UHGV virus genome: UHGV-1579991
DNA from: a virus
Direction: 5' to 3' (one strand)
DNA length: 64,000 nt
Part shown: in pieces, positions 1 through 64,000 of the stretch
Position numbering within the stretch: the first letter of the stretch is position 1
How the letters are laid out: every line of letters starts with the position of its first letter
Translations under genes and position numbers: made by a program
The notes under the pieces: model-generated
Seen by the model: only the letters and a program-made list of their open reading frames with translations
The model's database searches: none
What the model was told of the DNA's origin: nothing

Positions 1-2068
1 CCATCAATGCTGCAAGTGCACCAGTTACAACTGCAAGTGCTGCACCAGCTTTGCTCATGTCTTCCCAATCAAGCAATTTATATGGCAACATTGCAATGCC
101 AAGAATGCCGACTGCTGCAGCCATGACAACAACACCAGTAGCAATTGACATAACTTGTTTGCTATCTTTTGCAACTCTTGTCATTACTGCGAAAATCGTA
201 GCAAGTACGCCGATGCCAAGCGCAGCTTTACCCATGTCTTCCCACTCGACAATTCGCCAAGCAAATATGCTAAGTGCAAGTACGCCAACCGCTGCAGACA
301 TTGCAAGCACGCCTAAGCCAAGCTTTTGCATATCGCCATCTTTGCCAGCAAGATGATTTGCGCCAGCCATTGCCAATGCAAGTGTAGTGATTGTTATTGC
401 AGGCGCAAATGCATATGTGTAATCAGGGATGAGTTCGTGCCAAGCCCAAATTGACAATGCAAGCACCGCTATTGAACCTGCAATCATCATCATTTGAGCA
501 CCAATGCCACCCTTGAGATTTGAGCCCTCTGTCTGCATTTTGCTGAACGCTTCGGCATTACCTTTGCCAGCAAGCGTCATACCAAGACCTGCGCCTGCAG
601 ATGATATGCCATTTGCAAAGCCGATTGCAAGACCCAATGCAACAATGACACCAAAGATTAAGCCAACAGATTCCCAGCTTGCTTCCATCAATTCACCTGC
701 AGCAACCACTGCAAGCACAAACAGAGCAATTGAACCTGACAGCATCAACATTTCTTTGCCCACTGCATTCTGCTGTCCTTTCTTGCCGCCGCCTGAACCA
801 AACAGCGATTCACCAGACAACGCCTTGCCAAGTACCCAGATTGCTCCGCTAACTGCAAGCAAAGCAACTGAACCCATAACAACACCGCCCCACGACACAT
901 TACTAAACAGCATCATTGACAATGCTACCATGCTAAGTGCGCCTGCAATCATCATGACATTCTTTGCACCAGCTGATGCATCTTTGTCAGTAATTTTGCC
1001 AATTGCCCAATATGCTGCAATGAATGTCAATGTGCCAAGCGTGAACATTCCAAGAGCTTCAAATGTCACAAGTTGACCAAATGACCATATTGTAAGACCC
1101 ACAAGAGCAATTGCTGCAGCAGCTTTCATGACAACCTCTGTCGTTCTATCAAGAGATGCCACAAGTGATTCAACTTGGCTGACCATGTCAGCCACTGCAG
1201 TCATTGACTCTTTATGAGATTTCAGAGTTTCAGCAGCATTCAAATACGAATCGACAAGCTTATTCAAGGCAGCCTCAAATCTTGGAGCAGCCTTTTCAAG
1301 CCTGTCGACAATCAAATCGATAGCTTCAAGACCGCTTTCAAGCTGCAACCGTTTGACAGGCGACATATTTGTCAAAGAGTCAATGATTGTCGCAAAAGCA
1401 GTAGCTATCGTGCCCATTTTTGGGTCAATGTTGGGCGCATTGCTTGCATTGGCCTTGATGTTTGCGATTGAGTCTTTTTCTTGACGTTCTGCAATGACGT
1501 CTGCAAATGTTGTCAGGTCATCAAGTTTTGATGACATCAATGCAAAGATGTTGCGTTGATTTTCCTCGATAACTTCAAGATAGACTCTTACAAGATCGCA
1601 ATGTTGTGTAAATTCAGTATGTTGTGATTCAACATGCTCTGCAATCACATCAAGCAAAACAGAAGCATCTGATATGTTTGTTGCAGCAGCTTTGTTTTCA
1701 ATATGCTCTGCAATGATTTCGAGCAATGCGTTTGTGTCAGACAATAATGCAGATACTGATGTTGCTGAAGATGATTCGTCTGTTTGCAGTTCAGATATGA
1801 TTTGAGCAAGACCTGCAAACATATTTGTTTCTGCACTCGAATCTTTTTCTTTCCATGATTGATACAAAACTGCACCAACAGTTGAGCACAATGACGCAAC
1901 AATAGTGTCATTGCCAACAATTGACATGAAAGTGTTTTCAAGCTTTGTCAGCTCATCATCACTGACATCAGTCGAAGATGCTAACGATGTGTCAGCATCT
2001 TCGAACTCTTGCCAGTTTGTTGGCTTGTCGCCTGTAGAATCATAGACGTTTGTTTTGTCTTCAGCCAT
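1..2068 (-). CDS. Partial CDS (C-terminal part runs off the window start): long protein with acidic helical N-terminal region followed by many hydrophobic segments and internal repeats; putative virion/tail tape-measure-like or membrane-interacting structural protein
   Basis: Minus-strand frame translates without stops from ATG at 2068-2066 (MAEDKTNVYDSTGDK...) to position 1; repeated units such as ...LSIFAWRIVEWEDMGKAALGIGVLATIFAVM... and ...AMLPYKLLDWEDMSKAGAALAVVTGALAALM...; plus-strand ORFs here are antisense artefacts. Confidence 0.45.
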   Translation of the reverse strand, partial: MAEDKTNVYDSTGDKPTNWQEFEDADTSLASSTDVSDDELTKLENTFMSIVGNDTIVASLCSTVGAVLYQSWKEKDSSAETNMFAGLAQIISELQTDESSSATSVSALLSDTNALLEIIAEHIENKAAATNISDASVLLDVIAEHVESQHTEFTQHCDLVRVYLEVIEENQRNIFALMSSKLDDLTTFADVIAERQEKDSIANIKANASNAPNIDPKMGTIATAFATIIDSLTNMSPVKRLQLESGLEAIDLIVDRLEKAAPRFEAALNKLVDSYLNAAETLKSHKESMTAVADMVSQVESLVASLDRTTEVVMKAAAAIALVGLTIWSFGQLVTFEALGMFTLGTLTFIAAYWAIGKITDKDASAGAKNVMMIAGALSMVALSMMLFSNVSWGGVVMGSVALLAVSGAIWVLGKALSGESLFGSGGGKKGQQNAVGKEMLMLSGSIALFVLAVVAAGELMEASWESVGLIFGVIVALGLAIGFANGISSAGAGLGMTLAGKGNAEAFSKMQTEGSNLKGGIGAQMMMIAGSIAVLALSIWAWHELIPDYTYAFAPAITITTLALAMAGANHLAGKDGDMQKLGLGVLAMSAAVGVLALSIFAWRIVEWEDMGKAALGIGVLATIFAVMTRVAKDSKQVMSIATGVVVMAAAVGILGIAMLPYKLLDWEDMSKAGAALAVVTGALAALM

Positions 2069-2077
2069 AGTGTATCA

Positions 2078-2332
2078 TCAGAACTTTGGCAGTTCAAAAT
2101 TGTTGTTGAACTTTGGCATTGGCAGACTTGTTGGCATCATTGACTTTGCTTTGCGCATATATGCGTCTTGCTGAGCCTTGATACTTTTCTGAGTACTGCC
2201 TTGCGAATCGCCATCGCCTTTTCGAGCTTCTTCTTCAGTTTTGATAAGCTCAAGTACATCATCCAACAGCCATTGATATTCATAGTATGGCAATGCGTCC
2301 AATTCAGAAAACTGAAGAGGGCATTTTTGCAT
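2078..2332 (-). CDS. Small hypothetical protein (internal Met start chosen to avoid overlap with upstream gene)
   Basis: ORF 2078-2476; N-terminal portion overlaps 2349-3371 gene, so start placed at MQKCPLQF... Confidence 0.3.
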   Translation of the reverse strand: MQKCPLQFSELDALPYYEYQWLLDDVLELIKTEEEARKGDGDSQGSTQKSIKAQQDAYMRKAKSMMPTSLPMPKFNNNFELPKF

Positions 2333-2348
2333 GATGTATATGCGATTC

Positions 2349-3371
2349 TTACAAAAGTTCCGATTCGAGATTTTGAACTGGTTGAAAAATCTGCTTGATT
2401 CCCTCTGGAAATCGAAACGGGGCTTCACCCTCCATGTGACACTTCGGGCAAGTGAACTTGATATTGTTAGATGCAAGAATCATGCACTTAGACAAAATCT
2501 TCAGTTTAAGCGGCAATTCTTTGAATGCATCCATTGCTTGGAACGACTGACAAATTTGCTCAGCTTTCTTGACATTAAGACCTCGCCAATCAGGTGTAAG
2601 CCACTGAGCTGCAAGAATATATGTCTTTGCATTCATCAATGTGTCTTTGTCAAGTGTTCGCATGTACTCTGCAAAAACTTTGCCAACGCCGATTGTCGAT
2701 GGCTTGAGTACAAGTTCGCCATACGAACGAGTTTGAACTCGATAGCAGCCGGTTTCAGAATCAATGTACTTGTCCATTGACTCATCGGGCTCATCCCAAG
2801 TCATGTTATCAGCAGTCAAGTCAAGCTTAAAATTATGCTTGCAAGTGCCTGATGAAATTTCCAGCGTAATTGGATTTGTCAGCTCAGAGTTCTCAGGGAA
2901 TGTGAGGTCGTGAATCAACATTATTAAGCGCCACTTGTCATGTTCGTATATATCATCAACTGACCAATGATTCATACCAGACTTGCTGACACATCGAACA
3001 CATACCTTGACAATGTCGTTCAAATATGTTGCTGCTTCAGCTGGATTTGCATTGTCATCAAGATTTGACCAGTGACGAATTTCACCTGCTCGGCAAGCTC
3101 GATAGATAATTTGCAAATCACTTGGGTACAGTCGGCCTTGCTTAGCAAGCTTCGTCATGTCAACATTGAACCAGCCAGTATCTGTAACTTCTGATTGACG
3201 CGCTCTTTCTGCAATGCGCTCTTGAGCTACTTCAGTTGCAGCGTCAATTGCGCTGTCATTGATTTTTGTAGCTGCTTCAGCTTCTTCTACTGCAGATGCA
3301 AGTGGATTGTTTCGACCTGCATTCTCACCACCATCTGCTGGAATGCTAAGACGTTTTCTTTCTTGTGGCAT
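2349..3371 (-). CDS. Hypothetical protein, 340 aa, C-terminal Cys/His cluster (FTCPKCH)
   Basis: Long ORF with codon usage typical of the window; no recognisable catalytic motif. Confidence 0.5.
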   Translation of the reverse strand: MPQERKRLSIPADGGENAGRNNPLASAVEEAEAATKINDSAIDAATEVAQERIAERARQSEVTDTGWFNVDMTKLAKQGRLYPSDLQIIYRACRAGEIRHWSNLDDNANPAEAATYLNDIVKVCVRCVSKSGMNHWSVDDIYEHDKWRLIMLIHDLTFPENSELTNPITLEISSGTCKHNFKLDLTADNMTWDEPDESMDKYIDSETGCYRVQTRSYGELVLKPSTIGVGKVFAEYMRTLDKDTLMNAKTYILAAQWLTPDWRGLNVKKAEQICQSFQAMDAFKELPLKLKILSKCMILASNNIKFTCPKCHMEGEAPFRFPEGIKQIFQPVQNLESELL

Positions 3372-3444
3372 ATTGTAATGTATTTGAATGGTTTTGTTTT
3401 GTTTTTGCTATCGCATTTCAAAGACAAATGATATAATCATTTGT

Positions 3445-4719
3445 TTATATATTTGACAGCTGTTTGCGTTGCAAAATTGCATGACCGCAGTCATATACTG
3501 CAACATAACCTGCATCAATCATCTCTTGCTCATTTTGTCCGCAGTCTTCAATATGTTCTTTTGTCTTTAAATGACACCAGTGTTTGCGAATTGTTGACTT
3601 GTCATCTGACAGTTGCGGATTAAGTGCGAAGTTAGTTGAGTCTACTGGTTCACCTGCAAGATGCTTTCGAATGACATCAATGACTTCATTGTCATCCATC
3701 CATTCGAATATTGTAATGCAAGTGTAGCCAAGCTTAAGAGCAAGCTGAGTTTTGTCGAAGTGATAGAATTTGCTAACATGCTTATTGTGTGTAGTACGGC
3801 CAATTAAATATGCAAAACCATATGTTGAATTGTGTGACCAAGTTGGATTGATTTCAATCAATAATTTGCAATGTTCATTACTGTAATTGAGGTCATATGA
3901 CCATCGCTCAAGATTGACATCATCAAGCCCACAATCAATCCCAAGTTCTTGCAGCAATTTGTCATGCCACCAATGGTTTGCTCGTGATTTTACATGACCT
4001 TGAGCATCACGACATTTAGCAGTCATACAAAAATATGGGACACCATAGCGTTGCATGTTAGTTGACGCAATTTTTTGCAAATCGCCTGCAGCAGACCCAT
4101 ATTTTTGTCGTTTTGTTGCAACTGCTACTGCAATATTGCCAAATTTGTTGCCATATCGTTTCTGTTTAGTTTCAAGTGCTTTGTCAATATTTATGATGCC
4201 TCTTGTACCATGTTCTTTTTCACGTTTAGCTAAAATTGTTTGCATGTCGCCAAGTTTGTTGCCATATCGTTGCAATTTAGTTTCATGCATTTTTGCAATA
4301 TTTGTCCAACTATCACCATAATGTTGTCTATGTGTTGCAGCGCAACGTGCTTTGTCACCAAACATGTGTCCAAACTTTGCTAAACGACGCTCAACAAATT
4401 TTTGCATGTCACCCATGCCATTACCATATCGTTTCTGCTTAGTTGCAACAGCCTTTTGCATATTGACACCTCGATAGCCATAACGCATTTCTATTGTTGT
4501 AGTAATTTTATCACTGATGACTTTTGATTGCTGAGCATACTCAAAACCATATTTACGCAAGCAGCCAATTCGCTTATTATATTTCAAACGAATTTTACCA
4601 TGTGATGTCTTCTTTGGGCCATACCATTCATATGGCGTTTCTGCAATCAATTTATCACGTTCAGCTTCAAGTTCTTTTATTCGAGCTTCAAGAGCTTCAC
4701 CTATTAATTGTGTTGCCAT
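3445..4719 (-). CDS. Free-standing homing-endonuclease-like protein (family A): N-terminal coiled coil, tandem YG-repeats, C-terminal PD-(D/E)xK-like nuclease core
   Basis: N-term GEALEARIKELEAERD; repeats KQKRYGNGMGD / LQRYGNKLGD / KQKRYGNKFGN; C-term LLIEINPTWSHN...GYTCITIFEW; paralogs at 16935-18126 and 60966-62027. Confidence 0.5.
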   Translation of the reverse strand: MATQLIGEALEARIKELEAERDKLIAETPYEWYGPKKTSHGKIRLKYNKRIGCLRKYGFEYAQQSKVISDKITTTIEMRYGYRGVNMQKAVATKQKRYGNGMGDMQKFVERRLAKFGHMFGDKARCAATHRQHYGDSWTNIAKMHETKLQRYGNKLGDMQTILAKREKEHGTRGIINIDKALETKQKRYGNKFGNIAVAVATKRQKYGSAAGDLQKIASTNMQRYGVPYFCMTAKCRDAQGHVKSRANHWWHDKLLQELGIDCGLDDVNLERWSYDLNYSNEHCKLLIEINPTWSHNSTYGFAYLIGRTTHNKHVSKFYHFDKTQLALKLGYTCITIFEWMDDNEVIDVIRKHLAGEPVDSTNFALNPQLSDDKSTIRKHWCHLKTKEHIEDCGQNEQEMIDAGYVAVYDCGHAILQRKQLSNI

Positions 4720-4778
4720 TATAAAATATTGAGATATTCAATATATGTACATATAATACGAATATTCAAATTAAACAT

Positions 4779-6770
4779 ATGTCTGAAGTTAAGCATCAAG
4801 TATATGACCCTGTAGCACAATTCAAATCTGCAGAAGAAAAGGAAGCTGCAAGAGTCGTGTGGTGTTCAGAAAGTGTGCGTCGTGCATATGCAGCAGTTGA
4901 CCAAGGCCTGCCATTACGGTCGAATCCCTGGTTCTTTGGCAATATTGCATTGCGTAAGCCAGGACTATTGTATAGATACTCTGACGTAGAGCTACGTGAA
5001 TGGCTTAGATGTGCTTATGATATACTGTACTTTGCCAACACATACGCTACACTCATGACACCTGCAGGTGTGCGAATGCATATTACGTTGCGACCATATC
5101 AGAAAAAAATGCTTCGTGCGTATCAAAAGCAAAAGTACATTATAAGTTTGTGTGGACGACAAATAGGCAAAACTACGACTGCTGCAATTTTCCTCGCTTG
5201 GGCTGTCATTTTCAATCGTGAGCTCAACATAGCAGTACTTGGCGACCGCTTGGCTACATCAAGTGAAAACCTGAACAAAACAAAAGACATCATAAACAAT
5301 CTGCCATTCTTTATGAAGCCTGGTGTGTTTGTTTGGAATGGTGGAATGGTCGCATTTGACAATGGCTGCAAAATTATCACAGGTACTGCTCAAAAGTCAT
5401 CACTTGTCGGTAAAACAATTCACATCTTGTATCTTGATGAGCTCGCAATTCCGCCTGCTCAGCAATCAAAGACTCTTGTAGACTATGCATTGCCCACAAT
5501 TGCATCATTGCCAACTGGCAAAGTTATCGTAACATCTACGCCATCTGGTGATAATGTGTTCAAGACTTTGTGGCTTGGTGCAATTAACAAAACAAATGGA
5601 TTCTTTCCAATTCAAGTAAACTGGTGGGACATTCCAGGTCGTGATGAAAAGTGGAAAGCTGAACAAATTGCAATTCTTGGTGAAGATGCTTTCAATGAGC
5701 AATACAACTGCGTGTTCTTGTCAGGTGCAACGTCAATTTTCAATTCAAGAGCAATTGATGATATTGCAAGACGACAACAAAAGTATGAATTTGTTGCTGA
5801 TGAGCGTCTTGAATCGCTGCTCAGATTTTTCATTGCTGATTCAGATGTTGGCACTGAACCTGAGCCGCATTCATTTATGACTTGGCGTGCAGATATTGAC
5901 CCAGCGACACTCAAAAATGAAACATGTATCATCAACATCGACATCGCTGAAGGCTTATCTGGCGACTTTTCTGTCATACATGTGCATCGTATAGTTGACA
6001 TTGCAAAAGATGCTGAACTTGAACTTGATGCAAGCAATCTGTATGATATGTTTGACGATGACAAAAAATCATTGTTTGCAAAAGCAGTTGAAATGCAACG
6101 TCAAATGTCGGCAACACAAGCTCAAGATGATGACGATGATGACGATGACGACTGGTTTGGCGCAGACGATGATGTTGCTCAAGGAGTCGATGCATATCAA
6201 GATTATGCGAATGCTGCAGTAGAAGAGATTGGCTTGTGGCGCTCAAATGTGACGTCAATTAAAGTCATGGCTCTGTATTTGCAGTTCTTAATGACATATG
6301 TGTTTGACGCAAACAAAACAAAGATTATCTATGAACGCAACAAATATGGTGGAGAGTTTCGTTCATATTGTTTGTCTGAACGTGCACGCAATATTGCAAT
6401 TGATGAAGAGAGCTTCGTAAGCTTCCAACGAACTCTTGGTTCAGAACAACTTGCACCAGGCTGTTCAATTACGCCTGGCACCAAACCAGTGTACGTAAGA
6501 CAGCTCAAAGACCTTATTGAAACTGGCAAGATTCTTGAAAACAATGCAGATACGCAAAGAGAGCTTACATACTTTGGCGGTGTCAAAGGCAAGAATGGTC
6601 ATGTGTCATATCAGGCATCACCAGGCTTCCATGATGACATTGCAATGACTCTTGTATCTCTTGCAGCATTTATGGACACTCGATGCAACGATTGGCTTGA
6701 ACTGCTTGATGTGTTCTACAATGGCAGCAGTCAAACAAGTTCTGATGATGACGATGATGACTGGATTTGA
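4779..6770 (+). CDS. Terminase large subunit (T4 gp17-like)
   Basis: Walker A CGRQIGKTT, Walker B ILYLDELA, overall resemblance to gp17 ATPase region; ATG at 4779; unusual poly-Asp tracts (DDDDDDDDDW and C-terminal DDDDDDWI). Confidence 0.85.
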   Translation: MSEVKHQVYDPVAQFKSAEEKEAARVVWCSESVRRAYAAVDQGLPLRSNPWFFGNIALRKPGLLYRYSDVELREWLRCAYDILYFANTYATLMTPAGVRMHITLRPYQKKMLRAYQKQKYIISLCGRQIGKTTTAAIFLAWAVIFNRELNIAVLGDRLATSSENLNKTKDIINNLPFFMKPGVFVWNGGMVAFDNGCKIITGTAQKSSLVGKTIHILYLDELAIPPAQQSKTLVDYALPTIASLPTGKVIVTSTPSGDNVFKTLWLGAINKTNGFFPIQVNWWDIPGRDEKWKAEQIAILGEDAFNEQYNCVFLSGATSIFNSRAIDDIARRQQKYEFVADERLESLLRFFIADSDVGTEPEPHSFMTWRADIDPATLKNETCIINIDIAEGLSGDFSVIHVHRIVDIAKDAELELDASNLYDMFDDDKKSLFAKAVEMQRQMSATQAQDDDDDDDDDWFGADDDVAQGVDAYQDYANAAVEEIGLWRSNVTSIKVMALYLQFLMTYVFDANKTKIIYERNKYGGEFRSYCLSERARNIAIDEESFVSFQRTLGSEQLAPGCSITPGTKPVYVRQLKDLIETGKILENNADTQRELTYFGGVKGKNGHVSYQASPGFHDDIAMTLVSLAAFMDTRCNDWLELLDVFYNGSSQTSSDDDDDDWI

Positions 6771-6838
6771 TTTGTGGCACATCATCACAAAACAAGCCAG
6801 CAGAATTGTCTGCTGGCTTGTTTTGTGATGATGTGCTG

Positions 6839-7342
6839 TCATCGTTTTCGATGGAAGACTTTGAATTTGTATCGTAACGTTCTGTCATTATCTGTGCATG
6901 TGTATAGTGCAGACTCAGATTTTTTAGTCCACATTCGCCAATTGACTGCAGGAAATCGAACGTCGCCCTCAACATAATTGTCAATCATCGTCAAGTACAT
7001 TCTGTCTGCATAAATCATTGCTTCTTCAAACAACTTAGAACCGCCGATGATAAACATGTTAGACGCAAATGCAGACTTGCAATATGCTATTGCATTGGCT
7101 AGCGTGCTAAATACGAAATAGTCGCTTGTTGGCTGCAATGTAGAGCTTATAACAATGTTAATTCTGTCAGGCAAGGGTTTGCAATTCATCGACTCAAAAG
7201 TCTTACGACCCATGATGACAATGTGATTCTTTGTGAGTTTCTTGAAGTGCTGCAAGTCATATGGAATATGCCAGGGCAAATCACCATTGCGACCTATGAC
7301 ATTGTTATTTGATACTGCTGCTATGATATTGATGTATTGCAT
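6839..7342 (-). CDS. Dihydrofolate reductase
   Basis: MQYINIIAAVSNNNVIGRNGDLPWHIPYDLQHFKKLTKNHIVIMGRKTFESM matches the DHFR N-terminal signature (LPW...D...F...VIMGR.T.ES). Confidence 0.85.
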   Translation of the reverse strand: MQYINIIAAVSNNNVIGRNGDLPWHIPYDLQHFKKLTKNHIVIMGRKTFESMNCKPLPDRINIVISSTLQPTSDYFVFSTLANAIAYCKSAFASNMFIIGGSKLFEEAMIYADRMYLTMIDNYVEGDVRFPAVNWRMWTKKSESALYTCTDNDRTLRYKFKVFHRKR

Positions 7343-7357
7343 TGTTGATGAAGTTGT

Positions 7358-7669
7358 TTATAATGAGTCAGACACTACAGATGCATATTGCAAGACCTGT
7401 TTGCGAATATCACTGCCAATCAGTCGTTCATATTGCAGACGCAGTTCTGTAACTGTCATATTATCTGGCAGCTCTTTGACTTTGATAAAGATGCCTGCAG
7501 TGTCACCTTTAGCAATATAGCCTGTTTTCTCGCACATGTTACGCAAACAGTCAATATATGAATGTCGCTCAGATTTGACTGCACATAGCATTTGCTGCCT
7601 GCTAAATGACTCACCTACTGCAATGCTTGCAATGAATGACTTAAATGCATGCCAACGTGTCATTGTCAT
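7358..7669 (-). CDS. Hypothetical protein, 103 aa
   Basis: ORF in minus-strand gene array. Confidence 0.4.
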   Translation of the reverse strand: MTMTRWHAFKSFIASIAVGESFSRQQMLCAVKSERHSYIDCLRNMCEKTGYIAKGDTAGIFIKVKELPDNMTVTELRLQYERLIGSDIRKQVLQYASVVSDSL

Positions 7670-8124
7670 TACAGATTTGATTTGTATGTTTCACAGCGTT
7701 TCCAATCTGTTGCAGCTTTCAGACCCTTCAAGTATTCTACATACATTGGATGTTCCCATGCAGGGTCATCAGTTACAGCAACATAGCCTTTGCTATGCTT
7801 GTCTTTGTCAATAAGCATCTCTGCATATTTTGGCGCAAGCAGTCGTTTGTTTGCAGCCCAAGCAAAATGACATTTGATAAAGTGTCGCGTAATTCTTGTG
7901 TATGCCGCTTTGACAGACTTTAGCATATCAGGGTCTGCAATAACATCTGCCAAATTCTGTGGCGCTGCTGCAATGAAAACTGCTTCGCAGTCTTTATGCT
8001 TTGCAGCTATTTGCTGCAATAAGTCTTTATGTGAATTGAGATGCAGAATTGTCGAACAAATGACTACAATGTCTGTTGCAGGTTCAATTCGTTTTGCTTG
8101 TTCTTTAAGAGATGGTTGTTCCAT
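7669..8124 (-). CDS. Hypothetical protein, 151 aa
   Basis: ORF in minus-strand gene array. Confidence 0.45.
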   Translation of the reverse strand: MEQPSLKEQAKRIEPATDIVVICSTILHLNSHKDLLQQIAAKHKDCEAVFIAAAPQNLADVIADPDMLKSVKAAYTRITRHFIKCHFAWAANKRLLAPKYAEMLIDKDKHSKGYVAVTDDPAWEHPMYVEYLKGLKAATDWKRCETYKSNL

Positions 8125-8130
8125 GTTGTG

Positions 8131-8385
8131 TCAGATTTTGATATGTCGTAGCAAAATTTTATGCAAATTCAACAATGATTGCGCTGCATATGCTGGATTT
8201 GGTTGAAGCTCTTTGCAGTTGTCGCATTTCAATGACTGCTCAGTTATTTGAGCATCTGTGTCAATGTTAATTGCAGTTTGACAAACTATGCATTGCCATT
8301 TAAGCGTATGCGTATGTAAGTTGTCTACGAACAATGTAGAGCCAAACTTATCTTGCCAGTCTTCTGCGCATTTTGGATGAAACAT
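8131..8385 (-). CDS. Hypothetical small Cys-rich protein (possible zinc ribbon)
   Basis: CxxC pairs: WQCIVCQ ... CDNCKE. Confidence 0.4.
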   Translation of the reverse strand: MFHPKCAEDWQDKFGSTLFVDNLHTHTLKWQCIVCQTAINIDTDAQITEQSLKCDNCKELQPNPAYAAQSLLNLHKILLRHIKI

Positions 8386-8389
8386 ATTG

Positions 8390-9397
8390 TTATGCGTTGT
8401 GAGCCCAGTTCAGCCAAACGTCATCTATTGACTGTGTAGTGTATTCACAATCATACAAGAAATTTACAAGAGCATCATAATTGCGTCTGCCCCACAATTT
8501 GTGCTTCAAACTGCCGATTTCTTCGTCTTTCTTGTAATTGTTGTAGATTCGTTCAAGCATTGCTGAAGAGCCTGCTTTTGTGTCATATTCTGCCTCAAAC
8601 AAACAGCCACAACTTGCTTTCTTTACAATTATGCGGTCATACATTGACACTACTGCTCTCAAAATGCTTTTTGACTGCAATCGTAACACATCAAGTTTAT
8701 TGCATTGAGACTCCCATTTTTTGTACAATGTGTTGAATGATGGATTGTCAAGCAGCTTGTCTGCAATTGCGTATGCAAACGACATTGCATGCCAATCATC
8801 TGTTCTGAAGTCCTCTGTGTTATGCTTATTGTAATATGCGCCAGTCGGTGCACAACCAATAAATGCTTCAAGTTGTCCAGCGTCATTTCGCAATATACGC
8901 AATGAATGCTTATTAAAGAATGACACCCATATGCGATTATGCGCAACTATCACAGAATACTTGTTTTCACATTTTGCTGCAGCATCGCTTATTGAACGAC
9001 AATCAATCTGCTTGCAAATTGATGTTATGAATGCTGCAAACTCTTCATGCTTCTTGAGCTTGTTTTGCGTGACGTCATATAGATGCAACAAACCATTGAC
9101 AACAGAGTCAAGCTTAGCTTCATCAGACTCAAAACTACCAAATGTTTCAAAGACTCGCATCTCTTTGTCAACAAGCATTTCTACGATTGCGTCAATATCT
9201 TTGCTAAGCAGTGTTTTGGGTTCTAACGTTGCATGCATAAATGTCAATTGAAGCAGCGCATTCGCAGTTTGTTCAGACAGCACGTCATTTGCGCGCGCAA
9301 TGTCGATTGCAGCTTTAAGTTCTGTTCGTTTGACTTCAAAATATCGTTGCAGCTGTAGTTTAAGTTGCTGAGAATAGACATTATTTGGTCTGAGCAT
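8390..9397 (-). CDS. Hypothetical protein, 335 aa
   Basis: Long ORF, no recognisable motif. Confidence 0.5.
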   Translation of the reverse strand: MLRPNNVYSQQLKLQLQRYFEVKRTELKAAIDIARANDVLSEQTANALLQLTFMHATLEPKTLLSKDIDAIVEMLVDKEMRVFETFGSFESDEAKLDSVVNGLLHLYDVTQNKLKKHEEFAAFITSICKQIDCRSISDAAAKCENKYSVIVAHNRIWVSFFNKHSLRILRNDAGQLEAFIGCAPTGAYYNKHNTEDFRTDDWHAMSFAYAIADKLLDNPSFNTLYKKWESQCNKLDVLRLQSKSILRAVVSMYDRIIVKKASCGCLFEAEYDTKAGSSAMLERIYNNYKKDEEIGSLKHKLWGRRNYDALVNFLYDCEYTTQSIDDVWLNWAHNA

Positions 9398-9500
9398 ATT
9401 TGGGATGGACTCTTACGTTTATTTAAGAATAAAGTACCACAAGTTGTCAAGTTTTGCTAACTTTGACGACTTGTGGTACGTCTGTTTTATGCATGCACTG

Positions 9501-9869
9501 TTATTTGATTGCGCGTTCAAACATTCTGCAGCACCAGTCTTTATATGCTGGATTGCCCTTAACATCTGCTCGGAATGCACAGTTGATAAGAGTCTTCTCT
9601 TCATCAACAAAGCATGCATAACGACAGTTTGCACAGCAACGAGCATCTTCTTGCTTAGTACAGAATGCTGCACATGTCATGTCATCTTCTGTGTTGCGAA
9701 TTGTTTTTGTTGGCGTGTATTCATAAGTGCACTGACAAATGCCATTATGTTCACGATGAAAGAAGCAATTTTTGCAAACATGCGCAACTTCTTCAACTGG
9801 TGCTGATGCTGCATATGTTTGTTCTTGCTCTACTGCAGACTGTGCAGCAGCTTTAGTCTTTTTTGCCAT
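9501..9869 (-). CDS. Hypothetical Cys-rich protein (start at MAKKTKAAAQ; the longer ORF N-terminus is translation of a tandem repeat)
   Basis: ATG at 9869-9867; many Cys (CKNCFF, CQCTYEY, CCANCRYAC). Confidence 0.45.
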   Translation of the reverse strand: MAKKTKAAAQSAVEQEQTYAASAPVEEVAHVCKNCFFHREHNGICQCTYEYTPTKTIRNTEDDMTCAAFCTKQEDARCCANCRYACFVDEEKTLINCAFRADVKGNPAYKDWCCRMFERAIK

Positions 9870-9894
9870 TGTATCAAATGTTTGTATTTGTAAG

Positions 9895-9970
9895 TTGTTT
9901 TGATGCAAAATGCAAAACAATATAAAATTGTTTTGATGCAAAATGCAAAACAATATAAAATTGTTTTGAT
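9895..9970. repeat. Tandem direct repeat, 33-bp unit x 2.3 copies
   Basis: ttgttttgatgcaaaatgcaaaacaatataaaa at 9895-9927 and identically at 9928-9960, partial third copy 9961-9970; intergenic, immediately downstream of ligase stop. Confidence 0.9.
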
Positions 9971-9972
9971 AT

Positions 9973-11877
9973 CTACAAAGATTTGAACAATTCCTCGTAT
10001 GTTACAATTTTCTTGCCTTTTGCAAGTGCTGCTTTCATTTTGTTCGACAGCTTGTTGACATCATTTGTGACAACATAGTCACATGCATCAATGTTTGCAC
10101 CGACATCTTCAAGCTTACCATTTGCTGCATCAATAAATGCACCTTTTGTTGCCCAAGTAGGCTTAGGCGAGCCTGTCATGACAACCTTGATTGTGTTAGC
10201 ATGCGCAGATGCTTCTTTATGCATTTCATTGAACATCACGAAGCATTGTGGAAAGCGCTTGAGTAATCTTTGTATGACATTCAACTTTATGAGCCTGTCA
10301 ATTGGCTCCATGCTCAAGCCCTTAAAGTCATACTGGCAATTGCTAAAGTACGCAGACAACTGATATGCAGCTTTACCACCGAGACCAGGAATCTGCATGC
10401 ATTCAATGAAATGCGACAAGTGAATGCTACTGAAGCGTTCACGTAAGCCTGCAATGACTGTACGGTCATTTTTGCTGTTTGTGTCAAACTGCAGCAGCTC
10501 AAACAGTCGTTCATTGTCAACTTCTTGCACAATGCAGAACAAGTCTTCAATTGTGGGCGCATCAGAGAATGTCAACATGACATCAAGATTGTCTTGTGCA
10601 ATAAGCAATGCTTCACAAATTTTCGTAGCATAAACCCAGCCAAGCCCATCAATATTAAGCTTGCAAACGCCTTTGATAAACCTCGTGCATCTTGCAAATT
10701 CCTCAGGCATCATCAAGTGAATGCCATCGACATATGCATGTACAGGAATGTCAGCTTTGCTGCTATCACCAGGTTCAATACATTCTTGAATGTCTGGAAT
10801 AATGTCACCGCCCTTTTCAATACGAACAAGAGCGCCTGGCCAAATACCATTTGCATGCAAAAAGCCATAGTGAAATGCTGAAGCTGCTTTTACTGTAGTG
10901 CCATCAAGCTCAACAGGCTCAAGTTCAACTCTCGGAAAAAGCTCACCATTGATTCGCTGACGCCAATCAATTCGAGTCACTCGAGTTACAGCAGACATTG
11001 CGTCAAGCTTCAATGCAACCATGTTTGCATATTCTGCTGCATTTGCAAACTGCTGCTCAATCCACAAGTCATCTGCAAAAGGCTTGACTACAATGCCATC
11101 AATGCGATATTTGAATTCTGAACGCCCATTGGCAATTTTTGTGCAAGTTTCTGCAAACTCATTGTAATCAGTGACTTCAAAGACTTCTGCAATGAATTCT
11201 GCAGGCCAGCCAACTTTAGCAAGAGCATCTGCAGGATTGGTTTGCTCATATGTTTTGCCATCAAGTGTGTCAGTCAGCATGTATGCCATAGGGTCAATGT
11301 CTTCCATGCCACACATGTCTAATGACTTCACAAATGCTGCAGCAGTATTGCGCTCATTTTTGTATTTGACAGAGCCATCAGCATTGAAATGATATTTTTG
11401 TGCAAAAATGTCTTTTGCAATGACAGCCTCAAAGCGAATTTGATATGGCTGTTCTGCTGCAGCAAGCTGCATCGGCACTTTGCCTGCTACAACAAATTTG
11501 CGCGTGACATCATAGCCCGTATAGCCATCACCACGAGTAACAACTTTTAGCAATCTGCCATCAGTGTCGTAATGTGCTTCACAGCCCATGCCATCATACT
11601 TGTGCATAAGCAGCATTTCATGACCAACAATGTTGCACACAGTATCATGCAACGCAGTTGTAAACTGTGACTTTGTATGAATTGCAGCAAGACTCAATGC
11701 AGGTGTAAGATGCTTAACTTCTTGTTTATTTGACTCTTCAAAGCGAATCTTATGTTTAATGTCGCTATTTGCAAGAAGCTGCTGTTCAAGAGCATCAAAT
11801 GCCTCATCAGACATTATCGGATTGCCTGCATAATACGCAGCTATTGCGTCATGGTACATATTGAGTGTATCAGTCAT
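9973..11877 (-). CDS. ligA: NAD-dependent DNA ligase (LigA-like)
   Basis: Adenylation motif KYDGMG (KxDG), TRGDGYTGYDVT motif, C-terminal BRCT-like region; 634 aa. Confidence 0.8.
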   Translation of the reverse strand: MTDTLNMYHDAIAAYYAGNPIMSDEAFDALEQQLLANSDIKHKIRFEESNKQEVKHLTPALSLAAIHTKSQFTTALHDTVCNIVGHEMLLMHKYDGMGCEAHYDTDGRLLKVVTRGDGYTGYDVTRKFVVAGKVPMQLAAAEQPYQIRFEAVIAKDIFAQKYHFNADGSVKYKNERNTAAAFVKSLDMCGMEDIDPMAYMLTDTLDGKTYEQTNPADALAKVGWPAEFIAEVFEVTDYNEFAETCTKIANGRSEFKYRIDGIVVKPFADDLWIEQQFANAAEYANMVALKLDAMSAVTRVTRIDWRQRINGELFPRVELEPVELDGTTVKAASAFHYGFLHANGIWPGALVRIEKGGDIIPDIQECIEPGDSSKADIPVHAYVDGIHLMMPEEFARCTRFIKGVCKLNIDGLGWVYATKICEALLIAQDNLDVMLTFSDAPTIEDLFCIVQEVDNERLFELLQFDTNSKNDRTVIAGLRERFSSIHLSHFIECMQIPGLGGKAAYQLSAYFSNCQYDFKGLSMEPIDRLIKLNVIQRLLKRFPQCFVMFNEMHKEASAHANTIKVVMTGSPKPTWATKGAFIDAANGKLEDVGANIDACDYVVTNDVNKLSNKMKAALAKGKKIVTYEELFKSL

Positions 11878-12109
11878 CGTCTTCTTCTGTTAAATCATTT
11901 TCTTCTACCAATGTGTCAGTTGTGTCAATATCTGGAAATTCGTAGTTGTTAGGTCGTTTTACGCTAATGTCATGCAAATGCTTCATAAGTTCATCACGAG
12001 TCATAAAGAACGTGTTATTATTGTCATTTGCATACATTAAAGACTTTGCTGTAGATTCATATGTAGTTGCCGTGCACATATACAACGGCAAGCCATTCAG
12101 TGTTGGCAT
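11870..12109 (-). CDS. Hypothetical acidic protein, 79 aa
   Basis: ORF overlapping ligase start by 8 nt. Confidence 0.35.
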   Translation of the reverse strand: MPTLNGLPLYMCTATTYESTAKSLMYANDNNNTFFMTRDELMKHLHDISVKRPNNYEFPDIDTTDTLVEENDLTEEDDD

Positions 12110-12110
12110 T

Positions 12111-12554
12111 TCATTGCAATTGTTTTTGATACGCTATCAATTCATTAAGCAGTTCATCTGCATGACATTGAACAAGTAGTTGCCACGTTTTTGAATCAAT
12201 GTCTTCAGTTTGCATGTACAAGTCTACTACTCGTTTGTCAAACTTGTTTATTGCATCTATAGTAGCATTACTTACAGGCTTGTCAACTTTCTTACCGCTG
12301 ATAAAAGACCATTTTGGCTGTCTTGCATTACTAAGTTCTCTATGATAAGCATTCATAACTTGTGTCATGTCCATACCGAGTTTGTTGAATGCTTGAGCAA
12401 TCTGCGGAAAGGCTATGGCAACATTGCGATTTGTCATGAATGCATTGTCTGCTTTTTGTTTTGCAGTCAACTTATCATAATCGCTATCACGAACATACAG
12501 CAACTCCTTAAATTTGAAGAAGTCTACTTTTTGTGTGATGAATTGTTCTGCCAT
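12111..12554 (-). CDS. Hypothetical protein, 147 aa
   Basis: ORF preceded by promoter-like motif. Confidence 0.45.
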   Translation of the reverse strand: MAEQFITQKVDFFKFKELLYVRDSDYDKLTAKQKADNAFMTNRNVAIAFPQIAQAFNKLGMDMTQVMNAYHRELSNARQPKWSFISGKKVDKPVSNATIDAINKFDKRVVDLYMQTEDIDSKTWQLLVQCHADELLNELIAYQKQLQ

Positions 12555-12560
12555 TGAAGT

Positions 12561-12610
12561 TTATTGTTATATAGTGATATAATACAACAAAAATCTCAAA
12601 TTTGCACACT
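12561..12610 (-). promoter_or_regulatory. Promoter-like conserved motif (GTGCAAA box ... TTGTTGTATTATAT -10-like)
   Basis: Minus-strand reading GTGTGCAAATTTGAGATTTTTGTTGTATTATATCACTATATAAC upstream of 12111-12554. Confidence 0.5.
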
Positions 12611-13118
12611 ACGATGGCTTTTTGTCATCAAATTTGAAAATGACTGGCATTGCAGAATCAGGCTTTATGTCGCCTTTGTTAACTGCGTCATTTAAGCATT
12701 CTACAATCTTTTTGCCAAGGTCTTTTACTTCTGCAGGAATTTTCTCGTATGGCACATTTGATGACAGTTGAAGCTCATTTTGCTGATGCTCGTTTTGTTG
12801 AAGCTCTGCTGTTTCAGATAGCTGCTTGTCAATTCGAGTAAACATCAATTCATCACGTGCATCAATAAATTCTTGAATTGCTTGCAGCTGCTCAATGCTG
12901 CATATGACAACACATTGCAATAAGTTTGATGCATCATAGAATGACATGCCAATAATTCGTGTAGTGTCACAATCGAATGCGCAATTGATGTCTTTCAATG
13001 TGTCCATAAATGACATTGATAAGTCTTCAATGCCTGATACATCTGCAATGCTGAACACAAATTGTGTGCTGCCAACGCATTCATGCTCATCTGAAAATAT
13101 GAGCTTATCTACTGTCAT
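12609..13118 (-). CDS. Hypothetical protein, 169 aa
   Basis: ORF. Confidence 0.45.
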   Translation of the reverse strand: MTVDKLIFSDEHECVGSTQFVFSIADVSGIEDLSMSFMDTLKDINCAFDCDTTRIIGMSFYDASNLLQCVVICSIEQLQAIQEFIDARDELMFTRIDKQLSETAELQQNEHQQNELQLSSNVPYEKIPAEVKDLGKKIVECLNDAVNKGDIKPDSAMPVIFKFDDKKPS

Positions 13119-13330
13119 TTCGTAGTTGCTTTTGTGATGATGCCCTTTGCAAGCATCTTTTTGTATGTGTCATAGCCGATAATGTCAATTGTTGTGTCGT
13201 TTACTCGCCGAACAATCAACTCTGCTTTATCTGCAGCAGACATGATGTTATCTGCAGCTTCTTTGTTTGCAGTGATAGCAGACCATTTACCATTACCGAG
13301 CTTAGTTATGTTTGCTTTGATTGATGTCAT
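13115..13330 (-). CDS. Hypothetical protein, 71 aa
   Basis: ORF with 4-nt overlap to neighbours. Confidence 0.35.
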   Translation of the reverse strand: MTSIKANITKLGNGKWSAITANKEAADNIMSAADKAELIVRRVNDTTIDIIGYDTYKKMLAKGIITKATTK

Positions 13331-13335
13331 TGTTG

Positions 13336-14679
13336 TCAGAATTGAAACATGTTATTGATAAATGCGTCGCCAAACTGCGCATCTGCAGCTTTTGACGTTG
13401 TGTCATACGTTGCTGCATTGATGCCAAGTGCAGTTATTGTTGATTGCGCATCTACAAGTTCATACACTTTGCAGCTCGGCTTTGTAATGTCTGTAAACGA
13501 CATTGTGTACATGAAGTTTTCAAAGATATGTCTTGGTACTTCACGTGCATTCAAACATGCAAGTTGTCTATTTTCTGCAAATCGCGCCTTGAGCCATTCA
13601 AAGTCATCTGCAGGTACTGAGTCAACATTCATGAATGTCTTATATGCTGCAGTCAAAAACATTGCAATGACTTCGTCATCATACAAATCTTCACCAAGCA
13701 TATATCGCATGCCAGGTTCCAACTGTTTTGCATTGTTAGTTTCAATACCAAGAGACTTCAATGCATCGTAGATTTGGCCTACAGATAAATGCGACCAATT
13801 GTTGCCACGTTTCTTGAGCTTGCCAAACAATTCTGGGATGTTGTCACCAGCATCACCAAGCACAATCTTGTAAAACAAGAAACTTGGCACATGTTCATGA
13901 ATCTCAGCATCAACATACTCAAGCAATGCTGCATATGGGTTGTCAAGAATACGTGTTTTAACTTGAGCACCAGCAAAGCTGTCGAAGATGCTGCCGCCGA
14001 CATTCTGCGACTTTTCACCAGCAAGTTCTTTGATGTGTTCAAGCACAAACTTGTCGCCCATCAGTACTCGAGACTTCTGCCACCCATTTGCTTTGCAGCC
14101 ATTTTTGATGATTGCATATGCTGAACATGCGCCAGTGTTTGTGTTGACACATACACATTGAGTCAAGTCTTTATCAGTGCCTTGATACAGCACATTGCGG
14201 CCTTTTGATGTTGCATATCTACTAAGCATGAAGATGACATCATCAGCCTCTGCTTCAGAAAGCTTGATGTGACGAATGCCATGTACTTCTTGCATCAACT
14301 TAAGCCATTCAAAATATACACCATAAACTTTGAGCCAGTTGATTGTCTGGTCATACGTTCGAGTGCCTTTGTAACCAGCATCTTCACCTTGTTCAAAGCC
14401 TTCTCTTGTCAAATATTGATGCTTTGAGCGCCACAAATTCGACTTTTTGTCATCGACAGCAATAATGACATCATCAACGACATCTTCAAGTCTACGAAGC
14501 TCATTACAAAGGTCGAGCGTTAACTTGGATATCAAAGACAGTCTTGATGCATTCTCATTCTTTTCGAATGACAAGTCTGTACCTGATTTTGCTAATACTG
14601 GCACTCTGCTCTTAACCCACCAGCTCCCGTCAATTACGTAAATGAACTTGTGATTATGAGTATTGTCAAGCTTTGTCAT
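13336..14679 (-). CDS. 5'-3' exonuclease / flap endonuclease (T4 RNase H-like)
   Basis: FEN-family motifs GTDKDL and KIVLGDAGDNIP. Confidence 0.75.
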   Translation of the reverse strand: MTKLDNTHNHKFIYVIDGSWWVKSRVPVLAKSGTDLSFEKNENASRLSLISKLTLDLCNELRRLEDVVDDVIIAVDDKKSNLWRSKHQYLTREGFEQGEDAGYKGTRTYDQTINWLKVYGVYFEWLKLMQEVHGIRHIKLSEAEADDVIFMLSRYATSKGRNVLYQGTDKDLTQCVCVNTNTGACSAYAIIKNGCKANGWQKSRVLMGDKFVLEHIKELAGEKSQNVGGSIFDSFAGAQVKTRILDNPYAALLEYVDAEIHEHVPSFLFYKIVLGDAGDNIPELFGKLKKRGNNWSHLSVGQIYDALKSLGIETNNAKQLEPGMRYMLGEDLYDDEVIAMFLTAAYKTFMNVDSVPADDFEWLKARFAENRQLACLNAREVPRHIFENFMYTMSFTDITKPSCKVYELVDAQSTITALGINAATYDTTSKAADAQFGDAFINNMFQF

Positions 14680-14928
14680 TGTCTGAATGCTTTTGCAATT
14701 GCTGATGTTGAGAGCATTGGCACACTACCATTTTTGAAGCGAGGCTTTTTGTTTGACAACGACCACTTTTGCTTATGCCACTTTGAACAGCTTGTGCCAC
14801 GATTTGTTACATCTGCGCCGGACCTTGAGCACTTGAGTCGGAAATCTTGTGCAGATGTGCCATGCTTCTTTATTGAATGTTGACAATTATAACAGCATTT
14901 ATCGTGTCGTTCTACTGGATATCTCATG

Positions 14929-15396
14929 TCATTCAATGATAAGTGTATGACCAACTTCTTTCGCAAATGATACAATGCAGCCAAACAATTGCGGGTCGCA
15001 CCAAGGTTTGATGAACTGCTGCCACCAGTGAACATCAGATGACACCATCATTTCTTTGACAAGGTCTTCCTTTTCCCTGTCAAGATATGCAATATCACCC
15101 AACGCAAACATTGACTTCAAGATATTATCATCACTCATGTCAAACTTGCCAAGCCCTTGTTCGTCAACTTTTCGTGCAACTTTGATTGCATCGGGCAGCT
15201 TACATGCGCCATTTGCGCACAAACATGCTGCAAGAATTACAAATGCAGGCTTCTTATCCTGTGCAAGTCTGTATGCCCAATTGCGTGTAGCAGGAAAGTT
15301 TGGCACTCTGATGTCTACACCTTGAGGCAGATTGGATTCTTTAACTGCTTTAAGCTTGGCATCACTGCCAACCATGCCCATCTTTATTTGTGTCAT
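14929..15396 (-). CDS. Hypothetical protein, 155 aa
   Basis: ORF. Confidence 0.4.
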   Translation of the reverse strand: MTQIKMGMVGSDAKLKAVKESNLPQGVDIRVPNFPATRNWAYRLAQDKKPAFVILAACLCANGACKLPDAIKVARKVDEQGLGKFDMSDDNILKSMFALGDIAYLDREKEDLVKEMMVSSDVHWWQQFIKPWCDPQLFGCIVSFAKEVGHTLIIE

Positions 15397-15523
15397 ATAT
15401 CAATCTTGGTCAAGAAATTGTTCTTCGTCATTTGGTTGTTTCTTTGTCGACTCATCGACATTGTCTGCATCAAGCCACTTGTCATCTTGCTCGACTGTTC
15501 CAGTATCTGGTGTGTTCATATTG

Positions 15524-15919
15524 TTATCGGTTCTTTGAAAATGAAACTTGCGTTGATTGCTGTGGTCGAACATCAACAAACACTGAATCTACTGCGTCAA
15601 ACTTAAGCGTAGCAAGTGAATCAATTGTTTGCCTTGCTTTTTGCAAATTGCGTGCTTTGATGCCTGATACTGTTGCAGATTTTTCAAGCAGATATGCATC
15701 ACGAGGCGTCCAGTAGCGAGCCTGCCAACGCATATGCATAGAGTCGACAACCAAATTTTCTGCTGCAGCATCAATAATTGCTGCAGTTGATTGCTGAGTT
15801 GCATCAAGTCGTTGCTGCAATACTGCTAATTGCTTTGTGTGCTGCTGTTGATGTTTGAATACTATGCTGATTGCTCCAAATAAGAGAAACCATGCAATAA
15901 AACGCAAAAATGACTTCAT
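15524..15919 (-). CDS. Membrane-anchored protein (N-terminal TM helix, Gln-rich coiled region); spanin-like topology
   Basis: MKSFLRFIAWFLLFGAISIVF then QQQHTKQLAVLQQRLDATQQ. Confidence 0.4.
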   Translation of the reverse strand: MKSFLRFIAWFLLFGAISIVFKHQQQHTKQLAVLQQRLDATQQSTAAIIDAAAENLVVDSMHMRWQARYWTPRDAYLLEKSATVSGIKARNLQKARQTIDSLATLKFDAVDSVFVDVRPQQSTQVSFSKNR

Positions 15920-16890
15920 GATTGCTGCACGAATTTTGAGAGCTCGAATGACAATGCGAGCATTGTTATGAATTGGTCAATTGACTGTTTAGACTCTACA
16001 CTGTATTTGTGAGCTGCAATGACAATGTCTCCAAGTCGTGCAACAAAACCAGGCGTATTCTTTGAGAGCTTTGCATAGCACCAATTTGCAAAGTCAGTTG
16101 AGAGAGCATTGATGACTTCAGTTTCACGACCTTTGTATTGTGACAATGTTTTGTAAAATTCACGCGGGTCTTTGCATGCGACAATGAAGTCATACAGTTC
16201 TTCAAACTTTGCTGACATGCCCTTTGTGACATGCTCAAGCGTTATATGACGCTCACCTTGATTGAAGACAAAGTAGCAAATGTTCAGAATTTTGCGGAAG
16301 TCTGGATAGTTATCTTGAATTAGCTTGATGAGCGCTTCTTTTTCAATGGTGCATTCATTTTCCTTCAAGATATTGTAGACGCGAACCATGCACTTCTTCA
16401 TCAACTGTTCTGCAATATCATCAGAAAAGTCGAATGACAGCATTTTGAGACGAGATTGAGCAATTGATGCATCAATACGGTCTGGATAATTGCAAGTTGC
16501 AATGAAAAACGCAATGCCTGCAAACTCTTCAATGGTGCCTCGCAAAGCCATCTGGCTTTGTGTCGATAGATAATCCATTTCATCAAGCAGCACAACCTTT
16601 ACGCCACTTGACGACAATGACATATGCTGACAGAATTCTGAAATTGTGTTGCGAACTGTGTCAATGCCAGAATTCTTTGAGCAGTTGATTTGCAGAATTG
16701 AACGTCTATCAGTCCACTTCAATGCCAATGCTCTTGCTGCGGTTGTTTTTCCACTTCCTGGTGCTCCTGCGAACAAATAATTTTGCGGCTGACCATTAAA
16801 TGCCGCAGCATAATCATCAGGCACAATTAACTCTTCGACTTTTGTTGGCCTGTAGCGTTCTAACCAAGTTCTATCTTTAAGGGATGCCAT
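15916..16890 (-). CDS. Clamp loader ATPase subunit (T4 gp44 / RFC-like AAA+)
   Basis: Start at MASLKDRTWLERYRP (ATG 16890-16888); RFC box WLERYRP, Walker A GAPGSGKTT, Walker B LLDEMD, sensor QSRL. Confidence 0.8.
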   Translation of the reverse strand: MASLKDRTWLERYRPTKVEELIVPDDYAAAFNGQPQNYLFAGAPGSGKTTAARALALKWTDRRSILQINCSKNSGIDTVRNTISEFCQHMSLSSSGVKVVLLDEMDYLSTQSQMALRGTIEEFAGIAFFIATCNYPDRIDASIAQSRLKMLSFDFSDDIAEQLMKKCMVRVYNILKENECTIEKEALIKLIQDNYPDFRKILNICYFVFNQGERHITLEHVTKGMSAKFEELYDFIVACKDPREFYKTLSQYKGRETEVINALSTDFANWCYAKLSKNTPGFVARLGDIVIAAHKYSVESKQSIDQFITMLALSFELSKFVQQS

Positions 16891-16904
16891 TTGTTGTTTG
16901 TTGA

Positions 16905-16950
16905 TATATGTAAAAATATTGTACAACAATACTGTCATTTTTGCACAGCA
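16905..16950 (-). promoter_or_regulatory. Promoter-like conserved motif containing TTGTACAA
   Basis: Minus-strand GTGCAAAAATGACAGTATTGTTGTACAATATTTTTAC about 35 nt upstream of clamp-loader ATG. Confidence 0.5.
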
Positions 16951-18126
16951 TGGCCGCAATCGTACACAGGCACATAACCAGCGTCAAGCATTTGTTGTTC
17001 ATCTACTTCTGCAGTATGCGCAGCATACAGTCGCTTCTTGTAATTCCACCAATGTTTTCTAATAGTCAATTTGTCATTGCATATGACAGGATTTTTTGAC
17101 AAGTCTGTGCTATCTACACGTTCATTGCATAAATGCTGTCGTATGATTTCTACAACGTCATCAGGGTTATCCCAATCCCATATTGTAATGCATATGTAGC
17201 CTGCTGTAAGTGCTGCTTGAGTTTTTCTAAAATGTCTATCATTAGGAATTGGCAAATTGCGTTTAGATTTGCCAATTGCATATGCAAAGCCAAATGCAGC
17301 ATTATGTGAAAACGATGGGTTGATTTCTATTAGTAGATGCTTATAATGCAAATCATAAGAAAATCTGCCAATATTGACATCATCAAATGTGCAATCAATG
17401 TTAAGTCGTTGCAGCAAAAAATCATGCCACCAACGATTAACCGTTGTAATGGTGCGCCCATTAGCATGCCGACAACGCTCAGTCATAACAAACCAAGGTA
17501 CACCATAGCGTTCAAGATTTGTTTGCATGCGTTTTGCAGTGCCACCATATTCATCACCGTATCGTAATCTGCGTGTATGAACTGCTTTTAATGGGTTGCC
17601 AGCAGAATTGCCATATCGTAGCATCTTTGTTTGCTGCGCTTTAGCAGTAATTACACCATGGTCAGGATAGTGTTCGCGTATTGTTTGCTGCACTTTAGTA
17701 GCATTCCATGTGCGATAGCCGTACTTGTGTAATTTTGTTTGCTGGGCTTTTTGCATGTTGTTATAATATGGGTCGCCATAGCGTTCTTCTTTAATTTTGC
17801 ACATTAACTGTTGGTCGCCAAATGCATTGCCATATTTTGCAAGTTTTGTTGCCTTAAATTTAGTCATGTCGCCAAGCCCATTGCCATATCTTTCTCGTTT
17901 TGTTGCGACACCTTTGTTTGTAAATTCTTTTTAATTGCGCAGTGTTTTCAACACCATATTTACGCAAATTGCTTATACGACTGTTATATGTACGTTTGCA
18001 AATTGTGTATTGTGAGTAGCGTTTATGCTGAGGTCGTTCTTTAGACGCAGTTTGCAATATCACATCTCTTTCCTCTTCAAGTTCTTTTATGCGAGCTTCA
18101 AGAGCTTCTCCAGTTAATGGTTCCAT
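16935..18126 (-). pseudogene. Homing-endonuclease-like gene (family A paralog) split by a frameshift
   Basis: N-terminal ORF 17860-18126 (LTGEALEARIKELEEERD...ISNLRKYGVEN) and C-terminal ORF 16935-17867 (YG repeats, LLIEINPSFSHN, GYICITIWDWD) lie in different frames overlapping by 8 nt; T-run near 17925-17945. Confidence 0.5.
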
Positions 18127-18362
18127 ATGTCATTTGTGTAAATGTCAACAAAAATAGCGCAGCAGTGTAATCTCACGACTAACTGCTGCGCTTGAACATT
18201 GTGCTATGAAAGAATGACCATCCCAAACACCCAAACAAGCACAAATGTTCCGACACAAGAAAACGGAAGAACCCGAAAGAAGCGAGGAGCACGCTTTGTT
18301 TGTGACTGGATTATGTTATCAATGTATGTACTTATAGGGTGTTTGTTCGTGGGTTCTTGTCA

Positions 18363-21300
18363 TCAAAAGCCTCGATTCATCAGTTCATCAGCAAGTCGTT
18401 CAAGTTCAGTAGCAGCTTTTTGTCGCTTGGCTTCTCTTTCTGCTTCAACATCTGCTTTGCTTACTGGCGATTCCAAGTCTTTTGCAGGTGCATCTTCAAT
18501 AACAGTCAAATTGTTGTCATCAAACTTGTTGTCAATGTCAACTCGTTTGAATGATATGATGCCTGATGACACCTGAGCTTCTACTTGTTGTTTGTCAAAT
18601 ACAAGACTACTAATCGTTGATTGCAGTTTTGTAGATGCCAGCAATCGTTCTGTGTTATCTGCAAAAATGTCATCAGTAAACAATACATGCAGCATTTGAG
18701 CAATCGAATCACGACTTCTGCTGTAGCCACTGTCAAATGCAGGCAACTGCTTAATTGCATAGATGTCGCCATCATGTACAGTAATTGCATTGAACATGCG
18801 TCTTGCAATTGATGCCACCGAATCAAGTACATCTGGTGATTGCGGCGTGTAGCCTCGTGAATCAAAGTATATGAGTGCAGAGTTCTTAACAATTTGATCG
18901 ACTACTTCTGATGCAATTGAGACTGCATCTTTGCTGTTATTGAAGACATCATTTAGCATATATGACACAATCTTGATGTTCGACTCATGCATTGTGCCAC
19001 TTGAGCCAGCATCAAATATTGACACTGCGTCTTTGATTGATTTGAGTCTTGCAAGTCGATACATGTCTTTGTTATCAATGACATACATATCGATAGTCTT
19101 CATAATTGTGTCGAACAAGTAATGATGCGATAGTGTTCGCAATGCATGTCGCCAATCATCAAATACTCGTCTGTCTTCTACAAGATATGCAAGCTTGCCA
19201 TTTTTCTTGACAAGTTCAAATCTGTCTGATTCTTGAATTTGCTCTGCCGGCAAATTCATGATGACTTCGAATGTAGCCTGATTGACAAATGATGCAAACA
19301 TTTTGCCAATCTTGCTGTTCTTTTCTTGACGGTACTCTGCTCGAGCTTCTTTTGCAGCATTGAGAACTTGAGCAATCATCATGTCATCTGCAACAACATC
19401 TTGCACGACTTTGCATTCATAGCCATACGATGACAATGTGTTCTGAATGATGACAAGCTGAGTAGCCCATTGTCGCCATTTCTGCTCAAACATATTGAGC
19501 TTATACGCAGTCAAGTGAATCTTGATTTCACCTGTGTACGGGTCACGATAAAAGTACGGTGCATTGAATGCCCATTCAAAGAAATCAAAGAGACTTCTTG
19601 AGTCATTGCGCTTTGTCTGCATTTGCAAAATGTCCCAGAATGTCAACTTTTCAACATTTGTTAATGTCAAGTCAAGCTCATCATATGCAGTGATGTTTCG
19701 TGGGTCACCATTCGCTTTTGTCATACTGAAATACACATATGACTGAATGGATATTTTGCGAAGTCGTGAGTTGAACTGCTCAATTTCTTGACCAGTGAAT
19801 GCCTCGTCATAAATGACATCGAATTCGTAGCTGTCATTGATATCAATGCCAACTGACAAGTAATTTGTGCAGAATAGCAGTTCAATATCACCGATTGTGC
19901 CAGATTCATTGATTGATTGAACAAAGTCATGCATTGCATTGTCACGCTTGTAGTACTTGACTTTTGGATTTCTGCCAAGCATCATTCGAACTGCACCAAC
20001 AATTGCATGAGTAAATGCATCGCCTTTGTTTGTTGGGAACAGAATTCGTTTGCCTGCTTTAATTGCTGTTGAGATATGTGATGCAAGTTTTGTAATCTTG
20101 TCGCCGTCATGTTTGCAGCAGACAAATCTGACACCTTTGTTGTAATTAAGTGGCTTATCGCAGAATACGACAGTATCAAAATGACAGAACATGTGTTCAG
20201 CTACAGGTGTGCCTGTCATCAAAATGACTTTTGTCTGTAACTTTGTTAAGTTGTCAATCACATTTGCAGGTACAACATCACGATATGCAGACATTGTCAA
20301 CAAGTGCGACTCGTCGACGACGACGTAGTCATATAAAATTGACACTTCCTCTGGGTCAGCTAATGTAAATTTATCGAATGTCAAAGCTACATTGACATGC
20401 TTAGACAATTCAAGACCACGCTGACCAAATGAGCAATACATGCCAAGGTCTGACATCTCAATCTTTGATTGCAAGATTGATGTGTATGGTTCAATCAGCA
20501 TGACTCGTTTTCCATCACGAGTAAGCTGTTTGATGAATTCTGTCTTGCCTGAACCTGGTCGTGCAATCAAATAGTTGATGCCAGTTACAAATGCTTCTTC
20601 AAGTTCATGCTTGTATGTCGACAAATACTCATTTTCTGCAAGTTTGAAGACATGCGTATGTCGAAGTTCAAAGTCTTTTTGCTGTGCAACTTTCGACATA
20701 ATGTATTGACTGATTGCGTCTTCTGTATTGTGTTCAGCAATCAGTTCATTGACAGTTACAGACGACTTGTTAGCAAACTTGAATTTGAAGCCATGTTTTT
20801 CACGAAGTTCTTTGACAGATGACCATACACATGGACAAGTGCCTGCTGCATTACGTTCAACTGCAGACCTGAATGAGTTTGCCCAGCTGTTATGCTCTGC
20901 ATTGAACTTTGGATTGCCCGAACACATTTGCAAGAACATTTGCAACACATGTTGATATTGTGCAGAAGTCGTTGATTGCAAATCATATAAAAATGCTAAA
21001 GTATATGCAAGTCTGTATCTACCAGTGTTATCGTAGTTTTGTGGAGTGATTGTGAGCATTGTGCCCTCTTCAATCATTGTGATGTCGTCACGTTGAGTAA
21101 AGACTTGCTCGCCGTCAGTCATTGCAGTCATATGAGACTTCGGTGCATAATCAAAACGACCACGAAGTCTATCAAACATTGTCTTCAGTTTGTCGATGCA
21201 GAATTTTGCATCAACTGAAGCATAAATGCTAACATCAAACTCTGGTTGCTCAATGAATTGCGCGTTTTGATTGATGATGACATCTTTATCTCGTGCAACA

Positions 21301-21962
21301 AATAGTGGCTGACTAATTTTGCAAACAGACGCATCAACTACTCGAGATTCAGACATTTGACCTGACTTTTCAAGTCGTCTTGACAATGTATTGTTGACAG
21401 GATGCACTTCTCGAGCCATGTCATGATTGCCCTCTGATTCAAGCTGGTCACTCAGCAACACAAGGCATTTCCAAATGACATACAGTTTTGCCTCATATGC
21501 ATCAAGATATACTTTCTTTGCTGCAGAAGCATTTTCAGATGACACAAATACAGCATCTTCAGTTTGAATTGACAGAGGCTTTGAGATTGTATAGACGTGC
21601 AAGCCTGAACCAGAAGTCGACTTAAGCACAGCAACACACCACGGATATTTGCAAAGCATTGCAGCCAAACGTGGTTTAATGACTTCTACAAGTTCTTTTG
21701 AGTGAAAGTCCAAATCGACTGGCTGTAAGCCTGACCAAGTCAAGTAGTCATGAACTTGTTGTTTTGGTCGAGCAAACATTGTCGATTGCGACACAAAGGG
21801 ACGATGCGCTTTATCTACTGTGTCAAGTGACTCATCATTTGCAACTTTCATGATGAGGTCATACAATGAAATTTGTTGCTTATTGACAGTGTCTTCTGTT
21901 TTACGAACACTGTCGCCCATCATGAACTTTATGCCACTGAGCAAATCTTTGACGTTTGACAT
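18363..21962 (-). CDS. PrimPol-like (archaeo-eukaryotic primase) domain fused to DExH P-loop helicase; putative replicative primase-helicase
   Basis: Start at MSNVKDLL (ATG 21962-21960); AEP-like motifs VDLDFH and SGSGLHVY; Walker A LIARPGSGKTEF; Walker B VVVDESHLL; about 1199 aa. Confidence 0.5.
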   Translation of the reverse strand: MSNVKDLLSGIKFMMGDSVRKTEDTVNKQQISLYDLIMKVANDESLDTVDKAHRPFVSQSTMFARPKQQVHDYLTWSGLQPVDLDFHSKELVEVIKPRLAAMLCKYPWCVAVLKSTSGSGLHVYTISKPLSIQTEDAVFVSSENASAAKKVYLDAYEAKLYVIWKCLVLLSDQLESEGNHDMAREVHPVNNTLSRRLEKSGQMSESRVVDASVCKISQPLFVARDKDVIINQNAQFIEQPEFDVSIYASVDAKFCIDKLKTMFDRLRGRFDYAPKSHMTAMTDGEQVFTQRDDITMIEEGTMLTITPQNYDNTGRYRLAYTLAFLYDLQSTTSAQYQHVLQMFLQMCSGNPKFNAEHNSWANSFRSAVERNAAGTCPCVWSSVKELREKHGFKFKFANKSSVTVNELIAEHNTEDAISQYIMSKVAQQKDFELRHTHVFKLAENEYLSTYKHELEEAFVTGINYLIARPGSGKTEFIKQLTRDGKRVMLIEPYTSILQSKIEMSDLGMYCSFGQRGLELSKHVNVALTFDKFTLADPEEVSILYDYVVVDESHLLTMSAYRDVVPANVIDNLTKLQTKVILMTGTPVAEHMFCHFDTVVFCDKPLNYNKGVRFVCCKHDGDKITKLASHISTAIKAGKRILFPTNKGDAFTHAIVGAVRMMLGRNPKVKYYKRDNAMHDFVQSINESGTIGDIELLFCTNYLSVGIDINDSYEFDVIYDEAFTGQEIEQFNSRLRKISIQSYVYFSMTKANGDPRNITAYDELDLTLTNVEKLTFWDILQMQTKRNDSRSLFDFFEWAFNAPYFYRDPYTGEIKIHLTAYKLNMFEQKWRQWATQLVIIQNTLSSYGYECKVVQDVVADDMMIAQVLNAAKEARAEYRQEKNSKIGKMFASFVNQATFEVIMNLPAEQIQESDRFELVKKNGKLAYLVEDRRVFDDWRHALRTLSHHYLFDTIMKTIDMYVIDNKDMYRLARLKSIKDAVSIFDAGSSGTMHESNIKIVSYMLNDVFNNSKDAVSIASEVVDQIVKNSALIYFDSRGYTPQSPDVLDSVASIARRMFNAITVHDGDIYAIKQLPAFDSGYSRSRDSIAQMLHVLFTDDIFADNTERLLASTKLQSTISSLVFDKQQVEAQVSSGIISFKRVDIDNKFDDNNLTVIEDAPAKDLESPVSKADVEAEREAKRQKAATELERLADELMNRGF

Positions 21963-21974
21963 ATTTTGTTGATG

Positions 21975-22030
21975 CTTTTGTTTGGTCAAAATTATATTGA
22001 ATATGATACAACACTTGTGACATTTTTGCT
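21975..22030 (-). promoter_or_regulatory. Promoter-like motif variant upstream of primase-helicase
   Basis: Minus-strand GCAAAAATGTCACAAGTGTTGTATCATATTCAATATAAT. Confidence 0.4.
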
Positions 22031-22671
22031 TAGAATGCGACACCGACATGTGCGCCAATCATAGCAGCTTTTGAGTCAACTTGCTTCATGCAGCCAGCAT
22101 CAATACCGACACGCCATTGTAAACTACCTTTGCCAAATTGACGAGTGTATGACAGCCAATACATGTCAATTGATTGCTTGTCAAATGTGCCAAATGCATA
22201 ATGAAAGTCTACATTATTTCGTGGCGCATCATGGTCAATGACTTTAATTGTCGTAGTTTGCACTTCACGAATGACTGTGTCTGCTTTGAACATCAAAACG
22301 TCCCAATCACGTTGCTTAATTGCGTTTTGTGTGACATAGTCTTTTATTGCTATTTGCAGTTTGTCTGACTTCAATGTGTCTGCGTACTCATATTGTGCAA
22401 AGTAGTCATTAACATAATGCATAAGCTTTGTTGTGTCAATGTCAACTACAAGAGTCGTGTCACAATACACTGGCACTGGTATTGTCTTGCCAGGTATATG
22501 AACTGTGTCGTGTTTAATGAATGTGTCAACTTTGACAATTGGCTCTGCATTTATAGCATCTTGATATGTTTGCCAGTCTTTTGGGCTGACAAAATGCCAA
22601 TCTTTGAAAATCATGACAGCAGTCAATACAATGACTGCTGTCATGACTATGATTTTGAGTGTCTTCAACAT
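22030..22671 (-). CDS. Signal-peptide protein with C-terminal aromatic beta-strand; possible outer-membrane beta-barrel (Lom/OmpX/Ail-like)
   Basis: N-term MLKTLKIIVMTAVIVLTAVMIF; C-term ...WRVGIDAG...AMIGAHVGVAF ending in Phe. Confidence 0.4.
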   Translation of the reverse strand: MLKTLKIIVMTAVIVLTAVMIFKDWHFVSPKDWQTYQDAINAEPIVKVDTFIKHDTVHIPGKTIPVPVYCDTTLVVDIDTTKLMHYVNDYFAQYEYADTLKSDKLQIAIKDYVTQNAIKQRDWDVLMFKADTVIREVQTTTIKVIDHDAPRNNVDFHYAFGTFDKQSIDMYWLSYTRQFGKGSLQWRVGIDAGCMKQVDSKAAMIGAHVGVAF

Positions 22672-22677
22672 GGTTGC

Positions 22678-24273
22678 TTATGCTTTTGCAGTTACAGATG
22701 ATAAGACAATTCGCTGTAGGAAATTGCCCGTAGTGTCCATGATGTCCCAAGTAGTACTTGAGCCCTCATTGTTTGACAATGTAAATCTGATGTAATTCGA
22801 TGTTCTTGTCAATTCATCGCGAATGATATTGTTGCCTGAACGTGCAATGTAACTACCAAATTTCTGCAATGCAATTTGAGCATTGTCTGTGTCAAGCAAT
22901 GCAATTGATATGTCTACAGAAGAGCCTTTTGGACAGTTAATTGTCTTGACAACGAACAATGATTGAGCATCATCATTTATCACAAGCTTGCTGATAAGCG
23001 TAGGCACTGGTCTGTCAATCTGCAAGACTCTATCTACGCCTGCTTTAGCATTGCCAATGACAGTCTTTTGATTGATAACTTTATGCACAATGTCATATGA
23101 TTCAAATTTGACTTGAGGCTTACGATGCCAGCAAAGCATTGCAATGTCGTCTTCAGACAGAATCAATTGCATTGAACGACTTATACGCACTTGTCCAAGA
23201 GTCGACACGTAATCAAGTACAGCAGTAACATACACAAGAGCCATTTTTGGCTTGTTATCTGGATTGTCATTATCTACAATGATGGGTGACCATTCAACTG
23301 CTTGTGTCGCATTGTCAACATTTGCAAATTGCATATGTCGTATGCTTGAGTCTATGAGAGAGCCTTCTGCATTGTATGCTTGCAAGATGACGTCATATGT
23401 TACATTCGCATCATCAATCAACTCAAGTCTTGAAATCCAATCTGACAATTGCATTGTGCGATGCTTCATCTGCATTTCAATACATGCAGGCGCGTATTCG
23501 GATTCTTGTCTAAGTACTACATCTGCATACAAAGTCTCATCTTCATTGCCGGTCAACAGCAATGCTTGTTTGATTTCTCGAAGAGCAAACTGAGTAAACG
23601 TTCTGACTGCACCAGATACAAGTGACTGCTCAAATGAATAGACTTTGTCATCATATACAAGGCCAATTTCTACATTGATATTTGATTGCAGTGCTCGTCT
23701 TGTAGATGTACCAAACACGAACTCACGAACTTTAGACATTTCGTCACTGTTCATTGAACACAAAAAGTCAATATCAACAATTTTGAATTCAATTTCAGTA
23801 GTGAATTGCTCATTGTCAATGACAACAATTTTGTTCTTGACAGGTGCAAACAATGAACGTGCTTTGATGTCAAGCAATGACATCAAACTGTATTTGACAT
23901 CATCAATGTCAATTGACAGTCTAAGCCAAACGCCAATGACATTTGATGCATAACGAAATCCGCTGACTGCGTATAATCTGCATGTTAGATATTGCAGTTT
24001 GTCAAGCGATGTCGTTTTATATGCTGAATCTGCAAAATTTGCAACAATTGTGTCTGTGTATGAGTCTGGTGTCAGATATGTCGGCACCTGATATGTAGTG
24101 TTTTGTGCAACTGAACTATATTCACGAACATTGTGTGTTTCTGCACCATCGGCATTCAATAAATGCACAACACCACCACTTGCAATCTTATGCAAGGGCA
24201 CATCTGTCATATCATAGACACTTGAATCACCAATCTCAAGGGCAAAATCTTCAGTCAGTCTCAGTCGTTGCAT
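22678..24273 (-). CDS. Hypothetical protein, 531 aa
   Basis: Long ORF; no recognisable motif. Confidence 0.5.
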   Translation of the reverse strand: MQRLRLTEDFALEIGDSSVYDMTDVPLHKIASGGVVHLLNADGAETHNVREYSSVAQNTTYQVPTYLTPDSYTDTIVANFADSAYKTTSLDKLQYLTCRLYAVSGFRYASNVIGVWLRLSIDIDDVKYSLMSLLDIKARSLFAPVKNKIVVIDNEQFTTEIEFKIVDIDFLCSMNSDEMSKVREFVFGTSTRRALQSNINVEIGLVYDDKVYSFEQSLVSGAVRTFTQFALREIKQALLLTGNEDETLYADVVLRQESEYAPACIEMQMKHRTMQLSDWISRLELIDDANVTYDVILQAYNAEGSLIDSSIRHMQFANVDNATQAVEWSPIIVDNDNPDNKPKMALVYVTAVLDYVSTLGQVRISRSMQLILSEDDIAMLCWHRKPQVKFESYDIVHKVINQKTVIGNAKAGVDRVLQIDRPVPTLISKLVINDDAQSLFVVKTINCPKGSSVDISIALLDTDNAQIALQKFGSYIARSGNNIIRDELTRTSNYIRFTLSNNEGSSTTWDIMDTTGNFLQRIVLSSVTAKA

Positions 24274-24339
24274 ATTGTCGAAATCTTGTTTGTGTTATAT
24301 GTACACAAAACTGCACCAGCAAAATTGCTGGTGCAGTCG

Positions 24340-24597
24340 TTAATTGTTGAGATACTGCTGAAGCTCGGCTTCTGTTGCAAGTCTACATTGCTTAATATTG
24401 AACACTGTCATAATATGACAACTCTTGCATTTATGCCAAATTTCAGCAACAGCAGTTTGTGTGTTCTTTGGCAATGAGTGTCTGTACTTGACAATGTCTG
24501 TAGTACCGCAGCATTTACATGTGCCAAGCACTACATACAATTTTGAGTTAGTCGCGCTCAATTGTGACATGTCTAACTTCTGCTTCTTCATAGCCAT
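24340..24597 (-). CDS. Hypothetical small zinc-ribbon-like protein
   Basis: CKCCG ... CKSCH. Confidence 0.35.
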   Translation of the reverse strand: MAMKKQKLDMSQLSATNSKLYVVLGTCKCCGTTDIVKYRHSLPKNTQTAVAEIWHKCKSCHIMTVFNIKQCRLATEAELQQYLNN

Positions 24598-25969
24598 GCT
24601 CTCTTAGCTTTTCAATGAGCGCTTCAACATCTGCTCGATAAGTATCGCGATTGTCGGAACGTTCAACTATTTTGTACTCTTTCTTAAGTTCTACAATCTT
24701 TGCTTTAAGCTTTTTCTGTTCATCTTGAGTCAATCTGCTGACTGCAATTTCAAGAACTTTGTGATTGATTGAATGCTCATCAAGAATAGACTTGACTTGC
24801 TTAGTCGTCATTTTGTGCAGCACAATGACTTCGTCAAGCACAAGTTGAATGAACTTCATGATGTCTTCATACCACTGAATTGTAGTACGAATGTCTTCAA
24901 GTCGTTTTTGCTTGCGAATTTCATAGAATTGCAAACGCCACTCGACAAATCGCATAATGAGTGAACCGACTGTTTTGTATCGACGAATCTTGTCATCGAA
25001 GTCAATGACAGTCAAGTTGTCACGTTCAATTCTGCAGAACATTGCAAGAGTCCAGTATAATGAATCTTTTGCAAGCAACTCAGCAAGTTTTGCTTTCGTA
25101 AACTTTATCTCATACAGAATCTTGTCTTTGTGAGAGTAATTTGTCCATGCTTCAATAATGTCACGGTCAAGCAGCATATTGAGATGGTTTTCATAGCCAT
25201 CGAATGTGTTGTTGTATGGGATTGCAGTTACATTGACTGTAGTGTCATCAACAACTTCCATTCGACCATGATGCTCATATACACCATTGACAAGTCGCCA
25301 TTCTCCTTGCAAGCCTTTGACATATGGCGTAATTTTACGTTCAGAAATATCTTCGCCATCAAGAGCATCAATAACAGCATTGCAAACTTCAATTGGATTA
25401 CGATTGATAATTGTGCTTGAGTAGCCAACCGCAATGCCCATAATTGAATTTAGCAAAATTGTGGGCACAATTGGCAGATAAAATTGCGGCTCAACTTCAA
25501 TGCCCTCTTGCCAACGATTTGTAAGCAACTCATTGTCTTTCATAAGCAACTCAAATGCATCTGACAATCGAACAAAGATGTATCGAGGCGCACCTGCATA
25601 TGGGCTATAGAACGTACCAAACTGGCCTTCACCAATAAAATATGGAATGTTCTGCTTAAAGTCCTGAGACATGATTGTGATATTGCCCTCAAGACTTGTC
25701 TGGCCGTGTTCGTAACCACCCTCTGCTTTTACATAGCCTGCAAATGCACCTACAGTTTGCTTAACGCCACCTTTAAGACGCTTGAGTGCAACATACATGA
25801 TTTTTCGTGCAGTAGGCTTAAAGCCATCACGAACATCAGGTATCGCACGTTCAAATGCTGTGTGTAATGCGTACTCTTTATATCGAGTATTCAAAAATTC
25901 CGCAATGGAAATTTGAATATCTTGTTCTGTCAATGGTTCTGTGTAAACTTCTTGTTTTCGTCGTGCCAT
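24548..25969 (-). CDS. DNA topoisomerase II subunit (GyrA-like, T4 gp52-like)
   Basis: Start at MARRKQEV (ATG 25969-25967); AIPDVRDGFKPTARKIMYVAL resembles GyrA N-terminal box. Confidence 0.75.
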   Translation of the reverse strand: MARRKQEVYTEPLTEQDIQISIAEFLNTRYKEYALHTAFERAIPDVRDGFKPTARKIMYVALKRLKGGVKQTVGAFAGYVKAEGGYEHGQTSLEGNITIMSQDFKQNIPYFIGEGQFGTFYSPYAGAPRYIFVRLSDAFELLMKDNELLTNRWQEGIEVEPQFYLPIVPTILLNSIMGIAVGYSSTIINRNPIEVCNAVIDALDGEDISERKITPYVKGLQGEWRLVNGVYEHHGRMEVVDDTTVNVTAIPYNNTFDGYENHLNMLLDRDIIEAWTNYSHKDKILYEIKFTKAKLAELLAKDSLYWTLAMFCRIERDNLTVIDFDDKIRRYKTVGSLIMRFVEWRLQFYEIRKQKRLEDIRTTIQWYEDIMKFIQLVLDEVIVLHKMTTKQVKSILDEHSINHKVLEIAVSRLTQDEQKKLKAKIVELKKEYKIVERSDNRDTYRADVEALIEKLREHGYEEAEVRHVTIERD

Positions 25970-25989
25970 TGTAGCTAATTTGATTTTAT

Positions 25990-26035
25990 TTCCTATATTA
26001 TTGTACAACGATGTTGTTAGATTTGCATCATTTGA
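25990..26035 (-). promoter_or_regulatory. Promoter-like conserved motif containing TTGTACAA
   Basis: Minus-strand GATGCAAATCTAACAACATCGTTGTACAATAATATAGG, 30 nt before topoisomerase ATG. Confidence 0.5.
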
Positions 26036-26205
26036 ATATCTTCAAATCTGCAAAGCTGCGCAGTAGACTGAATACGGAATACTAAGAATACACCGCAATC
26101 AGTGACACGTTTAACAAGTGCATCTTCATTTGTAGGCGTATACAGTACAACATCCCAAGGTTCGAGTTGTTTTGCTTCTTCTGCTGTCATATTTGTAGTA
26201 ATGTT

Positions 26206-27174
26206 TTAGTCGAGCCAATGCAGCATATTCTCGTCATCAAAACGAGATTCAAGCTCTGCTGTCGTAATGAATGCAAGTTTGTTCAGCATATACTGCTGCA
26301 ATTCACGTTTGCGAATTGATTCAAATCTGACAAATGTTTCAGGCACTTCAAGCTCACCATCAGCATCATATGTTGCAACAGAAGTGTCAACATTGATGTT
26401 GTGAATCTTTTCGCATGACACTCTGTACTTTGTCAAGTCAAAGCCTGGTTTGCCATCATTACGAGGCAACAAACTCCACATAGCAAAGTTTTCTACAGCT
26501 TCAGCAACAAATGCAAGAGCTTCATGCATGTCAACACTGTAGTCTTCTATAAGATTTGCGTATAGTGTAGCTACAATGTTTTGATGTGTCGCAAGGTCAA
26601 GCTTATTGCTAATTGCATGCTCAAAAATGTCTTTGAAGTTCTCATACATAGTAAAGTTCTTCAAGACAAGTCGCTGTAATGCTGTGCGGTCTTCAAGAGC
26701 TGCATATGCAGTGTCATCATGCATTGCAGAAGCCGCTGCTTGCTGAGCATTCAGTACAACTGATACGTCATGAATGACAAATTTTGAGTCAATCAGCACT
26801 GACACTGCAATAAACGGTGCAACAGACTTTGAGTCTTTTTGAGCAAAGTCAATCTCAATGTGAAATGAATTGCCTTGTCGCGATTGCACCGAATGATAAA
26901 TTTCATAGTCATTGACGTACAGCTTAAAGTGCTGCTTAATTGCGTCATTGACTGCATTGATGCCCGCATCATAAATGTTGCCAATCACTTCAAGTGCACG
27001 AGTGTTAAGTGTATGTGCAAGAAATGCTACATTTTGATAGTTGACGAGTTTGTGAGACAAATCAGTCGTGTTGTTAAGTTGTCTCATCAAATCATGCAGT
27101 GCATCATATGACAGTTTGATGTCATCTAACGTGTTGCACTCATGTATTGCGTTAATTTGCTGTGTCAGAGTCAT
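26206..27174 (-). CDS. Hypothetical protein, 322 aa
   Basis: ORF. Confidence 0.5.
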   Translation of the reverse strand: MTLTQQINAIHECNTLDDIKLSYDALHDLMRQLNNTTDLSHKLVNYQNVAFLAHTLNTRALEVIGNIYDAGINAVNDAIKQHFKLYVNDYEIYHSVQSRQGNSFHIEIDFAQKDSKSVAPFIAVSVLIDSKFVIHDVSVVLNAQQAAASAMHDDTAYAALEDRTALQRLVLKNFTMYENFKDIFEHAISNKLDLATHQNIVATLYANLIEDYSVDMHEALAFVAEAVENFAMWSLLPRNDGKPGFDLTKYRVSCEKIHNINVDTSVATYDADGELEVPETFVRFESIRKRELQQYMLNKLAFITTAELESRFDDENMLHWLD

Positions 27175-27418
27175 TTTGTGTATGTTCTTGATTTGCTTGT
27201 TCTGCTAAGTTGTTTATGAATGCTTTGAGCAATTCAATGATTGTTGTTAGTAACTGAATTTGAAACAATACAATGCTAAACATGACAATTGCTACAATGC
27301 AAATTGAAATGAAGAGCATATTGATGTCAAATTTGTTTGCTATCAATGTTTGCAGCCAAGTTATGACTGCAAACATTGAAATCAGTATGAATACTTTGTG
27401 CTGTGATAACGATTTCAT
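27152..27418 (-). CDS. Small membrane protein (two predicted TM helices)
   Basis: FILISMFAVITWL and ISICIVAIVMFSIVLF. Confidence 0.4.
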   Translation of the reverse strand: MKSLSQHKVFILISMFAVITWLQTLIANKFDINMLFISICIVAIVMFSIVLFQIQLLTTIIELLKAFINNLAEQANQEHTQNDSDTAN

Positions 27419-28134
27419 TTGAAATGTGCGGATGTCGGATTAGTGTCGGTCATTCTAATGTGCCAGTCATAAATGAACCATCTTGCGAGGTCATCATTTT
27501 TGATGTTATGAGTTTTGACATACTGTTCAGGGCCTAATGCCTCGCCGGTTTCAGGATTGACTGCGAAGTGGGATTCATCTACATTAGTAGACTTGTTTTT
27601 GATGTTTGAGATTCGGAGCTTTGTATGCAGTTCAGTGCCATCAGATTGCAGTGTTTTGACATAGAATGCAGTTTTTGTCGTTGCTTCATTGTCAAGCCAT
27701 ACACCGAACTTAACTCCGTGCGATTTCCAGTATGCATTGTCAGCATCCCTGATTGCTTTGAAGTTCGGGTCATCAAGCCAAGGCTTGAAGACATATACAG
27801 CATGTTGTTCCTTTCGAGTGATTTCGCCTTTGCCTTCACAAACTGTATGATACAGCCGCATTGCAGTTTCTTCATCGAAATAATAAGTCAGATTGCCTGG
27901 CTTATCGAATGTGCCAAACTGCTGACCATCGATTACGAGAATGAATGTGTAACGTGAATCCTTGAAGAACTCTACTCGTACAGGCTGTTTGTGCTGTCTG
28001 CTGTTAAGCAGTCTGTCAATTGTAATGACTGCCCAGTTGGTGCCTGTCTTTGTTTTGTTGCCGTGAAACAGTTCAGGATATGAAACTGTGTAAGGCAATG
28101 CTTTGTACTTCCAATGTTCATTAAAACTTTTCAT
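27415..28134 (-). CDS. Hypothetical protein, 239 aa
   Basis: ORF preceded by promoter motif. Confidence 0.5.
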   Translation of the reverse strand: MKSFNEHWKYKALPYTVSYPELFHGNKTKTGTNWAVITIDRLLNSRQHKQPVRVEFFKDSRYTFILVIDGQQFGTFDKPGNLTYYFDEETAMRLYHTVCEGKGEITRKEQHAVYVFKPWLDDPNFKAIRDADNAYWKSHGVKFGVWLDNEATTKTAFYVKTLQSDGTELHTKLRISNIKNKSTNVDESHFAVNPETGEALGPEQYVKTHNIKNDDLARWFIYDWHIRMTDTNPTSAHFK

Positions 28135-28202
28135 ATGTAGAGATTTTTGTAGTTTGTATCAATTGCATTCTATATCAATTGCATCTTGTATCAAATACAT
28201 TA

Positions 28203-28250
28203 TATTGATATATGATAATTGTACTACAAAAATCCCAAATTTGCACACTT
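28203..28250 (-). promoter_or_regulatory. Promoter-like conserved motif
   Basis: Minus-strand GTGTGCAAATTTGGGATTTTTGTAGTACAATTATCATATATC. Confidence 0.55.
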
Positions 28251-28291
28251 TGATAATCAAAAGTGCAAACAAAATTCAAAGTTATATTGTA

Positions 28292-28323
28292 CATCATAAA
28301 GTGCAAATTTGCACTTTATGATG
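28292..28323. promoter_or_regulatory. Perfect 32-bp palindrome (putative operator)
   Basis: CATCATAAAGTGCAAATTTGCACTTTATGATG, no spacer, centred on the GTGCAAA/TTTGCAC box. Confidence 0.5.
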
Positions 28324-28349
28324 CTGCAAAATGTTTGCATAAAAAAATA

Positions 28350-28373
28350 AGCAGCTTAGATTGCTAAGCTGCT
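28350..28373 (-). terminator. Rho-independent terminator
   Basis: Stem agcagcttag/ctaagctgct, loop attg, followed on minus strand by T-run. Confidence 0.6.
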
Positions 28374-28397
28374 GTCATTGTATGTATGCAGTCACTG

Positions 28398-28883
28398 TCA
28401 TTTGTAGTGTTCAGTTATGTATGCAGAGCATAGCAAAACAACTGATACACAAATGACAATGTATGTTGGCGTAATCAGTGTCACATTGAATAACAATGCA
28501 GTCAATGCGCATACTGTTACTGATATGAGTGTTGAAATGAATGCAGCATATGCACTAAACTTGCTTTTTAACAAACGTTCGATGATATATGTTGTCGCAA
28601 CAGACAGTAAGACTACACATGCAAATAACAACAGCCAAGTTGAGTTTGACGTTGTCGGCTCTTCAATAAACTGCAATGTTGCTGATGGCACTTCAATATT
28701 GTTTGATGCTTGTAATGTGCCACTTGCAGCATCTGCGTACATCACAGTTAAGTAGTGTCGTTGAATTTCTGCTGCGTCTACTTTATAGATTCTATGCCAT
28801 GCAACATCTGATATGATGTATGTTGCAGCCATAAATGCAGCAATGCATAGCATATAAGAGCCAAACTTTGCAATCGGTTTCAT
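28398..28883 (-). CDS. Integral membrane protein (about 4 TM helices)
   Basis: Start at MKPIAKF (ATG 28883-28881); hydrophobic stretches throughout. Confidence 0.45.
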   Translation of the reverse strand: MKPIAKFGSYMLCIAAFMAATYIISDVAWHRIYKVDAAEIQRHYLTVMYADAASGTLQASNNIEVPSATLQFIEEPTTSNSTWLLLFACVVLLSVATTYIIERLLKSKFSAYAAFISTLISVTVCALTALLFNVTLITPTYIVICVSVVLLCSAYITEHYK

Positions 28884-29260
28884 GCAAATATATTTTTGTT
28901 TGTATATGTACATAAAAGAGCAAGTTCTCCACATTGAGAACTTGCTCAGCTGACCTGTTACCAGGTGAAAGCGTGGTGCAGCACCTTGTGCTGCAATGGC
29001 TATGCTGCCATCGCCATAACGGGCTGAGCATTGCCCAGCATCATTACACGACCAGCTGCATTAAGCGTACGCTTTGCTTTGTTGAAAAATTTGCCAGTTA
29101 TCTGGTATCTGCACATCTATTCAAGCGACCTACTATGCAATCAAATGCCTGTCGAGCCCAATGTTTGAGCAGTTGTTTGTCAGATGCTCAGCTGACTGCA
29201 GTCTTTCTGAGTGTATCAAGTTCAGCGATTCTGCATCTTTGCTAAATGGCAATGGTTCAG

Positions 29261-29341
29261 GTGGACTCGCCGAGAATCGAACTCGGGTCTTACATAGCGC
29301 ATCCTTGACTTGGTCCTGTAAACAGGGTTGTCAACATGCAT
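29261..29341 (-). other. tRNA-like element: clean T-arm and 3' acceptor strand, no matching 5' acceptor strand found
   Basis: Minus-strand ccgag-TTCGATT-ctcgg then cgagtcc-a; upstream sequence does not supply GGACTCG-type partner. Confidence 0.25.
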
Positions 29342-29412
29342 TGCAATACGACAGGACTCGAACCTGCGACCTCGGATTGGACGTCCGCGCTCTTACCGCT
29401 GAGCTACGTATT
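29342..29412 (-). tRNA. tRNA, isotype ambiguous (anticodon region reads CGTCCAAT: UCC/Gly with G33, or CCA/Trp with poor stem)
   Basis: Acceptor GAATACG/CGTATTG (1:72 mismatch), D-arm GCTC-AGCGGTAA-GAGC, T-arm GCAGG-TTCGAGT-CCTGT. Confidence 0.55.
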
Positions 29413-29506
29413 CTTATCAATTGACTGCACTGCAATGCAATCAATCGTGCCAATGATATTTGACACGCATAATTGCAGTTATGCGTAACAATTCAAATGT
29501 CATTTG

Positions 29507-29579
29507 AGCCAACTGCAGGAATCGAACCTGTAACCTGCTGAGTACAAATCAGCTGCTCTACCAATTGAGCTAAGTTGGC
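29507..29579 (-). tRNA. tRNA-Thr (anticodon TGT)
   Basis: Acceptor GCCAACT/AGTTGGC, D-arm GCTC-AATTGGTA-GAGC, anticodon stem GCTGA/TCAGC, loop TTTGTAC, T-loop TTCGATT. Confidence 0.75.
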
Positions 29580-29661
29580 ATAAAGTCGTTGGGCCATTGC
29601 AACCCAAACCTATCATCTTTGCCTAACCAAAGATGCAAGCGCTCTCTTACACCACGACTTG

Positions 29662-29733
29662 TAGCCGAACTTGGAGTCGAACCAAGCTTTCGAGAATGAA
29701 AATCTCGCGTCCTAACCGATAGACGAAACGGCC
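29662..29733 (-). tRNA. tRNA-Glu-like (anticodon TTC), acceptor stem irregular
   Basis: Anticodon stem CGAGA/TCTCG, loop TTTTCAT, T-arm CTTGG-TTCGACT-CCAAG; acceptor GGCCGTT vs TTCGGCT has mismatches at 6:67 and 7:66. Confidence 0.5.
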
Positions 29734-29916
29734 AAGAGCAGTTCAAGTCTGCAGCATTGAACTGCGGAAACAATGCCTGTACGGGCAACCAATTGTGCAG
29801 ATACAGCGACATTGCAAAATCACACCGAACCAAGTTTGTGGCTCTTCTGTCTCATAAAAACAAGTAATCATTACACTTGGCACCAATGATTTTGATGTAA
29901 AAATCGGTGTGTTACG

Positions 29917-30001
29917 CGGAGAGTAAGGGATTCGAACCCCTGGTACGTTGCCGTACAGTGGTTTTCAAGACCACCGCCATCGACCGCTCGGCCAACTCTC
30001 C
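29917..30001 (-). tRNA. tRNA-Ser (anticodon TGA), long variable arm
   Basis: Acceptor GGAGAGT/ACTCTCC, anticodon stem GTGGT/ACCAC, loop CTTGAAA, variable arm GTACG-GCAA-CGTAC, T-loop TTCGAAT. Confidence 0.75.
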
Positions 30002-30194
30002 ATAAAACATTGCATAAGCATTCTTATCTCTTGATGAGGCCAAGTAGCTAATTTGGCAAGTTTGTTATATCTATCGTGACTGTTGCAGTTTGTTGTCACT
30101 CAATACACAAAACTTTCGAACATTCATTGACAACACTGCAATATCGCTTTTTAAGCTCAGCCATCAATGTATTTATGCAATGTATAACAATTCG

Positions 30195-30276
30195 TAGCCA
30201 AACCGGGACTTGAACCCAGACTCCTAATGGAACAACATTTTGAGTGTTGCGTGTCTACCAATTCCACCATTTGGCC
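30195..30276 (-). tRNA. tRNA-Leu (anticodon CAA), long variable arm
   Basis: Acceptor GGCCAAA/TTTGGCT, anticodon stem CAACA/TGTTG, loop CTCAAAA, T-loop TTCAAGT. Confidence 0.7.
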
Positions 30277-30373
30277 ATTTGCAAATGCAAGCTGTTTCAC
30301 AACTGTTTGCATTTGCATTTGCATTGTTTAACACACTAAAATATGATTCATCTAATCAAAAACCAGAGAATTG

Positions 30374-30446
30374 TCGAGAATGTGCGATTTGAACGCCAAT
30401 TATACGTCCCAAACGTATCGTGTTACCGGATTACACTACATTCTCG
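30374..30446 (-). tRNA. tRNA-Pro (anticodon TGG)
   Basis: Acceptor CGAGAAT/ATTCTCG, anticodon stem ATACG/CGTAT, loop TTTGGGA, T-loop TTCAAAT (T-stem imperfect). Confidence 0.65.
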
Positions 30447-30453
30447 TTAATTG

Positions 30454-30524
30454 TTGAACTGTCTGGACTCGAACCAGAAATATATCATCCAAAGTGATAT
30501 GTGTTACCATTACACCACAGCTCA
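30454..30524 (-). tRNA. tRNA-Gln (anticodon TTG)
   Basis: Acceptor TGAGCTG/CAGTTCA, D-stem GTGT/ACAC, anticodon stem TATCA/TGATA, loop CTTTGGA, T-arm TCTGG-TTCGAGT-CCAGA. Confidence 0.75.
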
Positions 30525-30568
30525 GTATATAATGTATGCTTGTGTTATTATGTATATTTGTTAGTAAT

Positions 30569-30607
30569 TATATGAATAATATACTACATTTATTTATGAT
30601 TTGCACC
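30569..30607 (-). promoter_or_regulatory. Promoter-like conserved motif upstream of tRNA cluster
   Basis: Minus-strand GGTGCAAATCATAAATAAATGTAGTATATTATTCATATA. Confidence 0.5.
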
Positions 30608-30629
30608 ATATACTGCAACTTTGTATCAC

Positions 30630-30992
30630 TTAATTGCACAATGTGACTCTGTCTTTAAGTTTATGCATGTGTAGCACGTTTGCAATATCTACTGGCAACT
30701 TATATGACCCATCAGATATTGCAAATGCTGCAAGTTGCATAATCAAATCTGCATTGTCTGTAAGAACTTCTGCAAATTTACTGGCATCACAACATGCGTA
30801 ATACTTGCGAATTGTTGCTGCTTGCTTTTGTATGATGACACGCACATATACAGTTTGAGCAATGACTGCGCGTCGTAAATCAACTTTGACAATACACATA
30901 GTGTCATCGTCGTCTTTCACGACATGTCGCCATACGCCGTCATTGCAAATGCCATGCTGTGCTATAAGTGTTTTAGTGATATCAGACATCAT
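30630..30992 (-). CDS. Hypothetical protein, 120 aa
   Basis: ORF. Confidence 0.4.
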   Translation of the reverse strand: MMSDITKTLIAQHGICNDGVWRHVVKDDDDTMCIVKVDLRRAVIAQTVYVRVIIQKQAATIRKYYACCDASKFAEVLTDNADLIMQLAAFAISDGSYKLPVDIANVLHMHKLKDRVTLCN

Positions 30993-31037
30993 CTCTACTC
31001 AAATATAATTTTTTGATAATAAAATTCCATACAAATA

Positions 31038-31535
31038 TCATTCGATGTTACCAGATAATATCCGAATGGCATCCAATGCATTTTCTCGTATCAAGCCAAA
31101 CTTACCTATAACTTGAACAAAATGTTTGTCATTTTCAAATGTTGAGTCATCAAGAATGACATATTGTTTGATGTTATGTTTCTCAACAAGCGCAGGCACT
31201 GCAGCAAATCTGTCATGAAAGCCCTCAGCATAAATTGATGGCAACAAATAGCCTGGCATATTGCGCTTAAGCCACATTATCTTGCAGTCATCAAGAATAG
31301 CCCAACTGCTTATTAAGCATATTGCACCAACATCTGACATTTGACAAATGTATCTCAACCAGCCAACACAACGTTCATCGAACAATTGGCCAAACTCATC
31401 TTTTGACTGCACATCCATGTTTGCACGATGCTTTGACATGTGCAACATATTGAGATTATCTTGGCTATTCAGAACACCATCAATGTCCAAGAATATCACT
31501 TTGTCAGGCCAAATCACTTTGTTTGTTGTGTTCAT
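31038..31535 (-). CDS. HAD-superfamily hydrolase-like protein
   Basis: Motif I FLDIDGVL near N-terminus. Confidence 0.45.
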   Translation of the reverse strand: MNTTNKVIWPDKVIFLDIDGVLNSQDNLNMLHMSKHRANMDVQSKDEFGQLFDERCVGWLRYICQMSDVGAICLISSWAILDDCKIMWLKRNMPGYLLPSIYAEGFHDRFAAVPALVEKHNIKQYVILDDSTFENDKHFVQVIGKFGLIRENALDAIRILSGNIE

Positions 31536-32403
31536 GACGATGTTTTGTTATGTCTTCTACTGTTAGCTTGAGTTCAGGCCAAGTGTCAAACACTTTCTGC
31601 AGCTGCTCATCTGACTTGTTAAGAAGCTTCTTGTATATTGTGTGTATTGATTGATAATGAGCATCAAGAGCTTTGCCGATGTGCACAAACGGTATTTGCA
31701 AATGCACAATGCAATGCAGTATGAATGCTTGTTTACGAAGTCTTTGAACACCGCCATCCAAACGCCAAATTTGTAGTACACCTGCATTCAGTGCATCTTC
31801 ATACAATGACTGTACAACTTGTATGTTATGTTCTGCTGTAGCACGTTTGTTATCGCGCTTTGCTGCTGCAAGCGACCTACGTGAATCTGGCATTGCTCTT
31901 GTGTGCTTAGTAGTCTGTACTGTGACATCATTGATATGACTATGAATGTTCTCAACATCAATGAATTCAGTACGATGTTCTTTTGCTGCAGTTTTTCGTC
32001 TGCCAAGTATATGTTTATCATACACTTGTTCTTGCAGTCGTTCAGACAACTCTGCTTGCAAATCTGCAACTTGTTTGCGTAATACAACATTCTGCGCAGA
32101 TTGCTGTGCTGCAATATCTGCAACAGACATAATGTCAAAGACTGTGTTGAGCTGCAGCCATACATTATATGCGCATTCTACAATATGACGTTTGGCTGCA
32201 TCAATTGTGGCAAATTGCTCACGAGTCTTAAATGCATCAAGCATTGTGCTTATGACATACACATGCTCACGTTGAATTATGGTGACATTGATGCTGCCAA
32301 TGGTTGCAGTCCATTGCATTGGTGCAGATAACTGCACATTGACAGATGCATCGATAGACTTGCGCAATGAATCAAACATGGTTGCTTGGGGGTGGGTGGT
32401 CAT
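31504..32403 (-). CDS. Hypothetical protein, 299 aa
   Basis: ORF. Confidence 0.45.
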   Translation of the reverse strand: MTTHPQATMFDSLRKSIDASVNVQLSAPMQWTATIGSINVTIIQREHVYVISTMLDAFKTREQFATIDAAKRHIVECAYNVWLQLNTVFDIMSVADIAAQQSAQNVVLRKQVADLQAELSERLQEQVYDKHILGRRKTAAKEHRTEFIDVENIHSHINDVTVQTTKHTRAMPDSRRSLAAAKRDNKRATAEHNIQVVQSLYEDALNAGVLQIWRLDGGVQRLRKQAFILHCIVHLQIPFVHIGKALDAHYQSIHTIYKKLLNKSDEQLQKVFDTWPELKLTVEDITKHRHEHNKQSDLA

Positions 32404-32912
32404 TATAACATTACGAGTTGTTGACGTGCCTGCATCTGTTCAATGCAATCATCGCCTATTATGCACAAATACTGAGGCAGCTTATCAAGTGAAATGAGCG
32501 TGCAAATGTATGGGTCAAAGAACTTATTTGTTGATGCAAGCAAATCGTAAAATAGACATGCTTGTTCTGCGTCAAGTCGAGTAACAACAAGTCTATTGTA
32601 TCCAGGCGCATCAAACCCGCATTTGAGCAAATGTCTACCGACATGTATGTCATTGCCCATTGTCAATGTGGCTGCAAGCATGCTGTCGCATTCTACTGCA
32701 GGTTCTGAGTAATGCCAGTTAATTGATGCATATGCAGTTAGCACATACATGCCAGCAGTCACATCCCATTCAGACTCTGCAATAATTGCCCATGTGCGCT
32801 TGCCATTATGTTCAATTTCGACAAAGTCACCTCTTGTGAATGAATCTACAAGCTTTGCAGTTATCAGATATTGCAGTTGTTCTGTGCTATTGTATTTGAT
32901 GCAAGTTTTCAT
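32403..32912 (-). CDS. Hypothetical protein, 169 aa
   Basis: ORF. Confidence 0.45.
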   Translation of the reverse strand: MKTCIKYNSTEQLQYLITAKLVDSFTRGDFVEIEHNGKRTWAIIAESEWDVTAGMYVLTAYASINWHYSEPAVECDSMLAATLTMGNDIHVGRHLLKCGFDAPGYNRLVVTRLDAEQACLFYDLLASTNKFFDPYICTLISLDKLPQYLCIIGDDCIEQMQARQQLVML

Positions 32913-33207
32913 AATCTGTCAATATAAAACATCTAACAAGTTTTGAAACAAGTCGTCTATGACCCGTCTCAACTCGTATCATATGCTTGGTGAATAGTGG
33001 ACCTGCTGCTGTAACACAATGTCTGTCAAGGGCATTTAGTACTTTGTTCATTGCAATCAATGGGTGCAAATGACTATTCGGCCAGCATTCTTCTGCAATG
33101 TCTGTCAGAATGTCATCACCATATGACACAACTGAACATTTGTCTGCAATAAGATGCTTCTTAGCAATCTCTGCAACTTTTTGTGTAGAACAACGCATAA
33201 CAATCAA
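32887..33207 (-). CDS. Hypothetical protein, 106 aa
   Basis: ORF. Confidence 0.35.
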   Translation of the reverse strand: MIVMRCSTQKVAEIAKKHLIADKCSVVSYGDDILTDIAEECWPNSHLHPLIAMNKVLNALDRHCVTAAGPLFTKHMIRVETGHRRLVSKLVRCFILTDYENLHQIQ

Positions 33208-35198
33208 TCATCTGCAGCGTCACCATCGAAGCCCATGAGCACTTTGCGTACATGCGCATTGCCGCCGAGCCATGCATTGATTGCATCCCATGAGTCTTCT
33301 TTAGCGACTACTTGTTCGAGTACAGGTGCAGACATAATGTCTTCAAACTCTGTAGAAGTCAATGATGCAAGACCCTTCTTATGATTAACTTCCCAATCTT
33401 TGCTGCCATTGAATTTGTCTGCGACTTTATTGTAGTCATCATAGAAGTAGAACTTTCGTTCTTCACCAGTTTTGCGATTGTTGCAGATGATGATTGGCGT
33501 GACTACATTATACACAAGACCCATGTCAAACAACTCAGGCCAGAACTTGTAGAAGAACAGCTGCAGCAATGATGAAATGCTGTAGCCATCAACATCTGCA
33601 TCAGTCAAAATGCAAATCTTGCCATAGCGTAATTTGCGTGGGTCTGCTTTTTCATTGAATCGCAAACCAAGTGACTGCATCAAACCTGCAATTTCAGGCT
33701 TTTCTATGAGTTTCTTTGGATTGTCATAGTAGCAATTGCCAATTGACTTACCACGAATACAGTAGAAGCCTTGGGTCAATGCATTTCGATTGACTCGAAT
33801 ACCTTGTGATGCAGAATCACCTTCTACAATGAACAACATGCATTCATTACGATTTGTCTTTTGTGCAGCATCTACAAGCTTATTGACATGAAACTGCTTT
33901 GTCTTGACTTCAAGTTTCTTATTGAGCTCCTTGGCTTCTTTGGCTTTCTCTTTCTCTTCTTCAATCTGTTTCTTGATTTTGCAGTCCATCAAGATGCGGT
34001 CAAGAATTTCAGTTTTTGTCAAGTACTTCTTGAGCTTATCTGAAATGAGAATTGGGAAGCCGAACTTTTGCGTCTTTGTAGCCAATTTGTCTTTGACCTG
34101 CGCATCGAATTCAGGATTAGGAATTTTCCACATTGACAAGATTGACATGTGCTTGAACACGTCTTTCTTTGCGGGTTCAAATCCATATTTGTTTTTGATG
34201 TGGTCAATCAAAAAGTCTGCGCATACATTCGCGATGAAGTCCATATGCGTGCCATAGTCACATCGAATTGAATTGACTATTGCAAAGCTTTCAAAGAAGC
34301 CTGCTCTACTTGGGCCAATCTCGAAACTATAGTTCTCGTTTTCATCACCACGAAATTCTTTGGTGTGTTCCCACAAGTCTTTGTACTCCCAAAAGTGCTT
34401 GAACTTGAATTCATAGTTTTCGCCAGTAGCTTCATTGTGCCATTCAACTACAAGTGGATTGTTTACATCGCAGCCCATAACTGCGACTTCGATTGCTCGT
34501 GACAGCCACTTGTCTACAGTGTCATCTGGAATGTGGTCAAGCGGAGCTGCGTTAATCCACTCCCATCTGCCAAGGTCAAGATGAGCTTCGATGTATGTAA
34601 AATGTTCAGACTTACGGCATTTGCTGACTTTTGCCTCATCATGTCGCCCCATGTTGTCATACCAGCAAATTTCAAGTTTTTTGCCATCTTTTGCTGTAAT
34701 GACTTTGAATGACTTAGACATCACATTGACAAGTGACGCGCCAAGACCATTTGTGCCAGACAATGCGCCGCGGTCAGCAACAAAATTTGAACCAGACCTC
34801 AATGAGCCAAATACCATCTGCGGTATGTACTCATTGTACTCTGGATGCATCACTACAGGAATGCCACCGTTGTCCCATACTGCAAGCTTGCCTGTTTTTG
34901 GGTTGACTGTGACTGATATGCGATTGACGATGCTACTGTCATGTCGTTGTATGCTACGTTCATGTTCATCAAATGAGTTTGAAATTAACTCATTAAACAT
35001 AGTATTCAATGCAAGTGATTGATATGTTGTATAAACACGTCGAATTGGTCTTTCAGCGTCCTCATATGGACGATACAGCTCACATTCTTGTTCTGCAAGA
35101 AATTCAAGCGACCCTATGTACATACCAGGCTTCAGTAGACAATGTTCGCGCGTTGAAAGTTTTTTGAACTTTTCTGTCAGATTGTTTATGTCAGACAT
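33204..35198 (-). CDS. DNA topoisomerase II large subunit (GHKL ATPase + TOPRIM; GyrB-like, T4 gp39-like)
   Basis: Start at MSDINNLTEKF (ATG 35198-35196); LLKPGMYIGS, TOPRIM EGDSA in IVEGDSASQG, and a ParE/GyrB-like Gly-rich segment. Confidence 0.85.
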   Translation of the reverse strand: MSDINNLTEKFKKLSTREHCLLKPGMYIGSLEFLAEQECELYRPYEDAERPIRRVYTTYQSLALNTMFNELISNSFDEHERSIQRHDSSIVNRISVTVNPKTGKLAVWDNGGIPVVMHPEYNEYIPQMVFGSLRSGSNFVADRGALSGTNGLGASLVNVMSKSFKVITAKDGKKLEICWYDNMGRHDEAKVSKCRKSEHFTYIEAHLDLGRWEWINAAPLDHIPDDTVDKWLSRAIEVAVMGCDVNNPLVVEWHNEATGENYEFKFKHFWEYKDLWEHTKEFRGDENENYSFEIGPSRAGFFESFAIVNSIRCDYGTHMDFIANVCADFLIDHIKNKYGFEPAKKDVFKHMSILSMWKIPNPEFDAQVKDKLATKTQKFGFPILISDKLKKYLTKTEILDRILMDCKIKKQIEEEKEKAKEAKELNKKLEVKTKQFHVNKLVDAAQKTNRNECMLFIVEGDSASQGIRVNRNALTQGFYCIRGKSIGNCYYDNPKKLIEKPEIAGLMQSLGLRFNEKADPRKLRYGKICILTDADVDGYSISSLLQLFFYKFWPELFDMGLVYNVVTPIIICNNRKTGEERKFYFYDDYNKVADKFNGSKDWEVNHKKGLASLTSTEFEDIMSAPVLEQVVAKEDSWDAINAWLGGNAHVRKVLMGFDGDAADD

Positions 35199-35225
35199 GT
35201 CTGTAAATTGAGATGTTTGTATATG

Positions 35226-35259
35226 TATATTGTACAACAAGAATGCAAAACTTGCACTG
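35226..35259 (-). promoter_or_regulatory. Promoter-like conserved motif containing TTGTACAA
   Basis: Minus-strand CAGTGCAAGTTTTGCATTCTTGTTGTACAATATAC. Confidence 0.5.
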
Positions 35260-35385
35260 AAAATATACACATTTTCACATAGCTGCAAGCATAATGCCAA
35301 GCACTACTGCAAGACATATCAAACCTATGCCAAGAACAATAAAGTCCAGCATAGAATAAGTGTCATTAGACTGTTTCATAAGTAA

Positions 35386-36312
35386 TTATCGCAATTGATT
35401 CTTTGCAATGAATGCATTGATGTGCTCTGGCTTGCATACAGCACGATAGTAGAGTTCAAATACTCGTTTAGCAGATGGCAATTTGCATGCAGTCAAATCT
35501 TTATCTTGCATTACAACACCAGTAATGTACTTAATGTCATGCAGCTCAATGTCTGAACAATGATGCTTTGCTGCAAACTCAAATGCTTGCTTAACAATTT
35601 TTGAGCATTCTGCTGTAGTACATTGCTGAAATGCTGCACAAAACTCTGCATAAGTGCTGCAGTCATTTTGCAGATGTAATGCAACAGATGATTTCAACAT
35701 TGCTTCTGTTAAGTACTTTGGCAGCTTGCACAAAATTTTGACGTACTTGCACTTGTCATCTGTCACATGCACGTAGCCAGACACTGCAAGCATTCTAACA
35801 TATCGAACAAGTTCTCTATGCTGTAGTGCTGTGCGCAGTATGACATTGTTTTGCAGCAAAATCTCATTGTCAACTGTGCAGTTAAGTGGCAATGTGTTGT
35901 ATGCTACTTTAAGATACGATAGCTTCGTTAATTGTTGTAAGCCATCATAGCCAACAAAATCTGCTGGCACAATCAGTGGCAGACTGCAAACGACTTGTCG
36001 ATTATTTCTGTCAACAATTGTGATTGCTGGGTTTTGCAAGTCAAGCACAGATTTTGAACAAAACACTTGCATTGTGTCTTGAACTGTAACAAATCCGAAG
36101 TTCTTGCACAATTGCATATTGCATGTACGAGCTTCTGCTGCGCTAATTGTTGCAATGGGCAACTGTTTGTCGCTACACACATGCATCGGAGTTGGCCATA
36201 TTGGGTCAGCTCTCAATACAAGCACATGTTTGTTGCAGTCATATATTGCAGCAAAATCTGCAAGATTGCTGATGTATCTTAAAGTAGTGTTACAAATCCC
36301 ATTCATATGCAT
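35386..36312 (-). CDS. Hypothetical protein (start approximate)
   Basis: ORF 35386-36504; internal Met chosen to limit overlap with upstream gene. Confidence 0.4.
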   Translation of the reverse strand: MHMNGICNTTLRYISNLADFAAIYDCNKHVLVLRADPIWPTPMHVCSDKQLPIATISAAEARTCNMQLCKNFGFVTVQDTMQVFCSKSVLDLQNPAITIVDRNNRQVVCSLPLIVPADFVGYDGLQQLTKLSYLKVAYNTLPLNCTVDNEILLQNNVILRTALQHRELVRYVRMLAVSGYVHVTDDKCKYVKILCKLPKYLTEAMLKSSVALHLQNDCSTYAEFCAAFQQCTTAECSKIVKQAFEFAAKHHCSDIELHDIKYITGVVMQDKDLTACKLPSAKRVFELYYRAVCKPEHINAFIAKNQLR

Positions 36313-37123
36313 TGTCTTGTACAGGTCCGCTAATTTGAACATCGAGGCCAAAGCGCTCAAGATAGCCATCGCAGAAATCAAGCCCATATTTGTTGCACTG
36401 TCTGAATGCATACTGGAACTTATCCAAGATTGCCCATAGATAAGGCTTCGAGCCCTCGGTGGGATATCCACCCTTTCTGTAATGCCACCAGCGCATGATA
36501 TCATGAAACTCCCAATCTTCTGCTTCGCATTCTACTGTAAAGCAGTCATGATATTTTGTCATCTGAGGCCAGAGCTCAGTGTTGATGCGCTGACGAGTTG
36601 CTGCACAGTCATCAAGCAACTCAAGAAACTCTTCAGGCGCATCAATCATGGGCAGATTTGCTTCATTGACATCGATTTCTGCATCATTCGACAGCAGCTT
36701 TGTGATACGACCATTGTGCTCTGCAATGTCTTCATAGACTTTTTTGCGCGTAGCATCCATAGTCGCAGTCCACTTCGTGCCCTCTTCAATTTTCGGAAGT
36801 TGCTTGTCTTTGTTTTCATTCCATTCAGGTGACTGGTCGAATATTGCCTTGCGACGAATATCGACAAGCTCCAAAAAGAAGGGCTTCGTCAACATAACAG
36901 TATCACCCAGAATTTCTTTTGCTTGTTCAAAGCCCTCAATTTTGATTGAGTCTGCTGCAGCACAAATCTGCTCCTGAATTTTGTCTGCAGCTTCAAGAAT
37001 GATGCGAGCTTTTGTTTTGATGTCGTAAGATGCAGAATGTAAGCCAAGCTGCTCTGCAATTTCTACGGAATTTTGAAGACGAGCCTGCATGGCTTCTTCA
37101 TTGTTCTTCTTTCCTCGTGCCAT
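36290..37123 (-). CDS. Hypothetical protein, 277 aa
   Basis: ORF. Confidence 0.5.
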   Translation of the reverse strand: MARGKKNNEEAMQARLQNSVEIAEQLGLHSASYDIKTKARIILEAADKIQEQICAAADSIKIEGFEQAKEILGDTVMLTKPFFLELVDIRRKAIFDQSPEWNENKDKQLPKIEEGTKWTATMDATRKKVYEDIAEHNGRITKLLSNDAEIDVNEANLPMIDAPEEFLELLDDCAATRQRINTELWPQMTKYHDCFTVECEAEDWEFHDIMRWWHYRKGGYPTEGSKPYLWAILDKFQYAFRQCNKYGLDFCDGYLERFGLDVQISGPVQDNAYEWDL

Positions 37124-37138
37124 AATGTTATTGTTTTG

Positions 37139-37387
37139 CTATATGAGACTTGTTATGACTTCAAGCACATGTTCTTTTGAATAGCACTTATCAAACTTAT
37201 GCTTGAAGTCAATTAGTGACTCAAGCTTTGTTAAGTACCATTGATTGTCATACTTGAACCAGACTCGAGCATTTGCCGAACATATTGCATGCATTGCAGC
37301 ATTCTGGTCTTCTTCAGGATTACGCCACATAGACCCAAAGTGATATTGCAATGTAATGCCGCATTTATGAATTTCGTGCAATTTCAT
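37139..37387 (-). CDS. Hypothetical protein, 82 aa
   Basis: ORF. Confidence 0.35.
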   Translation of the reverse strand: MKLHEIHKCGITLQYHFGSMWRNPEEDQNAAMHAICSANARVWFKYDNQWYLTKLESLIDFKHKFDKCYSKEHVLEVITSLI

Positions 37388-37396
37388 GTGTACTTG

Positions 37397-37651
37397 CTAA
37401 AATGTTAACTGTAATGACTTGATATTGACGCATTCAATTTTTAACATGACAAGCTTATCATGTGCAGCCATTGCGTCATATTTGATGTTTGCAATTTCGA
37501 GCTTTTGTGCAATTTTGTATGCAGTGGCGCCATCAGTAGATATGCAGATGCAATTGCCAATGACAATATTTGCTGCATCTGTTATATTAACTTTGCATGC
37601 ATTATCATTGTTATCAATGACTTCTATGCATTTGATTGAGTTAAAGTCCAT
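37397..37651 (-). CDS. Hypothetical protein, 84 aa
   Basis: ORF preceded by promoter motif. Confidence 0.4.
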   Translation of the reverse strand: MDFNSIKCIEVIDNNDNACKVNITDAANIVIGNCICISTDGATAYKIAQKLEIANIKYDAMAAHDKLVMLKIECVNIKSLQLTF

Positions 37652-37680
37652 ATTGCAGAGGTTTAGTATATTTGACAGTA

Positions 37681-37725
37681 TATTATTTATAGATATATAA
37701 TACTACATACTTGCAGATTTTGCAC
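37681..37725 (-). promoter_or_regulatory. Promoter-like conserved motif
   Basis: Minus-strand AAGTGCAAAATCTGCAAGTATGTAGTATTATATATCTATAAATAATA. Confidence 0.55.
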
Positions 37726-37858
37726 TTAGTTGATAAATAATTTATAAACATTTTCACAAACTTTTAACAGCTCTTTCGCTTATGAAAACTACTCAACTCT
37801 GGTTTGAACGCCAGCAGTCAATCGCGGGGGGGCTCTTCGTGCTCCTGATTACATAGAT

Positions 37859-38551
37859 GTGCGGTTTACACTCGTAGATGATATGAGCATACCTTGTGCA
37901 TATATGCCAAACATATATGTGTTTGCTGATGGCAATGAGTATGCAATATCTCCAATAGGTTCACAATCACTTGATTATGACGGCTCATGTATTGTACGTA
38001 TTACCAAGTCAGACTGGATTGAAATGTTTGGCGCTGGTGTTACACAAGGCAGACTTAAATTTGGCTATGGCACAAATGAGCTTGAATTTTGTGAATTGAT
38101 AAGCGCTGCAACTGCTGAAGTCAAATTCGTTATTGGTTATGAACAAAGCCAGTCTGTCACTGCAACATTTAGTGATTTGCTGCATAATCCACTTGTCGCA
38201 ACAAACAACAATTCTGCACAAGCAACAATTACATATACATTTAGTCATGCGACATTTAGAACAGCAGCATTTAAGATTATCGGTAATGTGACATTATTAC
38301 CAGGCGGTGATGTAAGTAACACAGCTACAATTCTTGCGCCTAATTATAGTACAACAATTAAGTACACTACGTCATCAACGCCAAAACTATTTGAGCATTC
38401 AATGACATTTGAGCGTAACAATGAAATGCTTGAGTATGTTGGCACTGAAGTAGACAGACATGCGTATTGTCAAATGAGACGTAGAACTACGGGCTTAACT
38501 GTATATTGTCATGTGTATATTGATGATAGCATGCTTAATATGATGAATTGA
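37859..38551 (+). CDS. Hypothetical beta-rich protein on the plus strand; GTG start at 37859 or ATG at 37883
   Basis: Only plus-strand gene in a long minus-strand array; preceded by a G7 tract (37826-37832) and followed by a strong hairpin terminator. Confidence 0.45.
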   Translation: MRFTLVDDMSIPCAYMPNIYVFADGNEYAISPIGSQSLDYDGSCIVRITKSDWIEMFGAGVTQGRLKFGYGTNELEFCELISAATAEVKFVIGYEQSQSVTATFSDLLHNPLVATNNNSAQATITYTFSHATFRTAAFKIIGNVTLLPGGDVSNTATILAPNYSTTIKYTTSSTPKLFEHSMTFERNNEMLEYVGTEVDRHAYCQMRRRTTGLTVYCHVYIDDSMLNMMN

Positions 38552-38576
38552 TAGTTGTGTAACATTGCGCAAAAAG

Positions 38577-38604
38577 AAAGCCGAACTGAAATTCAGTTCG
38601 GCTT
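38577..38604. terminator. Bidirectional rho-independent terminator between convergent genes
   Basis: Stem aagccgaactga/tcagttcggctt with AAATT loop, flanked by A-run upstream and T-run downstream. Confidence 0.7.
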
Positions 38605-38629
38605 TCTTTTTGCATACGCTTATGCTATG

Positions 38630-41600
38630 TTAGAACAGAGCAATGATGTTGTCGACAAACATAAAGCATGCATGCAGCAATTCAGCTGTCGGCGTCATCT
38701 CATATGCTTTGCCATCATACATGAATCGCACAGTGACAATTGGTGATACTTCGTCTTTGAATGCAAGCACTGGAATGTCTACGCCTGCAGTCAATTGCAC
38801 TTCAACGTCCTTGTCAGCTGCTGCATCTTTAGCAATCACTGCGATATCTCGACAACGACCAGCAGCTACTGCATACCGAACATTTGTCAATGCTGCAGAC
38901 ATATCAACAAGAGCTTGCATAATTTGCTGTTGAGTAAATTGCTCGACTGACTTCTTTGCAGCCTTGACTGCTTCGATATCTTGCGTATTTGCAAGAATCA
39001 ATGCTACCACTGCAGGGTCAGAAGTAGTCCACCAACGGCCATCAATTGCAAGCCACAGTCGATTGCCATTGACGTCAATTGCATATGCATATTGAGTGTT
39101 TGGTGCCAATGTGACTTTTCGAGTGTTCTTTAAGAACTCTGCTGCATCAGGAGCTGCAACAATGTTCTTGACAAATGACGGCAGCATTTCAGCTTCAAAT
39201 GTTTGTGTAGCTTCAAAGACACCGCCACGTGCATCGTCATCAATTCTGCCTGCAAAGCGTTTGCAGATTTGAATGATTGTAGCCATGCCTACTGTTGGAA
39301 CGACTTGACGTTTCATTGCAGGCATTTGCAGAGGCATTGTATCTTGTGCAATGTACAATGATGCAACATCAACTGTGTCAAGTACTCGTACAATGTCAGC
39401 AGCGTCAACAATTACAAACCAGTCACCATCATGACAAACAATCAGTTGCTTGCTATCATTTGCGAATGTTAACAGCACTGCAACGTCATTTTTGATTGAT
39501 ATTGCAGGAATCCATGCTTGTTGCAGAGGTAAGTCAAGATTTGGTGTGCCGCATGGATAAAGCGCAGATGGCTGCATAATTGAGCGGCAATCAAAACCTA
39601 TTGAACTTACAAGCTGCAGAACTTCGCCACGAATGCAAGCATTACTTTGATTCTGTGTCATATCATATGCAAGCCAACTGCAAATTGCTTTGATTGATGA
39701 CACTGGAAATGCTATGCCAATTGTGCTGTATGCAATCTTGCCGTCTGCTGACAATGACTCATCAACTGCAATGCCAGCATCATTGAACAATGACATATCA
39801 ATTGAACAATGGAATTCGCCACCAGGCATTGGACCTGCAGCAATACCATAGCCAGGACCAAGTGACAGCCATTCTTTCATTGCATCTGAATTGTATGACG
39901 AGAACTTGTACAACACATATGACTTATGCGGGTCACTAACTGACTTGCGAATCTCCATCTTGGCGCCTGCTTTCTTTGCAATTGCTTTGATGTTGTCAGC
40001 ATGCTTCTTTGCCTCAGACTTGTCAAATTTGCCTTCATCAAGTTGAGCAATCTTGCCAAGCGCATAAGCAGTCCATGCAATTGACAATTGATTCAGTGCA
40101 CCAACTTCTGACCACGACTTTTCTGCAAACCATGAGCCAAGACCAGATTTGTCAAGAGTTGCTTTGCGTTCAGCTTTTGTTGCAGCATCCCACCACTTGC
40201 CTGTTGCAGGCAACACAATGTCTTTGATTTGCTCCTTGCGAAGCTCATTGACGCCAATTTTGCCCTCATGAATATGCGCATTTGCATGATATGCTCTAAG
40301 AGCAGCCAATGCAGCATCATATGAGTCATAGTCTTGCGGCCAGAATTCCCCATTCTTGCCAATGATGCCCCATACGCCCTTTGACTTTTCTTGGATGACA
40401 GAGTCTTTGTCACCAGCAGCTTCATTGACAAATGCAGTGTTAAGATATGCAATGACATGCTGAAGCTCTTTGTCGTCTGCAGACTCATTGACGTTCTTAG
40501 CGTAATCACCAAGAATTGATTCAACTTTGCCACGTAAATTGCTTGGCATATCATCAAGGTCAAGATTGCCATACTTCGTGACTTCTGGTTGAGACAATCC
40601 AAGCAATTTCAACACCTTATCACGGTACTTGTTTGCGAGCTTCTTCCAAATCCAGCGGAATGTTACAGCGCCAATCAAGAATTTGATGAGGCCCTCATCA
40701 AGTACATGTTGTTCACGCAAATATGCTGTAATGCATGAACGTTGACCATCAGTTAAGTCAACCCACATTTTATCAAGCAGTATTGAATCTGGGTTGCTTG
40801 CAATGCCAGCGCCACTGCGGTTGTACACATTCATTCTGTCAATTGCTGGTGTTGCGTCATTGTCCCACCAAGCTTGCGCATATGAACATCCAGCAGGATT
40901 TGAGATTGCCTCATCAATGTACATGACATTGAAAATTTCGCAAAGACGCTTGCGACATTCAGGTGACATAACTTGCCATTGTGTTGCAATTTTGTCTTCT
41001 GACCACTGCAACAGCATGTCTGCAAATTCTTTACCTGCACATTGCTCAACTGCGCCATGTTTCGAACGCCAATAATTGTCAGGCTCAATCTGCGCAATTG
41101 CATGAACAAATGAAGTCAGATTGTATGACGCAGATTCGCAAATGCAATGCTGTTCAATGTAGCTACGAACAGCAAGTGCAGTGTCTTCCGGCAAGTTGCT
41201 ATATGGTGACTCATAGATGTTTGCTTGCTGATTGAGCATATGTGGAGCGACTTCTGCAATGATTTGTTTGCGAACATTCAATGGCCATGCATTCCACGAA
41301 GATTCCACAGATTCATCAAGATGCATACCAATTGCATCCATAACTGCATCAGCATCTTTGCCCGACAGTTCGTCAAACAATTTGTCTACTACTGCAGCGT
41401 CATATCGCAAATTTGGCTGAGCTTTTGCAAGAGCATCCATCATTGCTTTGCGTTCTTGTTTTGACGCATTGTTCCATGTGCCAGCATACAATTCTGCTGT
41501 CGCGCTTTCACAAACAATATCTGCAGTAGCATATGCTTGCTTCATAATGTCCATGAAGATTGACTTCATTTTTGGATGCATCACATGATACTTTTCATTG

Positions 41601-41836
41601 TAAATGTCAAGTGTGCCATAGACATCTTTCAATGGTCTAATGCTTTCTGATGAGCCGAATGATGGCTTCAAAATTGAATTGCATACACGTTCAACGGTGC
41701 CACGCATAAACTTGACATCACTTCGCTTGTCACTGATAGACATAAATGCATCAATGACAGACTTGATGGTGTCATCTGCGGCTTCATTAACAAAGCCTAC
41801 TGGTCGACCGCCAAACTTGTTTGTTTGTGTTGTCAT
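38630..41836 (-). CDS. Large hypothetical protein, 1068 aa
   Basis: Uninterrupted ORF; no polymerase, helicase or nuclease motif recognised. Confidence 0.55.
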   Translation of the reverse strand: MTTQTNKFGGRPVGFVNEAADDTIKSVIDAFMSISDKRSDVKFMRGTVERVCNSILKPSFGSSESIRPLKDVYGTLDIYNEKYHVMHPKMKSIFMDIMKQAYATADIVCESATAELYAGTWNNASKQERKAMMDALAKAQPNLRYDAAVVDKLFDELSGKDADAVMDAIGMHLDESVESSWNAWPLNVRKQIIAEVAPHMLNQQANIYESPYSNLPEDTALAVRSYIEQHCICESASYNLTSFVHAIAQIEPDNYWRSKHGAVEQCAGKEFADMLLQWSEDKIATQWQVMSPECRKRLCEIFNVMYIDEAISNPAGCSYAQAWWDNDATPAIDRMNVYNRSGAGIASNPDSILLDKMWVDLTDGQRSCITAYLREQHVLDEGLIKFLIGAVTFRWIWKKLANKYRDKVLKLLGLSQPEVTKYGNLDLDDMPSNLRGKVESILGDYAKNVNESADDKELQHVIAYLNTAFVNEAAGDKDSVIQEKSKGVWGIIGKNGEFWPQDYDSYDAALAALRAYHANAHIHEGKIGVNELRKEQIKDIVLPATGKWWDAATKAERKATLDKSGLGSWFAEKSWSEVGALNQLSIAWTAYALGKIAQLDEGKFDKSEAKKHADNIKAIAKKAGAKMEIRKSVSDPHKSYVLYKFSSYNSDAMKEWLSLGPGYGIAAGPMPGGEFHCSIDMSLFNDAGIAVDESLSADGKIAYSTIGIAFPVSSIKAICSWLAYDMTQNQSNACIRGEVLQLVSSIGFDCRSIMQPSALYPCGTPNLDLPLQQAWIPAISIKNDVAVLLTFANDSKQLIVCHDGDWFVIVDAADIVRVLDTVDVASLYIAQDTMPLQMPAMKRQVVPTVGMATIIQICKRFAGRIDDDARGGVFEATQTFEAEMLPSFVKNIVAAPDAAEFLKNTRKVTLAPNTQYAYAIDVNGNRLWLAIDGRWWTTSDPAVVALILANTQDIEAVKAAKKSVEQFTQQQIMQALVDMSAALTNVRYAVAAGRCRDIAVIAKDAAADKDVEVQLTAGVDIPVLAFKDEVSPIVTVRFMYDGKAYEMTPTAELLHACFMFVDNIIALF

Positions 41837-41900
41837 ATATCAACTATTTTGATTGTCAATCAATTGATTTGTTTGTTATATGTATGCAACAATGCAAAAT

Positions 41901-41926
41901 GAACCTGCAAATTTCTTCGCAGGTTC
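41901..41926 (-). terminator. Hairpin terminator downstream of RNR gene
   Basis: Stem gaacctgc/gcaggttc with T-run on plus side. Confidence 0.45.
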
Positions 41927-41949
41927 ATTTTTGTATGCATCATGCAGCA

Positions 41950-44900
41950 TCAATTACATGCTGAATGTCCGCAGTTGGTGCATCGAACACAGCCGTCAAA
42001 CTTGACCATGTCACCACCGCATTCAGGACACTTTGCATACATCTTTGAGCCATCTTGAATGTGTAGTTTCAATGCGCGACCAATTGCTTTGCAGAATGTG
42101 CCAACAGATGCAAAGCTTTTTGCAGTTTGGTCGACAATTTCACCAAGGTCGATGCCATTGCGAAGCATCGTTGAGTACAGTCGAGTAATTGTTTGCTGCT
42201 CATCTGAACCAAGACGTTCTGAGATATTGTCATAGTGTTGCAAGAATGACAAATTATCACCAAGCTTGTAGTGCTTCTTATCAGTCTTTGTGATTGTCGT
42301 TTGTTCAATGCCTTGCAACTTGTCAAATTCGTCTTTGTCAAGTTCAAATGCAAAGATTTCATAGGGTCGACCATCATCACAACCTACAAGAATACACCAC
42401 TTACGCTTATACACTGATACACAATACACTGCAGCAGGCAATACAGGTTTTCGTTTTGAGCGATGACCAGACTGCAAGACATGCGACTTATCCTTAGACT
42501 GCTTATCATCTTTTACGAGAACACCTGCACGTGAGCCATCTCGATAAATTGTGCAACCCTTGCAGCCAGATTTCCATGCAGTCAGATAAATTTCACGAAC
42601 AAGCTCTTTTGTTGCAGAGTTTGGAATATTGACTGTTACAGAAATTGATGAGTCAATGTACTTTTGCAACGCGCCTTGCAGTTTAACCTTGCCAATCCAG
42701 TCAACATCTTCAGTAGTTGCCTTATAGTATGGTGATTGAACAAGCAATTCATCAATGACTGCTTGCGAAGCATTTGACAACCAAGCTTTGATACGAGACA
42801 TTTCTGCTTCTGACCATTCAATGCCAGTATCTTTGACAAGGGTGAATTTGTCATCACCAAGCTGCACTCGTTTGCAAATCCACTGCATCAATGGGTAGTG
42901 AACTACAGCGTATTCAATGAACTTGTCACCAGTAGTCTCATCAATGAAGTTGATGTCTGCTTCATTATCAACTGCAGTAGGCTTTCGACGACGTTTGTGC
43001 AGTGGCATAAAAACAGGTTCAATGCCAGAAGTTGTCTGAGTCATCAAAGCTGTGGTGCCAGTTGGCGCAATTGTTGTTGTGTTGATGTTTCGACGACCAA
43101 ATTGTTGATAAGTTGTGATGTGCTCATCATCAATCAGTTCAGATAACATACGCTGAATGAACTTTGACTGCACATCTGTGTCATAGTCGAATATTGCAAA
43201 TGAGCCACGAATCTCTGCCAAGTCAATTGACGCTTCATAAGTCGCCTTTACAAGCCATTGTTGCATAGTGACTGCGAAGTCAATTGACTCTTGTGAACCA
43301 TAGCGCAAGCCAAGCATTGCCATTGCATCGCCAAGTGCAAGAAAGCCCATGCCATATCGACGAGTATTTGTCAATTTGTCATAGACTTTATGCCACAAGT
43401 CAAGCTCAGTTTTCTTAATGTCAAATGATTCTTTGTCTGATTCAACCTTTGCAATGATTCGTTGAACTGCTTCAATTTCAAGCTGCACAAGGTCATCCAT
43501 GATGACTGCACAGTCATATGTATCTTTGTAGAATGCTTCAAAGTCAAATGATGCATCAGCAGTCCAAGGATTAAGCACATATGCAGTCAAATTGCGATGT
43601 GATAAAATGCAGCTTGCATATGCTGCAAGAGGCTGTTCACCGCACTGCCTGTTGTTTACAAATACTTGCATATGTCTGTCATTTGTATCATTGACAGCGT
43701 CAAATGACCCTACAAAAAAGTTGTGATAATCATCTACAGTGCCATTATACACATCTTCTACACCATCAAGTTCAACAGTGTGTACCCTATGATTGTAGTA
43801 ATCTGCAAACTGCTTAAACTTTCTGTATGACGCATGAATAGCAGCGTCAACATTGTTAGATTTGCATTCATTTGCAAATTCTTCATAATTTGGTCGTTTG
43901 CCAAGTTTTTGCTTTGCTGCAGTATATACAAGCACTTGTTCTTTAGACCATTTTGCTTGCTGAGCTGCGTGGCCGCATTCGGCAGAACAATATGCAACTT
44001 CTCTATAAAACCAGTGCGCCCAAAATTCAGAGCCGCAATGTTCGCAAATACGTTTAACATACACTTGTTTGTCAACAAATTTAGTGTCATAGCCCATATT
44101 GCGAACTTTAATTGCTGTTGCTATGCATCTGCTATCAATGCCAACTAAATCAGGATATTTAACATTAGCGCGCGTTGCACAATGACTTAAAAATGCATCA
44201 ATAGAGCCAAATGTTTCTACTAATTTATTGTACCTGTAGCCAGACCATGCAACAGTATTATTGCCTGGCGCATAGCGCATATAGTATTCTAATTCTTTGC
44301 GACTAAGGCCTCTTCCAACTTTTGCAGTGCATTGCGTAACATAGTCTACAATTGATTGCACAGTTGTATCAATATCATATCTGCCATTACGTTCACCAGA
44401 AGTAGATGCACTCATTTTAGCAGAATACTGTGCAAAACGTTCTGCATTTGCTTTAATTTTGTATATTGGATTGTTAGTGCCTCTACGTTCAAGTGCATGT
44501 AATGCATCATGCTCTTTTTTGCTTAGTACTTGTAAGTTATTTGGGTCATTGTTTAATGAATTGCCATCGATATGATGCACTACTGTGTGTGTAGCATCAA
44601 ACTGTTCAGCATGACAGTATTCTGCTATTAAACGATGCTCAAACTTATATACACCATTATTCAACACTGCATAATATGGTGCAGATTTGCTATTTGTTTG
44701 ATAGCTAAGCACTTCATCAAATGAACATTGTTGTCTTGCAATAATTGCTAAGCTATCACCATGCTGTAATTGTCGTGCTTCTTTGTATGTGCCATCTGTT
44801 AACTTAAACTTGTGATTACCTGTGCAACGAATAACATCACCAGAATCAAGTGTAACTTTGTATATTTGCACATTTGAGCCTGTTTTGCGTGGATGCCGCA

Positions 44901-45936
44901 TTTTGCGTACAACTACATTATTGTTGTCATCATAGCAATACACATTAACATCATCGCCAATATCTGCAAGTTCACGTATTGTCATTGTTTGTCTGCCATC
45001 AGCAAGCATAACTTTAGTGCTGCCAACAATGCATGGATTTGTTGAGCGCTCTTCATACATTTTACCGTATGCTTTCGAGTTCGACTCTTCCATAATGCGG
45101 TCCCAAAAGAACACGCCGGGTTCTGCAGATGCCCATACATTGTCAACAATTTTGTCAAATAATGCTTTTGCATCTGATGTCTTATGCAGCTCTTGGCCAT
45201 CAGAGCCACGCCAAATATGTTCAAACTGCTGTTCTGCAAGCACTGCACGCATAAATGCATCAGTAAGCTTGATGGAAATGTTTGCACCTGTGATTTTTGT
45301 CAAGTCTTTTTTTGCGTCAATGAACTTATCTGCATCAGGATGCTCAATTGACAATGACAACATCAATGCGCCACGCCTGCCATTTTGTGCAACTTCTTTT
45401 GTCGATGTTGAAAAGCGTTCCATAAATGACACGACACCAGACGTCGTAATAGCACTGTTATGTACTTCTACGCCTTCTGGGCGAATATGCGACAAATCAT
45501 GGCCAACACCACCACGACGTTTCATCAACTGAACTTGCTCTTCATCTGTTTTGAAGATGCCGCCATATGAATCTGCATCATTGCCTATTACATAGCAATT
45601 TGACATTGATGTGTAACCGCCAAGACCGATACCAGCCATTGGAGAACCACCAAGTACAAATCGCTTAAATGGCTCAAGCAAATATGCAAGTCGCTCTTTT
45701 GACAATACACGTTTGCCTGTCTGTTCTTCAAATTGTGATTCTATACGGTCAAATTCATTGACCCAGCGCTCATGCATATCAGACAATGAGTGTTCATACA
45801 AATTGTCTTTGTCATGATGCAAGTATTTTGACATGCATATGTCAGCAGCCATTGAGTCGCCCGTAAATTCATGCGTCAGTGTAGTGTGCACTTCAGCATA
45901 TTCAGGCGACCCAATTTGAATGGGACGTTTTGTCAT
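41950..45936 (-). CDS. nrdJ: Ribonucleotide reductase, class II (adenosylcobalamin-dependent, NrdJ-like), interrupted in-frame by an intein
   Basis: Start at MTKRP (ATG 45936-45934); extein motifs STNP...CGEQPL (reconstitutes NPCGE), TIYRDGSR, C-terminal CPECGG...CTNCG zinc ribbon; total ORF 1328 aa is far longer than a typical RNR. Confidence 0.75.
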   Translation of the reverse strand: MTKRPIQIGSPEYAEVHTTLTHEFTGDSMAADICMSKYLHHDKDNLYEHSLSDMHERWVNEFDRIESQFEEQTGKRVLSKERLAYLLEPFKRFVLGGSPMAGIGLGGYTSMSNCYVIGNDADSYGGIFKTDEEQVQLMKRRGGVGHDLSHIRPEGVEVHNSAITTSGVVSFMERFSTSTKEVAQNGRRGALMLSLSIEHPDADKFIDAKKDLTKITGANISIKLTDAFMRAVLAEQQFEHIWRGSDGQELHKTSDAKALFDKIVDNVWASAEPGVFFWDRIMEESNSKAYGKMYEERSTNPCIVGSTKVMLADGRQTMTIRELADIGDDVNVYCYDDNNNVVVRKMRHPRKTGSNVQIYKVTLDSGDVIRCTGNHKFKLTDGTYKEARQLQHGDSLAIIARQQCSFDEVLSYQTNSKSAPYYAVLNNGVYKFEHRLIAEYCHAEQFDATHTVVHHIDGNSLNNDPNNLQVLSKKEHDALHALERRGTNNPIYKIKANAERFAQYSAKMSASTSGERNGRYDIDTTVQSIVDYVTQCTAKVGRGLSRKELEYYMRYAPGNNTVAWSGYRYNKLVETFGSIDAFLSHCATRANVKYPDLVGIDSRCIATAIKVRNMGYDTKFVDKQVYVKRICEHCGSEFWAHWFYREVAYCSAECGHAAQQAKWSKEQVLVYTAAKQKLGKRPNYEEFANECKSNNVDAAIHASYRKFKQFADYYNHRVHTVELDGVEDVYNGTVDDYHNFFVGSFDAVNDTNDRHMQVFVNNRQCGEQPLAAYASCILSHRNLTAYVLNPWTADASFDFEAFYKDTYDCAVIMDDLVQLEIEAVQRIIAKVESDKESFDIKKTELDLWHKVYDKLTNTRRYGMGFLALGDAMAMLGLRYGSQESIDFAVTMQQWLVKATYEASIDLAEIRGSFAIFDYDTDVQSKFIQRMLSELIDDEHITTYQQFGRRNINTTTIAPTGTTALMTQTTSGIEPVFMPLHKRRRKPTAVDNEADINFIDETTGDKFIEYAVVHYPLMQWICKRVQLGDDKFTLVKDTGIEWSEAEMSRIKAWLSNASQAVIDELLVQSPYYKATTEDVDWIGKVKLQGALQKYIDSSISVTVNIPNSATKELVREIYLTAWKSGCKGCTIYRDGSRAGVLVKDDKQSKDKSHVLQSGHRSKRKPVLPAAVYCVSVYKRKWCILVGCDDGRPYEIFAFELDKDEFDKLQGIEQTTITKTDKKHYKLGDNLSFLQHYDNISERLGSDEQQTITRLYSTMLRNGIDLGEIVDQTAKSFASVGTFCKAIGRALKLHIQDGSKMYAKCPECGGDMVKFDGCVRCTNCGHSACN
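43645..45033 (-). mobile_element. Intein (about 463 aa) with Hint blocks and an HNH endonuclease domain, apparently ending in Gln
   Basis: Begins at Cys after STNP (CIVGSTKVMLADGRQTMTIRELADIGDD, block A); block B GNHKFKLTDG; HNH motif VVHHIDGNSLNNDPNNLQVLSKKEHDALH; zinc-finger-like CEHCGSEF...CSAECGH; block F VYNGTVDDYHNFFVG; ends ...VFVNNRQ immediately before CGEQ. Confidence 0.65.
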
Positions 45937-45973
45937 TGTAACAGTGCATTTAAGTGTTTTAACAGTTTTATGT

Positions 45974-46007
45974 ATAAATTGTACAACAATGGGCAAAATT
46001 TTGCATC
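45974..46007 (-). promoter_or_regulatory. Promoter-like conserved motif containing TTGTACAA upstream of RNR
   Basis: Minus-strand GATGCAAAATTTTGCCCATTGTTGTACAATTTATAC. Confidence 0.5.
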
Positions 46008-46061
46008 AACTCAAAACAGCCAAGCAATTCATTGCTTGGCTGTTTTGAGTTGATGCTGCGC

Positions 46062-46367
46062 TTAGTATTGCTTGTATTGTATCTGCATTGCATCATACAA
46101 AAGCAGTCGAACATCTTTGTTCATTGTAAGCTTTGACATTGTAGTTTCATGTTTGTCTTTGCCAATGTTAAAATTTACAATGGTGCTACCTACTGCAGAC
46201 ATCAATTGCAGAAAATTCAACTTTGTCATTGCTTTGCCATTATAACGTATCTGCTGTTGTTTGATAAGTTCGTCCATGTAGTCAAACAGCTGCCAATTTT
46301 CTACATTGTTAGCTTTGACCGCTAATTCAAGTGTTTGACGATACTTGCTAAGCTTGTTTGTTGCCAT
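46062..46367 (-). CDS. Hypothetical protein, 101 aa
   Basis: ORF. Confidence 0.4.
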   Translation of the reverse strand: MATNKLSKYRQTLELAVKANNVENWQLFDYMDELIKQQQIRYNGKAMTKLNFLQLMSAVGSTIVNFNIGKDKHETTMSKLTMNKDVRLLLYDAMQIQYKQY

Positions 46368-46383
46368 AGTGCATAGTATTTAG

Positions 46384-46845
46384 TTATTGTGCTTTTGCTT
46401 GTGCAGTGTAATAAGTGATTGCATCAATGTAAGGTAGTTCTTTAGACATTAGCCAATCAATGCCAAATACTGTATCTTGGCGAAATCTTCGTTGTGCAAT
46501 CATTTGAACTTCGATTGGCATATCTACGTCCTTGCCAAATCTGATTGTATTTGCAAGTTCTGTGATTGCATATCTGAGAATTTTATCGGTACTCATTGTT
46601 AAGGTGCTTTCCGGCAATTGCCAATAACGTTCTTGGAATGCTCGATTTGCTGAGTAAGTCCAAAGTTCAAGTCTTGCATTTCTGCAATCATATGAAACAA
46701 TCAGACTTAATCCTTTTGTCCAGCAATGTGCTATCTTAATGATTGGCTTGTCATCATTGATAGATGACATTGCTTGCAGTTTTTCGAAATCTTTAACATA
46801 TCTGTTATCATTCGAAAGCTGTTCCATTATTTCACCGTAAGTCAT
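46384..46845 (-). CDS. Hypothetical protein (start at MTYGEIMEQ)
   Basis: ATG 46845-46843 downstream of promoter motif 46866-46910. Confidence 0.45.
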   Translation of the reverse strand: MTYGEIMEQLSNDNRYVKDFEKLQAMSSINDDKPIIKIAHCWTKGLSLIVSYDCRNARLELWTYSANRAFQERYWQLPESTLTMSTDKILRYAITELANTIRFGKDVDMPIEVQMIAQRRFRQDTVFGIDWLMSKELPYIDAITYYTAQAKAQ

Positions 46846-46865
46846 TGTAGTAGAGGTTAAAATAT

Positions 46866-46910
46866 ATTGATATATAATAATTATACTACAAAGTTGCCAG
46901 ATTTGCACCA
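46866..46910 (-). promoter_or_regulatory. Promoter-like conserved motif
   Basis: Minus-strand GGTGCAAATCTGGCAACTTTGTAGTATAATTATTATATATC. Confidence 0.55.
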
Positions 46911-46964
46911 GAATGTATAACAAGTTTGCATAAAAAAGTTTTTACATAAAATGGCAAACAAAAA

Positions 46965-46996
46965 ACAAGCAGACTGCAATTGCAGCCTGCTTGCGC
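46965..46996 (-). terminator. Rho-independent terminator
   Basis: Stem caagcagactgcaa/ttgcagcctgcttg followed on minus strand by TTTTTGTTTG. Confidence 0.6.
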
Positions 46997-47037
46997 CAAA
47001 ACAGAAAAAGATGATAACTTAACCCAAAAACCTAACT

Positions 47038-48579
47038 TTATCTACTTGCAGAATCTCGCATTGAAATCATAACTTGCTCTTGAATTGATATAGGTATGAT
47101 GTTGAAGTCTGACACTTCAGCAACGTCATCAACATCAAGAGCTCTCAATGTATCTGTGTCACAGCAAGTCACAATGATTGACTTGCGAACATACTCATCA
47201 GCAACATTCCACAGCAGCTGACAAATTGCCCTATTATCAAGACAAATTTCATTGACTGTGCGAACAAGACTATACCATGCAGTCACATTATTGCGCTTCA
47301 GAGTTTCAAGCATATATCGTGCAAGCCCAAAACCTGCTACATATGACCCAGTCTGCTTATTGAATGACTCAATTGCGTATGCATCAAACAATGCTTCTGT
47401 CATCAAAGGCATTGCTGCAGTCATTCTGTAGTATCGATAGTCAACACATACAATCAACCAGTTAACATATGAATTGACTGCATATGCATGTGCCTTGAAG
47501 CCAAGGTCATTCAAGATTGTGCAGATGGCATTGTAAGTCGATTCATCAGCATTGCCAAAGTTTGCAAGCAGCTTAACTTTAAGAATGTCTTCGCCAATTG
47601 CATTTCTTGTAGCAGTGAATGATGGCATGCATGCAAAGCTTCTTTTGCAGATGTCTGTGATAAGTTGCTGTGCGTCATTTACAAGCTGTCTTGCAGCTTC
47701 AGCACGTTTTTCAGACTGTGCTTGATATTTTGGCCGCAACTGTGATGAGCCAGTTGCAGCGCCATATCGCATAGCAGCTTGCCAGTCCTTGAGATTATTT
47801 TGCAATTCACGAACATAGTCTGCAGCAACAATTGCAGATGGAGTTCTTTGTTGCTCGATTAGTTTGTTGATGTTTGCAAGCACATCTGATGCAAACATAT
47901 CTTTTGGCTTGACTCTTGCAATTTCAGCAAGCACTGCCGGTACACGAGCAATACCGCGAGGTTCATTTGAAACTACTACTGCATAGTCTACAAGCGCCTC
48001 ACATACAAGCTGCTCATCAACAAAGTACTCAGGATTCTGCACAGCATCTTCAACAACTGCAATCAATGTTGCTCTACGATTGCTGTCAGGTTTGTTGCCA
48101 AACAGCTCAATGTACAGCATGTCTGCTTGCTGATCTGTCATTGAACCTGCGATGTCAATTGTCTTTGCAAGTTTGTTAAGCAGTTCAGCTTGCTTACTTG
48201 ACAATCTGACTTTGTATGACGACTCTACGGCTTCTTTGACTGCTTTGAGTTTTCTGTCAATGTCAAGGCTGCTTTCATTGACATTCATGCCGACAATGCC
48301 TGCAGCATCAGTATTAAATTGCTCAACAGTTTCTGCTGCAGTTATTGGCAATGACACAATAGATTGTTTTGCATTTGCTGCAAGCTGATTGAGTCGAGTG
48401 ACTGCTTCAGAATCTTGCGCAACTGCAAGATATCTTACGCACAGCTCATCAATCTGTGAAAGATAACTTTGGGTCATGTTTATTGAAAAATTGTTGTTTC
48501 TTGACGAATAGCTGTTGGATGCAATTTGCGGAAACACTTCGACATTTCTAAGTTCCGATGATGACAACAATGTTTCCAT
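47038..48579 (-). CDS. Hypothetical protein, 513 aa
   Basis: Long ORF. Confidence 0.5.
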   Translation of the reverse strand: METLLSSSELRNVEVFPQIASNSYSSRNNNFSINMTQSYLSQIDELCVRYLAVAQDSEAVTRLNQLAANAKQSIVSLPITAAETVEQFNTDAAGIVGMNVNESSLDIDRKLKAVKEAVESSYKVRLSSKQAELLNKLAKTIDIAGSMTDQQADMLYIELFGNKPDSNRRATLIAVVEDAVQNPEYFVDEQLVCEALVDYAVVVSNEPRGIARVPAVLAEIARVKPKDMFASDVLANINKLIEQQRTPSAIVAADYVRELQNNLKDWQAAMRYGAATGSSQLRPKYQAQSEKRAEAARQLVNDAQQLITDICKRSFACMPSFTATRNAIGEDILKVKLLANFGNADESTYNAICTILNDLGFKAHAYAVNSYVNWLIVCVDYRYYRMTAAMPLMTEALFDAYAIESFNKQTGSYVAGFGLARYMLETLKRNNVTAWYSLVRTVNEICLDNRAICQLLWNVADEYVRKSIIVTCCDTDTLRALDVDDVAEVSDFNIIPISIQEQVMISMRDSASR

Positions 48580-48591
48580 GTGATATGTATT

Positions 48592-49137
48592 TTAGCCTGC
48601 AAACTCATTGATTTTTAGGTCATTTGTCGTAACTGCAAAGCAATCAATGTGCAGCCATGTGACGTCTTTTTCTATACGACAACGATGCGGCAATTCATCT
48701 GCATGTTCTTTAATGAGCTTTCGCATTTCTGCAGCAGTCATATCTGCAGACTGACAATCAATTGCTGCACCATTACAATGAGCACTCAAATAAAGCTTGT
48801 TTGCAAGTGTCTTGTCTTTTGGGATTTGACAGATATTGCATCGTAAGCCCCGTTGACTCATTGTGCCACCTTTAGCCCAATTATTGACACACAACGGAAC
48901 TTTCAGCACAAACTTGCGTAATGCAAGCAGCAAGTCAAGCAGTTCTCTGTCAAGAAACTGCCAAGAATTATCGCCAAACTTGTCATAGCAATGTTTGCAT
49001 ACAAGTTCTTTTATGCTGAAGTACTGCTTAAGCTCTGCAATAACAGAGTCTCTTGAAGCACTTGCAATATCTGCAATGTTAGTTATGCTGTTGTTGCTGT
49101 TCATGTTGTCTGTCAAGTTCTTTGCATTTGCACTCAT
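48592..49137 (-). CDS. Putative endolysin, peptidase M15 / LAS-type zinc peptidase-like
   Basis: Motifs LSAHCNGAAIDC and WLHIDC; ATG at 49137-49135 (ORF-track start at 49197 is TTG). Confidence 0.5.
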   Translation of the reverse strand: MSANAKNLTDNMNSNNSITNIADIASASRDSVIAELKQYFSIKELVCKHCYDKFGDNSWQFLDRELLDLLLALRKFVLKVPLCVNNWAKGGTMSQRGLRCNICQIPKDKTLANKLYLSAHCNGAAIDCQSADMTAAEMRKLIKEHADELPHRCRIEKDVTWLHIDCFAVTTNDLKINEFAG

Positions 49138-49387
49138 TTCGTTCACCCATGACTTTTGTAATGCCTGCAGTTGCAAACATGCCTGCGACTGCACCAATTA
49201 TGCCTGCAACTGCGCCAAGCTGTTCAGTTGTTTTACCAGTTGCTACGACTTCCCATATGATAGCAAAACAAACAACGAGCAATATAAAGATGCCTATAAA
49301 AGTCACAGCTACAACAAAAAATGATTTGACTGACACACCTGTGTCATTCGTCACTAAGTTGCGCATTGTAAATTTGTTGTTATTCAT
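49079..49387 (-). CDS. Holin-like small membrane protein
   Basis: Two hydrophobic helices (FFVVAVTFIGIFILLVVCFAIIW; AVAGIIGAVAGMFATAGI), charged C-terminus, immediately upstream of the peptidase gene. Confidence 0.45.
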   Translation of the reverse strand: MNNNKFTMRNLVTNDTGVSVKSFFVVAVTFIGIFILLVVCFAIIWEVVATGKTTEQLGAVAGIIGAVAGMFATAGITKVMGERNECKCKELDRQHEQQQQHN

Positions 49388-49400
49388 AGGGATGGCGAAC

Positions 49401-49427
49401 TGTACACATTGTACACATTGTACACAC
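49401..49427. repeat. Tandem 9-bp repeat x3
   Basis: tgtacacat tgtacacat tgtacacac directly upstream of holin-like gene start. Confidence 0.85.
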
Positions 49428-49547
49428 TTATATTGTATGTGTTTGTATATGTATTTTAACAGGCATTAGCAAACAATACAAAAATGCAAAATGAAAGTGG
49501 CTCAGATGTATATCTGGGCCACTTTCATTTGTCATATACGTTGTCTA

Positions 49548-51203
49548 TTATGCAAGCAATGTTTGCAGCATGTAGCAGCCTTTTGCATATGCGACAATTG
49601 CTTTTGCAGGGTTGTTCTTGATGTATGCAGGCAACTTGAGCCAAATCAATGCCACAAGCACTTTCTGTCGCAGCGTCAAATCAAGTTCATCAATGTTGTA
49701 GCCAATGACTTTTGCTCTGACGTCGCCATCAACATAATCGAATTGCTGATATGCTGACTGATTGAATACATCATAGCCAGACAAACCATATGCAAACTTT
49801 GCAATGTCATAATCGATGTCACCTGTCATCTTAACGTCACCAAAGTAGCCTCTGGGGTCAATGAACATGCATTTTGATGAATCTGCACTGAACATTGTAT
49901 TTGACGTATTCGGGTCACCATGAATGAATGACCAATTTTCGCATGCATAGTCAATTGAATCTTCTTGTGACAAGAAGAATCTTAACTTGCTCATCAGTTC
50001 ATCGAATGGCATCAATGCAATACCATTGAATGATTCGATGCCTGCTACAAGTGACTTGACTTCAGCATATCTTGCAATAGTAGTCTCAATGTACTCTTTG
50101 CGCATTGCGTCAATCATTTGCTGTCTGCTAACTGGCCAAATCTCGTCATTGTCAAGATTGCTTGCATGCAATTCATTGATTGACTGCTTGAATGTCGTCA
50201 TGCAGCCACGTGCAATTGTAGCATATCTACGCTCAATATCAACTTTGTTGAGGAACTGATGTACAGTCACTCCGTTAATTTTCGACATTTTGATGAAGTC
50301 TTCACCAGTTTCAAATATCGATGGAATGACTGTCGATTCTGCATTCATAGCATGACGATACCATTCTTGTTCTTTCTGAATGAGTGCCAAACCACGAGCA
50401 TTTGTAGCAGATTTCGTAACAATATCGCCATCAATGCTAATGCTATTGAAATACCGTACTTCATTATCACGTGCAGCCTTGACTGCTTCACTGACAAATG
50501 CTCCGCGTTCGCCATATGAATGACAGCCAGCAATTTCATATCTGTCTACAAATGTAACGTTGGTCATTAAATCAGCAAAATCAGCATTGTTATCATTATG
50601 CTGCATATCAATGACATTGTTATGAAACGCTGCAGGTACATAATATGCGCCAACAATGCCACTATGATATGTAGACTCATACAAATGGTCGAGCACATAT
50701 GCTTCTGCATCTGCATAAGACCCTACTTTGTAGAATGCATCAGTAGGAATGAGATGCAGTCTGCAATCAATGTCATTTGACGTGCAGCAAGTTATGCAGC
50801 CAGTTTTGAATTTGTCAAGTGGCAATTTAATGTCACCAAGCCATACGTCAGACCAGTGATAGAATACATTGCAGCCACCAATGTTGTTAGCAACATACAG
50901 TGCTACATCTGCGCATGCTTTTGCTGAGCCATCAGCTTTGTCATGCACAATAGTTGACAATTTGATATCTGGTGCAAATGCTGCAGCATGTTCATGAATC
51001 ATTGCTGCATGAGTGTCATTTGCACATGCAACAATGACTTCATCAAACTGTCGAGCATAGGATGTCAAAATTTTTGCGAGCACGGTTTGTTTGCCCGCAT
51101 TTACAAGAGTTTTAGGGATGTAATTGTTGCCAGTCATTGTTGACATGCGAGTGCCCAAACCACATGCAATGATTGCTAACACATTTGGATATTGATGAGA
51201 CAT
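49548..51203 (-). CDS. Bifunctional sugar-phosphate nucleotidyltransferase (N-terminal) and APH/choline-kinase-family kinase (C-terminal)
   Basis: Start at MSHQYPNV (ATG 51203-51201); NTP-transferase signature LAIIACGLGTRM...IPKTL; kinase motifs FIHGDPNTSNTMF and FIDPRGYFGD. Confidence 0.6.
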   Translation of the reverse strand: MSHQYPNVLAIIACGLGTRMSTMTGNNYIPKTLVNAGKQTVLAKILTSYARQFDEVIVACANDTHAAMIHEHAAAFAPDIKLSTIVHDKADGSAKACADVALYVANNIGGCNVFYHWSDVWLGDIKLPLDKFKTGCITCCTSNDIDCRLHLIPTDAFYKVGSYADAEAYVLDHLYESTYHSGIVGAYYVPAAFHNNVIDMQHNDNNADFADLMTNVTFVDRYEIAGCHSYGERGAFVSEAVKAARDNEVRYFNSISIDGDIVTKSATNARGLALIQKEQEWYRHAMNAESTVIPSIFETGEDFIKMSKINGVTVHQFLNKVDIERRYATIARGCMTTFKQSINELHASNLDNDEIWPVSRQQMIDAMRKEYIETTIARYAEVKSLVAGIESFNGIALMPFDELMSKLRFFLSQEDSIDYACENWSFIHGDPNTSNTMFSADSSKCMFIDPRGYFGDVKMTGDIDYDIAKFAYGLSGYDVFNQSAYQQFDYVDGDVRAKVIGYNIDELDLTLRQKVLVALIWLKLPAYIKNNPAKAIVAYAKGCYMLQTLLA

Positions 51204-51224
51204 TGTGTAGTGTTGTTTATATGA

Positions 51225-51258
51225 GAATATTGTACAATATGCATTGCTATTTTGCAAG
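51225..51258 (-). promoter_or_regulatory. Promoter-like conserved motif containing TTGTACAA
   Basis: Minus-strand CTTGCAAAATAGCAATGCATATTGTACAATATTC. Confidence 0.5.
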
Positions 51259-51504
51259 ATGACAATGCTTACGCCATACTGCAATTTCAACATCTGTAGC
51301 AAAATCAAAGTGCAAGCCATGCAATTGTTTCATGCCATATTGACGTCTTGCAATATACTTATTGCCAACTCGCTCAACAACGGAACCAATTTCTACTACA
51401 TTTTTAGAATGTCGTGGCTCATGTAATGGCACTCTGAATATGTATCTGCCATCTAATGTTGACATTATGTCACCATTATCAATTATGCCTGTTTGCCTGC
51501 TCAT
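51247..51504 (-). CDS. Hypothetical protein, 85 aa
   Basis: ORF. Confidence 0.35.
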   Translation of the reverse strand: MSRQTGIIDNGDIMSTLDGRYIFRVPLHEPRHSKNVVEIGSVVERVGNKYIARRQYGMKQLHGLHFDFATDVEIAVWRKHCHLAK

Positions 51505-51519
51505 TGTTAAAGCATCAAG

Positions 51520-52194
51520 TCATTTTTGAATGCCTACAAGTTCTGCAACAATTCTATTGTATGCTAATAAGTGCTTAGTTGCGTCATCAAGCAGCTTGTT
51601 AAATTCAAGATACTGCTGCAGCACTTTGTCATTATGCAATGACTGCTCAAGCGCAGCATAATCACCTGCAAACGGGCGATTCATTGACAGGCCAAAGTTC
51701 TTCGCACATTTAGCATAAAATGCATTGTACTCTGCAGCATCAATTGGTGTCGCGTCATGCGCATTAAGCGCACTTTTACTGAGCAATGGAATGCTGAGTT
51801 TTCTGCAACGAGTAAACTCATCTTTGTCGACATACAGCACAGAACAACGAACCACATGGTCTTCTGCATTCATGCCACCTGTCAACAAATCCATTTCCCA
51901 ATCGAAGCAAATGTTGTAGATGTACAGCATCACAGTTCGATGCTTGTTATCAACAAACTTCCAATATCGAGACTTTTTGCAGATAGCTTTGATATGCTGC
52001 AAGTCATGCATAAACTTATCATGCGATATCGCATCAAAGCGAGGCAATGATTTGTTGTCAATGAATGCGTTTGCTGCATCTGCACAACGTTTGAATTCTG
52101 CTTGATGCATATTCAGCTCTTCTATGCGCTTTGCTACAAGCGCTTCATATTCTGCTTTTGCAAGAGCAAGTCTTGCTTCATACAAACTTTGCAT
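51520..52194 (-). CDS. Hypothetical protein, 224 aa
   Basis: ORF. Confidence 0.45.
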   Translation of the reverse strand: MQSLYEARLALAKAEYEALVAKRIEELNMHQAEFKRCADAANAFIDNKSLPRFDAISHDKFMHDLQHIKAICKKSRYWKFVDNKHRTVMLYIYNICFDWEMDLLTGGMNAEDHVVRCSVLYVDKDEFTRCRKLSIPLLSKSALNAHDATPIDAAEYNAFYAKCAKNFGLSMNRPFAGDYAALEQSLHNDKVLQQYLEFNKLLDDATKHLLAYNRIVAELVGIQK

Positions 52195-52219
52195 ATTTGT
52201 GTATGTTTATGAGTTTCTG

Positions 52220-52675
52220 TTAAAATTTGCCATCTGCTACTTGAAAGCATCGATAGCCAAGCTCTCGCCATTTAGCGACCATGGAATCGCGGTCTTCAAG
52301 CACAAATGCAATTTGTTGCAGTTCGTCTTCAGACAATGCTTCTACAAGCAATTCAGGTTTGACAAGCGTATCATGACGTTTATCACCATCTTTTCGCATA
52401 AGAATTTGCGGATTAACGATTCTGTAATCTGTATGCTGTGCAAGCCAAACTTCTGTCATTTGTCTGCAGCTTTCACGACGGCCTGTGCAGAATATGATTC
52501 TATAGCCAACTTGCTGCAAATCGCAAAGCAAGTCAAGCACAGTCATAATAGGCTTGTCTTCATAACAGTGTGCATAAAATGCATCCCAATCTTTGTTTTG
52601 CTGTTGAAGATATTTTAGACGGTCGCCAACTTTTGAAATTGTTCCGTCAATGTCGCATATGATGATATTTGCCAT
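52220..52675 (-). CDS. HAD-superfamily phosphatase
   Basis: Motif I IICDIDGT, motif II FCTGRR, acidic motif DGDKRHD / EDRD. Confidence 0.6.
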   Translation of the reverse strand: MANIIICDIDGTISKVGDRLKYLQQQNKDWDAFYAHCYEDKPIMTVLDLLCDLQQVGYRIIFCTGRRESCRQMTEVWLAQHTDYRIVNPQILMRKDGDKRHDTLVKPELLVEALSEDELQQIAFVLEDRDSMVAKWRELGYRCFQVADGKF

Positions 52676-52693
52676 GATGTGTATGCTTATGAA

Positions 52694-52719
52694 AGGAAGA
52701 GCTCAATTGAGCTCTTCCT
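52694..52719 (-). terminator. Perfect hairpin downstream of 52750-53622
   Basis: aggaagagctc-AATT-gagctcttcct; core AGCTCAATTGAGCT shared with hairpin at 57019-57046. Confidence 0.45.
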
Positions 52720-52749
52720 GATAGTCAACTTGATAAACCTCTACGAAAA

Positions 52750-53622
52750 TCAAGCTTGACTACTTTTGTTGATTACGAGATACTTGTATCGTTCTTTGAT
52801 TGTGATGTTCTTTGATTTTGCCGCCTCGATTTCTTTGCGTTCCTTGGAGGAATAGTTGAACTTAATGTAGTCGGAGAACAATTCGGGCTTATCTGCTACT
52901 TCATTGTTCTTGACTTCTTTTACAAGAGTTTGCTGAAACTCATTGATTGTAGTGAAACCAAGGAATGACTGGAACTTGTTAAGCGGAAACAGCTTATCTG
53001 TGTTGTCCTCGAATGTCGGGAATTCGTCGGAATACGTAATTTCGATTTGGTCTACGAAATATCTAAGTTTTTCCCAAGGTTCCTTGCCAATGAGGAGAAT
53101 GTTCTGATGGTCAAGTTTTTCCTCGAACATTTCCAGGAGACATTCGTATGATTTTACGAGACGAACTCCAGGATATGTAATTGATGCAATTGAACGAGGT
53201 TTGTGAGTCGTCTTGACTTCTTTATTGTATGTTTCCTCGTCGATGCAATAGATGTATCGCTTGACCTTGTCGTATTCTTTCGGAAGATAGTTGTTGTCAA
53301 GGAATTGCTTGTCAACTACAATGAAACTGAAAGGATAGAGTTCATTGAATCGTTGACGAAGCTGTTCTGTTGCAAGGAAGAAATGCGAGCCATCTTTTGC
53401 TGCAAATTCCATATTTGAATTGCATCCTGCATATGCAATGTATCTGTTTCGCTTCCATTTGAGGAATCGACTTACCAGGTTCTTTTCGAAGATGTCCTTG
53501 TATTTGAAGTAGGTGTCCCAGTACTCCTTAACAATTCCATCTTGCATTTTTCTTGACAATTTTGAATTGTCTACCGGCCTATCAGTAAAAACTGATGGTT
53601 TGTTTGCGTTGTATAATCCCAT
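52750..53622 (-). CDS. Hypothetical Lys/Glu-rich protein with codon usage unlike neighbouring genes; candidate transferase of the sugar module (function unassigned)
   Basis: 290-aa ORF; visibly different codon choice (frequent GAG, AAG, TTC, AGG-containing context) compared with the GCA/CAA-rich flanking genes. Confidence 0.5.
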   Translation of the reverse strand: MGLYNANKPSVFTDRPVDNSKLSRKMQDGIVKEYWDTYFKYKDIFEKNLVSRFLKWKRNRYIAYAGCNSNMEFAAKDGSHFFLATEQLRQRFNELYPFSFIVVDKQFLDNNYLPKEYDKVKRYIYCIDEETYNKEVKTTHKPRSIASITYPGVRLVKSYECLLEMFEEKLDHQNILLIGKEPWEKLRYFVDQIEITYSDEFPTFEDNTDKLFPLNKFQSFLGFTTINEFQQTLVKEVKNNEVADKPELFSDYIKFNYSSKERKEIEAAKSKNITIKERYKYLVINKSSQA

Positions 53623-53643
53623 TGTAGTAGAGGTTTGTTAATT

Positions 53644-53691
53644 TATTATTTATAGATATATAATACTACGACAATGCAAATTTTGCACTGT
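53644..53691 (-). promoter_or_regulatory. Promoter-like conserved motif
   Basis: Minus-strand CAGTGCAAAATTTGCATTGTCGTAGTATTATATATCTATAAATAAT. Confidence 0.55.
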
Positions 53692-53717
53692 CGTAGCATA
53701 AAAGTTTACACATTTTT

Positions 53718-54056
53718 TTACAAATGCGAGAACAACTTATTCGTAACTCGTTCAATTGCAAATTCAACACCATATTGCAACAACTGTTCAGTGCTAAATG
53801 CTTTTGCTGCATGCGCAGGCGCAATATGCTTTGTCTGTGCATACAAAGTCCAAGTATCAGTTGGCCTGTCATAAGTAACTGTCAGTCTGTATGTTTGCAA
53901 CACAAACTCTTGACTAAAGTATTCTCTTCGCCAAAACTCTGGTTCTGCAATATGCAAATCAAGCCAAGCAAACTCAAACAGAATTTGTTTAAGTTGACGT
54001 TGATGCTTACGTTCAGCACGATATGTGCCACTAAACAGATACTTGATGATGTTCAT
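53718..54056 (-). CDS. Hypothetical protein, 112 aa
   Basis: ORF. Confidence 0.4.
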   Translation of the reverse strand: MNIIKYLFSGTYRAERKHQRQLKQILFEFAWLDLHIAEPEFWRREYFSQEFVLQTYRLTVTYDRPTDTWTLYAQTKHIAPAHAAKAFSTEQLLQYGVEFAIERVTNKLFSHL

Positions 54057-54075
54057 TTATTTAAGTTTTGTGTTA

Positions 54076-55062
54076 TTATACTACAGCAGACAATTGTTGC
54101 AATGTTGACTGCATAACGTCATCAGTTACAAATAATTCGTTTTCAGTGAACACATAAAATTTTAAGCCATGTTGTTTTGCATATTGCACTGCTGCAGTAG
54201 ATTTTTTACGTACTGCATCACAAAATGCATATGCACATGGCTTAATTTCTATTAGCAATCCATATGTAGGCAAATAGAAATCTACAATGTATTTATGATG
54301 CCCATTGTATGGCACTGCAACAGTTTCATATTCATATTGAATGCCAAGACGTTCTAATGTCAATACAAAATGAGTTTCATAACTACTGCGTGTATGCAAT
54401 TGCGTTGGCATTGCAATAGAATGACATTTTACACACTGCTGAACAAGTACTAATGCGCGTTTGCCCTTACCACAGTTTTGCATTTTGCCATTTTGCATTG
54501 CTCGTGCAACACCTGCAGCAACGTGCATAGCAAATGATGGGTCTTCTTTATATTTTCGTCGTAACCCTGCAGATACACGAGACTTAAAGTCTGGGTCTTC
54601 TGCATAGCGTCTGTTCAAACCAGCAGTTACTCGTTGGCTAAATGTCGGGTCATTCACTACAGCAACCATTGCTTTTCGCGTGCCAATTGACACATTTTTA
54701 CATCGAGTTTCATCTCGCCATACTTTAGACATAGATGCTGTCCAGCGTTTAACATATTCAGGGTCATCAAACGCATGTTTTGCGCGACAGCATTTACAAA
54801 CATTATTAAAGTAGCCATATCTAATGCCTATGTATGCTATAGCAGCCCCACAATATTTGCAATGTTTTGCTGCGTCATCATACAATAGATATTTGTCATA
54901 GTAGTCTTGTTCATGCATATTAACAGATTGTAATGCTCTGCGTATTGTGCATGATGTACACCATTTGTTAAGCTCTGGTACATAATACTCATAACGTTGC
55001 TGCCCCTTTGGTGTTATTCGTGCAAGTCTTTTATATTCCGGATGATATGTAGGATTTTTCAT
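54076..55062 (-). CDS. Free-standing homing-endonuclease-like protein (family B): Cys-rich N-terminus, NUMOD3-like repeats, C-terminal PD-(D/E)xK core
   Basis: Repeats PTFSQRVTAGLNRRY / PDFKSRVSAGLRRKY / PSFAMHVAAGVARAM; nuclease core YIVDFYLPTYGLLIEIKP. Confidence 0.5.
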   Translation of the reverse strand: MKNPTYHPEYKRLARITPKGQQRYEYYVPELNKWCTSCTIRRALQSVNMHEQDYYDKYLLYDDAAKHCKYCGAAIAYIGIRYGYFNNVCKCCRAKHAFDDPEYVKRWTASMSKVWRDETRCKNVSIGTRKAMVAVVNDPTFSQRVTAGLNRRYAEDPDFKSRVSAGLRRKYKEDPSFAMHVAAGVARAMQNGKMQNCGKGKRALVLVQQCVKCHSIAMPTQLHTRSSYETHFVLTLERLGIQYEYETVAVPYNGHHKYIVDFYLPTYGLLIEIKPCAYAFCDAVRKKSTAAVQYAKQHGLKFYVFTENELFVTDDVMQSTLQQLSAVV

Positions 55063-55156
55063 AGAATATGTATATGCACGTTATGCACCAGGATGCACAA
55101 ACAAAAACTCACAGTAACTATGTATAGTTACTGTGAGTTATCACAACATGCTTTAA

Positions 55157-55879
55157 TTAGTTATCATGCACAGCAGCTATATAACGGCCTTGCGAATCCA
55201 AATGAATCGCAGTTTGCATTGTAATTTCTGGCTGCGCTTTGTTGTGTTGTTGCTCTGCATCATATTCACGTCGCAACCCACCATTCGGATGACATAGGTA
55301 AAACCTATCAAAATCTGTACCCAACTGTTCAGCGACAGACAGCATAATATTGTCGCCTACAAGCTGAGATGCTAGCAGAGAATTTGTTGGGATTCGTGGA
55401 TTGCGTGAGTCCTCGTCAATTGCTGGCAATGATACAAGCAAGTCTGCCCAAGCATTCATATCAGTGACCTTGCCACCGGCAAAGTTGATGCCAATGATTT
55501 GACAATTCGGTGCAAGCAATTCACGATGTTCACGAAGATATGTCATTGCAGTTGCAAGTTCAGATGTGTTGCCAGTTTTGCTGAATGCTACAATAACATC
55601 GTTGTTTCGAATCATGCCAAAGTCACCATGCATTGCATGCACTGCATCAAAGAATGATGCGTTCAATGACAAGCAATAACATGTTGCAGCAAGTTTTTCA
55701 CAGCAATGCACATTTTTGCCGATGCCAGTGAACAACACTTTGCCATCAGACTTCAATGCATTTGCAATGATATCTGCTGCAATGCCAAGAACATCATATT
55801 GCGCATCTGAAATGTTGTTGTGCCATGCTACAAGCGATTCAACTGATGCAGCAATGCCTTTGTGTACAAGTGTTTTCAT
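55157..55879 (-). CDS. SIS-domain sugar-phosphate isomerase, arabinose-5-phosphate isomerase (KdsD/KpsF)-like
   Basis: VLFTGIGKN, FFDAVHAMHGDFGMIRNNDVIVAFSKTGNTSEL, PTNSLLASQLVGDNI, FYLCHPNGGL follow the KdsD-type SIS pattern. Confidence 0.6.
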   Translation of the reverse strand: MKTLVHKGIAASVESLVAWHNNISDAQYDVLGIAADIIANALKSDGKVLFTGIGKNVHCCEKLAATCYCLSLNASFFDAVHAMHGDFGMIRNNDVIVAFSKTGNTSELATAMTYLREHRELLAPNCQIIGINFAGGKVTDMNAWADLLVSLPAIDEDSRNPRIPTNSLLASQLVGDNIMLSVAEQLGTDFDRFYLCHPNGGLRREYDAEQQHNKAQPEITMQTAIHLDSQGRYIAAVHDN

Positions 55880-55897
55880 TTTGTGATGTTTGAAGGT

Positions 55898-56578
55898 TCA
55901 AAAAAACTTAAGTTTTGATAGCATTTCAGTGTCTTGTTCTGTGTTGATGCCAAGCTCTTGCATGACATCAAGCAATGCAGACCATAATTGCTCATATGAT
56001 TTGCCGCTGTTCATAACAACAGCGTCAACAAACAACTCGTCGATATATTGTTCACTTGAATGATTGATGCTTTGCTTGACATCGTCATTGATAATTTTAA
56101 TGAGTTTGAAGCCTCTTGAACGCAATGCGGTCGCTTCATTTGGATATCGACAATCGCCAACACAAATAAGAGCTTCATTATGACAATTGTCAAGTCGATA
56201 CAGCAAACTGTTTACAAAGAAGTCTTCACCATACAGTTTCTTGAGCGCATCTGAAACATCAAGATGCACATTGCGAATCGATGAACCTGCAAACTCTACA
56301 AAGTGTTTCTGTTTGAATGCATTGTTATGCAAGTCTTGCAAATTGTAGCCCAGTGTACTTGCAATAAATGCTTTCAGTGGCTTTGCAAAGCACTCATATG
56401 CAAGATTGCAGCCACATGACCAGTATGGATTCGCTTCAATTTGCTGTAAAGTTGATGTGTAAATGCCATCAACTACAGTGAACTTGCATTTAGTCATGAC
56501 TCGAATCATCGCCCAAGCCAAATCTTTGCCTACGCCTGCATGACCAACAAGCGCAATTTTTGTTATGTCATCATTCAT
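55898..56578 (-). CDS. P-loop kinase, dNMP kinase-like (T4 gp1-like)
   Basis: Walker A KIALVGHAGVGKD and overall arrangement resembling T4 deoxynucleotide monophosphate kinase. Confidence 0.5.
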   Translation of the reverse strand: MNDDITKIALVGHAGVGKDLAWAMIRVMTKCKFTVVDGIYTSTLQQIEANPYWSCGCNLAYECFAKPLKAFIASTLGYNLQDLHNNAFKQKHFVEFAGSSIRNVHLDVSDALKKLYGEDFFVNSLLYRLDNCHNEALICVGDCRYPNEATALRSRGFKLIKIINDDVKQSINHSSEQYIDELFVDAVVMNSGKSYEQLWSALLDVMQELGINTEQDTEMLSKLKFF

Positions 56579-56960
56579 TGCACCACTGTTTAAGAGTCAC
56601 AAAATTGTTGAAGTCTGCATAAAAGTCATCGCCACCGTTAAGCATTGCGACATTCTCAAGTTCATTGAGAATGATTTGCTTATCAATGACTATTGCAAGA
56701 GCGTCAAAGTCTTCTTTTGATTGCAAGTCAAGTAGCACAGGATGACCTTTGAGTCTTGTAGTTAATGTTGCTGGCAGTCTATGCACAGACTTCTTTTTCT
56801 TTGACTGCGTAGGATGTTTTGAGCGCTTTCTTGTAGCAGTCAGCTGAATATCATAATCAATTTCAAGCAAACCTGCATCTTGCATTACAAAATTGAGATT
56901 AACATGCACAGGATGCTTTTGCTGAATGTCTATGAATTCTTGTAATTTGTCGTTTATCAT
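56571..56960 (-). CDS. Hypothetical protein (start at MINDKLQEF)
   Basis: ATG 56960-56958 just downstream of promoter motif. Confidence 0.4.
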   Translation of the reverse strand: MINDKLQEFIDIQQKHPVHVNLNFVMQDAGLLEIDYDIQLTATRKRSKHPTQSKKKKSVHRLPATLTTRLKGHPVLLDLQSKEDFDALAIVIDKQIILNELENVAMLNGGDDFYADFNNFVTLKQWCNE

Positions 56961-56973
56961 TTGAAATGCATTT

Positions 56974-57014
56974 GTATATGATAATTGTACCACGCATGCA
57001 TCAACTTTGCACAC
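56974..57014 (-). promoter_or_regulatory. Promoter-like conserved motif
   Basis: Minus-strand GTGTGCAAAGTTGATGCATGCGTGGTACAATTATCATAT. Confidence 0.55.
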
Positions 57015-57018
57015 AAAA

Positions 57019-57046
57019 CAAGACCAGCTCAATTGAGCTGGTCTTG
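57019..57046 (-). terminator. Rho-independent terminator
   Basis: caagaccagctc-AATT-gagctggtcttg followed on minus strand by TTTTGTGTG. Confidence 0.6.
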
Positions 57047-57064
57047 CGGTCATATGTAGACTTC

Positions 57065-57637
57065 TTAAAATTTGGATAGACTCGTAGTATCAAGCGATGC
57101 AATTGAATCAATGCGCAAAGAATCTGCTATAGGTGCGCAATCATCAATTGGGTGACTTGCAGGCTTAACTTTGAGCATATACATTCTGCAATTGCCAATA
57201 TCTATAAGGGAACCAGAACGTGTCATATAATCACAGCCCAAAATGCCAACGACTTCATGACCAAGTGCTTTGCTAAGCTGAACTAAAATAGGTGAAATAT
57301 CATCAATAAACATATCCAACTGTACAGAGCCATTTGCGATAGTAATATCTGCGTCTATTGCATGAGATACTTGAAGAGCCCCTGTAACATATGATAATCG
57401 CTTAACTGAACGCTCTTTGCCAACCATGTCATGAGTAGCAACAAATGTGCTATCAATCAATGACAATGACGCGCCAGTATCAAGCAAAAGCCATGCATCG
57501 ACACCATTGACATTTGCATGCACAAATGGCAGGCTCTTCAAAACAATTGGTGACTGTGATTGCTGCAATGCTTCATTGCACATTGTCAGCGTCATAATCG
57601 CAAGTAGCGATATGAGAAACAATTTGAATGCTTTCAT
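57065..57637 (-). CDS. Retropepsin-like aspartic protease with N-terminal signal peptide
   Basis: MKAFKLFLISLLAIMTLTMC hydrophobic leader; active-site LLLDTGAS; downstream VVGILGCDYM. Confidence 0.55.
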   Translation of the reverse strand: MKAFKLFLISLLAIMTLTMCNEALQQSQSPIVLKSLPFVHANVNGVDAWLLLDTGASLSLIDSTFVATHDMVGKERSVKRLSYVTGALQVSHAIDADITIANGSVQLDMFIDDISPILVQLSKALGHEVVGILGCDYMTRSGSLIDIGNCRMYMLKVKPASHPIDDCAPIADSLRIDSIASLDTTSLSKF

Positions 57638-57651
57638 AAGGCTACTCTGCT

Positions 57652-59601
57652 TTAGTCATTTGCTTTAGTTGCTTGCATCAGTTCAGCAAAGCTTACAGTG
57701 TAAGCGTCTTCGCCAACGGTCACGTATGCAGCATTGACATTTGAGTCATTGCCTGTGTATGTAACCAAGGTGCCTGCAGGAATTTCCACACCGTCAATGG
57801 TTCGCATCGAATTGACAAGCTTGTATGTCTTGTTATCTTCGAAGTTCTCATTGACATATGCAGCAGCAATCATTGTTGAACGCTTACGAGATTCATTGAT
57901 GAAACTTGCGCCAACAAGTTCTGACAACTTCTTCTTTGTTACAGCAGAGCATTTGTCATATGCAATGTCAATTGCGAGGTCTACATCACCAAGTTCCTTT
58001 GCAATGAGTTCATCAATCTGAGACAGCTTCTTGTCATCTTTGACAGCGACAAAATTCATTGCAAACTTGCGAGCGTTGTCTGACAATGATTCATCAATGT
58101 TCCACTGTTTCATCAATGTCTGCTTCAGTACCTTGTCAAGTTCCGACCAGTCCTTATCTGCAAGAGTAGTTGCATCAAAGTCTTCATTGCTGAACTGCTT
58201 CAGCACTTTGACTTTGTCATCATGTGACAATGCAGCCCACTTGTTTGCAGCCTCTTCAGCAGATTCAAGCAAAGGCTTGATTGCATCTTTGAGTTCTTGC
58301 GGCCAAGTTTCAGGCGCTTTGAGCAGCATCTCAGATGAGTTGTACTCAAGCATGTCAGTCATGATTGCAAGCTTAACATTGTTAGCTTTCTCCTCGGGTG
58401 ACAGAGCTTTGAACTTTTCAGCCCAGTCTTCAGATTCAGTTACAATTGACACTGGTTTTGCAAAACCAGCAACAAAGACAAGCTTATACATGATATTCGT
58501 CATGAATGAGCAAACTGCATCAATGTCTGACTGTGTTGCTGCAGATTGAGCATCACGAATGTTGAGCAATGCCTGACGAAGAGACATAATGCCTACAACA
58601 GGGTCAGACCATGTCAACACAACAGAGCTGTCAATTGTGATACCCTTGTCGAATCGCATATTTTCTGCAATACGGTCAGCAAGTTCAGGCAGTTCAGTGT
58701 AGTACTGCTCAAGTGCTGCATGTGTAGCAGGAATCGAAACTTTTGCAGCATCAAATGGGTTGTTGATGTGCATAACATGTGCAGTTTGAATTGACTGCAT
58801 CAGCATCGACACTACTGCAGATTCTATTGCAACATCATCTGCAGCAGCTTCATCAAGATTTGCAAGTTTTAGCAATGTCTTTTTGTCTGCATCTGACAAT
58901 CGCAGCCAAATGTATTCCCATTGACTGTTTGCATCATAGCCACGGTCAGTAGCAAACTTGGTGAGTTCTGCAGATTTCTTTGCTGCGTCATCGTCATCAA
59001 GCCAATCCAAGAATGCTTTCAGTTTGTCGTCAAATGCTTCATTAACAAATGACGCCATTGCATTTTGCAGCAAATATTGATGGTCTCGTACTGGCGACTC
59101 AACAATTTCAAAGCCTTCAAGAGACTTTGGCGAGTCAGTTGCTGAACCAGCTTCAAGACACTTCTTTGATGCATTGTCAATGACAAACCACATCTTTTGT
59201 GCTTTGAGTGCAATGTAAGTCTTGTCTTTTGATTGCTGAACAGTCATGTTGTCAAGAGCCAATGCACTGATTGGCAAATTCTTGACTGCTGACTTGTCAA
59301 GTGCTTCATTGACTGCTACATTGTCATCACTCATTAACTGAGTATTTGCAGCAAATGTTGCAGAATCAATGTTAAGCTCTTTGCCATCAGGCATAGAGAA
59401 CTTAACTGCATCTGCAACATCAAGCACTTGTACCATGGTACCTGCTTCGACTTTGTCATCACCAACAGCGAACTCAGTTACAACCTGATATGCCTTGTTA
59501 GCTTCAACAGTTTCAACAGACTCCATAATGAACTTTGCTGTACTGCAAGAGATTTTGTGCTTTTTCATGTTCATGTATGAATTTGAGTGTTTGTTGTTCA
59601 T
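57652..59601 (-). CDS. Hypothetical acidic helical protein, about 649 aa (start uncertain); possible scaffold or virion protein
   Basis: Long ORF located between capsid-gene region and the protease gene. Confidence 0.45.
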   Translation of the reverse strand: MNNKHSNSYMNMKKHKISCSTAKFIMESVETVEANKAYQVVTEFAVGDDKVEAGTMVQVLDVADAVKFSMPDGKELNIDSATFAANTQLMSDDNVAVNEALDKSAVKNLPISALALDNMTVQQSKDKTYIALKAQKMWFVIDNASKKCLEAGSATDSPKSLEGFEIVESPVRDHQYLLQNAMASFVNEAFDDKLKAFLDWLDDDDAAKKSAELTKFATDRGYDANSQWEYIWLRLSDADKKTLLKLANLDEAAADDVAIESAVVSMLMQSIQTAHVMHINNPFDAAKVSIPATHAALEQYYTELPELADRIAENMRFDKGITIDSSVVLTWSDPVVGIMSLRQALLNIRDAQSAATQSDIDAVCSFMTNIMYKLVFVAGFAKPVSIVTESEDWAEKFKALSPEEKANNVKLAIMTDMLEYNSSEMLLKAPETWPQELKDAIKPLLESAEEAANKWAALSHDDKVKVLKQFSNEDFDATTLADKDWSELDKVLKQTLMKQWNIDESLSDNARKFAMNFVAVKDDKKLSQIDELIAKELGDVDLAIDIAYDKCSAVTKKKLSELVGASFINESRKRSTMIAAAYVNENFEDNKTYKLVNSMRTIDGVEIPAGTLVTYTGNDSNVNAAYVTVGEDAYTVSFAELMQATKAND

Positions 59602-59650
59602 ATGATATGATATATATCAAGTGCAGCAATTGAACAGATTGCAAAAACAA

Positions 59651-59674
59651 TGCTCAGACTTTACAGTCTGAGCA
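59651..59674 (-). terminator. Rho-independent terminator
   Basis: tgctcagact-TTAC-agtctgagca followed on minus strand by TTGTTTTTG. Confidence 0.6.
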
Positions 59675-59851
59675 TTGAACGACTAAATTGTACATCTTCC
59701 ACAATGATATAGAATCATTGTTAATATTGTATTGATATTGTACAACATGCATTGCATATTTGCAATGATACAACATGCAAAATGCACTTGCACTTTGATG
59801 CAAAGTACTGCGTACACAACATGCATTGCATATTTGCATTTTGACGCAATG

Positions 59852-60874
59852 TCATTGTTGTTTATGCCAGCCATATGATGCCTGACCAGCATCATACACT
59901 TCTACAAAACCATGGTCGTACATAAAATCTTCATTACGAGTGCCCTTGCCACCATTAGTGCCAAGAATACGGTCTGCACCATGCATAAGTAGCATGTTAT
60001 TTGTGACATGTTGCTTTGTCAGCATATTGAACCAGTGTTTGCTATATGACAAACCAAGACCATCAAAGCCCAGCTTTGTGTACACACCACCGTCAAACTT
60101 GCTTAAATCACAATATGATAACACAGATTCAGGGTCATATGTCTTGATAAAGTGCTTAAAGATTCGTTCAGCACCACCAACAACTTTGGTTGCTGCACAA
60201 AGACGTAGCAATTCATATTGATAGCGCTTATTGTATCGTGGACGACCAAATGTCATAAGTTGATGAATGACATAACCACCAAGCAACTCAAGTGGATGAC
60301 CTTCAATCAACGCAAGATTGATAAAATTGCCTGAGCACTTGCCTTGCAAATGATGTTCAATCAAAAATTGATTTGCAGTATACTTGTCAATTTCAACAAC
60401 TTTAAGCTTGCGAGCATATACAATCTTTGATTTGTCTACGATTTGATGCTTGATGTGATTGATAACTTTCTTGGCGTCATCCCAATCCCACACATGAATA
60501 CAATGAAAGCCTGCAGCTTTTGCAATGTCTGTTTTCTTTGCATGAACATCACAAGGCAAATGTGCATCTTTTGCATCATGCATAAACAAGTGCTCAAATG
60601 AATGCGTACTGTTATGCGAAAATGCAGGATTGATGTTAATGACAATATTGTCATGTCGAAAATCGAAGACTTCATCACCAATGACAAAGTTGCGCTCAAA
60701 ATCTATACCGACATGTTTGAGCAACACTTGATGCCACACGTCTTTATAGGCTGATTCAAGCTTGCTTAGCTCATCACAGTTTGCAATGTTTTTGTAACGT
60801 TGAATAGCAGCATCAAAGTCAAGATTGACTTCAGCGTAGTCTGCATTTTTATCATAGTGAAATTTTGAGCTCAT
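59852..60874 (-). CDS. Homing-endonuclease-like protein with N-terminal PD-(D/E)xK-like domain related to the C-terminal domain of family A
   Basis: Start at MSSKFHYDK (ATG 60874-60872); IVININPAFSHNSTH...GFHCIHVWDWDD. Confidence 0.45.
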   Translation of the reverse strand: MSSKFHYDKNADYAEVNLDFDAAIQRYKNIANCDELSKLESAYKDVWHQVLLKHVGIDFERNFVIGDEVFDFRHDNIVININPAFSHNSTHSFEHLFMHDAKDAHLPCDVHAKKTDIAKAAGFHCIHVWDWDDAKKVINHIKHQIVDKSKIVYARKLKVVEIDKYTANQFLIEHHLQGKCSGNFINLALIEGHPLELLGGYVIHQLMTFGRPRYNKRYQYELLRLCAATKVVGGAERIFKHFIKTYDPESVLSYCDLSKFDGGVYTKLGFDGLGLSYSKHWFNMLTKQHVTNNMLLMHGADRILGTNGGKGTRNEDFMYDHGFVEVYDAGQASYGWHKQQ

Positions 60875-60890
60875 GCGTATAATTTTGTGT

Positions 60891-60935
60891 ATATAATTAT
60901 TGTACAACATGCAAATGCACATTGCATTTGATACA
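60891..60935 (-). promoter_or_regulatory. Promoter/operator element shared by homing-endonuclease genes
   Basis: Minus-strand GCAATGTGCATTTGCATGTTGTACAATAATTATATAC; near-identical element at 62041-62085. Confidence 0.5.
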
Positions 60936-60965
60936 ACATACAGTATAAGTTTGCTTTTGACAGAC

Positions 60966-62027
60966 TTATTTTGTATTGCTACGCGTCATTGTTAAATGAC
61001 CGCAATCATACACATCAACTTCTGTTTTGCCAAGCATACATGTATGACAATTTATTTTGAAATCTGCTGCAGTGTAATCAGGATAGTTTAGCGGAGATTC
61101 TTTTGACAAATCAATTTCAATTGTGTCAGTAGTTTTAAGTTGTTCAGTGCCTGCAATGATATCTGCAATAAGATTGATAACTTCTTCTTGTGAATCCCAA
61201 TCAAACACAGTTATGCAACGATAGCCTGCATCAAGTGCAAGTTTTGTTTTGTTGTAATGGTATTGAGCACCAATAACATTGTTGTCTTTTGCTCGACCAG
61301 TTAAATATGCAAAACTAACAGTGCAGTTGTGCGTAACTGTTGGACAAATTTCTATAAGTAACTTTGCAGGCTCATACTGCAAATCATATGTTTGATTATT
61401 GATGTTAAACTCGTACTGTGTATCAATTGCCAACTGTCGTAATAACGCATCATGCCACATCATATTACATTTAGAAATTGTTTTGGATGACAATCTGCAT
61501 TGCGGCAATTGACATGGCCAATCTACGCCGTACATTTGTTGTGTTGTTTGACGCATTTTGTTAACATCACCAAAATGATTGCCATATCGATGCTCTTTGG
61601 TTTTAAGCGACTGCTCAATATTGACATTGCCTACACAACCATAACGTTCAAGTTTTGTTGCAGCAGTTTTGCTAACATCACCATGCCCATTGCCAAATTT
61701 GGCGACTTTAGTTGCAAGTATTTTATGACTTGGGCCAAATGCATTGCCATACAATTCTTGTTTAGTCGCAAGCATTTTGTCGATATTACAACCAGCGCCA
61801 TAAGTGTTATGCATAGTTTGCATACGTTGTCGAATAAATTTTGGCACAGATAAAGGACTTTCTACACCATATTTGCGTAAGCAACTGATTTTGCATGCGT
61901 ACTTTTGCTTGATGACAGAATGTGCATTTCGACGTCCTATGTAAGTGTTTTCTGATGTAGCAGCAAGCTCTGCATCTCTAAGAACTTCAAGTGCAGCAAT
62001 TCGTGCTTCAATTTCTTCAGATGTCAT
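60966..62027 (-). CDS. Free-standing homing-endonuclease-like protein (family A paralog)
   Basis: N-term EEIEARIAALEVLRD, YG repeats (ELYGNAFG, ERYGCVGN, HRYGNHFGD), C-term LLIEICPTVTHN...GYRCITVFDWD. Confidence 0.5.
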   Translation of the reverse strand: MTSEEIEARIAALEVLRDAELAATSENTYIGRRNAHSVIKQKYACKISCLRKYGVESPLSVPKFIRQRMQTMHNTYGAGCNIDKMLATKQELYGNAFGPSHKILATKVAKFGNGHGDVSKTAATKLERYGCVGNVNIEQSLKTKEHRYGNHFGDVNKMRQTTQQMYGVDWPCQLPQCRLSSKTISKCNMMWHDALLRQLAIDTQYEFNINNQTYDLQYEPAKLLIEICPTVTHNCTVSFAYLTGRAKDNNVIGAQYHYNKTKLALDAGYRCITVFDWDSQEEVINLIADIIAGTEQLKTTDTIEIDLSKESPLNYPDYTAADFKINCHTCMLGKTEVDVYDCGHLTMTRSNTK

Positions 62028-62040
62028 TTTTTATCATATT

Positions 62041-62085
62041 GATAATTGTACAACATGCAAATGGCGTTTGCATTTGATGCAACAA
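62041..62085 (-). promoter_or_regulatory. Promoter/operator element shared by homing-endonuclease genes
   Basis: Minus-strand GCAAACGCCATTTGCATGTTGTACAATTATCAATATG. Confidence 0.5.
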
Positions 62086-62113
62086 TGACTTAGCTTGTAC
62101 AGTTTGCAAAAAA

Positions 62114-62144
62114 GAACCGCTTGCAATCTAATTGCAAGCGGTTC
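62114..62144 (-). terminator. Rho-independent terminator downstream of capsid gene
   Basis: 14-bp stem gaaccgcttgcaat/attgcaagcggttc followed on minus strand by TTTTTT. Confidence 0.7.
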
Positions 62145-62373
62145 AATGAATACGTTTGTCAGAAACTGTCAATGGTGCAATCGCTTGAAGAGTTAGCTGA
62201 ACAACTTGTTGATGCGATTGCTGCATTGGTGACTACCAAGCAGCCCATTGAACATTGGATTCGACATCAACGTCTTTGTGGTTGTTGTTAAACTCCCCAA
62301 GCCAGCAAGTATCATTTAGCAAGTTTCCAAACTTAACGTACTTGTCGTTCCCCGGCTTGGGTGGCGCAGGTTG

Positions 62374-63957
62374 TCAAATCCAGCCGTAGTCGCTGTGGAT
62401 AGCGAAGGTGAGGTAAGCCAACTCGGGATACATACCCGTCTCCGCGAGAGCGTAATCCGACTCAATCAGCAACTTAGGCGCTGCTGTACCTTCGGCTGTT
62501 AATTCCACACTTGATGCAAGGTCATATGGCATGAATACGCATCCCTGGTTGACATTCTCTACGTCAACGCCGTCAGCAGTTTTGTTCGTACGAAGAACGA
62601 GAACAGTGTTATCGTTCAGCGGCTGCTTAGGATTGCAATAGATTTTAATGCCAGCAAGGTCACCTGCATAATACAGGTTCTTGTTGTCCTGTACCAGCGT
62701 ATTGTCAAGAGCTGCAACAAAGTTCTTCTGAGCCTTAATTGCAACCAAGGCAATCGTATTGACCACGGCAGCATCACCGGCACCGAAACGCGACAGGTTG
62801 CCAATGATTGCCGAAGCAGCCAGGATACGAGTTGCGATACGAGCCTGACGGGTAATCTGGTTCTCAGCCGAGCTGTTCGATTCAGCGTTCGGAACCATAC
62901 CGAATTCAGCCGTACGGTCTACACCCATCTTGTCGACAAATGCAGGAGCCTGGAATTCTGAGAATGCCTTGGCGGTTGAACCAGCGTAGCCAATGTACAA
63001 GTTCAGGTTGTAGCCCTGAGCAGCCAACAGCTGAGCATGTGTCGTAACACCAAGTGCACGCATGCGCTTCAGACCATTGTCGTTAATTGACTGCGTGATT
63101 TCATTCTGCATTGCATTCTTGATGATTGCAACTGCATCCAAACCGCGAGCACGGAGGTCCTTAACCTGTCGACGAGTCAGAGCACCCCAAGTCTGGTACG
63201 TCTTAACTTCGATAGCCTTTGAGAAGGTGCGGAGCTCCAGCATGTTCGGGTTGCCAGCCTCAGCCTCAGAACGAGACATTGGGTTGCCGTCAATGTCATC
63301 CATTGCAGCGAAGCCGTGGATGTGTTCGTCACCAGCCGAAACCAGGTCGAACATAACCTCAGTCATGCCAGTCAGCATGTCAGTTACAGCACCTGCAGCG
63401 TCAACCGAGTAGATTTTCGATGCAGCCATTGCAACATCAGCCAACGACTTGTCAGGAGCAACTGTCATTGCGCCACCTGCGCCTACAGTGTACACGCCCT
63501 CATTGCGAACTACGAGGTAGCCTGCAACACGCGATACCTGTACAAACGTTACCTTGGCAGCAAGCTCACCGGCAGCTGAACCGCCGATGTACAGAACTTG
63601 ACCCTTCTTGAGGCCATGAACCATTGTCTGCGAAGCAACATTGTACAACTCCTTCCACTTGATGAGGAAGTAACGAGGACCCTTGGCTGCATTCAACTTG
63701 CCACCGCCATATACGTAGTCTACATAGTCCAGCTGAACCAGCGGGCTGTAAACAGGAATGGTCGGGAGCAGGTCGAACAGAATCGTGTTGGCTGCGATGT
63801 TCATGTTCAGAGCCAGAACATTGGCAGCTACATCTATTGAACCACGCTTACGCGACGGGTCATGGAACTGTGCTTGCGTACCTGGGTCAGCAGGGAAAGC
63901 GACCGGACCTACGCCATTGAGATTCTGCGAATACGTCGACTCAAACGACTCGTTCAT
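62374..63957 (-). CDS. Major capsid protein (T4 gp23-like)
   Basis: 527 aa; central region NMLELRTFSKAIEVKTYQTWGALTRRQVKDLRARGLDAVAIIKNAMQNEITQSINDNGLKRM parallels the gp23 segment around IDKQVIEAKSRQLKAAYSIELAQDLRAVHGMDADAELSGILATEIMLEINREVVDWI; markedly G/C-ending codon usage unlike the rest of the window. Confidence 0.65.
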   Translation of the reverse strand: MNESFESTYSQNLNGVGPVAFPADPGTQAQFHDPSRKRGSIDVAANVLALNMNIAANTILFDLLPTIPVYSPLVQLDYVDYVYGGGKLNAAKGPRYFLIKWKELYNVASQTMVHGLKKGQVLYIGGSAAGELAAKVTFVQVSRVAGYLVVRNEGVYTVGAGGAMTVAPDKSLADVAMAASKIYSVDAAGAVTDMLTGMTEVMFDLVSAGDEHIHGFAAMDDIDGNPMSRSEAEAGNPNMLELRTFSKAIEVKTYQTWGALTRRQVKDLRARGLDAVAIIKNAMQNEITQSINDNGLKRMRALGVTTHAQLLAAQGYNLNLYIGYAGSTAKAFSEFQAPAFVDKMGVDRTAEFGMVPNAESNSSAENQITRQARIATRILAASAIIGNLSRFGAGDAAVVNTIALVAIKAQKNFVAALDNTLVQDNKNLYYAGDLAGIKIYCNPKQPLNDNTVLVLRTNKTADGVDVENVNQGCVFMPYDLASSVELTAEGTAAPKLLIESDYALAETGMYPELAYLTFAIHSDYGWI

Positions 63958-64000
63958 ATACTGAACGTTCTGAGCGATTGATGCGAGCAGATACTTCTTA

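What the first reader, a model, noticed from the sequence alone, without database searches (positions are those of the whole stretch)
1..2068. Partial structural protein with tandem TM-helix repeats
The minus-strand gene running off the window start has an acidic N-terminal third and then at least eight hydrophobic segments arranged as repeats, including two nearly identical units separated by about 45 aa (…WEDMGKAALGIGVLA… / …WEDMSKAGAALAVVT…). Such repeat organisation suits a tape-measure or ejection protein whose length may be functionally tuned.
Basis: seen in the sequence. Interest (0 to 1): 0.35.

Follow-up and report, generated by a model that had tools for sequence, protein, structure and literature searches.

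The report
Jumbo-phage tail tape measure gene
This is the first 689 codons of a 1,240-codon tail tape-measure gene from an uncultured jumbo phage; its repeated hydrophobic helix pairs are a module that ordinary phage tape-measure proteins also carry, so the finding is real but ordinary.

Summary
A minus-strand ORF starts at ATG 2068 and runs off the window start (689 codons). Residues 1-200 are acidic (net -28). Residues 312-689 hold 12 hydrophobic helices arranged as six diverged copies of a two-helix unit (about 47 aa, period about 58 aa). This is far beyond chance: the unit profile finds 47 units in seven relatives and none in composition-matched shuffles. "Nearly identical" is overstated, because the two WEDM units are only 33% identical.

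A 98%-identical metagenomic orthologue supplies the full gene: 1,240 aa with nine units.
- The hairpin array aligns with the equivalent array of proteins carrying Pfam TMP_3 (hhalign probability 99.9%, E 2e-34).
- 20 of 26 long distant hits carry TMP_3, and none matches a transporter family.
- In relatives the gene order is sheath, tube-like, 340-aa, 84-aa, this gene, large downstream tail proteins.
- The MA9V-1 and MA9V-2 orthologue (1,082 aa, 162 nm at 1.5 Å per residue) fits their measured tails of 170 and 166 nm.
- Copy number varies in the family: 5-9 hairpin units and 1-3 C-terminal modules.

It is a divergent, so far unannotated member of a known class. Interest is low.

The parts
1..2068 (-). 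5' 56% (aa 1-689 of 1,240) of the tail tape measure protein gene; the C-terminal 551 aa lie beyond the window start
   Evidence: Translation. A 98%-identical full-length orthologue, P0001, is 1,240 aa. PHROG 4372 match. hhalign against TMP_3-bearing proteins.
1136..2068 (-). N-terminal soluble region, predicted helical and acidic (aa 1-311). It includes the conserved start motif ...GDKPTNxxxFED and SxVGAxIxQSWK.
   Evidence: Net charge -28 in aa 1-200 and -31 up to the first hairpin. Conserved motifs appear in the A1 and A2 consensus. The AF2 readout is all helix but at low confidence.
1478..1726 (-). Three copies of a short motif, (L/F)(L/A)(E/D)(I/V)IAE(H/R)xE, at aa 115, 138 and 188 (nt 1697-1726, 1628-1657, 1478-1507)
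   Evidence: DNA repeat family D2, 83% and 63% identical to the reference copy. Protein motif search.
995..1135 (-). Hydrophobic helix-hairpin unit 1 (aa 312-358)
   Evidence: Unit profile, E 5.6e-12.
824..967 (-). Hairpin unit 2 (aa 368-415)
   Evidence: Unit profile, E 5e-11.
611..760 (-). Hairpin unit 3 (aa 437-486), turn motif ELMEASWES
   Evidence: Unit profile, E 2.4e-12.
353..502 (-). Hairpin unit 4 (aa 523-572), LALSIWAWHELIPD; the best-conserved unit in the family
   Evidence: Unit profile, E 1.3e-18. 36% identity to MA9V1_009 from here onward.
176..319 (-). Hairpin unit 5 (aa 584-631), turn VEWEDMGKA
   Evidence: Unit profile, E 3.1e-16. DNA repeat D8 copy at 223-247.
2..142 (-). Hairpin unit 6 (aa 643-689), turn LDWEDMSKA; cut by the window edge
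   Evidence: Unit profile, E 1.7e-13. DNA repeat D8 copy at 46-70.
2078..2332 (-). 84-aa ORF immediately upstream; conserved partner of the tape-measure gene (MA9V1_007, PAU gp94 region, L010 93-aa). Candidate small tail-assembly protein, function not shown.
   Evidence: tblastn. Gene call on L007. Start and stop read directly.
2349..3371 (-). 340-aa ORF, conserved second gene upstream (MA9V1_006, PAU gp93, PTm1 ORF-022; phrog_36717, unknown function)

Best explanation
[quoted passage not shown] Its nearest cultured relatives are Chryseobacterium phages MA9V-1 and MA9V-2, phage PAU and Tenacibaculum phage PTm1, all of which infect Bacteroidota.

The complete protein (1,240 aa in a 98%-identical orthologue) has three parts:
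- an acidic helical N-terminal region;
- nine tandem copies of a hydrophobic helix-turn-helix unit of about 58 aa, six of them in the window, with acidic Trp-containing turns and basic inter-unit linkers;
- a soluble C-terminal part with one repeat module of about 88 aa and a conserved C-terminal tail.

Inferred mechanism, by analogy with studied TMPs. During assembly, several copies lie extended inside the tail tube and set its length at about 1.5 Å per residue, which predicts a tail of about 186 nm. The C-terminus would be anchored at the baseplate hub and the N-terminus would lie near the head. After sheath contraction the protein is expelled, and its hydrophobic hairpins insert into the host cytoplasmic membrane to help form the DNA conduit. 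Gain or loss of whole hairpin units or C-terminal modules is the route by which length changes in this family.

Shown here: the ORF, the repeats, homology to TMPs, synteny, and repeat copy-number variation. Inferred: the ruler role in this particular phage, presence in the virion, and membrane insertion.
For: Homology. PHROG 4372 'tail length tape measure protein' matches at E 1.6e-10 for the window fragment and 1.4e-10 for full-length P0001. Exhaustive phmmer gives 50 hits. Beyond the immediate family most are proteins of 1,000-2,564 aa, matched in their central region. Of 26 such proteins, 20 carry Pfam TMP_3 and none matches a transporter family. P0012, P0014 and P0024 score 510-1,723 bits on PHROG 4372.

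Shared repeat. Those TMPs contain the same periodic unit, for example P0023 and P0047 at steps of about 58-59 aa. Their consensus motif is WExIGKGL, against WEDMGKA here. hhalign of family against TMPs gives probability 99.9%, E 2e-34 over 402 columns.

Synteny. The order is 340-aa gene, 84-aa gene, this gene, 1,267-aa gene, then a fibre-like gene. It is conserved in MA9V-1, MA9V-2, PAU, L008 and L010. In MA9V, PAU and L010 the tail sheath lies just upstream, and a 184-194-aa protein lies between the sheath and the 340-aa gene, in the position expected of a tube protein.

Ruler arithmetic. MA9V1_009 and MA9V2_061 are 1,082 aa, or 162 nm, against measured tails of about 170 nm (PMC10537231) and about 166 nm (PMC13414440).

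Modular length variation. The family holds 5-9 hairpin units and 1-3 C-terminal modules, with totals of 893-1,318 aa.

Secondary structure is predicted almost entirely helical (low confidence).

Charge asymmetry fits membrane hairpins: turns hold 80 D/E against 25 K/R, and linkers hold 73 K/R against 33 D/E.

Literature. Predicted TM segments are common in TMPs, and T4 gp29 is reported to form the inner-membrane channel (bioRxiv 10.64898/2026.03.06.709160). The TP901-1 TMP has two hydrophobic regions of three putative TM segments each, and its length scales linearly with tail length (PMC5099701).
Against: No curated model recognises the protein. Pfam and NCBIfam give nothing, and the N-terminal TMP_3 domain of the distant relatives is absent.

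The detectable similarity to annotated TMPs is confined to the hydrophobic repeat array. Low-complexity, repetitive sequence can inflate profile scores.

In this window the gene is not flanked by sheath and tube genes. A homing-endonuclease-like ORF and the terminase follow the 340-aa gene, and no sheath or tube homologue exists in the 64 kb.

There are no virion proteomics for any family member. GenBank calls the orthologues 'hypothetical protein', 'gp97' or 'ubiquitin-like proteins'.

The AF2 model is unusable (pLDDT 33.8), and no PDB relative is found by sequence.

In TP901-1 one of the two hydrophobic regions is dispensable for infection, and its authors favoured a chaperone-binding role (PMC5099701). 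Membrane insertion therefore remains an inference.
Confidence: 0.85

Rival explanations
1. The identity is the same (a TMP), but the hairpins have a different role. They would not be transmembrane segments. They would be sites coated by tail-assembly chaperones, or the self-packing core of the bundle inside the tube, with no part in membrane penetration.
For: In TP901-1, deleting the second hydrophobic region had little effect on infectivity, and the authors favoured chaperone recruitment (PMC5099701). Two small-to-medium conserved genes of unknown function sit directly upstream, where chaperone genes normally lie. The ruler arithmetic in MA9V (162 nm against 166-170 nm) needs the hydrophobic region to be extended in the virion, not folded into hairpins.
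Against: Each helix is 18-25 residues with a Kyte-Doolittle mean of 1.6-2.4. Turns are acidic and linkers basic across 47 units. T4 gp29 work assigns its TM segment to the membrane channel (bioRxiv 10.64898/2026.03.06.709160). The two roles are not mutually exclusive.
Confidence: 0.3
2. It is a virion-borne ejection or pore protein that travels through the tail but is not the length ruler. Another protein, for example the 1,267-aa downstream product, would measure the tail.
For: The N- and C-terminal regions have no homology to any named TMP domain. The downstream genes are large and unannotated.
Against: The hairpin array is homologous to the central part of TMP_3-bearing TMPs. The length of the MA9V orthologue fits the measured tails. 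From a partial read and a composition count, the 1,267-aa neighbour is Cys-containing and compositionally mixed, unlike a helical ruler. Gene position after the tube-like gene and two small genes is the classical TMP slot.
Confidence: 0.08
3. It is a non-structural multi-pass membrane protein of the infected cell, such as a transporter, a superinfection-exclusion factor or a lysis factor.
For: There are 12 strongly hydrophobic helices in the window and 18 in the full protein.
Against: The window fragment, P0001 and the tested orthologues match no family in Pfam or NCBIfam, and 26 distant hits match no transporter family in Pfam. Soluble helical regions of 312 aa at the N-terminus and about 380 aa at the C-terminus flank the array. 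The gene is embedded in a co-oriented tail gene block. The hit list from 1.8 billion proteins is dominated by TMPs although ordinary membrane proteins vastly outnumber them.
Confidence: 0.03
4. The match to tape-measure proteins is a compositional artefact of Ala/Gly/Leu/Val-rich sequence, and the 'repeats' are just successive hydrophobic stretches.
For: The similarity is restricted to the hydrophobic region. tblastn with low-complexity masking found nothing. The word-indexed search returned 8,000 candidates and no significant hit.
Against: Composition-matched shuffles give 0 unit hits against 47 real ones, and reversed sequences give 3 weak ones. Register-specific motifs (LALSIWAW, (D/E)WE(D/E)MxKA) and a constant period of 57-60 aa recur in both families. 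20 of 26 distant hits carry an independent TMP_3 domain elsewhere in the chain.
Confidence: 0.03

Closest known systems
Tape measure proteins carrying Pfam TMP_3 (PF20155) / PHROG 4372 (1,500-2,500 aa, from uncultured phages and prophages)
   Same: The central tandem array of hydrophobic helix hairpins with a period of about 58 aa and a Trp-Glu turn motif (WExIGKGL against WEDMGKA). hhalign probability 99.9% over 402 columns.
   Different: This protein lacks the N-terminal TMP_3 domain. It has unrelated N- and C-terminal regions, is shorter (1,240 aa), and belongs to a jumbo contractile-tailed lineage.
MA9V1_009 and MA9V2_061 (Chryseobacterium phages MA9V-1 and MA9V-2), PAU gp97, PTm1 ORF-027 plus ORF-028; all deposited as hypothetical, 'gp97' or 'ubiquitin-like'
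   Same: Collinear orthologues with an N-terminal helical region, a hairpin array and C-terminal modules of about 88 aa. The neighbours are the same.
   Different: They have 5 hairpin units instead of 9 and 2 C-terminal modules instead of 1. Their N-termini are neutral rather than strongly acidic. Identity is 21-36%. In those phages the sheath and a tube-like gene sit directly upstream, whereas here the block is interrupted after the 340-aa gene.
Phage T4 gp29 (myovirus TMP)
   Same: A contractile-tail ruler with an N-terminal coiled coil, a predicted TM segment and a C-terminal end at the baseplate. It is reported to form the inner-membrane channel (bioRxiv 10.64898/2026.03.06.709160). This is the functional analogue for the mechanism proposed here.
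   Different: The preprint describes gp29 residues up to 590 and a single TM segment (residues 207-246). None of my profile searches returned a family named for gp29; I made no direct comparison with gp29.
Lactococcus phage TP901-1 TMP (siphovirus)
   Same: Hydrophobic regions with several putative TM segments, internal repeats, and a linear relation between protein length and tail length (PMC5099701).
   Different: It has two regions of three segments each and repeats of 11 or 18 aa, rather than nine helix-pair units of about 58 aa. It belongs to a non-contractile tail.

Membership tests
Tail tape measure protein (functional class) | Encoded in the tail morphogenesis block, after the sheath and tube genes and small assembly genes, and before the baseplate and fibre genes | tested here: met
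   The order is sheath, 184-194-aa tube-position protein, 340/355-aa, 84/93-aa, this gene, 1,267/1,335-aa, fibre-like. It is seen in L010, MA9V and PAU. In the window itself only the 340-aa and 84-aa genes are present upstream, and the sheath and tube lie elsewhere.
Tail tape measure protein (functional class) | Protein length proportional to tail length (about 1.5 Å per residue) | tested here: met
   Tested for the orthologues only. 1,082 aa gives 162 nm, against tails of about 170 nm for MA9V-1 (PMC10537231) and about 166 nm for MA9V-2 (PMC13414440). It cannot be tested for this uncultured phage, where the prediction is about 186 nm.
Tail tape measure protein (functional class) | Predominantly alpha-helical, extended chain | tested here: inconclusive
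   The AF2 secondary-structure readout is almost all helix, but mean pLDDT is 33.8, so no tertiary information is usable. The PDB profile search hits only designed coiled coils.
Tail tape measure protein (functional class) | Sequence homology to recognised TMPs | tested here: met
   PHROG 4372 at E 1.6e-10. 20 of 26 distant phmmer hits carry TMP_3. hhalign probability 99.9%, E 2e-34. The homology is limited to the hairpin array.
Tail tape measure protein (functional class) | Present in the virion, inside the tail tube | not testable with these tools
   No proteomics or cryo-EM for any family member was found. The MA9V-1 paper reports only SDS-PAGE bands.
Tail tape measure protein (functional class) | Upstream chaperone gene pair linked by a programmed frameshift (lambda G/GT type) | tested here: inconclusive
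   The frame of the 84-aa ORF stays open 49-68 codons upstream, in the +1 frame over the end of the 340-aa gene, in 4 lineages. However, there is no shared slippery site, the ORF has its own ATG, and the closest relative aligns from Met1.
Pfam TMP_3 (PF20155) | N-terminal TMP_3 domain scoring above the gathering threshold (41 bits) | tested here: not met
   No Pfam hit for the window fragment, P0001, P0003, MA9V1_009 or PAU gp97.
PHROG 4372 (tail length tape measure protein) | Match along most of the 1,681-position profile | tested here: not met
   Only profile positions 717-898 match for the window fragment and 670-1050 for P0001, which is the hairpin array alone. True members match positions 1-1546.
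PAU/MA9V-type large tail protein family (unnamed; P0001-P0005, P0008, P0009, P0011, gp97) | Collinear three-part architecture with conserved neighbours | tested here: met
   Alignments A1 and A2, unit counts and synteny.
NCBIfam tape-measure models | Any NCBIfam model at E <= 0.01 | tested here: not met
   The scan of the whole library returned no family for the window fragment, P0001, P0003, MA9V1_009 or PAU gp97.

The most novel reading that the evidence does not exclude
The nine-unit hairpin array gives 18 hydrophobic helices per chain, or 54-108 per tail if 3-6 copies are present. It could be a modular, charge-polarised membrane conduit whose unit number is selected for its own sake, for example for the envelope of Bacteroidota hosts or for passing a genome above 200 kb. 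Each 58-aa unit (about 8.7 nm extended) would then also act as a quantised length increment of roughly two tube rings. On this reading one repeat serves both as ruler increment and as pore staves, which has not been demonstrated for any TMP.
Probability: 0.12. Interest if true: 0.5.

Novelty: new member of a known kind. Interest (0 to 1): 0.2.

Why it matters
It assigns the tape-measure role to a gene family left as 'hypothetical protein' in the PAU, MA9V and PTm1 group of Bacteroidota jumbo phages and in at least 130 metagenomic copies.

It also shows that a hydrophobic helix-hairpin repeat of about 58 aa, with a Trp-Glu turn, is shared by very distant tape-measure proteins but is not captured by any Pfam or NCBIfam model. 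That helps annotation and gives a clean system for testing, in culturable MA9V phages, whether TMP hydrophobic repeats act in the membrane, in assembly, or both. It does not change how tail length determination or DNA delivery is understood.

Tried and rejected
(1) tblastn of the fragment against the phage collection with low-complexity masking found nothing. The same search run locally without masking found MA9V and PAU orthologues.

(2) The word-indexed search of 5.8 billion proteins returned 8,000 candidates and no significant hit. My guess is that hydrophobic words saturated the candidate list. The exhaustive HMMER search succeeded.

(3) AlphaFold2 on the 689-aa fragment with a 9-sequence alignment gave pLDDT 33.8. 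I therefore ran no fold search, since matches would be meaningless.

(4) PDB sequence and profile searches gave only designed coiled coils and chance hits. The neighbouring 1,267-aa and 340-aa proteins also gave nothing.

(5) A lambda G/GT-style programmed frameshift between the 340-aa and 84-aa genes was considered, because the +1 frame is open in four lineages. It is not supported.

(6) A recent tandem duplication was considered as the origin of the WEDM units. It is rejected, because DNA similarity is limited to 25 nt and protein identity is 33%.

(8) The PTm1 virion paper is not in the library.
Full report
**What is in the sequence**

On the minus strand an ATG at 2068 opens a frame that stays open for 689 codons to the window edge. 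It begins 10 nt after the stop of an 84-aa ORF (2078-2332). That ORF in turn follows a 340-aa ORF (2349-3371), so the three genes are co-oriented and tightly packed.

Residues 1-200 are strongly acidic: 19.5% D+E against 5.5% K+R, net -28. From residue 312 onward, 69% of residues are A/G/V/L/I/M/F. A Kyte-Doolittle 19-residue scan, together with the helices in the AF2 readout, gives twelve hydrophobic helices up to the window edge.

**The repeats are real**

The twelve helices are six copies of a two-helix unit. Each unit is a first helix of about 20 aa, a turn rich in Trp and acidic residues, a second helix of about 18 aa, and a short basic or Gly linker. The units lie at aa 312-358, 368-415, 437-486, 523-572, 584-631 and 643-689.

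- Units 5 and 6 align with score 101, against 36.4 +/- 5.6 (maximum 57) for shuffles.
- A profile iterated over seven family proteins finds 47 units. It finds none in five composition-preserving shuffles and three weak ones in reversed sequences.
- Turns carry 80 D/E against 25 K/R. Linkers carry 73 K/R against 33 D/E.

The two WEDM units are 33% identical, and other unit pairs are 10-35% identical. At DNA level only 25 nt match at 88%. Tandem Repeats Finder sees nothing at this period. The array is therefore old.

A second, shorter motif, LL(E/D)(I/V)IAEHxE, occurs three times in the acidic region.

**The full gene**

An exhaustive HMMER search of 1.84 billion representatives found P0001, which is 1,240 aa and 98% identical over residues 1-689, with 15 substitutions. 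It lies on a 26-kb metagenomic contig, L007, with the same gene order as the window. Its 90% cluster has 15 members, some on contigs of 124-181 kb.

The complete protein has nine hairpin units (aa 313-859). These are followed by a conserved GNPFT motif, one module of about 88 aa containing FPKYEARNGELV, and a conserved C-terminal tail.

**What it is related to**

Curated libraries are silent: Pfam and NCBIfam give nothing. PHROGs gives one family, 4372 'tail length tape measure protein', at E 1.6e-10.

The close family consists of P0002-P0005, P0009, P0011, P0008 (1,082 aa, with hairpin units at nearly the same coordinates as MA9V1_009), MA9V2_061, PAU gp97, and PTm1 ORF-027 plus ORF-028. All members share the three-part architecture.

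Beyond that family most phmmer hits are proteins of 1,000-2,564 aa, matched in their central regions.

- 20 of 26 of them carry Pfam TMP_3, and none matches a transporter family.
- Three tested examples score 510-1,723 bits on PHROG 4372.
- They contain the same unit at the same period of about 58-59 aa.
- Their consensus shows a recurring WExIGKGL turn, the counterpart of WEDMGKA here.
- Profile-profile alignment of the two families gives probability 99.9%, E 2e-34 over 402 columns.

The dominance of TMPs in the hit list, the shared register and motif, and the shuffle controls together argue against a purely compositional match.

**Genomic context**

The window is a jumbo-phage segment:
- a T4-type large terminase (4779-6770), 41% identical to that of Chryseobacterium phage MA9V-1 and 29-32% identical to that of phage PAU by tblastn;
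- DHFR, NAD-dependent ligase, clamp loader, topoisomerase II, ribonucleotide reductase and a major-head-like protein;
- seven tRNAs.

The nearest cultured relatives all infect Bacteroidota. PAU's host was reclassified as Sphingobacterium (PMC3738902).

In MA9V-1, MA9V-2, PAU and the metagenomic relative L010 the order is tail sheath, a 184-194-aa protein, the 340-aa homologue, the small ORF, this gene, a protein of about 1,300 aa, then a fibre-like protein. I take the 184-194-aa protein to be the tail tube from its position alone. The shorter contig L008 shows the same order from the 194-aa protein onward. This is the classical slot for a myovirus tape measure gene.

In the window the block is broken after the 340-aa gene. 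A homing-endonuclease-like ORF and the terminase follow, and no sheath or tube homologue occurs in the 64 kb.

**Ruler arithmetic**

The MA9V orthologues are 1,082 aa, which at 1.5 Å per residue is 162 nm. Measured tails are about 170 nm for MA9V-1 (PMC10537231) and about 166 nm for MA9V-2 (PMC13414440). This agreement also implies that the hydrophobic region is extended in the virion rather than folded back.

The family varies from 893 to 1,318 aa by changing the N-terminal region, the number of hairpin units (5-9) and the number of C-terminal modules (1-3 full copies). That is the behaviour expected of a ruler. For this phage the prediction is a tail of about 186 nm.

**Mechanism**

Shown: the repeats, the homology, the synteny and the modular length variation.

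Inferred from studied TMPs: the protein lies in the tube lumen with its C-terminus at the baseplate hub, and is expelled on contraction. Its hydrophobic segments then enter the cytoplasmic membrane and contribute to the DNA channel. This has been reported for T4 gp29, and that work also states that predicted TM segments are common in TMPs (bioRxiv 10.64898/2026.03.06.709160).

The alternative is that the hydrophobic regions mainly recruit assembly chaperones. This was favoured for TP901-1, where one of the two hydrophobic regions is dispensable (PMC5099701). It cannot be excluded and is not exclusive of the membrane role.

Structure prediction gave no help: mean pLDDT was 33.8 and the readout was all helix. 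PDB searches found no relative.

**Verdict**

The protein is a divergent tape measure protein that current annotation does not recognise. Its hairpin repeat is a widespread TMP module that no Pfam or NCBIfam model detected in this protein or its close orthologues. This is useful for annotation but not surprising: a new member of a known kind, with interest about 0.2.

Noticed in passing
window 3445-4719 (-): A 424-aa ORF carries four copies of an (R/K)YG..G(D/N).. motif at aa 97, 151, 188 and 206. It has weak matches to DUF7487 (26.6 bits, just under the cut-off of 27) and to PHROG 3339 'homing endonuclease' (E 1.1e-5). It sits between the terminase and the tail genes, exactly where relatives carry the sheath and tube-like genes, so it may mark a rearrangement or a mobile insertion.
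   Followed up: partly
window 2332-2476 (-), overlapping the 3' end of the 340-aa gene: The reading frame of the 84-aa ORF stays open 49-68 codons upstream of its ATG. It runs in the +1 frame over the end of the preceding gene in the window, MA9V-1, PAU and PTm1. There is no shared slippery site, each lineage has its own in-frame start codon just past the upstream stop, and the closest relative aligns from Met1. A chaperone-type frameshift is therefore not supported, but the persistently open frame is unexplained.
   Followed up: partly
window 28909-29351 (-): ARAGORN calls a permuted tmRNA with a 31-residue tag next to the tRNA cluster, but Rfam at gathering threshold finds no tmRNA there, so it is probably a false positive. 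The seven tRNAs (Gly, Thr, Glu, Ser, Leu, Pro, Gln; 29343-30524) are confirmed by Rfam.
   Followed up: partly
window 41950-45996 (-): The ribonucleotide reductase large subunit (1,348 aa) has HNH-endonuclease matches inside it, at about aa 440-750, between RNR-matching segments. This suggests an intein or homing-endonuclease insertion.
   Followed up: no
window 4779-6770 (+): The large terminase carries a run of nine Asp at aa 450-458 and six Asp at aa 656-661 near the C-terminus, within acidic insertions.
   Followed up: no
window 62001-64000: GC content rises to 0.49 from about 0.40 elsewhere. This coincides with a 527-aa ORF (62374-63957, -) that matches PHROG 28442 (E 2e-118) and, weakly, a major head protein family.
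   Followed up: no
L006 (Tenacibaculum phage PTm1) 12544-15194: The PTm1 orthologue is annotated as two ORFs overlapping at TTGA. ORF-027 (391 aa) holds the hairpin units. ORF-028 (492 aa, deposited as 'ubiquitin-like proteins') holds the C-terminal modules. This is either a genuine split, a sequencing error or read-through, and the deposited product name looks wrong.
   Followed up: partly
L007 17575-20913 (gene two downstream of the tape-measure gene, outside the window): The 1,112-aa protein has an N-terminus homologous to MA9V1_016, which the MA9V-1 paper annotates as 'short tail fibre' (GenBank: hypothetical protein). It also has a sub-threshold BACON-domain hit (E 0.0011), which would fit a Bacteroidota host.
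   Followed up: no

What the first reader, a model, noticed from the sequence alone, without database searches (positions are those of the whole stretch)
3445..4719. Multi-copy family of free-standing PD-(D/E)xK homing-endonuclease-like genes with tandem YG repeats
Paralogs at 3445-4719, 16935-18126 (frameshifted) and 60966-62027 share an N-terminal coiled coil (EALEARIKELE), degenerate repeats of the form K-x-x-R-Y-G-N-x-F/L-G, and a C-terminal core LLIEINP-x-x-SHN ... GY-x-CI-x-IF/W-D/E-W-D. 59852-60874 carries the nuclease-like core at its N-terminus and 54076-55062 pairs a related core with NUMOD3-like repeats. All sit between conserved core genes (terminase, clamp loader/primase, capsid), the classic position of homing endonucleases. 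The repeat architecture is not one I can assign to GIY-YIG, HNH or LAGLIDADG families.
Basis: partly seen in the sequence, partly recalled or inferred. Interest (0 to 1): 0.6.

Follow-up and report, generated by a model that had tools for sequence, protein, structure and literature searches.

The report
Multi-copy Hef-type homing endonuclease genes
An uncultured jumbo phage carries at least six copies of a Hef-type (Vsr-like) selfish nuclease gene with a variable, repeat-built DNA-binding arm, plus one unrelated inserted nuclease gene; the family is already known, but it is unusually active here, with copies swapped, decayed or inserted between near-identical phages.

Summary
Genes A (3445-4719), B (16935-18126, frameshifted) and C (60966-62027) are paralogs. 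Each has an N-terminal long helix, 7-10 tandem 18-residue "TK-x-x-RYGN-x-x-G" repeats (Pfam DUF7487) and a C-terminal nuclease core. D (59852-60874) has the same core fused to a Mom-like GNAT domain. E (54076-55062) is not a paralog: it is a canonical D..ExK TnsA-like nuclease.

Two near-identical phages (core genes 94-99% identical) carry a family member at every A-D site, but at the A, B and C sites most are 35-57% identical mosaic alleles. E is a clean 1.1 kb insertion absent from both. A is truncated in one relative and B is frameshifted here. The first ~450 bp of the terminase gene next to A is an exchanged tract.

Best reading: free-standing Hef-type homing endonuclease genes in active turnover. 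This is a new variant of a known kind, of moderate interest. Cleavage and targets are untested.

The parts
3445..4719 (-). Gene A, 424 aa: full-length repeat-type Hef-like nuclease, divergently oriented next to the terminase gene
   Evidence: ORF. Identical protein P0001 is on a 181 kb contig. AF2 model has mean pLDDT 83.
4639..4701 (-). A residues 7-27: long N-terminal amphipathic helix (EALEARIKELEAERD), a possible dimerisation element
   Evidence: Helix 7-27 with pLDDT 90-98. The motif is shared by most alleles. The dimer role is an inference.
4024..4584 (-). A residues about 46-232: about 10 tandem 18-residue helix-loop repeats (consensus xxKxxxTKLERYGNxxGN), Pfam DUF7487; the presumed DNA-binding arm
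   Evidence: Period and consensus. Nine 12-residue helices at 18-residue spacing. Net charge +24. Weak DUF7487 hit. This is the hypervariable part between alleles.
3685..4023 (-). A residues about 233-345: Vsr-like (EDxHD-type) nuclease domain with invariant D276, H296, H320 and near-invariant E289, N297, K323
3448..3684 (-). A residues 346-424: C-terminal tail (KHW...VYDCGH) that aligns with the last strands of the Mom-like GNAT module of D/Hef; a vestige of a deleted domain
   Evidence: Alignments. The tail DNA is 91.5% identical to that of paralog P0015.
16935..18126 (-). Gene B: same architecture, split by a frameshift near 17905-17925 into an 88-aa N-fragment (17860-18126) and a 310-aa C-fragment (16935-17867). 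Lies between primase-helicase and clamp loader. Probable pseudogene, or a sequencing error.
   Evidence: Intact but only 39-50% identical alleles occupy the same site in both relatives.
60966..62027 (-). Gene C, 353 aa: same architecture with about 7 repeats, downstream of the major capsid gene
   Evidence: 99% identical in relative 152288 but only 57% in relative 149023, with the break at w61274-61995.
59852..60874 (-). Gene D, 340 aa (ORF extends to 60922): no repeats. Vsr-like nuclease core (about 60440-60778; Asn replaces the conserved Glu of the IEIN motif) fused to a Mom-like GNAT domain (about 59855-60427). This is the classical Hef nuclease+GNAT core.
54076..55062 (-). Gene E, 328 aa: unrelated free-standing nuclease with a Cys-x2-Cys zinc ribbon (about 54787-54861), five roughly 18-residue DP-x-F-x-x-RV-x-AGL repeats (about 54493-54771) and a canonical S..E / PD / ExK TnsA-like nuclease (about 54118-54399)
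   Evidence: Pfam Phage_endo_I and TnsA_N, weak. 247 remote relatives. Invariant S226, E229, D261, K274, and 22 of 24 relatives hit Tn7_TnsA-like_N.
54057..55186 (.). Insertion carrying E: present here, replaced by 35 bp (relative 149023) or 138 bp (relative 152288) in the two close relatives
   Evidence: blastn breakpoints. The flanking genes abut in L012 and L013.
4779..5230 (+). First ~450 bp (codons 1 to about 145) of the large terminase gene: an exchanged, divergent tract abutting gene A that ends just after the Walker A P-loop codons. Candidate co-conversion tract or target region.
   Evidence: 66-79% nucleotide identity to both relatives, which are about 100% identical to each other here; identity then rises to 95-100%.
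59741..62059 (-). Local intergenic motif TGCA-n-TGCATGTTGTA(CAAT): one copy upstream of C, two upstream of D, three downstream of D. Possible shared promoter or cassette-end sequence.
   Evidence: All 4 exact copies in the window lie here. Among the fetched loci it occurs only in the syntenic L012 and L013.

Best explanation
A, B, C and D, plus at least two further copies outside the window, are free-standing homing endonuclease genes of the Hef type. That makes them members of the Vsr-like 'EDxHD' branch of the PD-(D/E)xK superfamily.

Proposed mechanism (inferred):
1. The basic array of 18-residue helix-loop YG repeats (DUF7487) lies along DNA and sets target preference.
2. The N-terminal long helix may pair two subunits.
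3. The C-terminal Vsr-like domain cuts DNA using the invariant Asp276/His296/His320 set.
4. During co-infection, a cut in a relative carrying a different allele or no allele is repaired from the nuclease-encoding genome. This copies the gene and adjacent markers.
5. Recombination among the paralogs reshuffles the repeat arrays and ends, creating new specificities and moving copies between loci.

E is an independent, recently inserted free-standing nuclease gene of a TnsA-like PD-(D/E)xK family with its own zinc ribbon and repeat arm.

Shown: homology, fold, repeat structure, residue conservation, allele replacement, insertion, decay and mosaic boundaries. Inferred: DNA binding by the repeats, dimerisation, cleavage, and homing itself.

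For: Sequence: the nuclease-only profile A4 hits 3r3p at E=1.8e-4 with catalytic Asp, Asn and His columns aligned.

Family:
- D hits phrog_3339 'homing endonuclease' at 1.3e-41.
- D hits 341 phage records annotated Hef, Hef-like or homing endonuclease, with 9-11 copies per Campylobacter phage genome.
- Hef34 and VP-1 Hef align over the whole core.
- Taylor et al. 2011 (PMC3239194) already place Hef-type enzymes in the EDxHD family. Hef has reported endonuclease and homing activity (PMC3322345, PMC2988022).

Selection: D276, H296 and H320 are invariant in 38 sequences that are only 27-69% identical overall.

Mobility:
- E is inserted here only.
- The A, B and C sites carry 35-57% identical alleles beside 94-99% identical core genes.
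- A is truncated in relative 149023, B is frameshifted here, and L014 holds a 5'-truncated remnant.
- Alleles cluster by neither site nor genome; A is closest to peptidase-site genes of other genomes.
- There is 91.5% DNA identity between the tails of A and P0015.
- An exchanged terminase tract abuts A.

Repeat arm: it is basic (+24) and periodic. The same phenomena are described for other phage homing endonuclease families by Barth et al. 2023 (PMC10448857).
Against: - No cleavage, target site or homing event is demonstrated.
- No truly empty site was found for A, B, C or D among close relatives; only E shows clean presence/absence.
- Two of the four named EDxHD residues differ: Glu170 is replaced by Asn248 and Asp222 by His320. 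D additionally has Asn at the conserved Glu of the IEIN motif.
- The repeat arm has no significant match to a characterised DNA-binding domain. DUF7487 is of unknown function, and no paper mentions it.
- The D-type architecture has been interpreted differently, as a restriction-plus-modification fusion (PMC7824862).
Confidence: 0.7

Rival explanations
1. Restriction/modification-like weaponry rather than selfish homing. D-type proteins (REase fold plus Mom-family GNAT) would modify the phage's own adenines and cut unmodified host or competitor DNA. The nuclease-only paralogs A, B and C would be diversified restriction modules for inter-phage or phage-host conflict.
For: - Iyer et al. 2021 (PMC7824862) predict exactly this for jumbo-phage Mom-REase fusions, and note five such genes in phage PA5oct. 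A PA5oct 'putative homing endonuclease' is among the structural matches of A.
- Campylobacter Hef34 keeps all tested Mom catalytic residues.
- D is stable between relatives (97-98% identical) while A, B and C vary, as expected if D were an immunity component.
Against: - In D, two residues essential in Mom are replaced (S124 to Glu, R151 to Leu), and the nuclease Glu is Asn.
- A, B and C have lost the GNAT domain entirely.
- Hef is reported to cleave near its own locus and promote homing.
- Allele replacement, decay and a flanking exchanged tract are what homing predicts.
- There are no PADLOC hits.
- The two readings are not mutually exclusive.
Confidence: 0.15
2. Catalytically dead, domesticated DNA-binding proteins (for example regulators or packaging/replication accessory factors) derived from homing endonucleases.
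For: - The EDxHD motif is incomplete.
- The sites are occupied in all close relatives.
- D is conserved and lacks the Glu of the IEIN motif.
- Homing endonuclease domains are known to be co-opted (PMC10448857).
Against: - Asp276, His296, His320 and Lys323 are invariant or nearly so across very divergent alleles, and are shared with Hef34 and the VP-1 Hef-like protein.
- A domesticated gene would not be expected to be replaced by 35-57% identical alleles, truncated or frameshifted among 94-99% identical genomes.
Confidence: 0.1
3. Artefact: the similarity and repeats are chance or low-complexity features, or the allele differences are assembly chimeras.
For: All the data are metagenomic assemblies. 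The truncation of A in L004 lies about 1.2 kb from a contig end. The frameshift in B could be a sequencing error.
Against: - Paralog E-values range from 1e-11 to 1e-96.
- 39 and more than 700 database homologs were found.
- The AF2 models are confident.
- The periodicity was never reached in 5000 shuffles.
- The same pattern is seen at five sites in five independent assemblies.
Confidence: 0.02

Closest known systems
Hef (homing endonuclease-like function) of T4-related phage U5 and the Hef-like genes of Campylobacter (Hef34 of NCTC12673), Vibrio, Dickeya LIMEstone and other phages (PHROG 3339/559)
   Same: - Homologous nuclease core with the same conserved residues (S-x-x-N/E helix, (Y/L)D(F/L), IE-x-N-(P/G)-x3-H, YH-x-x-KT, G(Y/F)-x-C-I).
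- D also shares the whole C-terminal GNAT module.
- Free-standing genes between conserved genes, often several per genome.
   Different: - A, B and C lack the GNAT module apart from its last strands, and carry an N-terminal long helix.
- D lacks any N-terminal DNA-binding arm.
- Hef34 uses different N-terminal modules and VP-1 uses HTH domains.
- A-D have Asn where Hef34 and VP-1 have the Glu of EDxHD.
I-Bth0305I, prototype of the EDxHD homing endonuclease family (PDB 3r3p; Taylor et al. 2011, PMC3239194)
   Same: - N-terminal DNA-binding region plus C-terminal nuclease.
- Aligned Asp196/Asp276, Asn208/Asn291, His213/His296, Lys225/Lys323 and the IE-x-N strand.
   Different: - I-Bth0305I is intron-encoded, whereas these genes are free-standing.
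- Its arm is two NUMOD2/HTH motifs, not an 18-residue repeat array.
- Glu170 is Asn and Asp222 is His in this family.
Vsr mismatch endonuclease and DUF559 proteins (PDB 1cw0, 3hrl)
   Different: These are repair or unknown-function bacterial proteins with no repeat arm. hhalign of the family profile to the Vsr sequence is not significant (probability 3.7%).
Phage Mu Mom (GNAT-fold, tRNA-dependent adenine-modifying enzyme; PDB 8bv8) and jumbo-phage Mom-REase fusions (Iyer et al. 2021)
   Different: S124 and R151, essential in Mom, are Glu and Leu in D. No modification activity is known for any Hef-like protein. A, B and C have lost the domain.
Repetitive, recombining DNA-binding arms of T5orf172 and HNH homing endonucleases in ICP1-like vibriophages (Barth, Dunham and Seed 2023, PMC10448857); NUMOD3 repeats of GIY-YIG/HNH enzymes
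   Same: - Tandem short helical repeats next to a nuclease domain.
- Alleles differ mainly in the repeat arm.
- Domain swapping between copies.
- Nuclease genes sit at boundaries of exchanged tracts.
   Different: The nuclease family and the repeat family (DUF7487) are different. No significant Pfam NUMOD3 match in A-E, though one D homolog carries both NUMOD3 and DUF7487.
TnsA N-terminal / T7 endonuclease I type PD-(D/E)xK nucleases (for gene E only)
   Same: Canonical E...PD...ExK signature. 22 of 24 family members hit Pfam Tn7_TnsA-like_N, best 2.6e-16.
   Different: E is a free-standing phage gene with a zinc ribbon and an 18-residue repeat arm. It has no transposon context, and its own Pfam scores are below the gathering threshold.

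Membership tests
EDxHD (Vsr-like) homing endonucleases | Vsr-like alpha/beta nuclease fold | tested here: met
   [not shown]
EDxHD (Vsr-like) homing endonucleases | Sequence-profile similarity to the I-Bth0305I catalytic domain | tested here: met
   Nuclease-only profile A4 versus PDB: 3r3p_A E=1.8e-4, aligned over about 90 residues; the next hit has E 0.42.
EDxHD (Vsr-like) homing endonucleases | Composite catalytic motif Glu170-Asp196-x(Asn208)-His213-Asp222 | tested here: not met
   By the HMMER alignment: Asp maps to D276 and His to H296 (both invariant), and x to N291. But Glu170 maps to N248 and Asp222 to the invariant H320. Hef34 and VP-1 Hef have Glu at the first position and also His at the last. 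The mapping is by sequence alignment, not 3D superposition.
EDxHD (Vsr-like) homing endonucleases | Separate N-terminal sequence-reading DNA-binding region | tested here: inconclusive
   A-C have a basic (+24) array of 18-residue helix-loop repeats. There is no significant match to a characterised DNA-binding domain, only the weak DUF7487 hit.
EDxHD (Vsr-like) homing endonucleases | Site-specific double-strand cleavage and homing | not testable with these tools
   Only indirect evidence is available: allele replacement, insertion, decay and a flanking exchanged tract.
Hef-like homing endonucleases (PHROG 3339/559) | Homology to annotated Hef proteins | tested here: met
   D: phrog_3339 1.3e-41 and phrog_559 1.2e-35; tblastn to Hef34 1e-19 and VP-1 Hef-like 3e-25. 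A: phrog_3339 1.1e-5. A, B and C are linked to D by BLAST at 1e-11 to 1e-17.
Hef-like homing endonucleases (PHROG 3339/559) | Typical three-part architecture: N-terminal arm (mostly DUF7487) + nuclease + Mom-like GNAT domain | tested here: not met
   Most of the listed D homologs (of 718 found) are 480-590 aa with DUF7487. No single window gene has all three parts: A-C lack the GNAT domain and D lacks the arm.
Hef-like homing endonucleases (PHROG 3339/559) | Free-standing, multi-copy, variable between related phages | tested here: met
   At least six copies on the 181 kb contig. Variable alleles at five sites. Campylobacter phages carry 9-11 copies.
Canonical PD-(D/E)xK nucleases | D ... (D/E)-x-K signature | tested here: not met
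   For A-D: D276 and E289 are present, but the Lys position is N291 (28 Asn, 6 Cys, 3 Ser, 1 Asp, no Lys, in 38 sequences). This is as in the Vsr branch.
TnsA-like / endonuclease I-like PD-(D/E)xK nucleases (gene E) | Canonical E, PD, ExK signature and Pfam match | tested here: met
   S226, E229, D261 and K274 are invariant and E272 is at least 90% conserved in 24 relatives. 22 of 24 hit Tn7_TnsA-like_N, best 2.6e-16. E itself scores 22.3 bits against a cutoff of 26.5.
Mom-family GNAT DNA-modifying enzymes (C-terminal domain of D) | GNAT fold closest to Mom | tested here: met
   [not shown]
Mom-family GNAT DNA-modifying enzymes (C-terminal domain of D) | Residues essential for Mom activity (R111, S124, D149, R151; PMC13219725) | tested here: not met
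   In D, R111 and D149 are kept, but S124 is Glu and R151 is Leu. Hef34 keeps all four.
GIY-YIG, HNH, LAGLIDADG, His-Cys box homing endonucleases | Family-specific catalytic motifs or Pfam domains | tested here: not met
   No such Pfam or NCBIfam hits at E<=1 for any of the five proteins.
Known anti-phage defence systems (PADLOC) | Match to a defence-system protein model | tested here: not met
   No hit at E<=0.01 for A-E.

The most novel reading that the evidence does not exclude
The genome may run a distributed, self-diversifying nuclease arsenal. In this reading the DUF7487 18-residue repeats form a modular DNA-reading code, with the variable helix positions setting specificity. That code would be reshuffled by recombination among six or more paralogous loci to generate new cleavage specificities against competing phages. 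The stable Mom-like fusion D would supply self-protection by DNA modification, or act as the immunity partner.
Probability: 0.1. Interest if true: 0.8.

Novelty: new variant of a known kind. Interest (0 to 1): 0.4.

Why it matters
The family itself (Hef/EDxHD) is known but barely characterised. No Hef-like protein has a solved structure, a defined recognition code or a defined role for its Mom-like domain, and Pfam DUF7487 has no assigned function.

This locus set offers a compact natural experiment: three to five near-identical phage genomes in which the same sites hold full-length, mosaic, truncated, frameshifted or newly inserted copies. It assigns DUF7487 a likely role as the DNA-binding arm of Hef-type nucleases. 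It shows that the arm is the fastest-changing part of the gene. It also points to a concrete candidate target, the terminase 5' region ending at the Walker A codons.

The results sharpen an unresolved conflict in the literature over whether these proteins are homing endonucleases or Mom-REase restriction/modification fusions. Different window genes have lost one or the other module, which makes the question testable.

For genome annotation the practical message is that these ORFs should be called Hef-like (EDxHD) endonucleases, and E a TnsA-like free-standing nuclease.

Tried and rejected
- Direct sequence searches of A against PDB (phmmer; full-length profile A2) gave only noise. The full-length D profile A6 also gave only low-complexity noise. 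Only the nuclease-only profile worked.
The Vsr link therefore rests on fold and on the I-Bth0305I match.
- megablast and tblastn of A against the annotated phage collection found nothing. NCBIfam had no model.
- A literature search for DUF7487 returned zero papers. The original Hef paper (PMC1275590) is not held.
- The afdb50 fold library was unavailable.
- The sigma-70 promoter/terminator scan around A was at background level, and this phage probably uses other promoter types.
- I first took L014 as an empty site for C and D, but it holds a decayed Hef-like remnant.
- I tested whether P0024 was an independent assembly of B, to check the frameshift. It is a different protein.
- An exact look-up of the capsid protein, meant to view the site just beyond the window end, found no record.
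- I considered E a divergent paralog of A-D and rejected this.
Full report
**1. What is there**

- A: 3445-4719, 424 aa.
- B: 16935-18126, split into an 88-aa N-fragment and a 310-aa C-fragment.
- C: 60966-62027, 353 aa.
- D: 59852-60874, 340 aa (the ORF can extend to 60922).
- E: 54076-55062, 328 aa.

tblastn of each protein against the window shows that A, B, C and D are mutually related. A-B is 47% identical (E 4e-96), A-C 33% (E 3e-59), and D matches the others at 1e-11 to 1e-17 over the nuclease core. E matches only itself. The B frameshift is real: the repeat sequence continues in another frame across about w17905-17925.

The genome is an uncultured jumbo myovirus. Its large terminase is 40% identical to that of Chryseobacterium phage MA9V-1, with weaker matches to Sphingomonas PAU and Tenacibaculum PTm1. 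It has no close DNA relative in the annotated phage collection.

**2. The repeats**

Anchoring on [YFW]G, the dominant spacing in A-C and 39 database homologs is 18 residues. The consensus is xxKxxxTKLERYGNxxGN. A has about 10 units and C about 7. Pairs at 17-19 residue spacing are never matched in 5000 residue shuffles.

In the AlphaFold model of A (mean pLDDT 83), each unit is a 12-residue helix plus a 6-residue loop. The array is preceded by a long helix (residues 7-27) and followed by an alpha/beta domain. The array is strongly basic, net +24 over 187 residues, while the other parts are neutral or slightly acidic. Pfam detects the array only as DUF7487, near threshold, and no paper in the library mentions DUF7487.

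**3. The nuclease core**

- then RAP-domain proteins and Hjc resolvases.

A profile of the nuclease domain alone (26 diverse members, A4) hits 3r3p by sequence at E=1.8e-4. That alignment maps:

| I-Bth0305I | Gene A | Conservation in this family |
|---|---|---|
| Asp196 | D276 | invariant |
| Asn208 | N291 | Asn in 28 of 38 |
| His213 | H296 | invariant |
| Lys225 | K323 | near-invariant |
| LAIEVNG strand | LLIEINP | shared |
| Glu170 | N248 | Asn, not Glu |
| Asp222 | H320 | invariant His, not Asp |

So the fold and much of the active site are those of the EDxHD family, but the strict motif is not met. The canonical PD-(D/E)xK lysine is absent, as in Vsr. D additionally has Asn in place of the conserved Glu of the IEIN motif. 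D276, H296 and H320 are invariant across 38 sequences that are only 27-69% identical to A. This argues for a selected active site.

**4. Family identity**

D hits PHROG 3339 'homing endonuclease' at 1.3e-41 and PHROG 559 at 1.2e-35. tblastn finds 341 phage records, annotated Hef34, Hef-like homing endonuclease or homing endonuclease, with 9-11 copies per Campylobacter phage genome. Hef34 of NCTC12673 is annotated as similar to Hef of phage U5. It aligns with A-D over the nuclease, and with D over the entire C-terminal half, as does the Vibrio VP-1 Hef-like protein. VP-1 Hef also gives weak Pfam Vsr and DUF559 hits.

Taylor et al. 2011 (PMC3239194) explicitly list 'bacteriophage Hef type homing endonucleases' as members of the Vsr-like EDxHD family. 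Hef is described as an endonuclease that cleaves close to its own locus, with nrdB as its target in phage U5 (PMC2988022, PMC3322345). LIMEstone1 carries four free-standing Hef-like genes (PMC3296691).

D has 718 database homologs. Most of those listed are 480-590 aa and also carry DUF7487. The common architecture is therefore repeat arm + nuclease + C-terminal module. A-C belong to a small subfamily (39 clusters, all metagenomic) that has lost most of the C-terminal module. D has lost the arm.

**5. The C-terminal module of D**

Aligned to Mu Mom, D keeps H58, R111, D149, Y159 and W181. However, S124 is Glu and R151 is Leu. Hef34 keeps all of them. R111 and S124 are essential in Mom, and R151A is inactive (PMC13219725).

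Iyer et al. 2021 (PMC7824862) describe jumbo-phage Mom domains fused to REase-fold nucleases and predict a restriction-plus-momylation role. This is a genuine rival reading for D-type proteins. It is weakened here by the two substitutions and by the loss of the domain in A-C.

**6. Gene E**

E has an exact copy on the same contig and only one weak hit in the word-indexed search. The exhaustive HMMER search finds 247 relatives, many aligned end to end.

The family keeps an invariant S..E / PD / K signature (S226, E229, D261, K274), with E272 at least 90% conserved, and a Cys-x2-Cys zinc ribbon. Of 24 members, 22 hit Pfam Tn7_TnsA-like_N (best 2.6e-16), and two hit DUF7487 in their repeat region.

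E is thus a canonical PD-(D/E)xK nuclease of a different lineage, with an analogous 18-residue repeat arm.

**7. Comparative evidence for mobility**

Two IMG/VR contigs (UViG_3300045988_152288 and _149023, 174.6 and 175.6 kb) share core genes at 94-99% amino-acid identity with the window. Site by site:

- **E:** absent from both relatives. w54057-55186/55301 is replaced by 35 or 138 bp and the flanking genes abut.
- **A site (next to terminase):** relative 152288 has a 431-aa member only 35% identical, with DNA identity lost over w3397-4628. Relative 149023 has A at 97% identity for residues 1-194, then a break inside the repeats and an unrelated gene.
- **B site (primase/clamp loader):** both relatives have intact members of 455 and 343 aa, only 39% and 50% identical to B, while the flanks are 97-100% identical.
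- **C site:** 99% identical in one relative and 57% in the other, with the break at w61274-61995.
- **D:** 97-98% identical in both relatives.
- **Upstream of the capsid gene (just beyond the window end):** both relatives carry yet another member.
- **Elsewhere on this 181 kb contig:** two more paralogs exist. P0015 lies between a peptidase C1 neighbourhood and a helicase. P0017 lies next to a sigma-like gene. The P0015 site shows the same pattern in two further contigs.
- **L014 (capsid protein 75% identical):** the C/D site holds a 5'-truncated Hef-like remnant (hhalign probability 89.5%, E 2e-6).

A region-by-region identity matrix shows that alleles cluster by neither site nor genome:
- A's nuclease domain is 83% identical, and its tail 91-94% identical, to the peptidase-site genes of other genomes. 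The same regions are only 42% and 26% identical to the allele at its own site in relative 152288.
- C and its 149023 counterpart share a 98% identical tail, but only 56% (nuclease) and 43% (repeats).
- Repeat arms are 29-47% identical in every non-identical pair.
- The tails of A and P0015 are 91.5% identical at DNA level.

These are mosaics produced by recombination among paralogs, with the putative DNA-reading arm changing fastest.

**8. A flanking exchanged tract**

The first ~450 bp of the terminase gene (codons 1 to about 145), directly next to A, is only 66-79% identical to both relatives. The two relatives are about 100% identical to each other there. Identity then jumps to 95-100%, and the boundary falls just after the Walker A codons.

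A shorter divergent patch lies beside E at w55187-55350.

This is what co-conversion from a more distant donor, or selection for a cleavage-resistant target, would produce. It matches the 'nuclease genes at boundaries of genetic exchange' pattern and the repeat-arm recombination described for other phage homing endonuclease families (PMC10448857). It does not prove that A cuts there.

**9. Verdict**

- The family is not unassignable. It is the Hef/EDxHD (Vsr-like) family with a DUF7487 arm.
- E is an unrelated TnsA-like nuclease.
- Most sites are never empty but carry divergent alleles.

The most likely mechanism is classical free-standing homing, plus inter-paralog recombination that diversifies the arm. 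The main rival is a restriction/modification-like role for the Mom-fused form. Nothing here demonstrates cleavage.

Novelty is modest: a domain-loss variant of a known, poorly studied family, seen in unusually informative turnover. No defence-system model matches.

Noticed in passing
window 59741-62059 (copies at 59741-59751, 59769-59779, 59815-59825, 60903-60913, 60932-60942, 62049-62059, minus strand): A local intergenic motif, TGCA-n-TGCATGTTGTA(CAAT). One copy lies upstream of C, two upstream of D and three downstream of D (upstream of the 649-aa gene). All four exact copies in the window are here. Among the fetched loci it occurs only in the syntenic L012 and L013. It may be a shared promoter or a duplicated cassette end.
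   Followed up: partly
window 4779-6770 (terminase): The large terminase contains two poly-aspartate runs: QAQDDDDDDDDDWFGADDD around residue 455, and SSDDDDDDWI at the C-terminus. This is unusual for a terminase.
   Followed up: no
L004 1-1190 (contig IMGVR_UViG_3300045988_149023, start): Where gene A is truncated in this relative, an unrelated ORF of at least 330 aa with a lipoprotein-like leader and repeated 'S/T-x-DG-x-x-W' units (beta-propeller-like) abuts it. The junction is about 1.2 kb from a contig end, so an assembly join cannot be excluded.
   Followed up: partly
L022 1772-3391 (Campylobacter phage NCTC12673 Hef34): Hef34 retains every Mom residue tested (H58, R111, S124, D149, R151, Y159). 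The GNAT domain of some annotated Hef 'homing endonucleases' may therefore be catalytically competent. This bears on the homing versus restriction/modification debate.
   Followed up: partly
window 58857-59035: About 180 bp inside the 649-aa gene downstream of D has no counterpart in relative 152288 (585-aa homolog) but is present in relative 149023. This is an in-frame indel in a protein rich in acidic and alanine repeats.
   Followed up: no
window 7358-7669: A small gene is only 79% identical (DNA about 73% at w7500-7650) in relative 152288 but 96% in relative 149023, amid 97-99% flanks. This is another short mosaic patch with no nuclease gene adjacent.
   Followed up: no
window 37679-37841 and L018 1214-1371: A stretch of about 160 bp is shared at 81% identity between a position in the window and a distant intergenic region of the same 181 kb contig. 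The corresponding stretch in L002 is 98% identical to the L018 copy. This is a dispersed repeat of unknown nature.
   Followed up: no
P-series relatives of E (alignment A8): Two members of E's TnsA-like family hit Pfam DUF7487 in their repeat region. This suggests that the 18-residue repeat arm is a portable module shared between unrelated nuclease families.
   Followed up: partly

What the first reader, a model, noticed from the sequence alone, without database searches (positions are those of the whole stretch)
9895..9970. Perfect 33-bp tandem duplication in the intergenic region after the ligase gene
Two identical copies plus a 10-bp partial third copy of ttgttttgatgcaaaatgcaaaacaatataaaa. 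The unit contains GCATTTTGCA-like dyads related to the operator box and lies just upstream of the Cys-rich gene 9501-9869, so it may be a duplicated regulator binding site; copy number could vary between isolates.
Basis: seen in the sequence. Interest (0 to 1): 0.4.

Follow-up and report, generated by a model that had tools for sequence, protein, structure and literature searches.

The report
Variable hairpin tandem repeat, phage spacer
A perfect 33-bp tandem repeat between the DNA ligase gene and a small cysteine-rich gene of an uncultivated gut phage is real and varies from 0 to 3 copies among close relatives, so it is a dispensable slippage-prone spacer rather than a required regulatory site.

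Summary
Positions 9895-9970 hold 2.3 perfect copies of a 33-bp unit, the highest-scoring tandem repeat in the window. It fills the 103-bp spacer between an NAD-dependent DNA ligase gene and a lineage-restricted Cys-rich ORF, both on the minus strand.

Thirty-four independent metagenome contigs of the same gut phage lineage gave 14 spacer haplotypes with 0, 1, 2 or 3 copies. Zero-copy alleles occur in three unrelated backgrounds. More distant relatives keep the gene order but have no repeat.

- There is no promoter to regulate. The phage's own 16-member promoter family does not match the array.
- The unit occurs nowhere else in the genome.
- Its TGCAAA/TTTGCA words are about 7-fold over-represented genome-wide.

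Each unit encodes a weak AU-rich stem-loop (-5 to -7 kcal/mol), far weaker than the window's real terminators. Each unit is bounded by a 10-bp direct repeat that explains slippage. The array lies in the loop of a predicted long-range stem joining the ligase stop codon to the downstream start codon.

Verdict: an ordinary variable-number tandem repeat, with at most a modest effect on expression.

The parts
9895..9970 (-). Tandem array: 2 full 33-bp units (9895-9927, 9928-9960) plus a 10-nt partial unit (9961-9970). Read on the transcribed minus strand it is CAAAACAA-[TTTTATA-TTGTTTTG-CATTTTGCAT-CAAAACAA]x2.
   Evidence: TRF; sequence; the repeat finder
9961..9970 (-). Bounding direct repeat ATCAAAACAA on the minus strand, also at 9928-9937 and 9895-9904. 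This 10-bp microhomology flanks every unit and is the proposed substrate for slippage.
   Evidence: Sequence; D2 family. The zero-copy allele L038 keeps exactly one CAAAACAA.
9946..9968 (-). Unit stem-loop 1 on the mRNA strand: CAAAACAA(U)-loop-(A)UUGUUUUG.
   Evidence: Inverted repeat; MFE and centroid folds; dG -6.8 kcal/mol
9913..9935 (-). Unit stem-loop 2, identical to stem-loop 1.
9974..9991 (-). 5' arm of the predicted long-range stem. It lies in the last codons of the ligase ORF and runs up to the TAG stop codon (9973-9975).
   Evidence: (I13)
9868..9886 (-). 3' arm of the predicted long-range stem. It is the conserved leader UACAAACAUUUGAUACAAU and includes the A and U of the Cys-gene AUG.
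   Evidence: It is invariant in all 14 haplotypes except at the mismatched position.
9973..11877 (-). NAD-dependent DNA ligase gene, upstream cistron.
9501..9869 (-). Cys-rich ORFan of 122 aa, downstream cistron. It has 11 invariant Cys and 2 invariant His.
9434..9479 (-). Strong hairpin followed by UUUAUUCUU: an intrinsic-terminator-like end of the transcription unit after the Cys-rich gene.
   Evidence: -28.1 kcal/mol for the folded 96-nt region, z -5.66
12565..12610 (-). Nearest upstream member of the phage promoter family, the probable start of the transcription unit orf147-orf79-ligase-Cys gene.
   Evidence: PWM score 43.0

Best explanation
The array is a dispensable, fast-evolving variable-number tandem repeat in the intercistronic spacer of a ligase / Cys-rich-gene transcription unit.

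Each 33-bp unit is bounded by the 10-bp direct repeat ATCAAAACAA. Slipped-strand mispairing or unequal recombination between these repeats adds or removes whole units. This mechanism is inferred.

On the mRNA each unit folds into its own weak AU-rich stem-loop, CAAAACAA-loop-UUGUUUUG (predicted). The array sits in the loop of a predicted long-range stem that pairs the last codons of the ligase ORF with the leader and the first two bases of the AUG of the Cys-rich gene. Because the units fold on themselves, they can be gained or lost without disrupting that stem. Their effect on expression of the downstream gene is probably small: some change in spacer length and structure, and perhaps in translational coupling or mRNA decay.

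It is not a promoter, not an efficient terminator, not an origin and not a required operator.
For: Shown:
- The repeat is perfect, with 2.3 copies.
- Fourteen spacer haplotypes were found in 34 related contigs: 0 copies in 10 contigs (3 different haplotypes), 1 copy in 2, 2 copies in 21, 3 copies in 1.
- Flanks are 87-100% identical to the window.
- In an NJ tree of the flanks, each 0-copy haplotype groups with a 1- or 2-copy haplotype. This implies at least 3 independent changes.
- Zero-copy allele L038 keeps a single CAAAACAA, the product expected from slippage between the bounding repeats.
- In the commonest haplotype (L011-L023) the two copies differ at 3 of 33 positions, whereas in the window they are identical. 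This indicates recent re-duplication or homogenisation.
- Relatives whose Cys-rich protein is 62-65% identical keep the order ligase then Cys gene, with a 48-nt spacer and no repeat.
- The unit is not dispersed.

Predicted:
- The unit hairpins appear in both the MFE and centroid folds, at dG -5.0 to -6.8 kcal/mol.
- The most variable segment is the hairpin loop (TTTTATA, TTTTACA, TATA, CATA), while the arms are mostly kept.
- The long-range stem is predicted in every haplotype, including the 0-copy ones.
- Its duplex energy of -13.1 kcal/mol is the strongest of 20 same-strand gene pairs in the window.
- An analogous stem with a different sequence (GAUUAUAAGA / UCUUACAAUC) is predicted in the distant relative.
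Against: - No expression data exist, so the size of any effect is unknown.
- Shuffle z-scores for the long-range stem are modest: -1.6 to -2.2 in close relatives and -0.8 in the distant one. Ranking first of 20 gene pairs is only p of about 0.05.
- There is no compensatory change in the unit arms. The L011-group change TTG to TAG breaks a pair. Only one change (L007, C to U) is compatible with G-U pairing on the mRNA strand.
- The constant 10-nt spacing of the other arm pairing (TTGTTTTG-N10-CAAAACAA) would fit a protein site equally well.
- Two copies is the commonest state across diverged lineages, which could reflect some selection for keeping the array.
Confidence: 0.6

Rival explanations
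1. Duplicated binding site (operator) for a phage or host DNA-binding protein. Each unit would offer a 26-bp site made of 8-bp perfect inverted arms with a fixed 10-bp centre carrying two TGCA/TTTGCA words, and copy number would set occupancy.
For: - Perfect 8-bp inverted arms with a constant 10-bp spacing occur in nearly all copies; only L005 has 11.
- The variable segment lies between the sites, not within them.
- The plus strand carries ATGCAAA, identical to the -35 word of some promoters of the phage family.
- An ORFan with conserved Cys and His lies immediately downstream.
Against: - There is no promoter within or next to the array.
- The site occurs nowhere else in 64 kb, nor elsewhere in two ~175-kb relatives.
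- It is absent from three haplotypes and from distant relatives that keep both genes.
- The period varies from 29 to 34 bp, so helical phasing is not kept.
- TGCAAA/TTTGCA are about 7-fold enriched genome-wide, mostly from nnT-GCA codon usage.
- The Cys-rich protein has no family match and no usable structural model.
Confidence: 0.13
2. Weak intrinsic terminator or attenuator modules. Each hairpin plus the following CAUUUUGCAU would cause partial termination or pausing, so that copy number sets read-through from the ligase gene into the Cys-rich gene.
For: - Each hairpin is followed by a U-rich stretch, CAUUUUGCAU.
- Real terminators in this window are typically followed by TTTTGCA.
- The bidirectional terminator at 6788-6825 has the same outer arms CAAAACAA...TTGTTTTG around a GC-rich core.
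Against: - The stem has only 2 G-C pairs and dG of -5 to -6.8 kcal/mol, against -22 to -47 kcal/mol for terminators in the same window.
- The terminator scan reports none in the spacer.
- A strong terminator-like hairpin already follows the Cys gene, so that gene needs read-through from upstream.
Confidence: 0.12
3. Internal promoter created at unit junctions. On the minus strand this would be TTGCAT-N18-TATATT, or TTTG-N18-TTGTTTTG for a Bacteroidota-type sigma factor. On the plus strand it would be TTGATG-N17-TAAAAT, giving an RNA antisense to the ligase gene.
For: - The sigma-70-type scan finds TTGATG-17-TAAAAT (9 of 12 matches) twice on the plus strand.
- ATATTG is kept in most loop variants.
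Against: - The number of sigma-70-like sites in the region is at chance level, 11 found against 10.1 expected.
- The minus-strand candidate matches only 3 of 6 in the -35 hexamer (my count from the sequence).
- No TTTG-N17-22-TAnnTTTG match falls in the spacer.
- The phage's own promoter matrix does not match.
- Loop variants change the spacing by 3 nt, and TACATT replaces TATATT in some alleles.
- Zero-copy alleles exist.
Confidence: 0.07
4. Assembly artefact or coding repeat. Either the duplication is a mis-assembly, or the 33-nt (11-codon) units encode an N-terminal extension of the Cys-rich protein starting at the TTG at 9953.
For: - The unit length is a multiple of 3, and the frame is open from 9953.
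- Some gene callers extended the ORF to 135-159 aa.
Against: - The array was recovered independently in many assemblies.
- +1 indels in L005 and L039 break the frame.
- The MAKK start is conserved in relatives that lack any upstream extension.
- Zero-copy alleles exist.
Confidence: 0.02

Closest known systems
Variable-number tandem repeats generated by slipped-strand mispairing (bacterial and phage minisatellites)
   Same: Head-to-tail identical units, a bounding direct repeat, copy-number polymorphism among near-identical genomes, and homogenised copies in some lineages but diverged copies in others.
   Different: Each unit is itself a hairpin. The array lies between two co-transcribed phage genes, inside a predicted long-range stop-to-start stem. 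No phase-variable phenotype is known.
PeSL cassettes (promoter-early stem-loops) of T4-type phages (Arbiol et al. 2010, PMC2839356, read)
   Same: Small intergenic stem-loop elements found at plastic sites next to ORFans in large myovirus genomes. The window does contain PeSL-like hairpin-plus-promoter cassettes elsewhere.
   Different: The repeat unit has no promoter part, its stem is AU-rich rather than G/C-rich, it is not dispersed, and it is tandem rather than flanking a gene cassette.
Rho-independent terminators and intercistronic attenuator hairpins
   Same: A stem-loop followed by a U-rich tract on the transcribed strand, located between two cistrons.
   Different: The stem is far too weak (-5 to -6.8 kcal/mol, 2 G-C pairs) compared with the terminators of the same genome.
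Long-range RNA stems that couple translation of adjacent cistrons, as in RNA coliphage coat/replicase coupling (comparison from general knowledge, not tested here)
   Same: The end of the upstream ORF is predicted to pair with the initiation region of the downstream ORF, so that terminating ribosomes would open the start site.
   Different: This rests only on predicted folds and a rank of 1 in 20. The spacer is long (33-139 nt) and hypervariable, and there is no experimental support.

Membership tests
Variable-number tandem repeat (slippage type) | Head-to-tail copies of one unit with high identity | tested here: met
   2.3 copies, 100% identity, TRF score 152
Variable-number tandem repeat (slippage type) | Copy number differs among closely related genomes | tested here: met
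   0, 1, 2 or 3 copies in 34 contigs and 14 haplotypes. Flanks are 87-100% identical. The changes are not monophyletic.
Variable-number tandem repeat (slippage type) | Heterogeneity of copy number within one population, seen in reads | not testable with these tools
   No access to raw reads
Intrinsic (rho-independent) terminator | Stable G+C-rich stem immediately followed by a U tract | tested here: not met
   No terminator-like site in the spacer. dG is -5 to -6.8 kcal/mol against -22 to -47 for the window's terminators.
Promoter family of this phage (TGCAAA-N17-TAcAAT with TGTnG extension) | Match to the position weight matrix built from 15 instances | tested here: not met
   Best scores in the array region are -1.1 (minus strand) and 6.5 (plus strand), against 25.7-47.5 for the 16 real sites
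Sigma-70-type or Bacteroidota-type host promoter | Two consensus elements at correct spacing on the strand of the downstream gene | tested here: not met
   There are no minus-strand sigma-70-like sites in the spacer, and the plus-strand 9/12 sites are at chance frequency. No TTTG-N17-22-TAnnTTTG match in the spacer.
Operator / regulator binding site | Dyad symmetry | tested here: met
   TTGTTTTG-N10-CAAAACAA occurs twice against 0.01 expected
Operator / regulator binding site | Overlaps or adjoins a promoter, recurs at other regulated loci, and is conserved with the regulated gene | tested here: not met
   No promoter. Unique in the genome. Absent from three haplotypes and from distant relatives.
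Operator / regulator binding site | A cognate protein binds it | not testable with these tools
   Needs EMSA or pull-down. The neighbouring Cys-rich protein has no family match and a poor model, pLDDT 43.
Iteron-type replication origin | Conserved, indispensable, phased direct repeats | tested here: not met
   Zero-copy alleles exist and the period varies from 29 to 34 bp
PeSL cassette | Strong early promoter joined to a stem-loop, dispersed in many copies | tested here: not met
   No promoter match and not dispersed. Definition taken from PMC2839356.
Known RNA family (Rfam) | Covariance-model match at the gathering score | tested here: not met
   The only sub-threshold match over the array is RefA9 at 22.1 bits against a gathering score of 49, E 0.99

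The most novel reading that the evidence does not exclude
The array could be a copy-number 'rheostat'. Self-folding hairpin modules in the loop of a long-range stem link the ligase stop codon to the start codon of a lineage-specific Cys-rich gene. Gain or loss of units by slippage would then tune translational coupling or mRNA stability, and so the dose of that protein, on very short evolutionary time scales in a gut jumbo-type phage.
Probability: 0.12. Interest if true: 0.45.

Novelty: new member of a known kind. Interest (0 to 1): 0.2.

Why it matters
On its own this matters little. It is a clean example of a hairpin-containing minisatellite that turns over quickly in an uncultivated gut phage related to the PAU / Chryseobacterium MA9V jumbo myoviruses.

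Practical uses:
- It could serve as a strain-typing marker for this phage lineage in metagenomes.
- Gene callers are misled by it: they extended the downstream ORF to 135-159 aa through the in-frame repeat.

If copy number did tune expression of the downstream ORFan, it would be a simple natural expression dial. Nothing here demonstrates that.

Tried and rejected
- **Close phage relatives.** Megablast of 8000-13000 against INPHARED phages gave no match. Protein-level searches gave only distant relatives: Chryseobacterium phages MA9V-1 and MA9V-2, and Sphingomonas phage PAU.
- **'Operator' word.** TGCAAAATGCA with 1 mismatch is not enriched.
- **T4-late-like boxes.** TATAAAAT and TATAAATA are at chance frequency.
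- **Rfam.** Nothing credible over the spacer. The tmRNA called by ARAGORN is not confirmed at the gathering threshold.
- **Cys-rich protein.** No Pfam or PHROG family. Only lineage-restricted homologues were found among 5.8 billion and 1.84 billion proteins. The AlphaFold model was unusable (pLDDT 43), so no fold search was run.
- **JGI metagenome scan.** It added only one locus.
- **GTDB genome scan with a 20-mer of the unit.** Six single matches, at about the number expected by chance. One was a 172-kb contig of a Rikenellaceae MAG, which I read and found to be unrelated sequence. No host clue came from this.
- **Low-stringency blastn of the unit against the window.** Only matches of 17 nt or less, consistent with the genome's word bias.
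- **Coding-repeat reading.** Rejected, see the rival explanations.
- **Covariation in the unit stems.** Too few arm substitutions to test. There were five variants: three substitutions (one G-U-compatible, one disruptive, one in the unpaired terminal arm) and two single-T insertions.

Full report
**1. The observation**

Tandem Repeats Finder reports one array at 9895-9970: period 33, 2.3 copies, 100% matches, no indels, score 152. This is the strongest of 54 rows in the window. The sequence, read directly, is TTGTTTTGATGCAAAATGCAAAACAATATAAAA twice, followed by TTGTTTTGAT. Long pieces of the unit, allowing up to 3 mismatches, occur only here, against 0.00 expected in shuffles.

**2. Context**

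Almost all genes in the window are on the minus strand.
- 9973-11877(-) is an NAD-dependent DNA ligase (PF01653, PF03120, PHROG 3869).
- 9501-9869(-) is a 122-aa Cys-rich ORF with no Pfam or PHROG match.
- Its homologues are confined to this phage lineage, both among 5.8 billion proteins and among 1.84 billion representatives searched with a profile.
- Eleven Cys and two His are invariant. The AlphaFold model is unusable (pLDDT 43).

The genome is a large phage. It has a T4-type large terminase, a gp23-like capsid protein, topoisomerase II subunits, a ribonucleotide reductase containing an intein, and seven tRNAs. Related contigs reach 175-176 kb and come from human gut metagenomes. The nearest cultured relatives are distant: Chryseobacterium phages MA9V-1 and MA9V-2 (terminase 40-49% identical), Sphingomonas phage PAU, and Tenacibaculum phages. 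By my reading, start codons lack Shine-Dalgarno sequences. That would fit a Bacteroidota host, but this is an inference.

**3. Anatomy on the transcribed strand**

Read on the minus strand, the 103-nt spacer is:

TAG-AT-AT-CAAAACAA-[TTTTATA-TTGTTTTG-CATTTTGCAT-CAAAACAA]x2-CTTACAAATACAAACATTTGATACA-ATG

- Arms CAAAACAA and TTGTTTTG are perfect complements. An arm can pair across the 7-nt segment or across the 10-nt segment.
- RNA folding of the mRNA strand puts one stem-loop per unit across the 7-nt segment, in both the MFE and centroid structures.
- Each stem-loop is worth only -5.0 to -6.8 kcal/mol. Terminator hairpins elsewhere in the window are worth -22 to -47 kcal/mol.
- Every unit is bounded by the direct repeat ATCAAAACAA.

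**4. Relatives**

I used three routes:
- exact-protein look-ups of the Cys-rich protein and its cluster members;
- an IMG/VR scan for the 26-mer core;
- a JGI metagenome scan.

Together they gave 34 distinct contigs with the ligase / Cys-gene junction. The spacer has 14 haplotypes of 33-139 nt.

| Copies | Contigs | Loci |
|---|---|---|
| 0 | 10 | L004, L028-L035, L038 (three different spacers) |
| 1 | 2 | L005, L036 |
| 2 | 21 | L002/L040, L003, L006, L007, L010, L011-L023, L037, L039 |
| 3 | 1 | L001 |

- Flanks are 87-100% identical to the window.
- In an NJ tree of 699 flanking nucleotides, each zero-copy haplotype groups with a one- or two-copy haplotype. Copy number therefore changed at least three times independently, although recombination could blur this tree.
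- L038 retains exactly one CAAAACAA, the product expected if slippage between the bounding repeats removed all units.
- In the commonest haplotype (13 contigs) the two copies differ at 3 of 33 positions, while in the window they are identical. This points to recent re-duplication or homogenisation.
- The segment that varies most, with alleles shared across lineages, is the 7-nt loop (TTTTATA, TTTTACA, TATA, CATA). Arm changes are singletons. One is G-U-compatible on the mRNA strand (L007), one breaks a pair (L011 group), and one lies in the terminal arm (L006).
- A second small repeat, ACAAAT, occurs once or twice just downstream of the array.
- Relatives whose Cys-rich protein is 62-65% identical keep the gene order, with a 48-nt spacer and no repeat.
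- The core of the unit occurs nowhere else in the two ~175-kb IMG/VR genomes or in the window.

The array is therefore real, lineage-specific, dispensable and highly dynamic.

**5. What it is not**

*Promoter.* Intergenic regions of the window contain a very regular promoter family, TGCAAA-N17-TAcAAT with a TGTnG extension.
- A weight matrix built from it finds 16 strong sites (25.7-47.5 bits), all on the minus strand. It scores only -1.1 and 6.5 in the array region.
- The generic sigma-70 scan finds nothing on the minus strand of the spacer. It finds two 9/12 sites on the plus strand, but at a density no higher than in shuffles.
- The Bacteroidota-type pattern TTTG-N17-22-TAnnTTTG is absent.

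Its words TGCAAA/TTTGCA occur 281 times in 64 kb, roughly 7-fold over expectation. This is a by-product of a 5-fold excess of TGCA that sits mainly in nnT-GCA codon phase. Sharing these words is not evidence of a common regulator.

*Terminator.* The scan finds none and the stems are too weak.

*Origin or iterons.* Zero-copy alleles and a period varying from 29 to 34 bp argue against this.

*Coding.* +1 indels (L005, L039) and the conserved MAKK start argue against an N-terminal extension. Gene callers nevertheless produced 135-159-aa versions.

*Known RNA family.* None.

**6. How it most likely works**

The nearest upstream promoter is at about 12565-12610. A strong hairpin followed by UUUAUUCUU lies after the Cys gene at 9434-9479 (z -5.66). 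I therefore infer one transcription unit: orf147, orf79, ligase, Cys gene.

In every haplotype, including those with zero copies, folding pairs the last codons of the ligase ORF (9974-9991) with the conserved leader and the first two bases of the AUG (9868-9886).
- This stop-region/start-region duplex (-13.1 kcal/mol) is the strongest of 20 same-strand gene pairs in the window.
- The only substitution seen in its 3' arm falls on the mismatched position.
- The distant relative has an analogous stem built from different sequence.
- Shuffle z-scores are modest (-0.8 to -2.2), so this stem is a reasonable hypothesis and not an established feature.

The array lies in the loop of this stem. Units that fold on themselves can be inserted or lost without preventing closure of the outer stem, which would explain why this spacer tolerates such turnover.

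My best explanation is a near-neutral slippage minisatellite of self-folding units. At most it has a modest effect on coupling or stability of the downstream cistron (confidence 0.6). The rivals are a protein-binding site (0.13), a weak attenuator (0.12), an internal promoter (0.07), and an artefact or coding repeat (0.02).

**7. Comparison and novelty**

The array belongs with slipped-strand VNTRs. The defining features I could test are met. It resembles PeSL cassettes of T4-type phages (PMC2839356) only in being a stem-loop element at a plastic site next to an ORFan. It lacks their promoter and their dispersal. It is a new member of a known kind. Interest is low (0.2). The regulatory interpretation was not supported.

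Noticed in passing
window, minus strand: 62076-62031, 60930-60885, 59768-59723, 57015-56970, 53691-53646, 51260-51215, 46911-46866, 46009-45964, 37728-37683, 35260-35215, 30609-30564, 28317-28272, 28249-28204, 26031-25986, 16949-16904, 12610-12565: A very regular 16-member promoter family, TGCAAA-N17-TAcAAT with a TGTnG extension and a downstream TATAnA element. All members are on the minus strand and share identical spacing. Many follow GC-rich hairpin terminators, giving PeSL-like terminator-plus-promoter cassettes. The -35 word is not TTGACA and does not fit the Bacteroidota TTTG/TAnnTTTG scheme, so which sigma factor or activator reads it is open.
   Followed up: partly
whole window: Extreme word biases. 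GATC occurs 3 times and CTAG twice in 64 kb (observed/expected 0.01). TGCA occurs 1149 times (5-fold excess, mostly in nnT-GCA codon phase). GG (0.42) and TA (0.56) dinucleotides are depleted. The GATC avoidance suggests strong restriction pressure or a modification system in the host.
   Followed up: partly
window 9868-9886 with 9974-9991: A predicted long-range stem pairs the end of the ligase ORF, up to the stop codon, with the leader and AUG of the Cys-rich gene. It is the strongest such duplex among 20 gene pairs, it is present in 0-copy haplotypes, and an analogous stem of different sequence is predicted in a distant relative. It may mediate translational coupling.
   Followed up: partly
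window 9876-9891 (minus strand CTTACAAATACAAAC): A second small VNTR. The hexamer ACAAAT occurs once in the window but twice in L001, L010, L036 and L037.
   Followed up: yes
window 9501-9869 (-): A Cys-rich ORFan (invariant C32, C35, H38, H41, C47, C66, C78, C79, C82, C86, C97, C113, C114). Homologues were found only in this phage lineage despite searches of billions of proteins. The pattern looks like a metal-binding or Fe-S protein, but there is no family match and the model is poor.
   Followed up: partly
window 41950-45996 (-): The ribonucleotide reductase large subunit is interrupted by an intein with an HNH endonuclease domain (Pfam PF02867, PF14890, PF13392).
   Followed up: no
window 28909-29351 (-): ARAGORN calls a permuted tmRNA next to the seven-tRNA cluster (29343-30524). 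Rfam at the gathering threshold confirms the seven tRNAs but no tmRNA, so the call is probably a false positive.
   Followed up: partly
window 6788-6825: The bidirectional terminator between the convergent terminase and DHFR genes has the same outer arms (CAAAACAA...TTGTTTTG) as the repeat unit, around a GC-rich core. This could be chance (A/T tracts flanking a terminator) or a hint that the unit derives from a degenerate terminator.
   Followed up: no
window 49401-49426 and 28154-28194: Other short intergenic tandem repeats: TGTACACAT x2.9 (perfect), and a 16-nt unit x2.6 just downstream of the tandem promoters at 28204-28317. Their variability in relatives was not checked.
   Followed up: no
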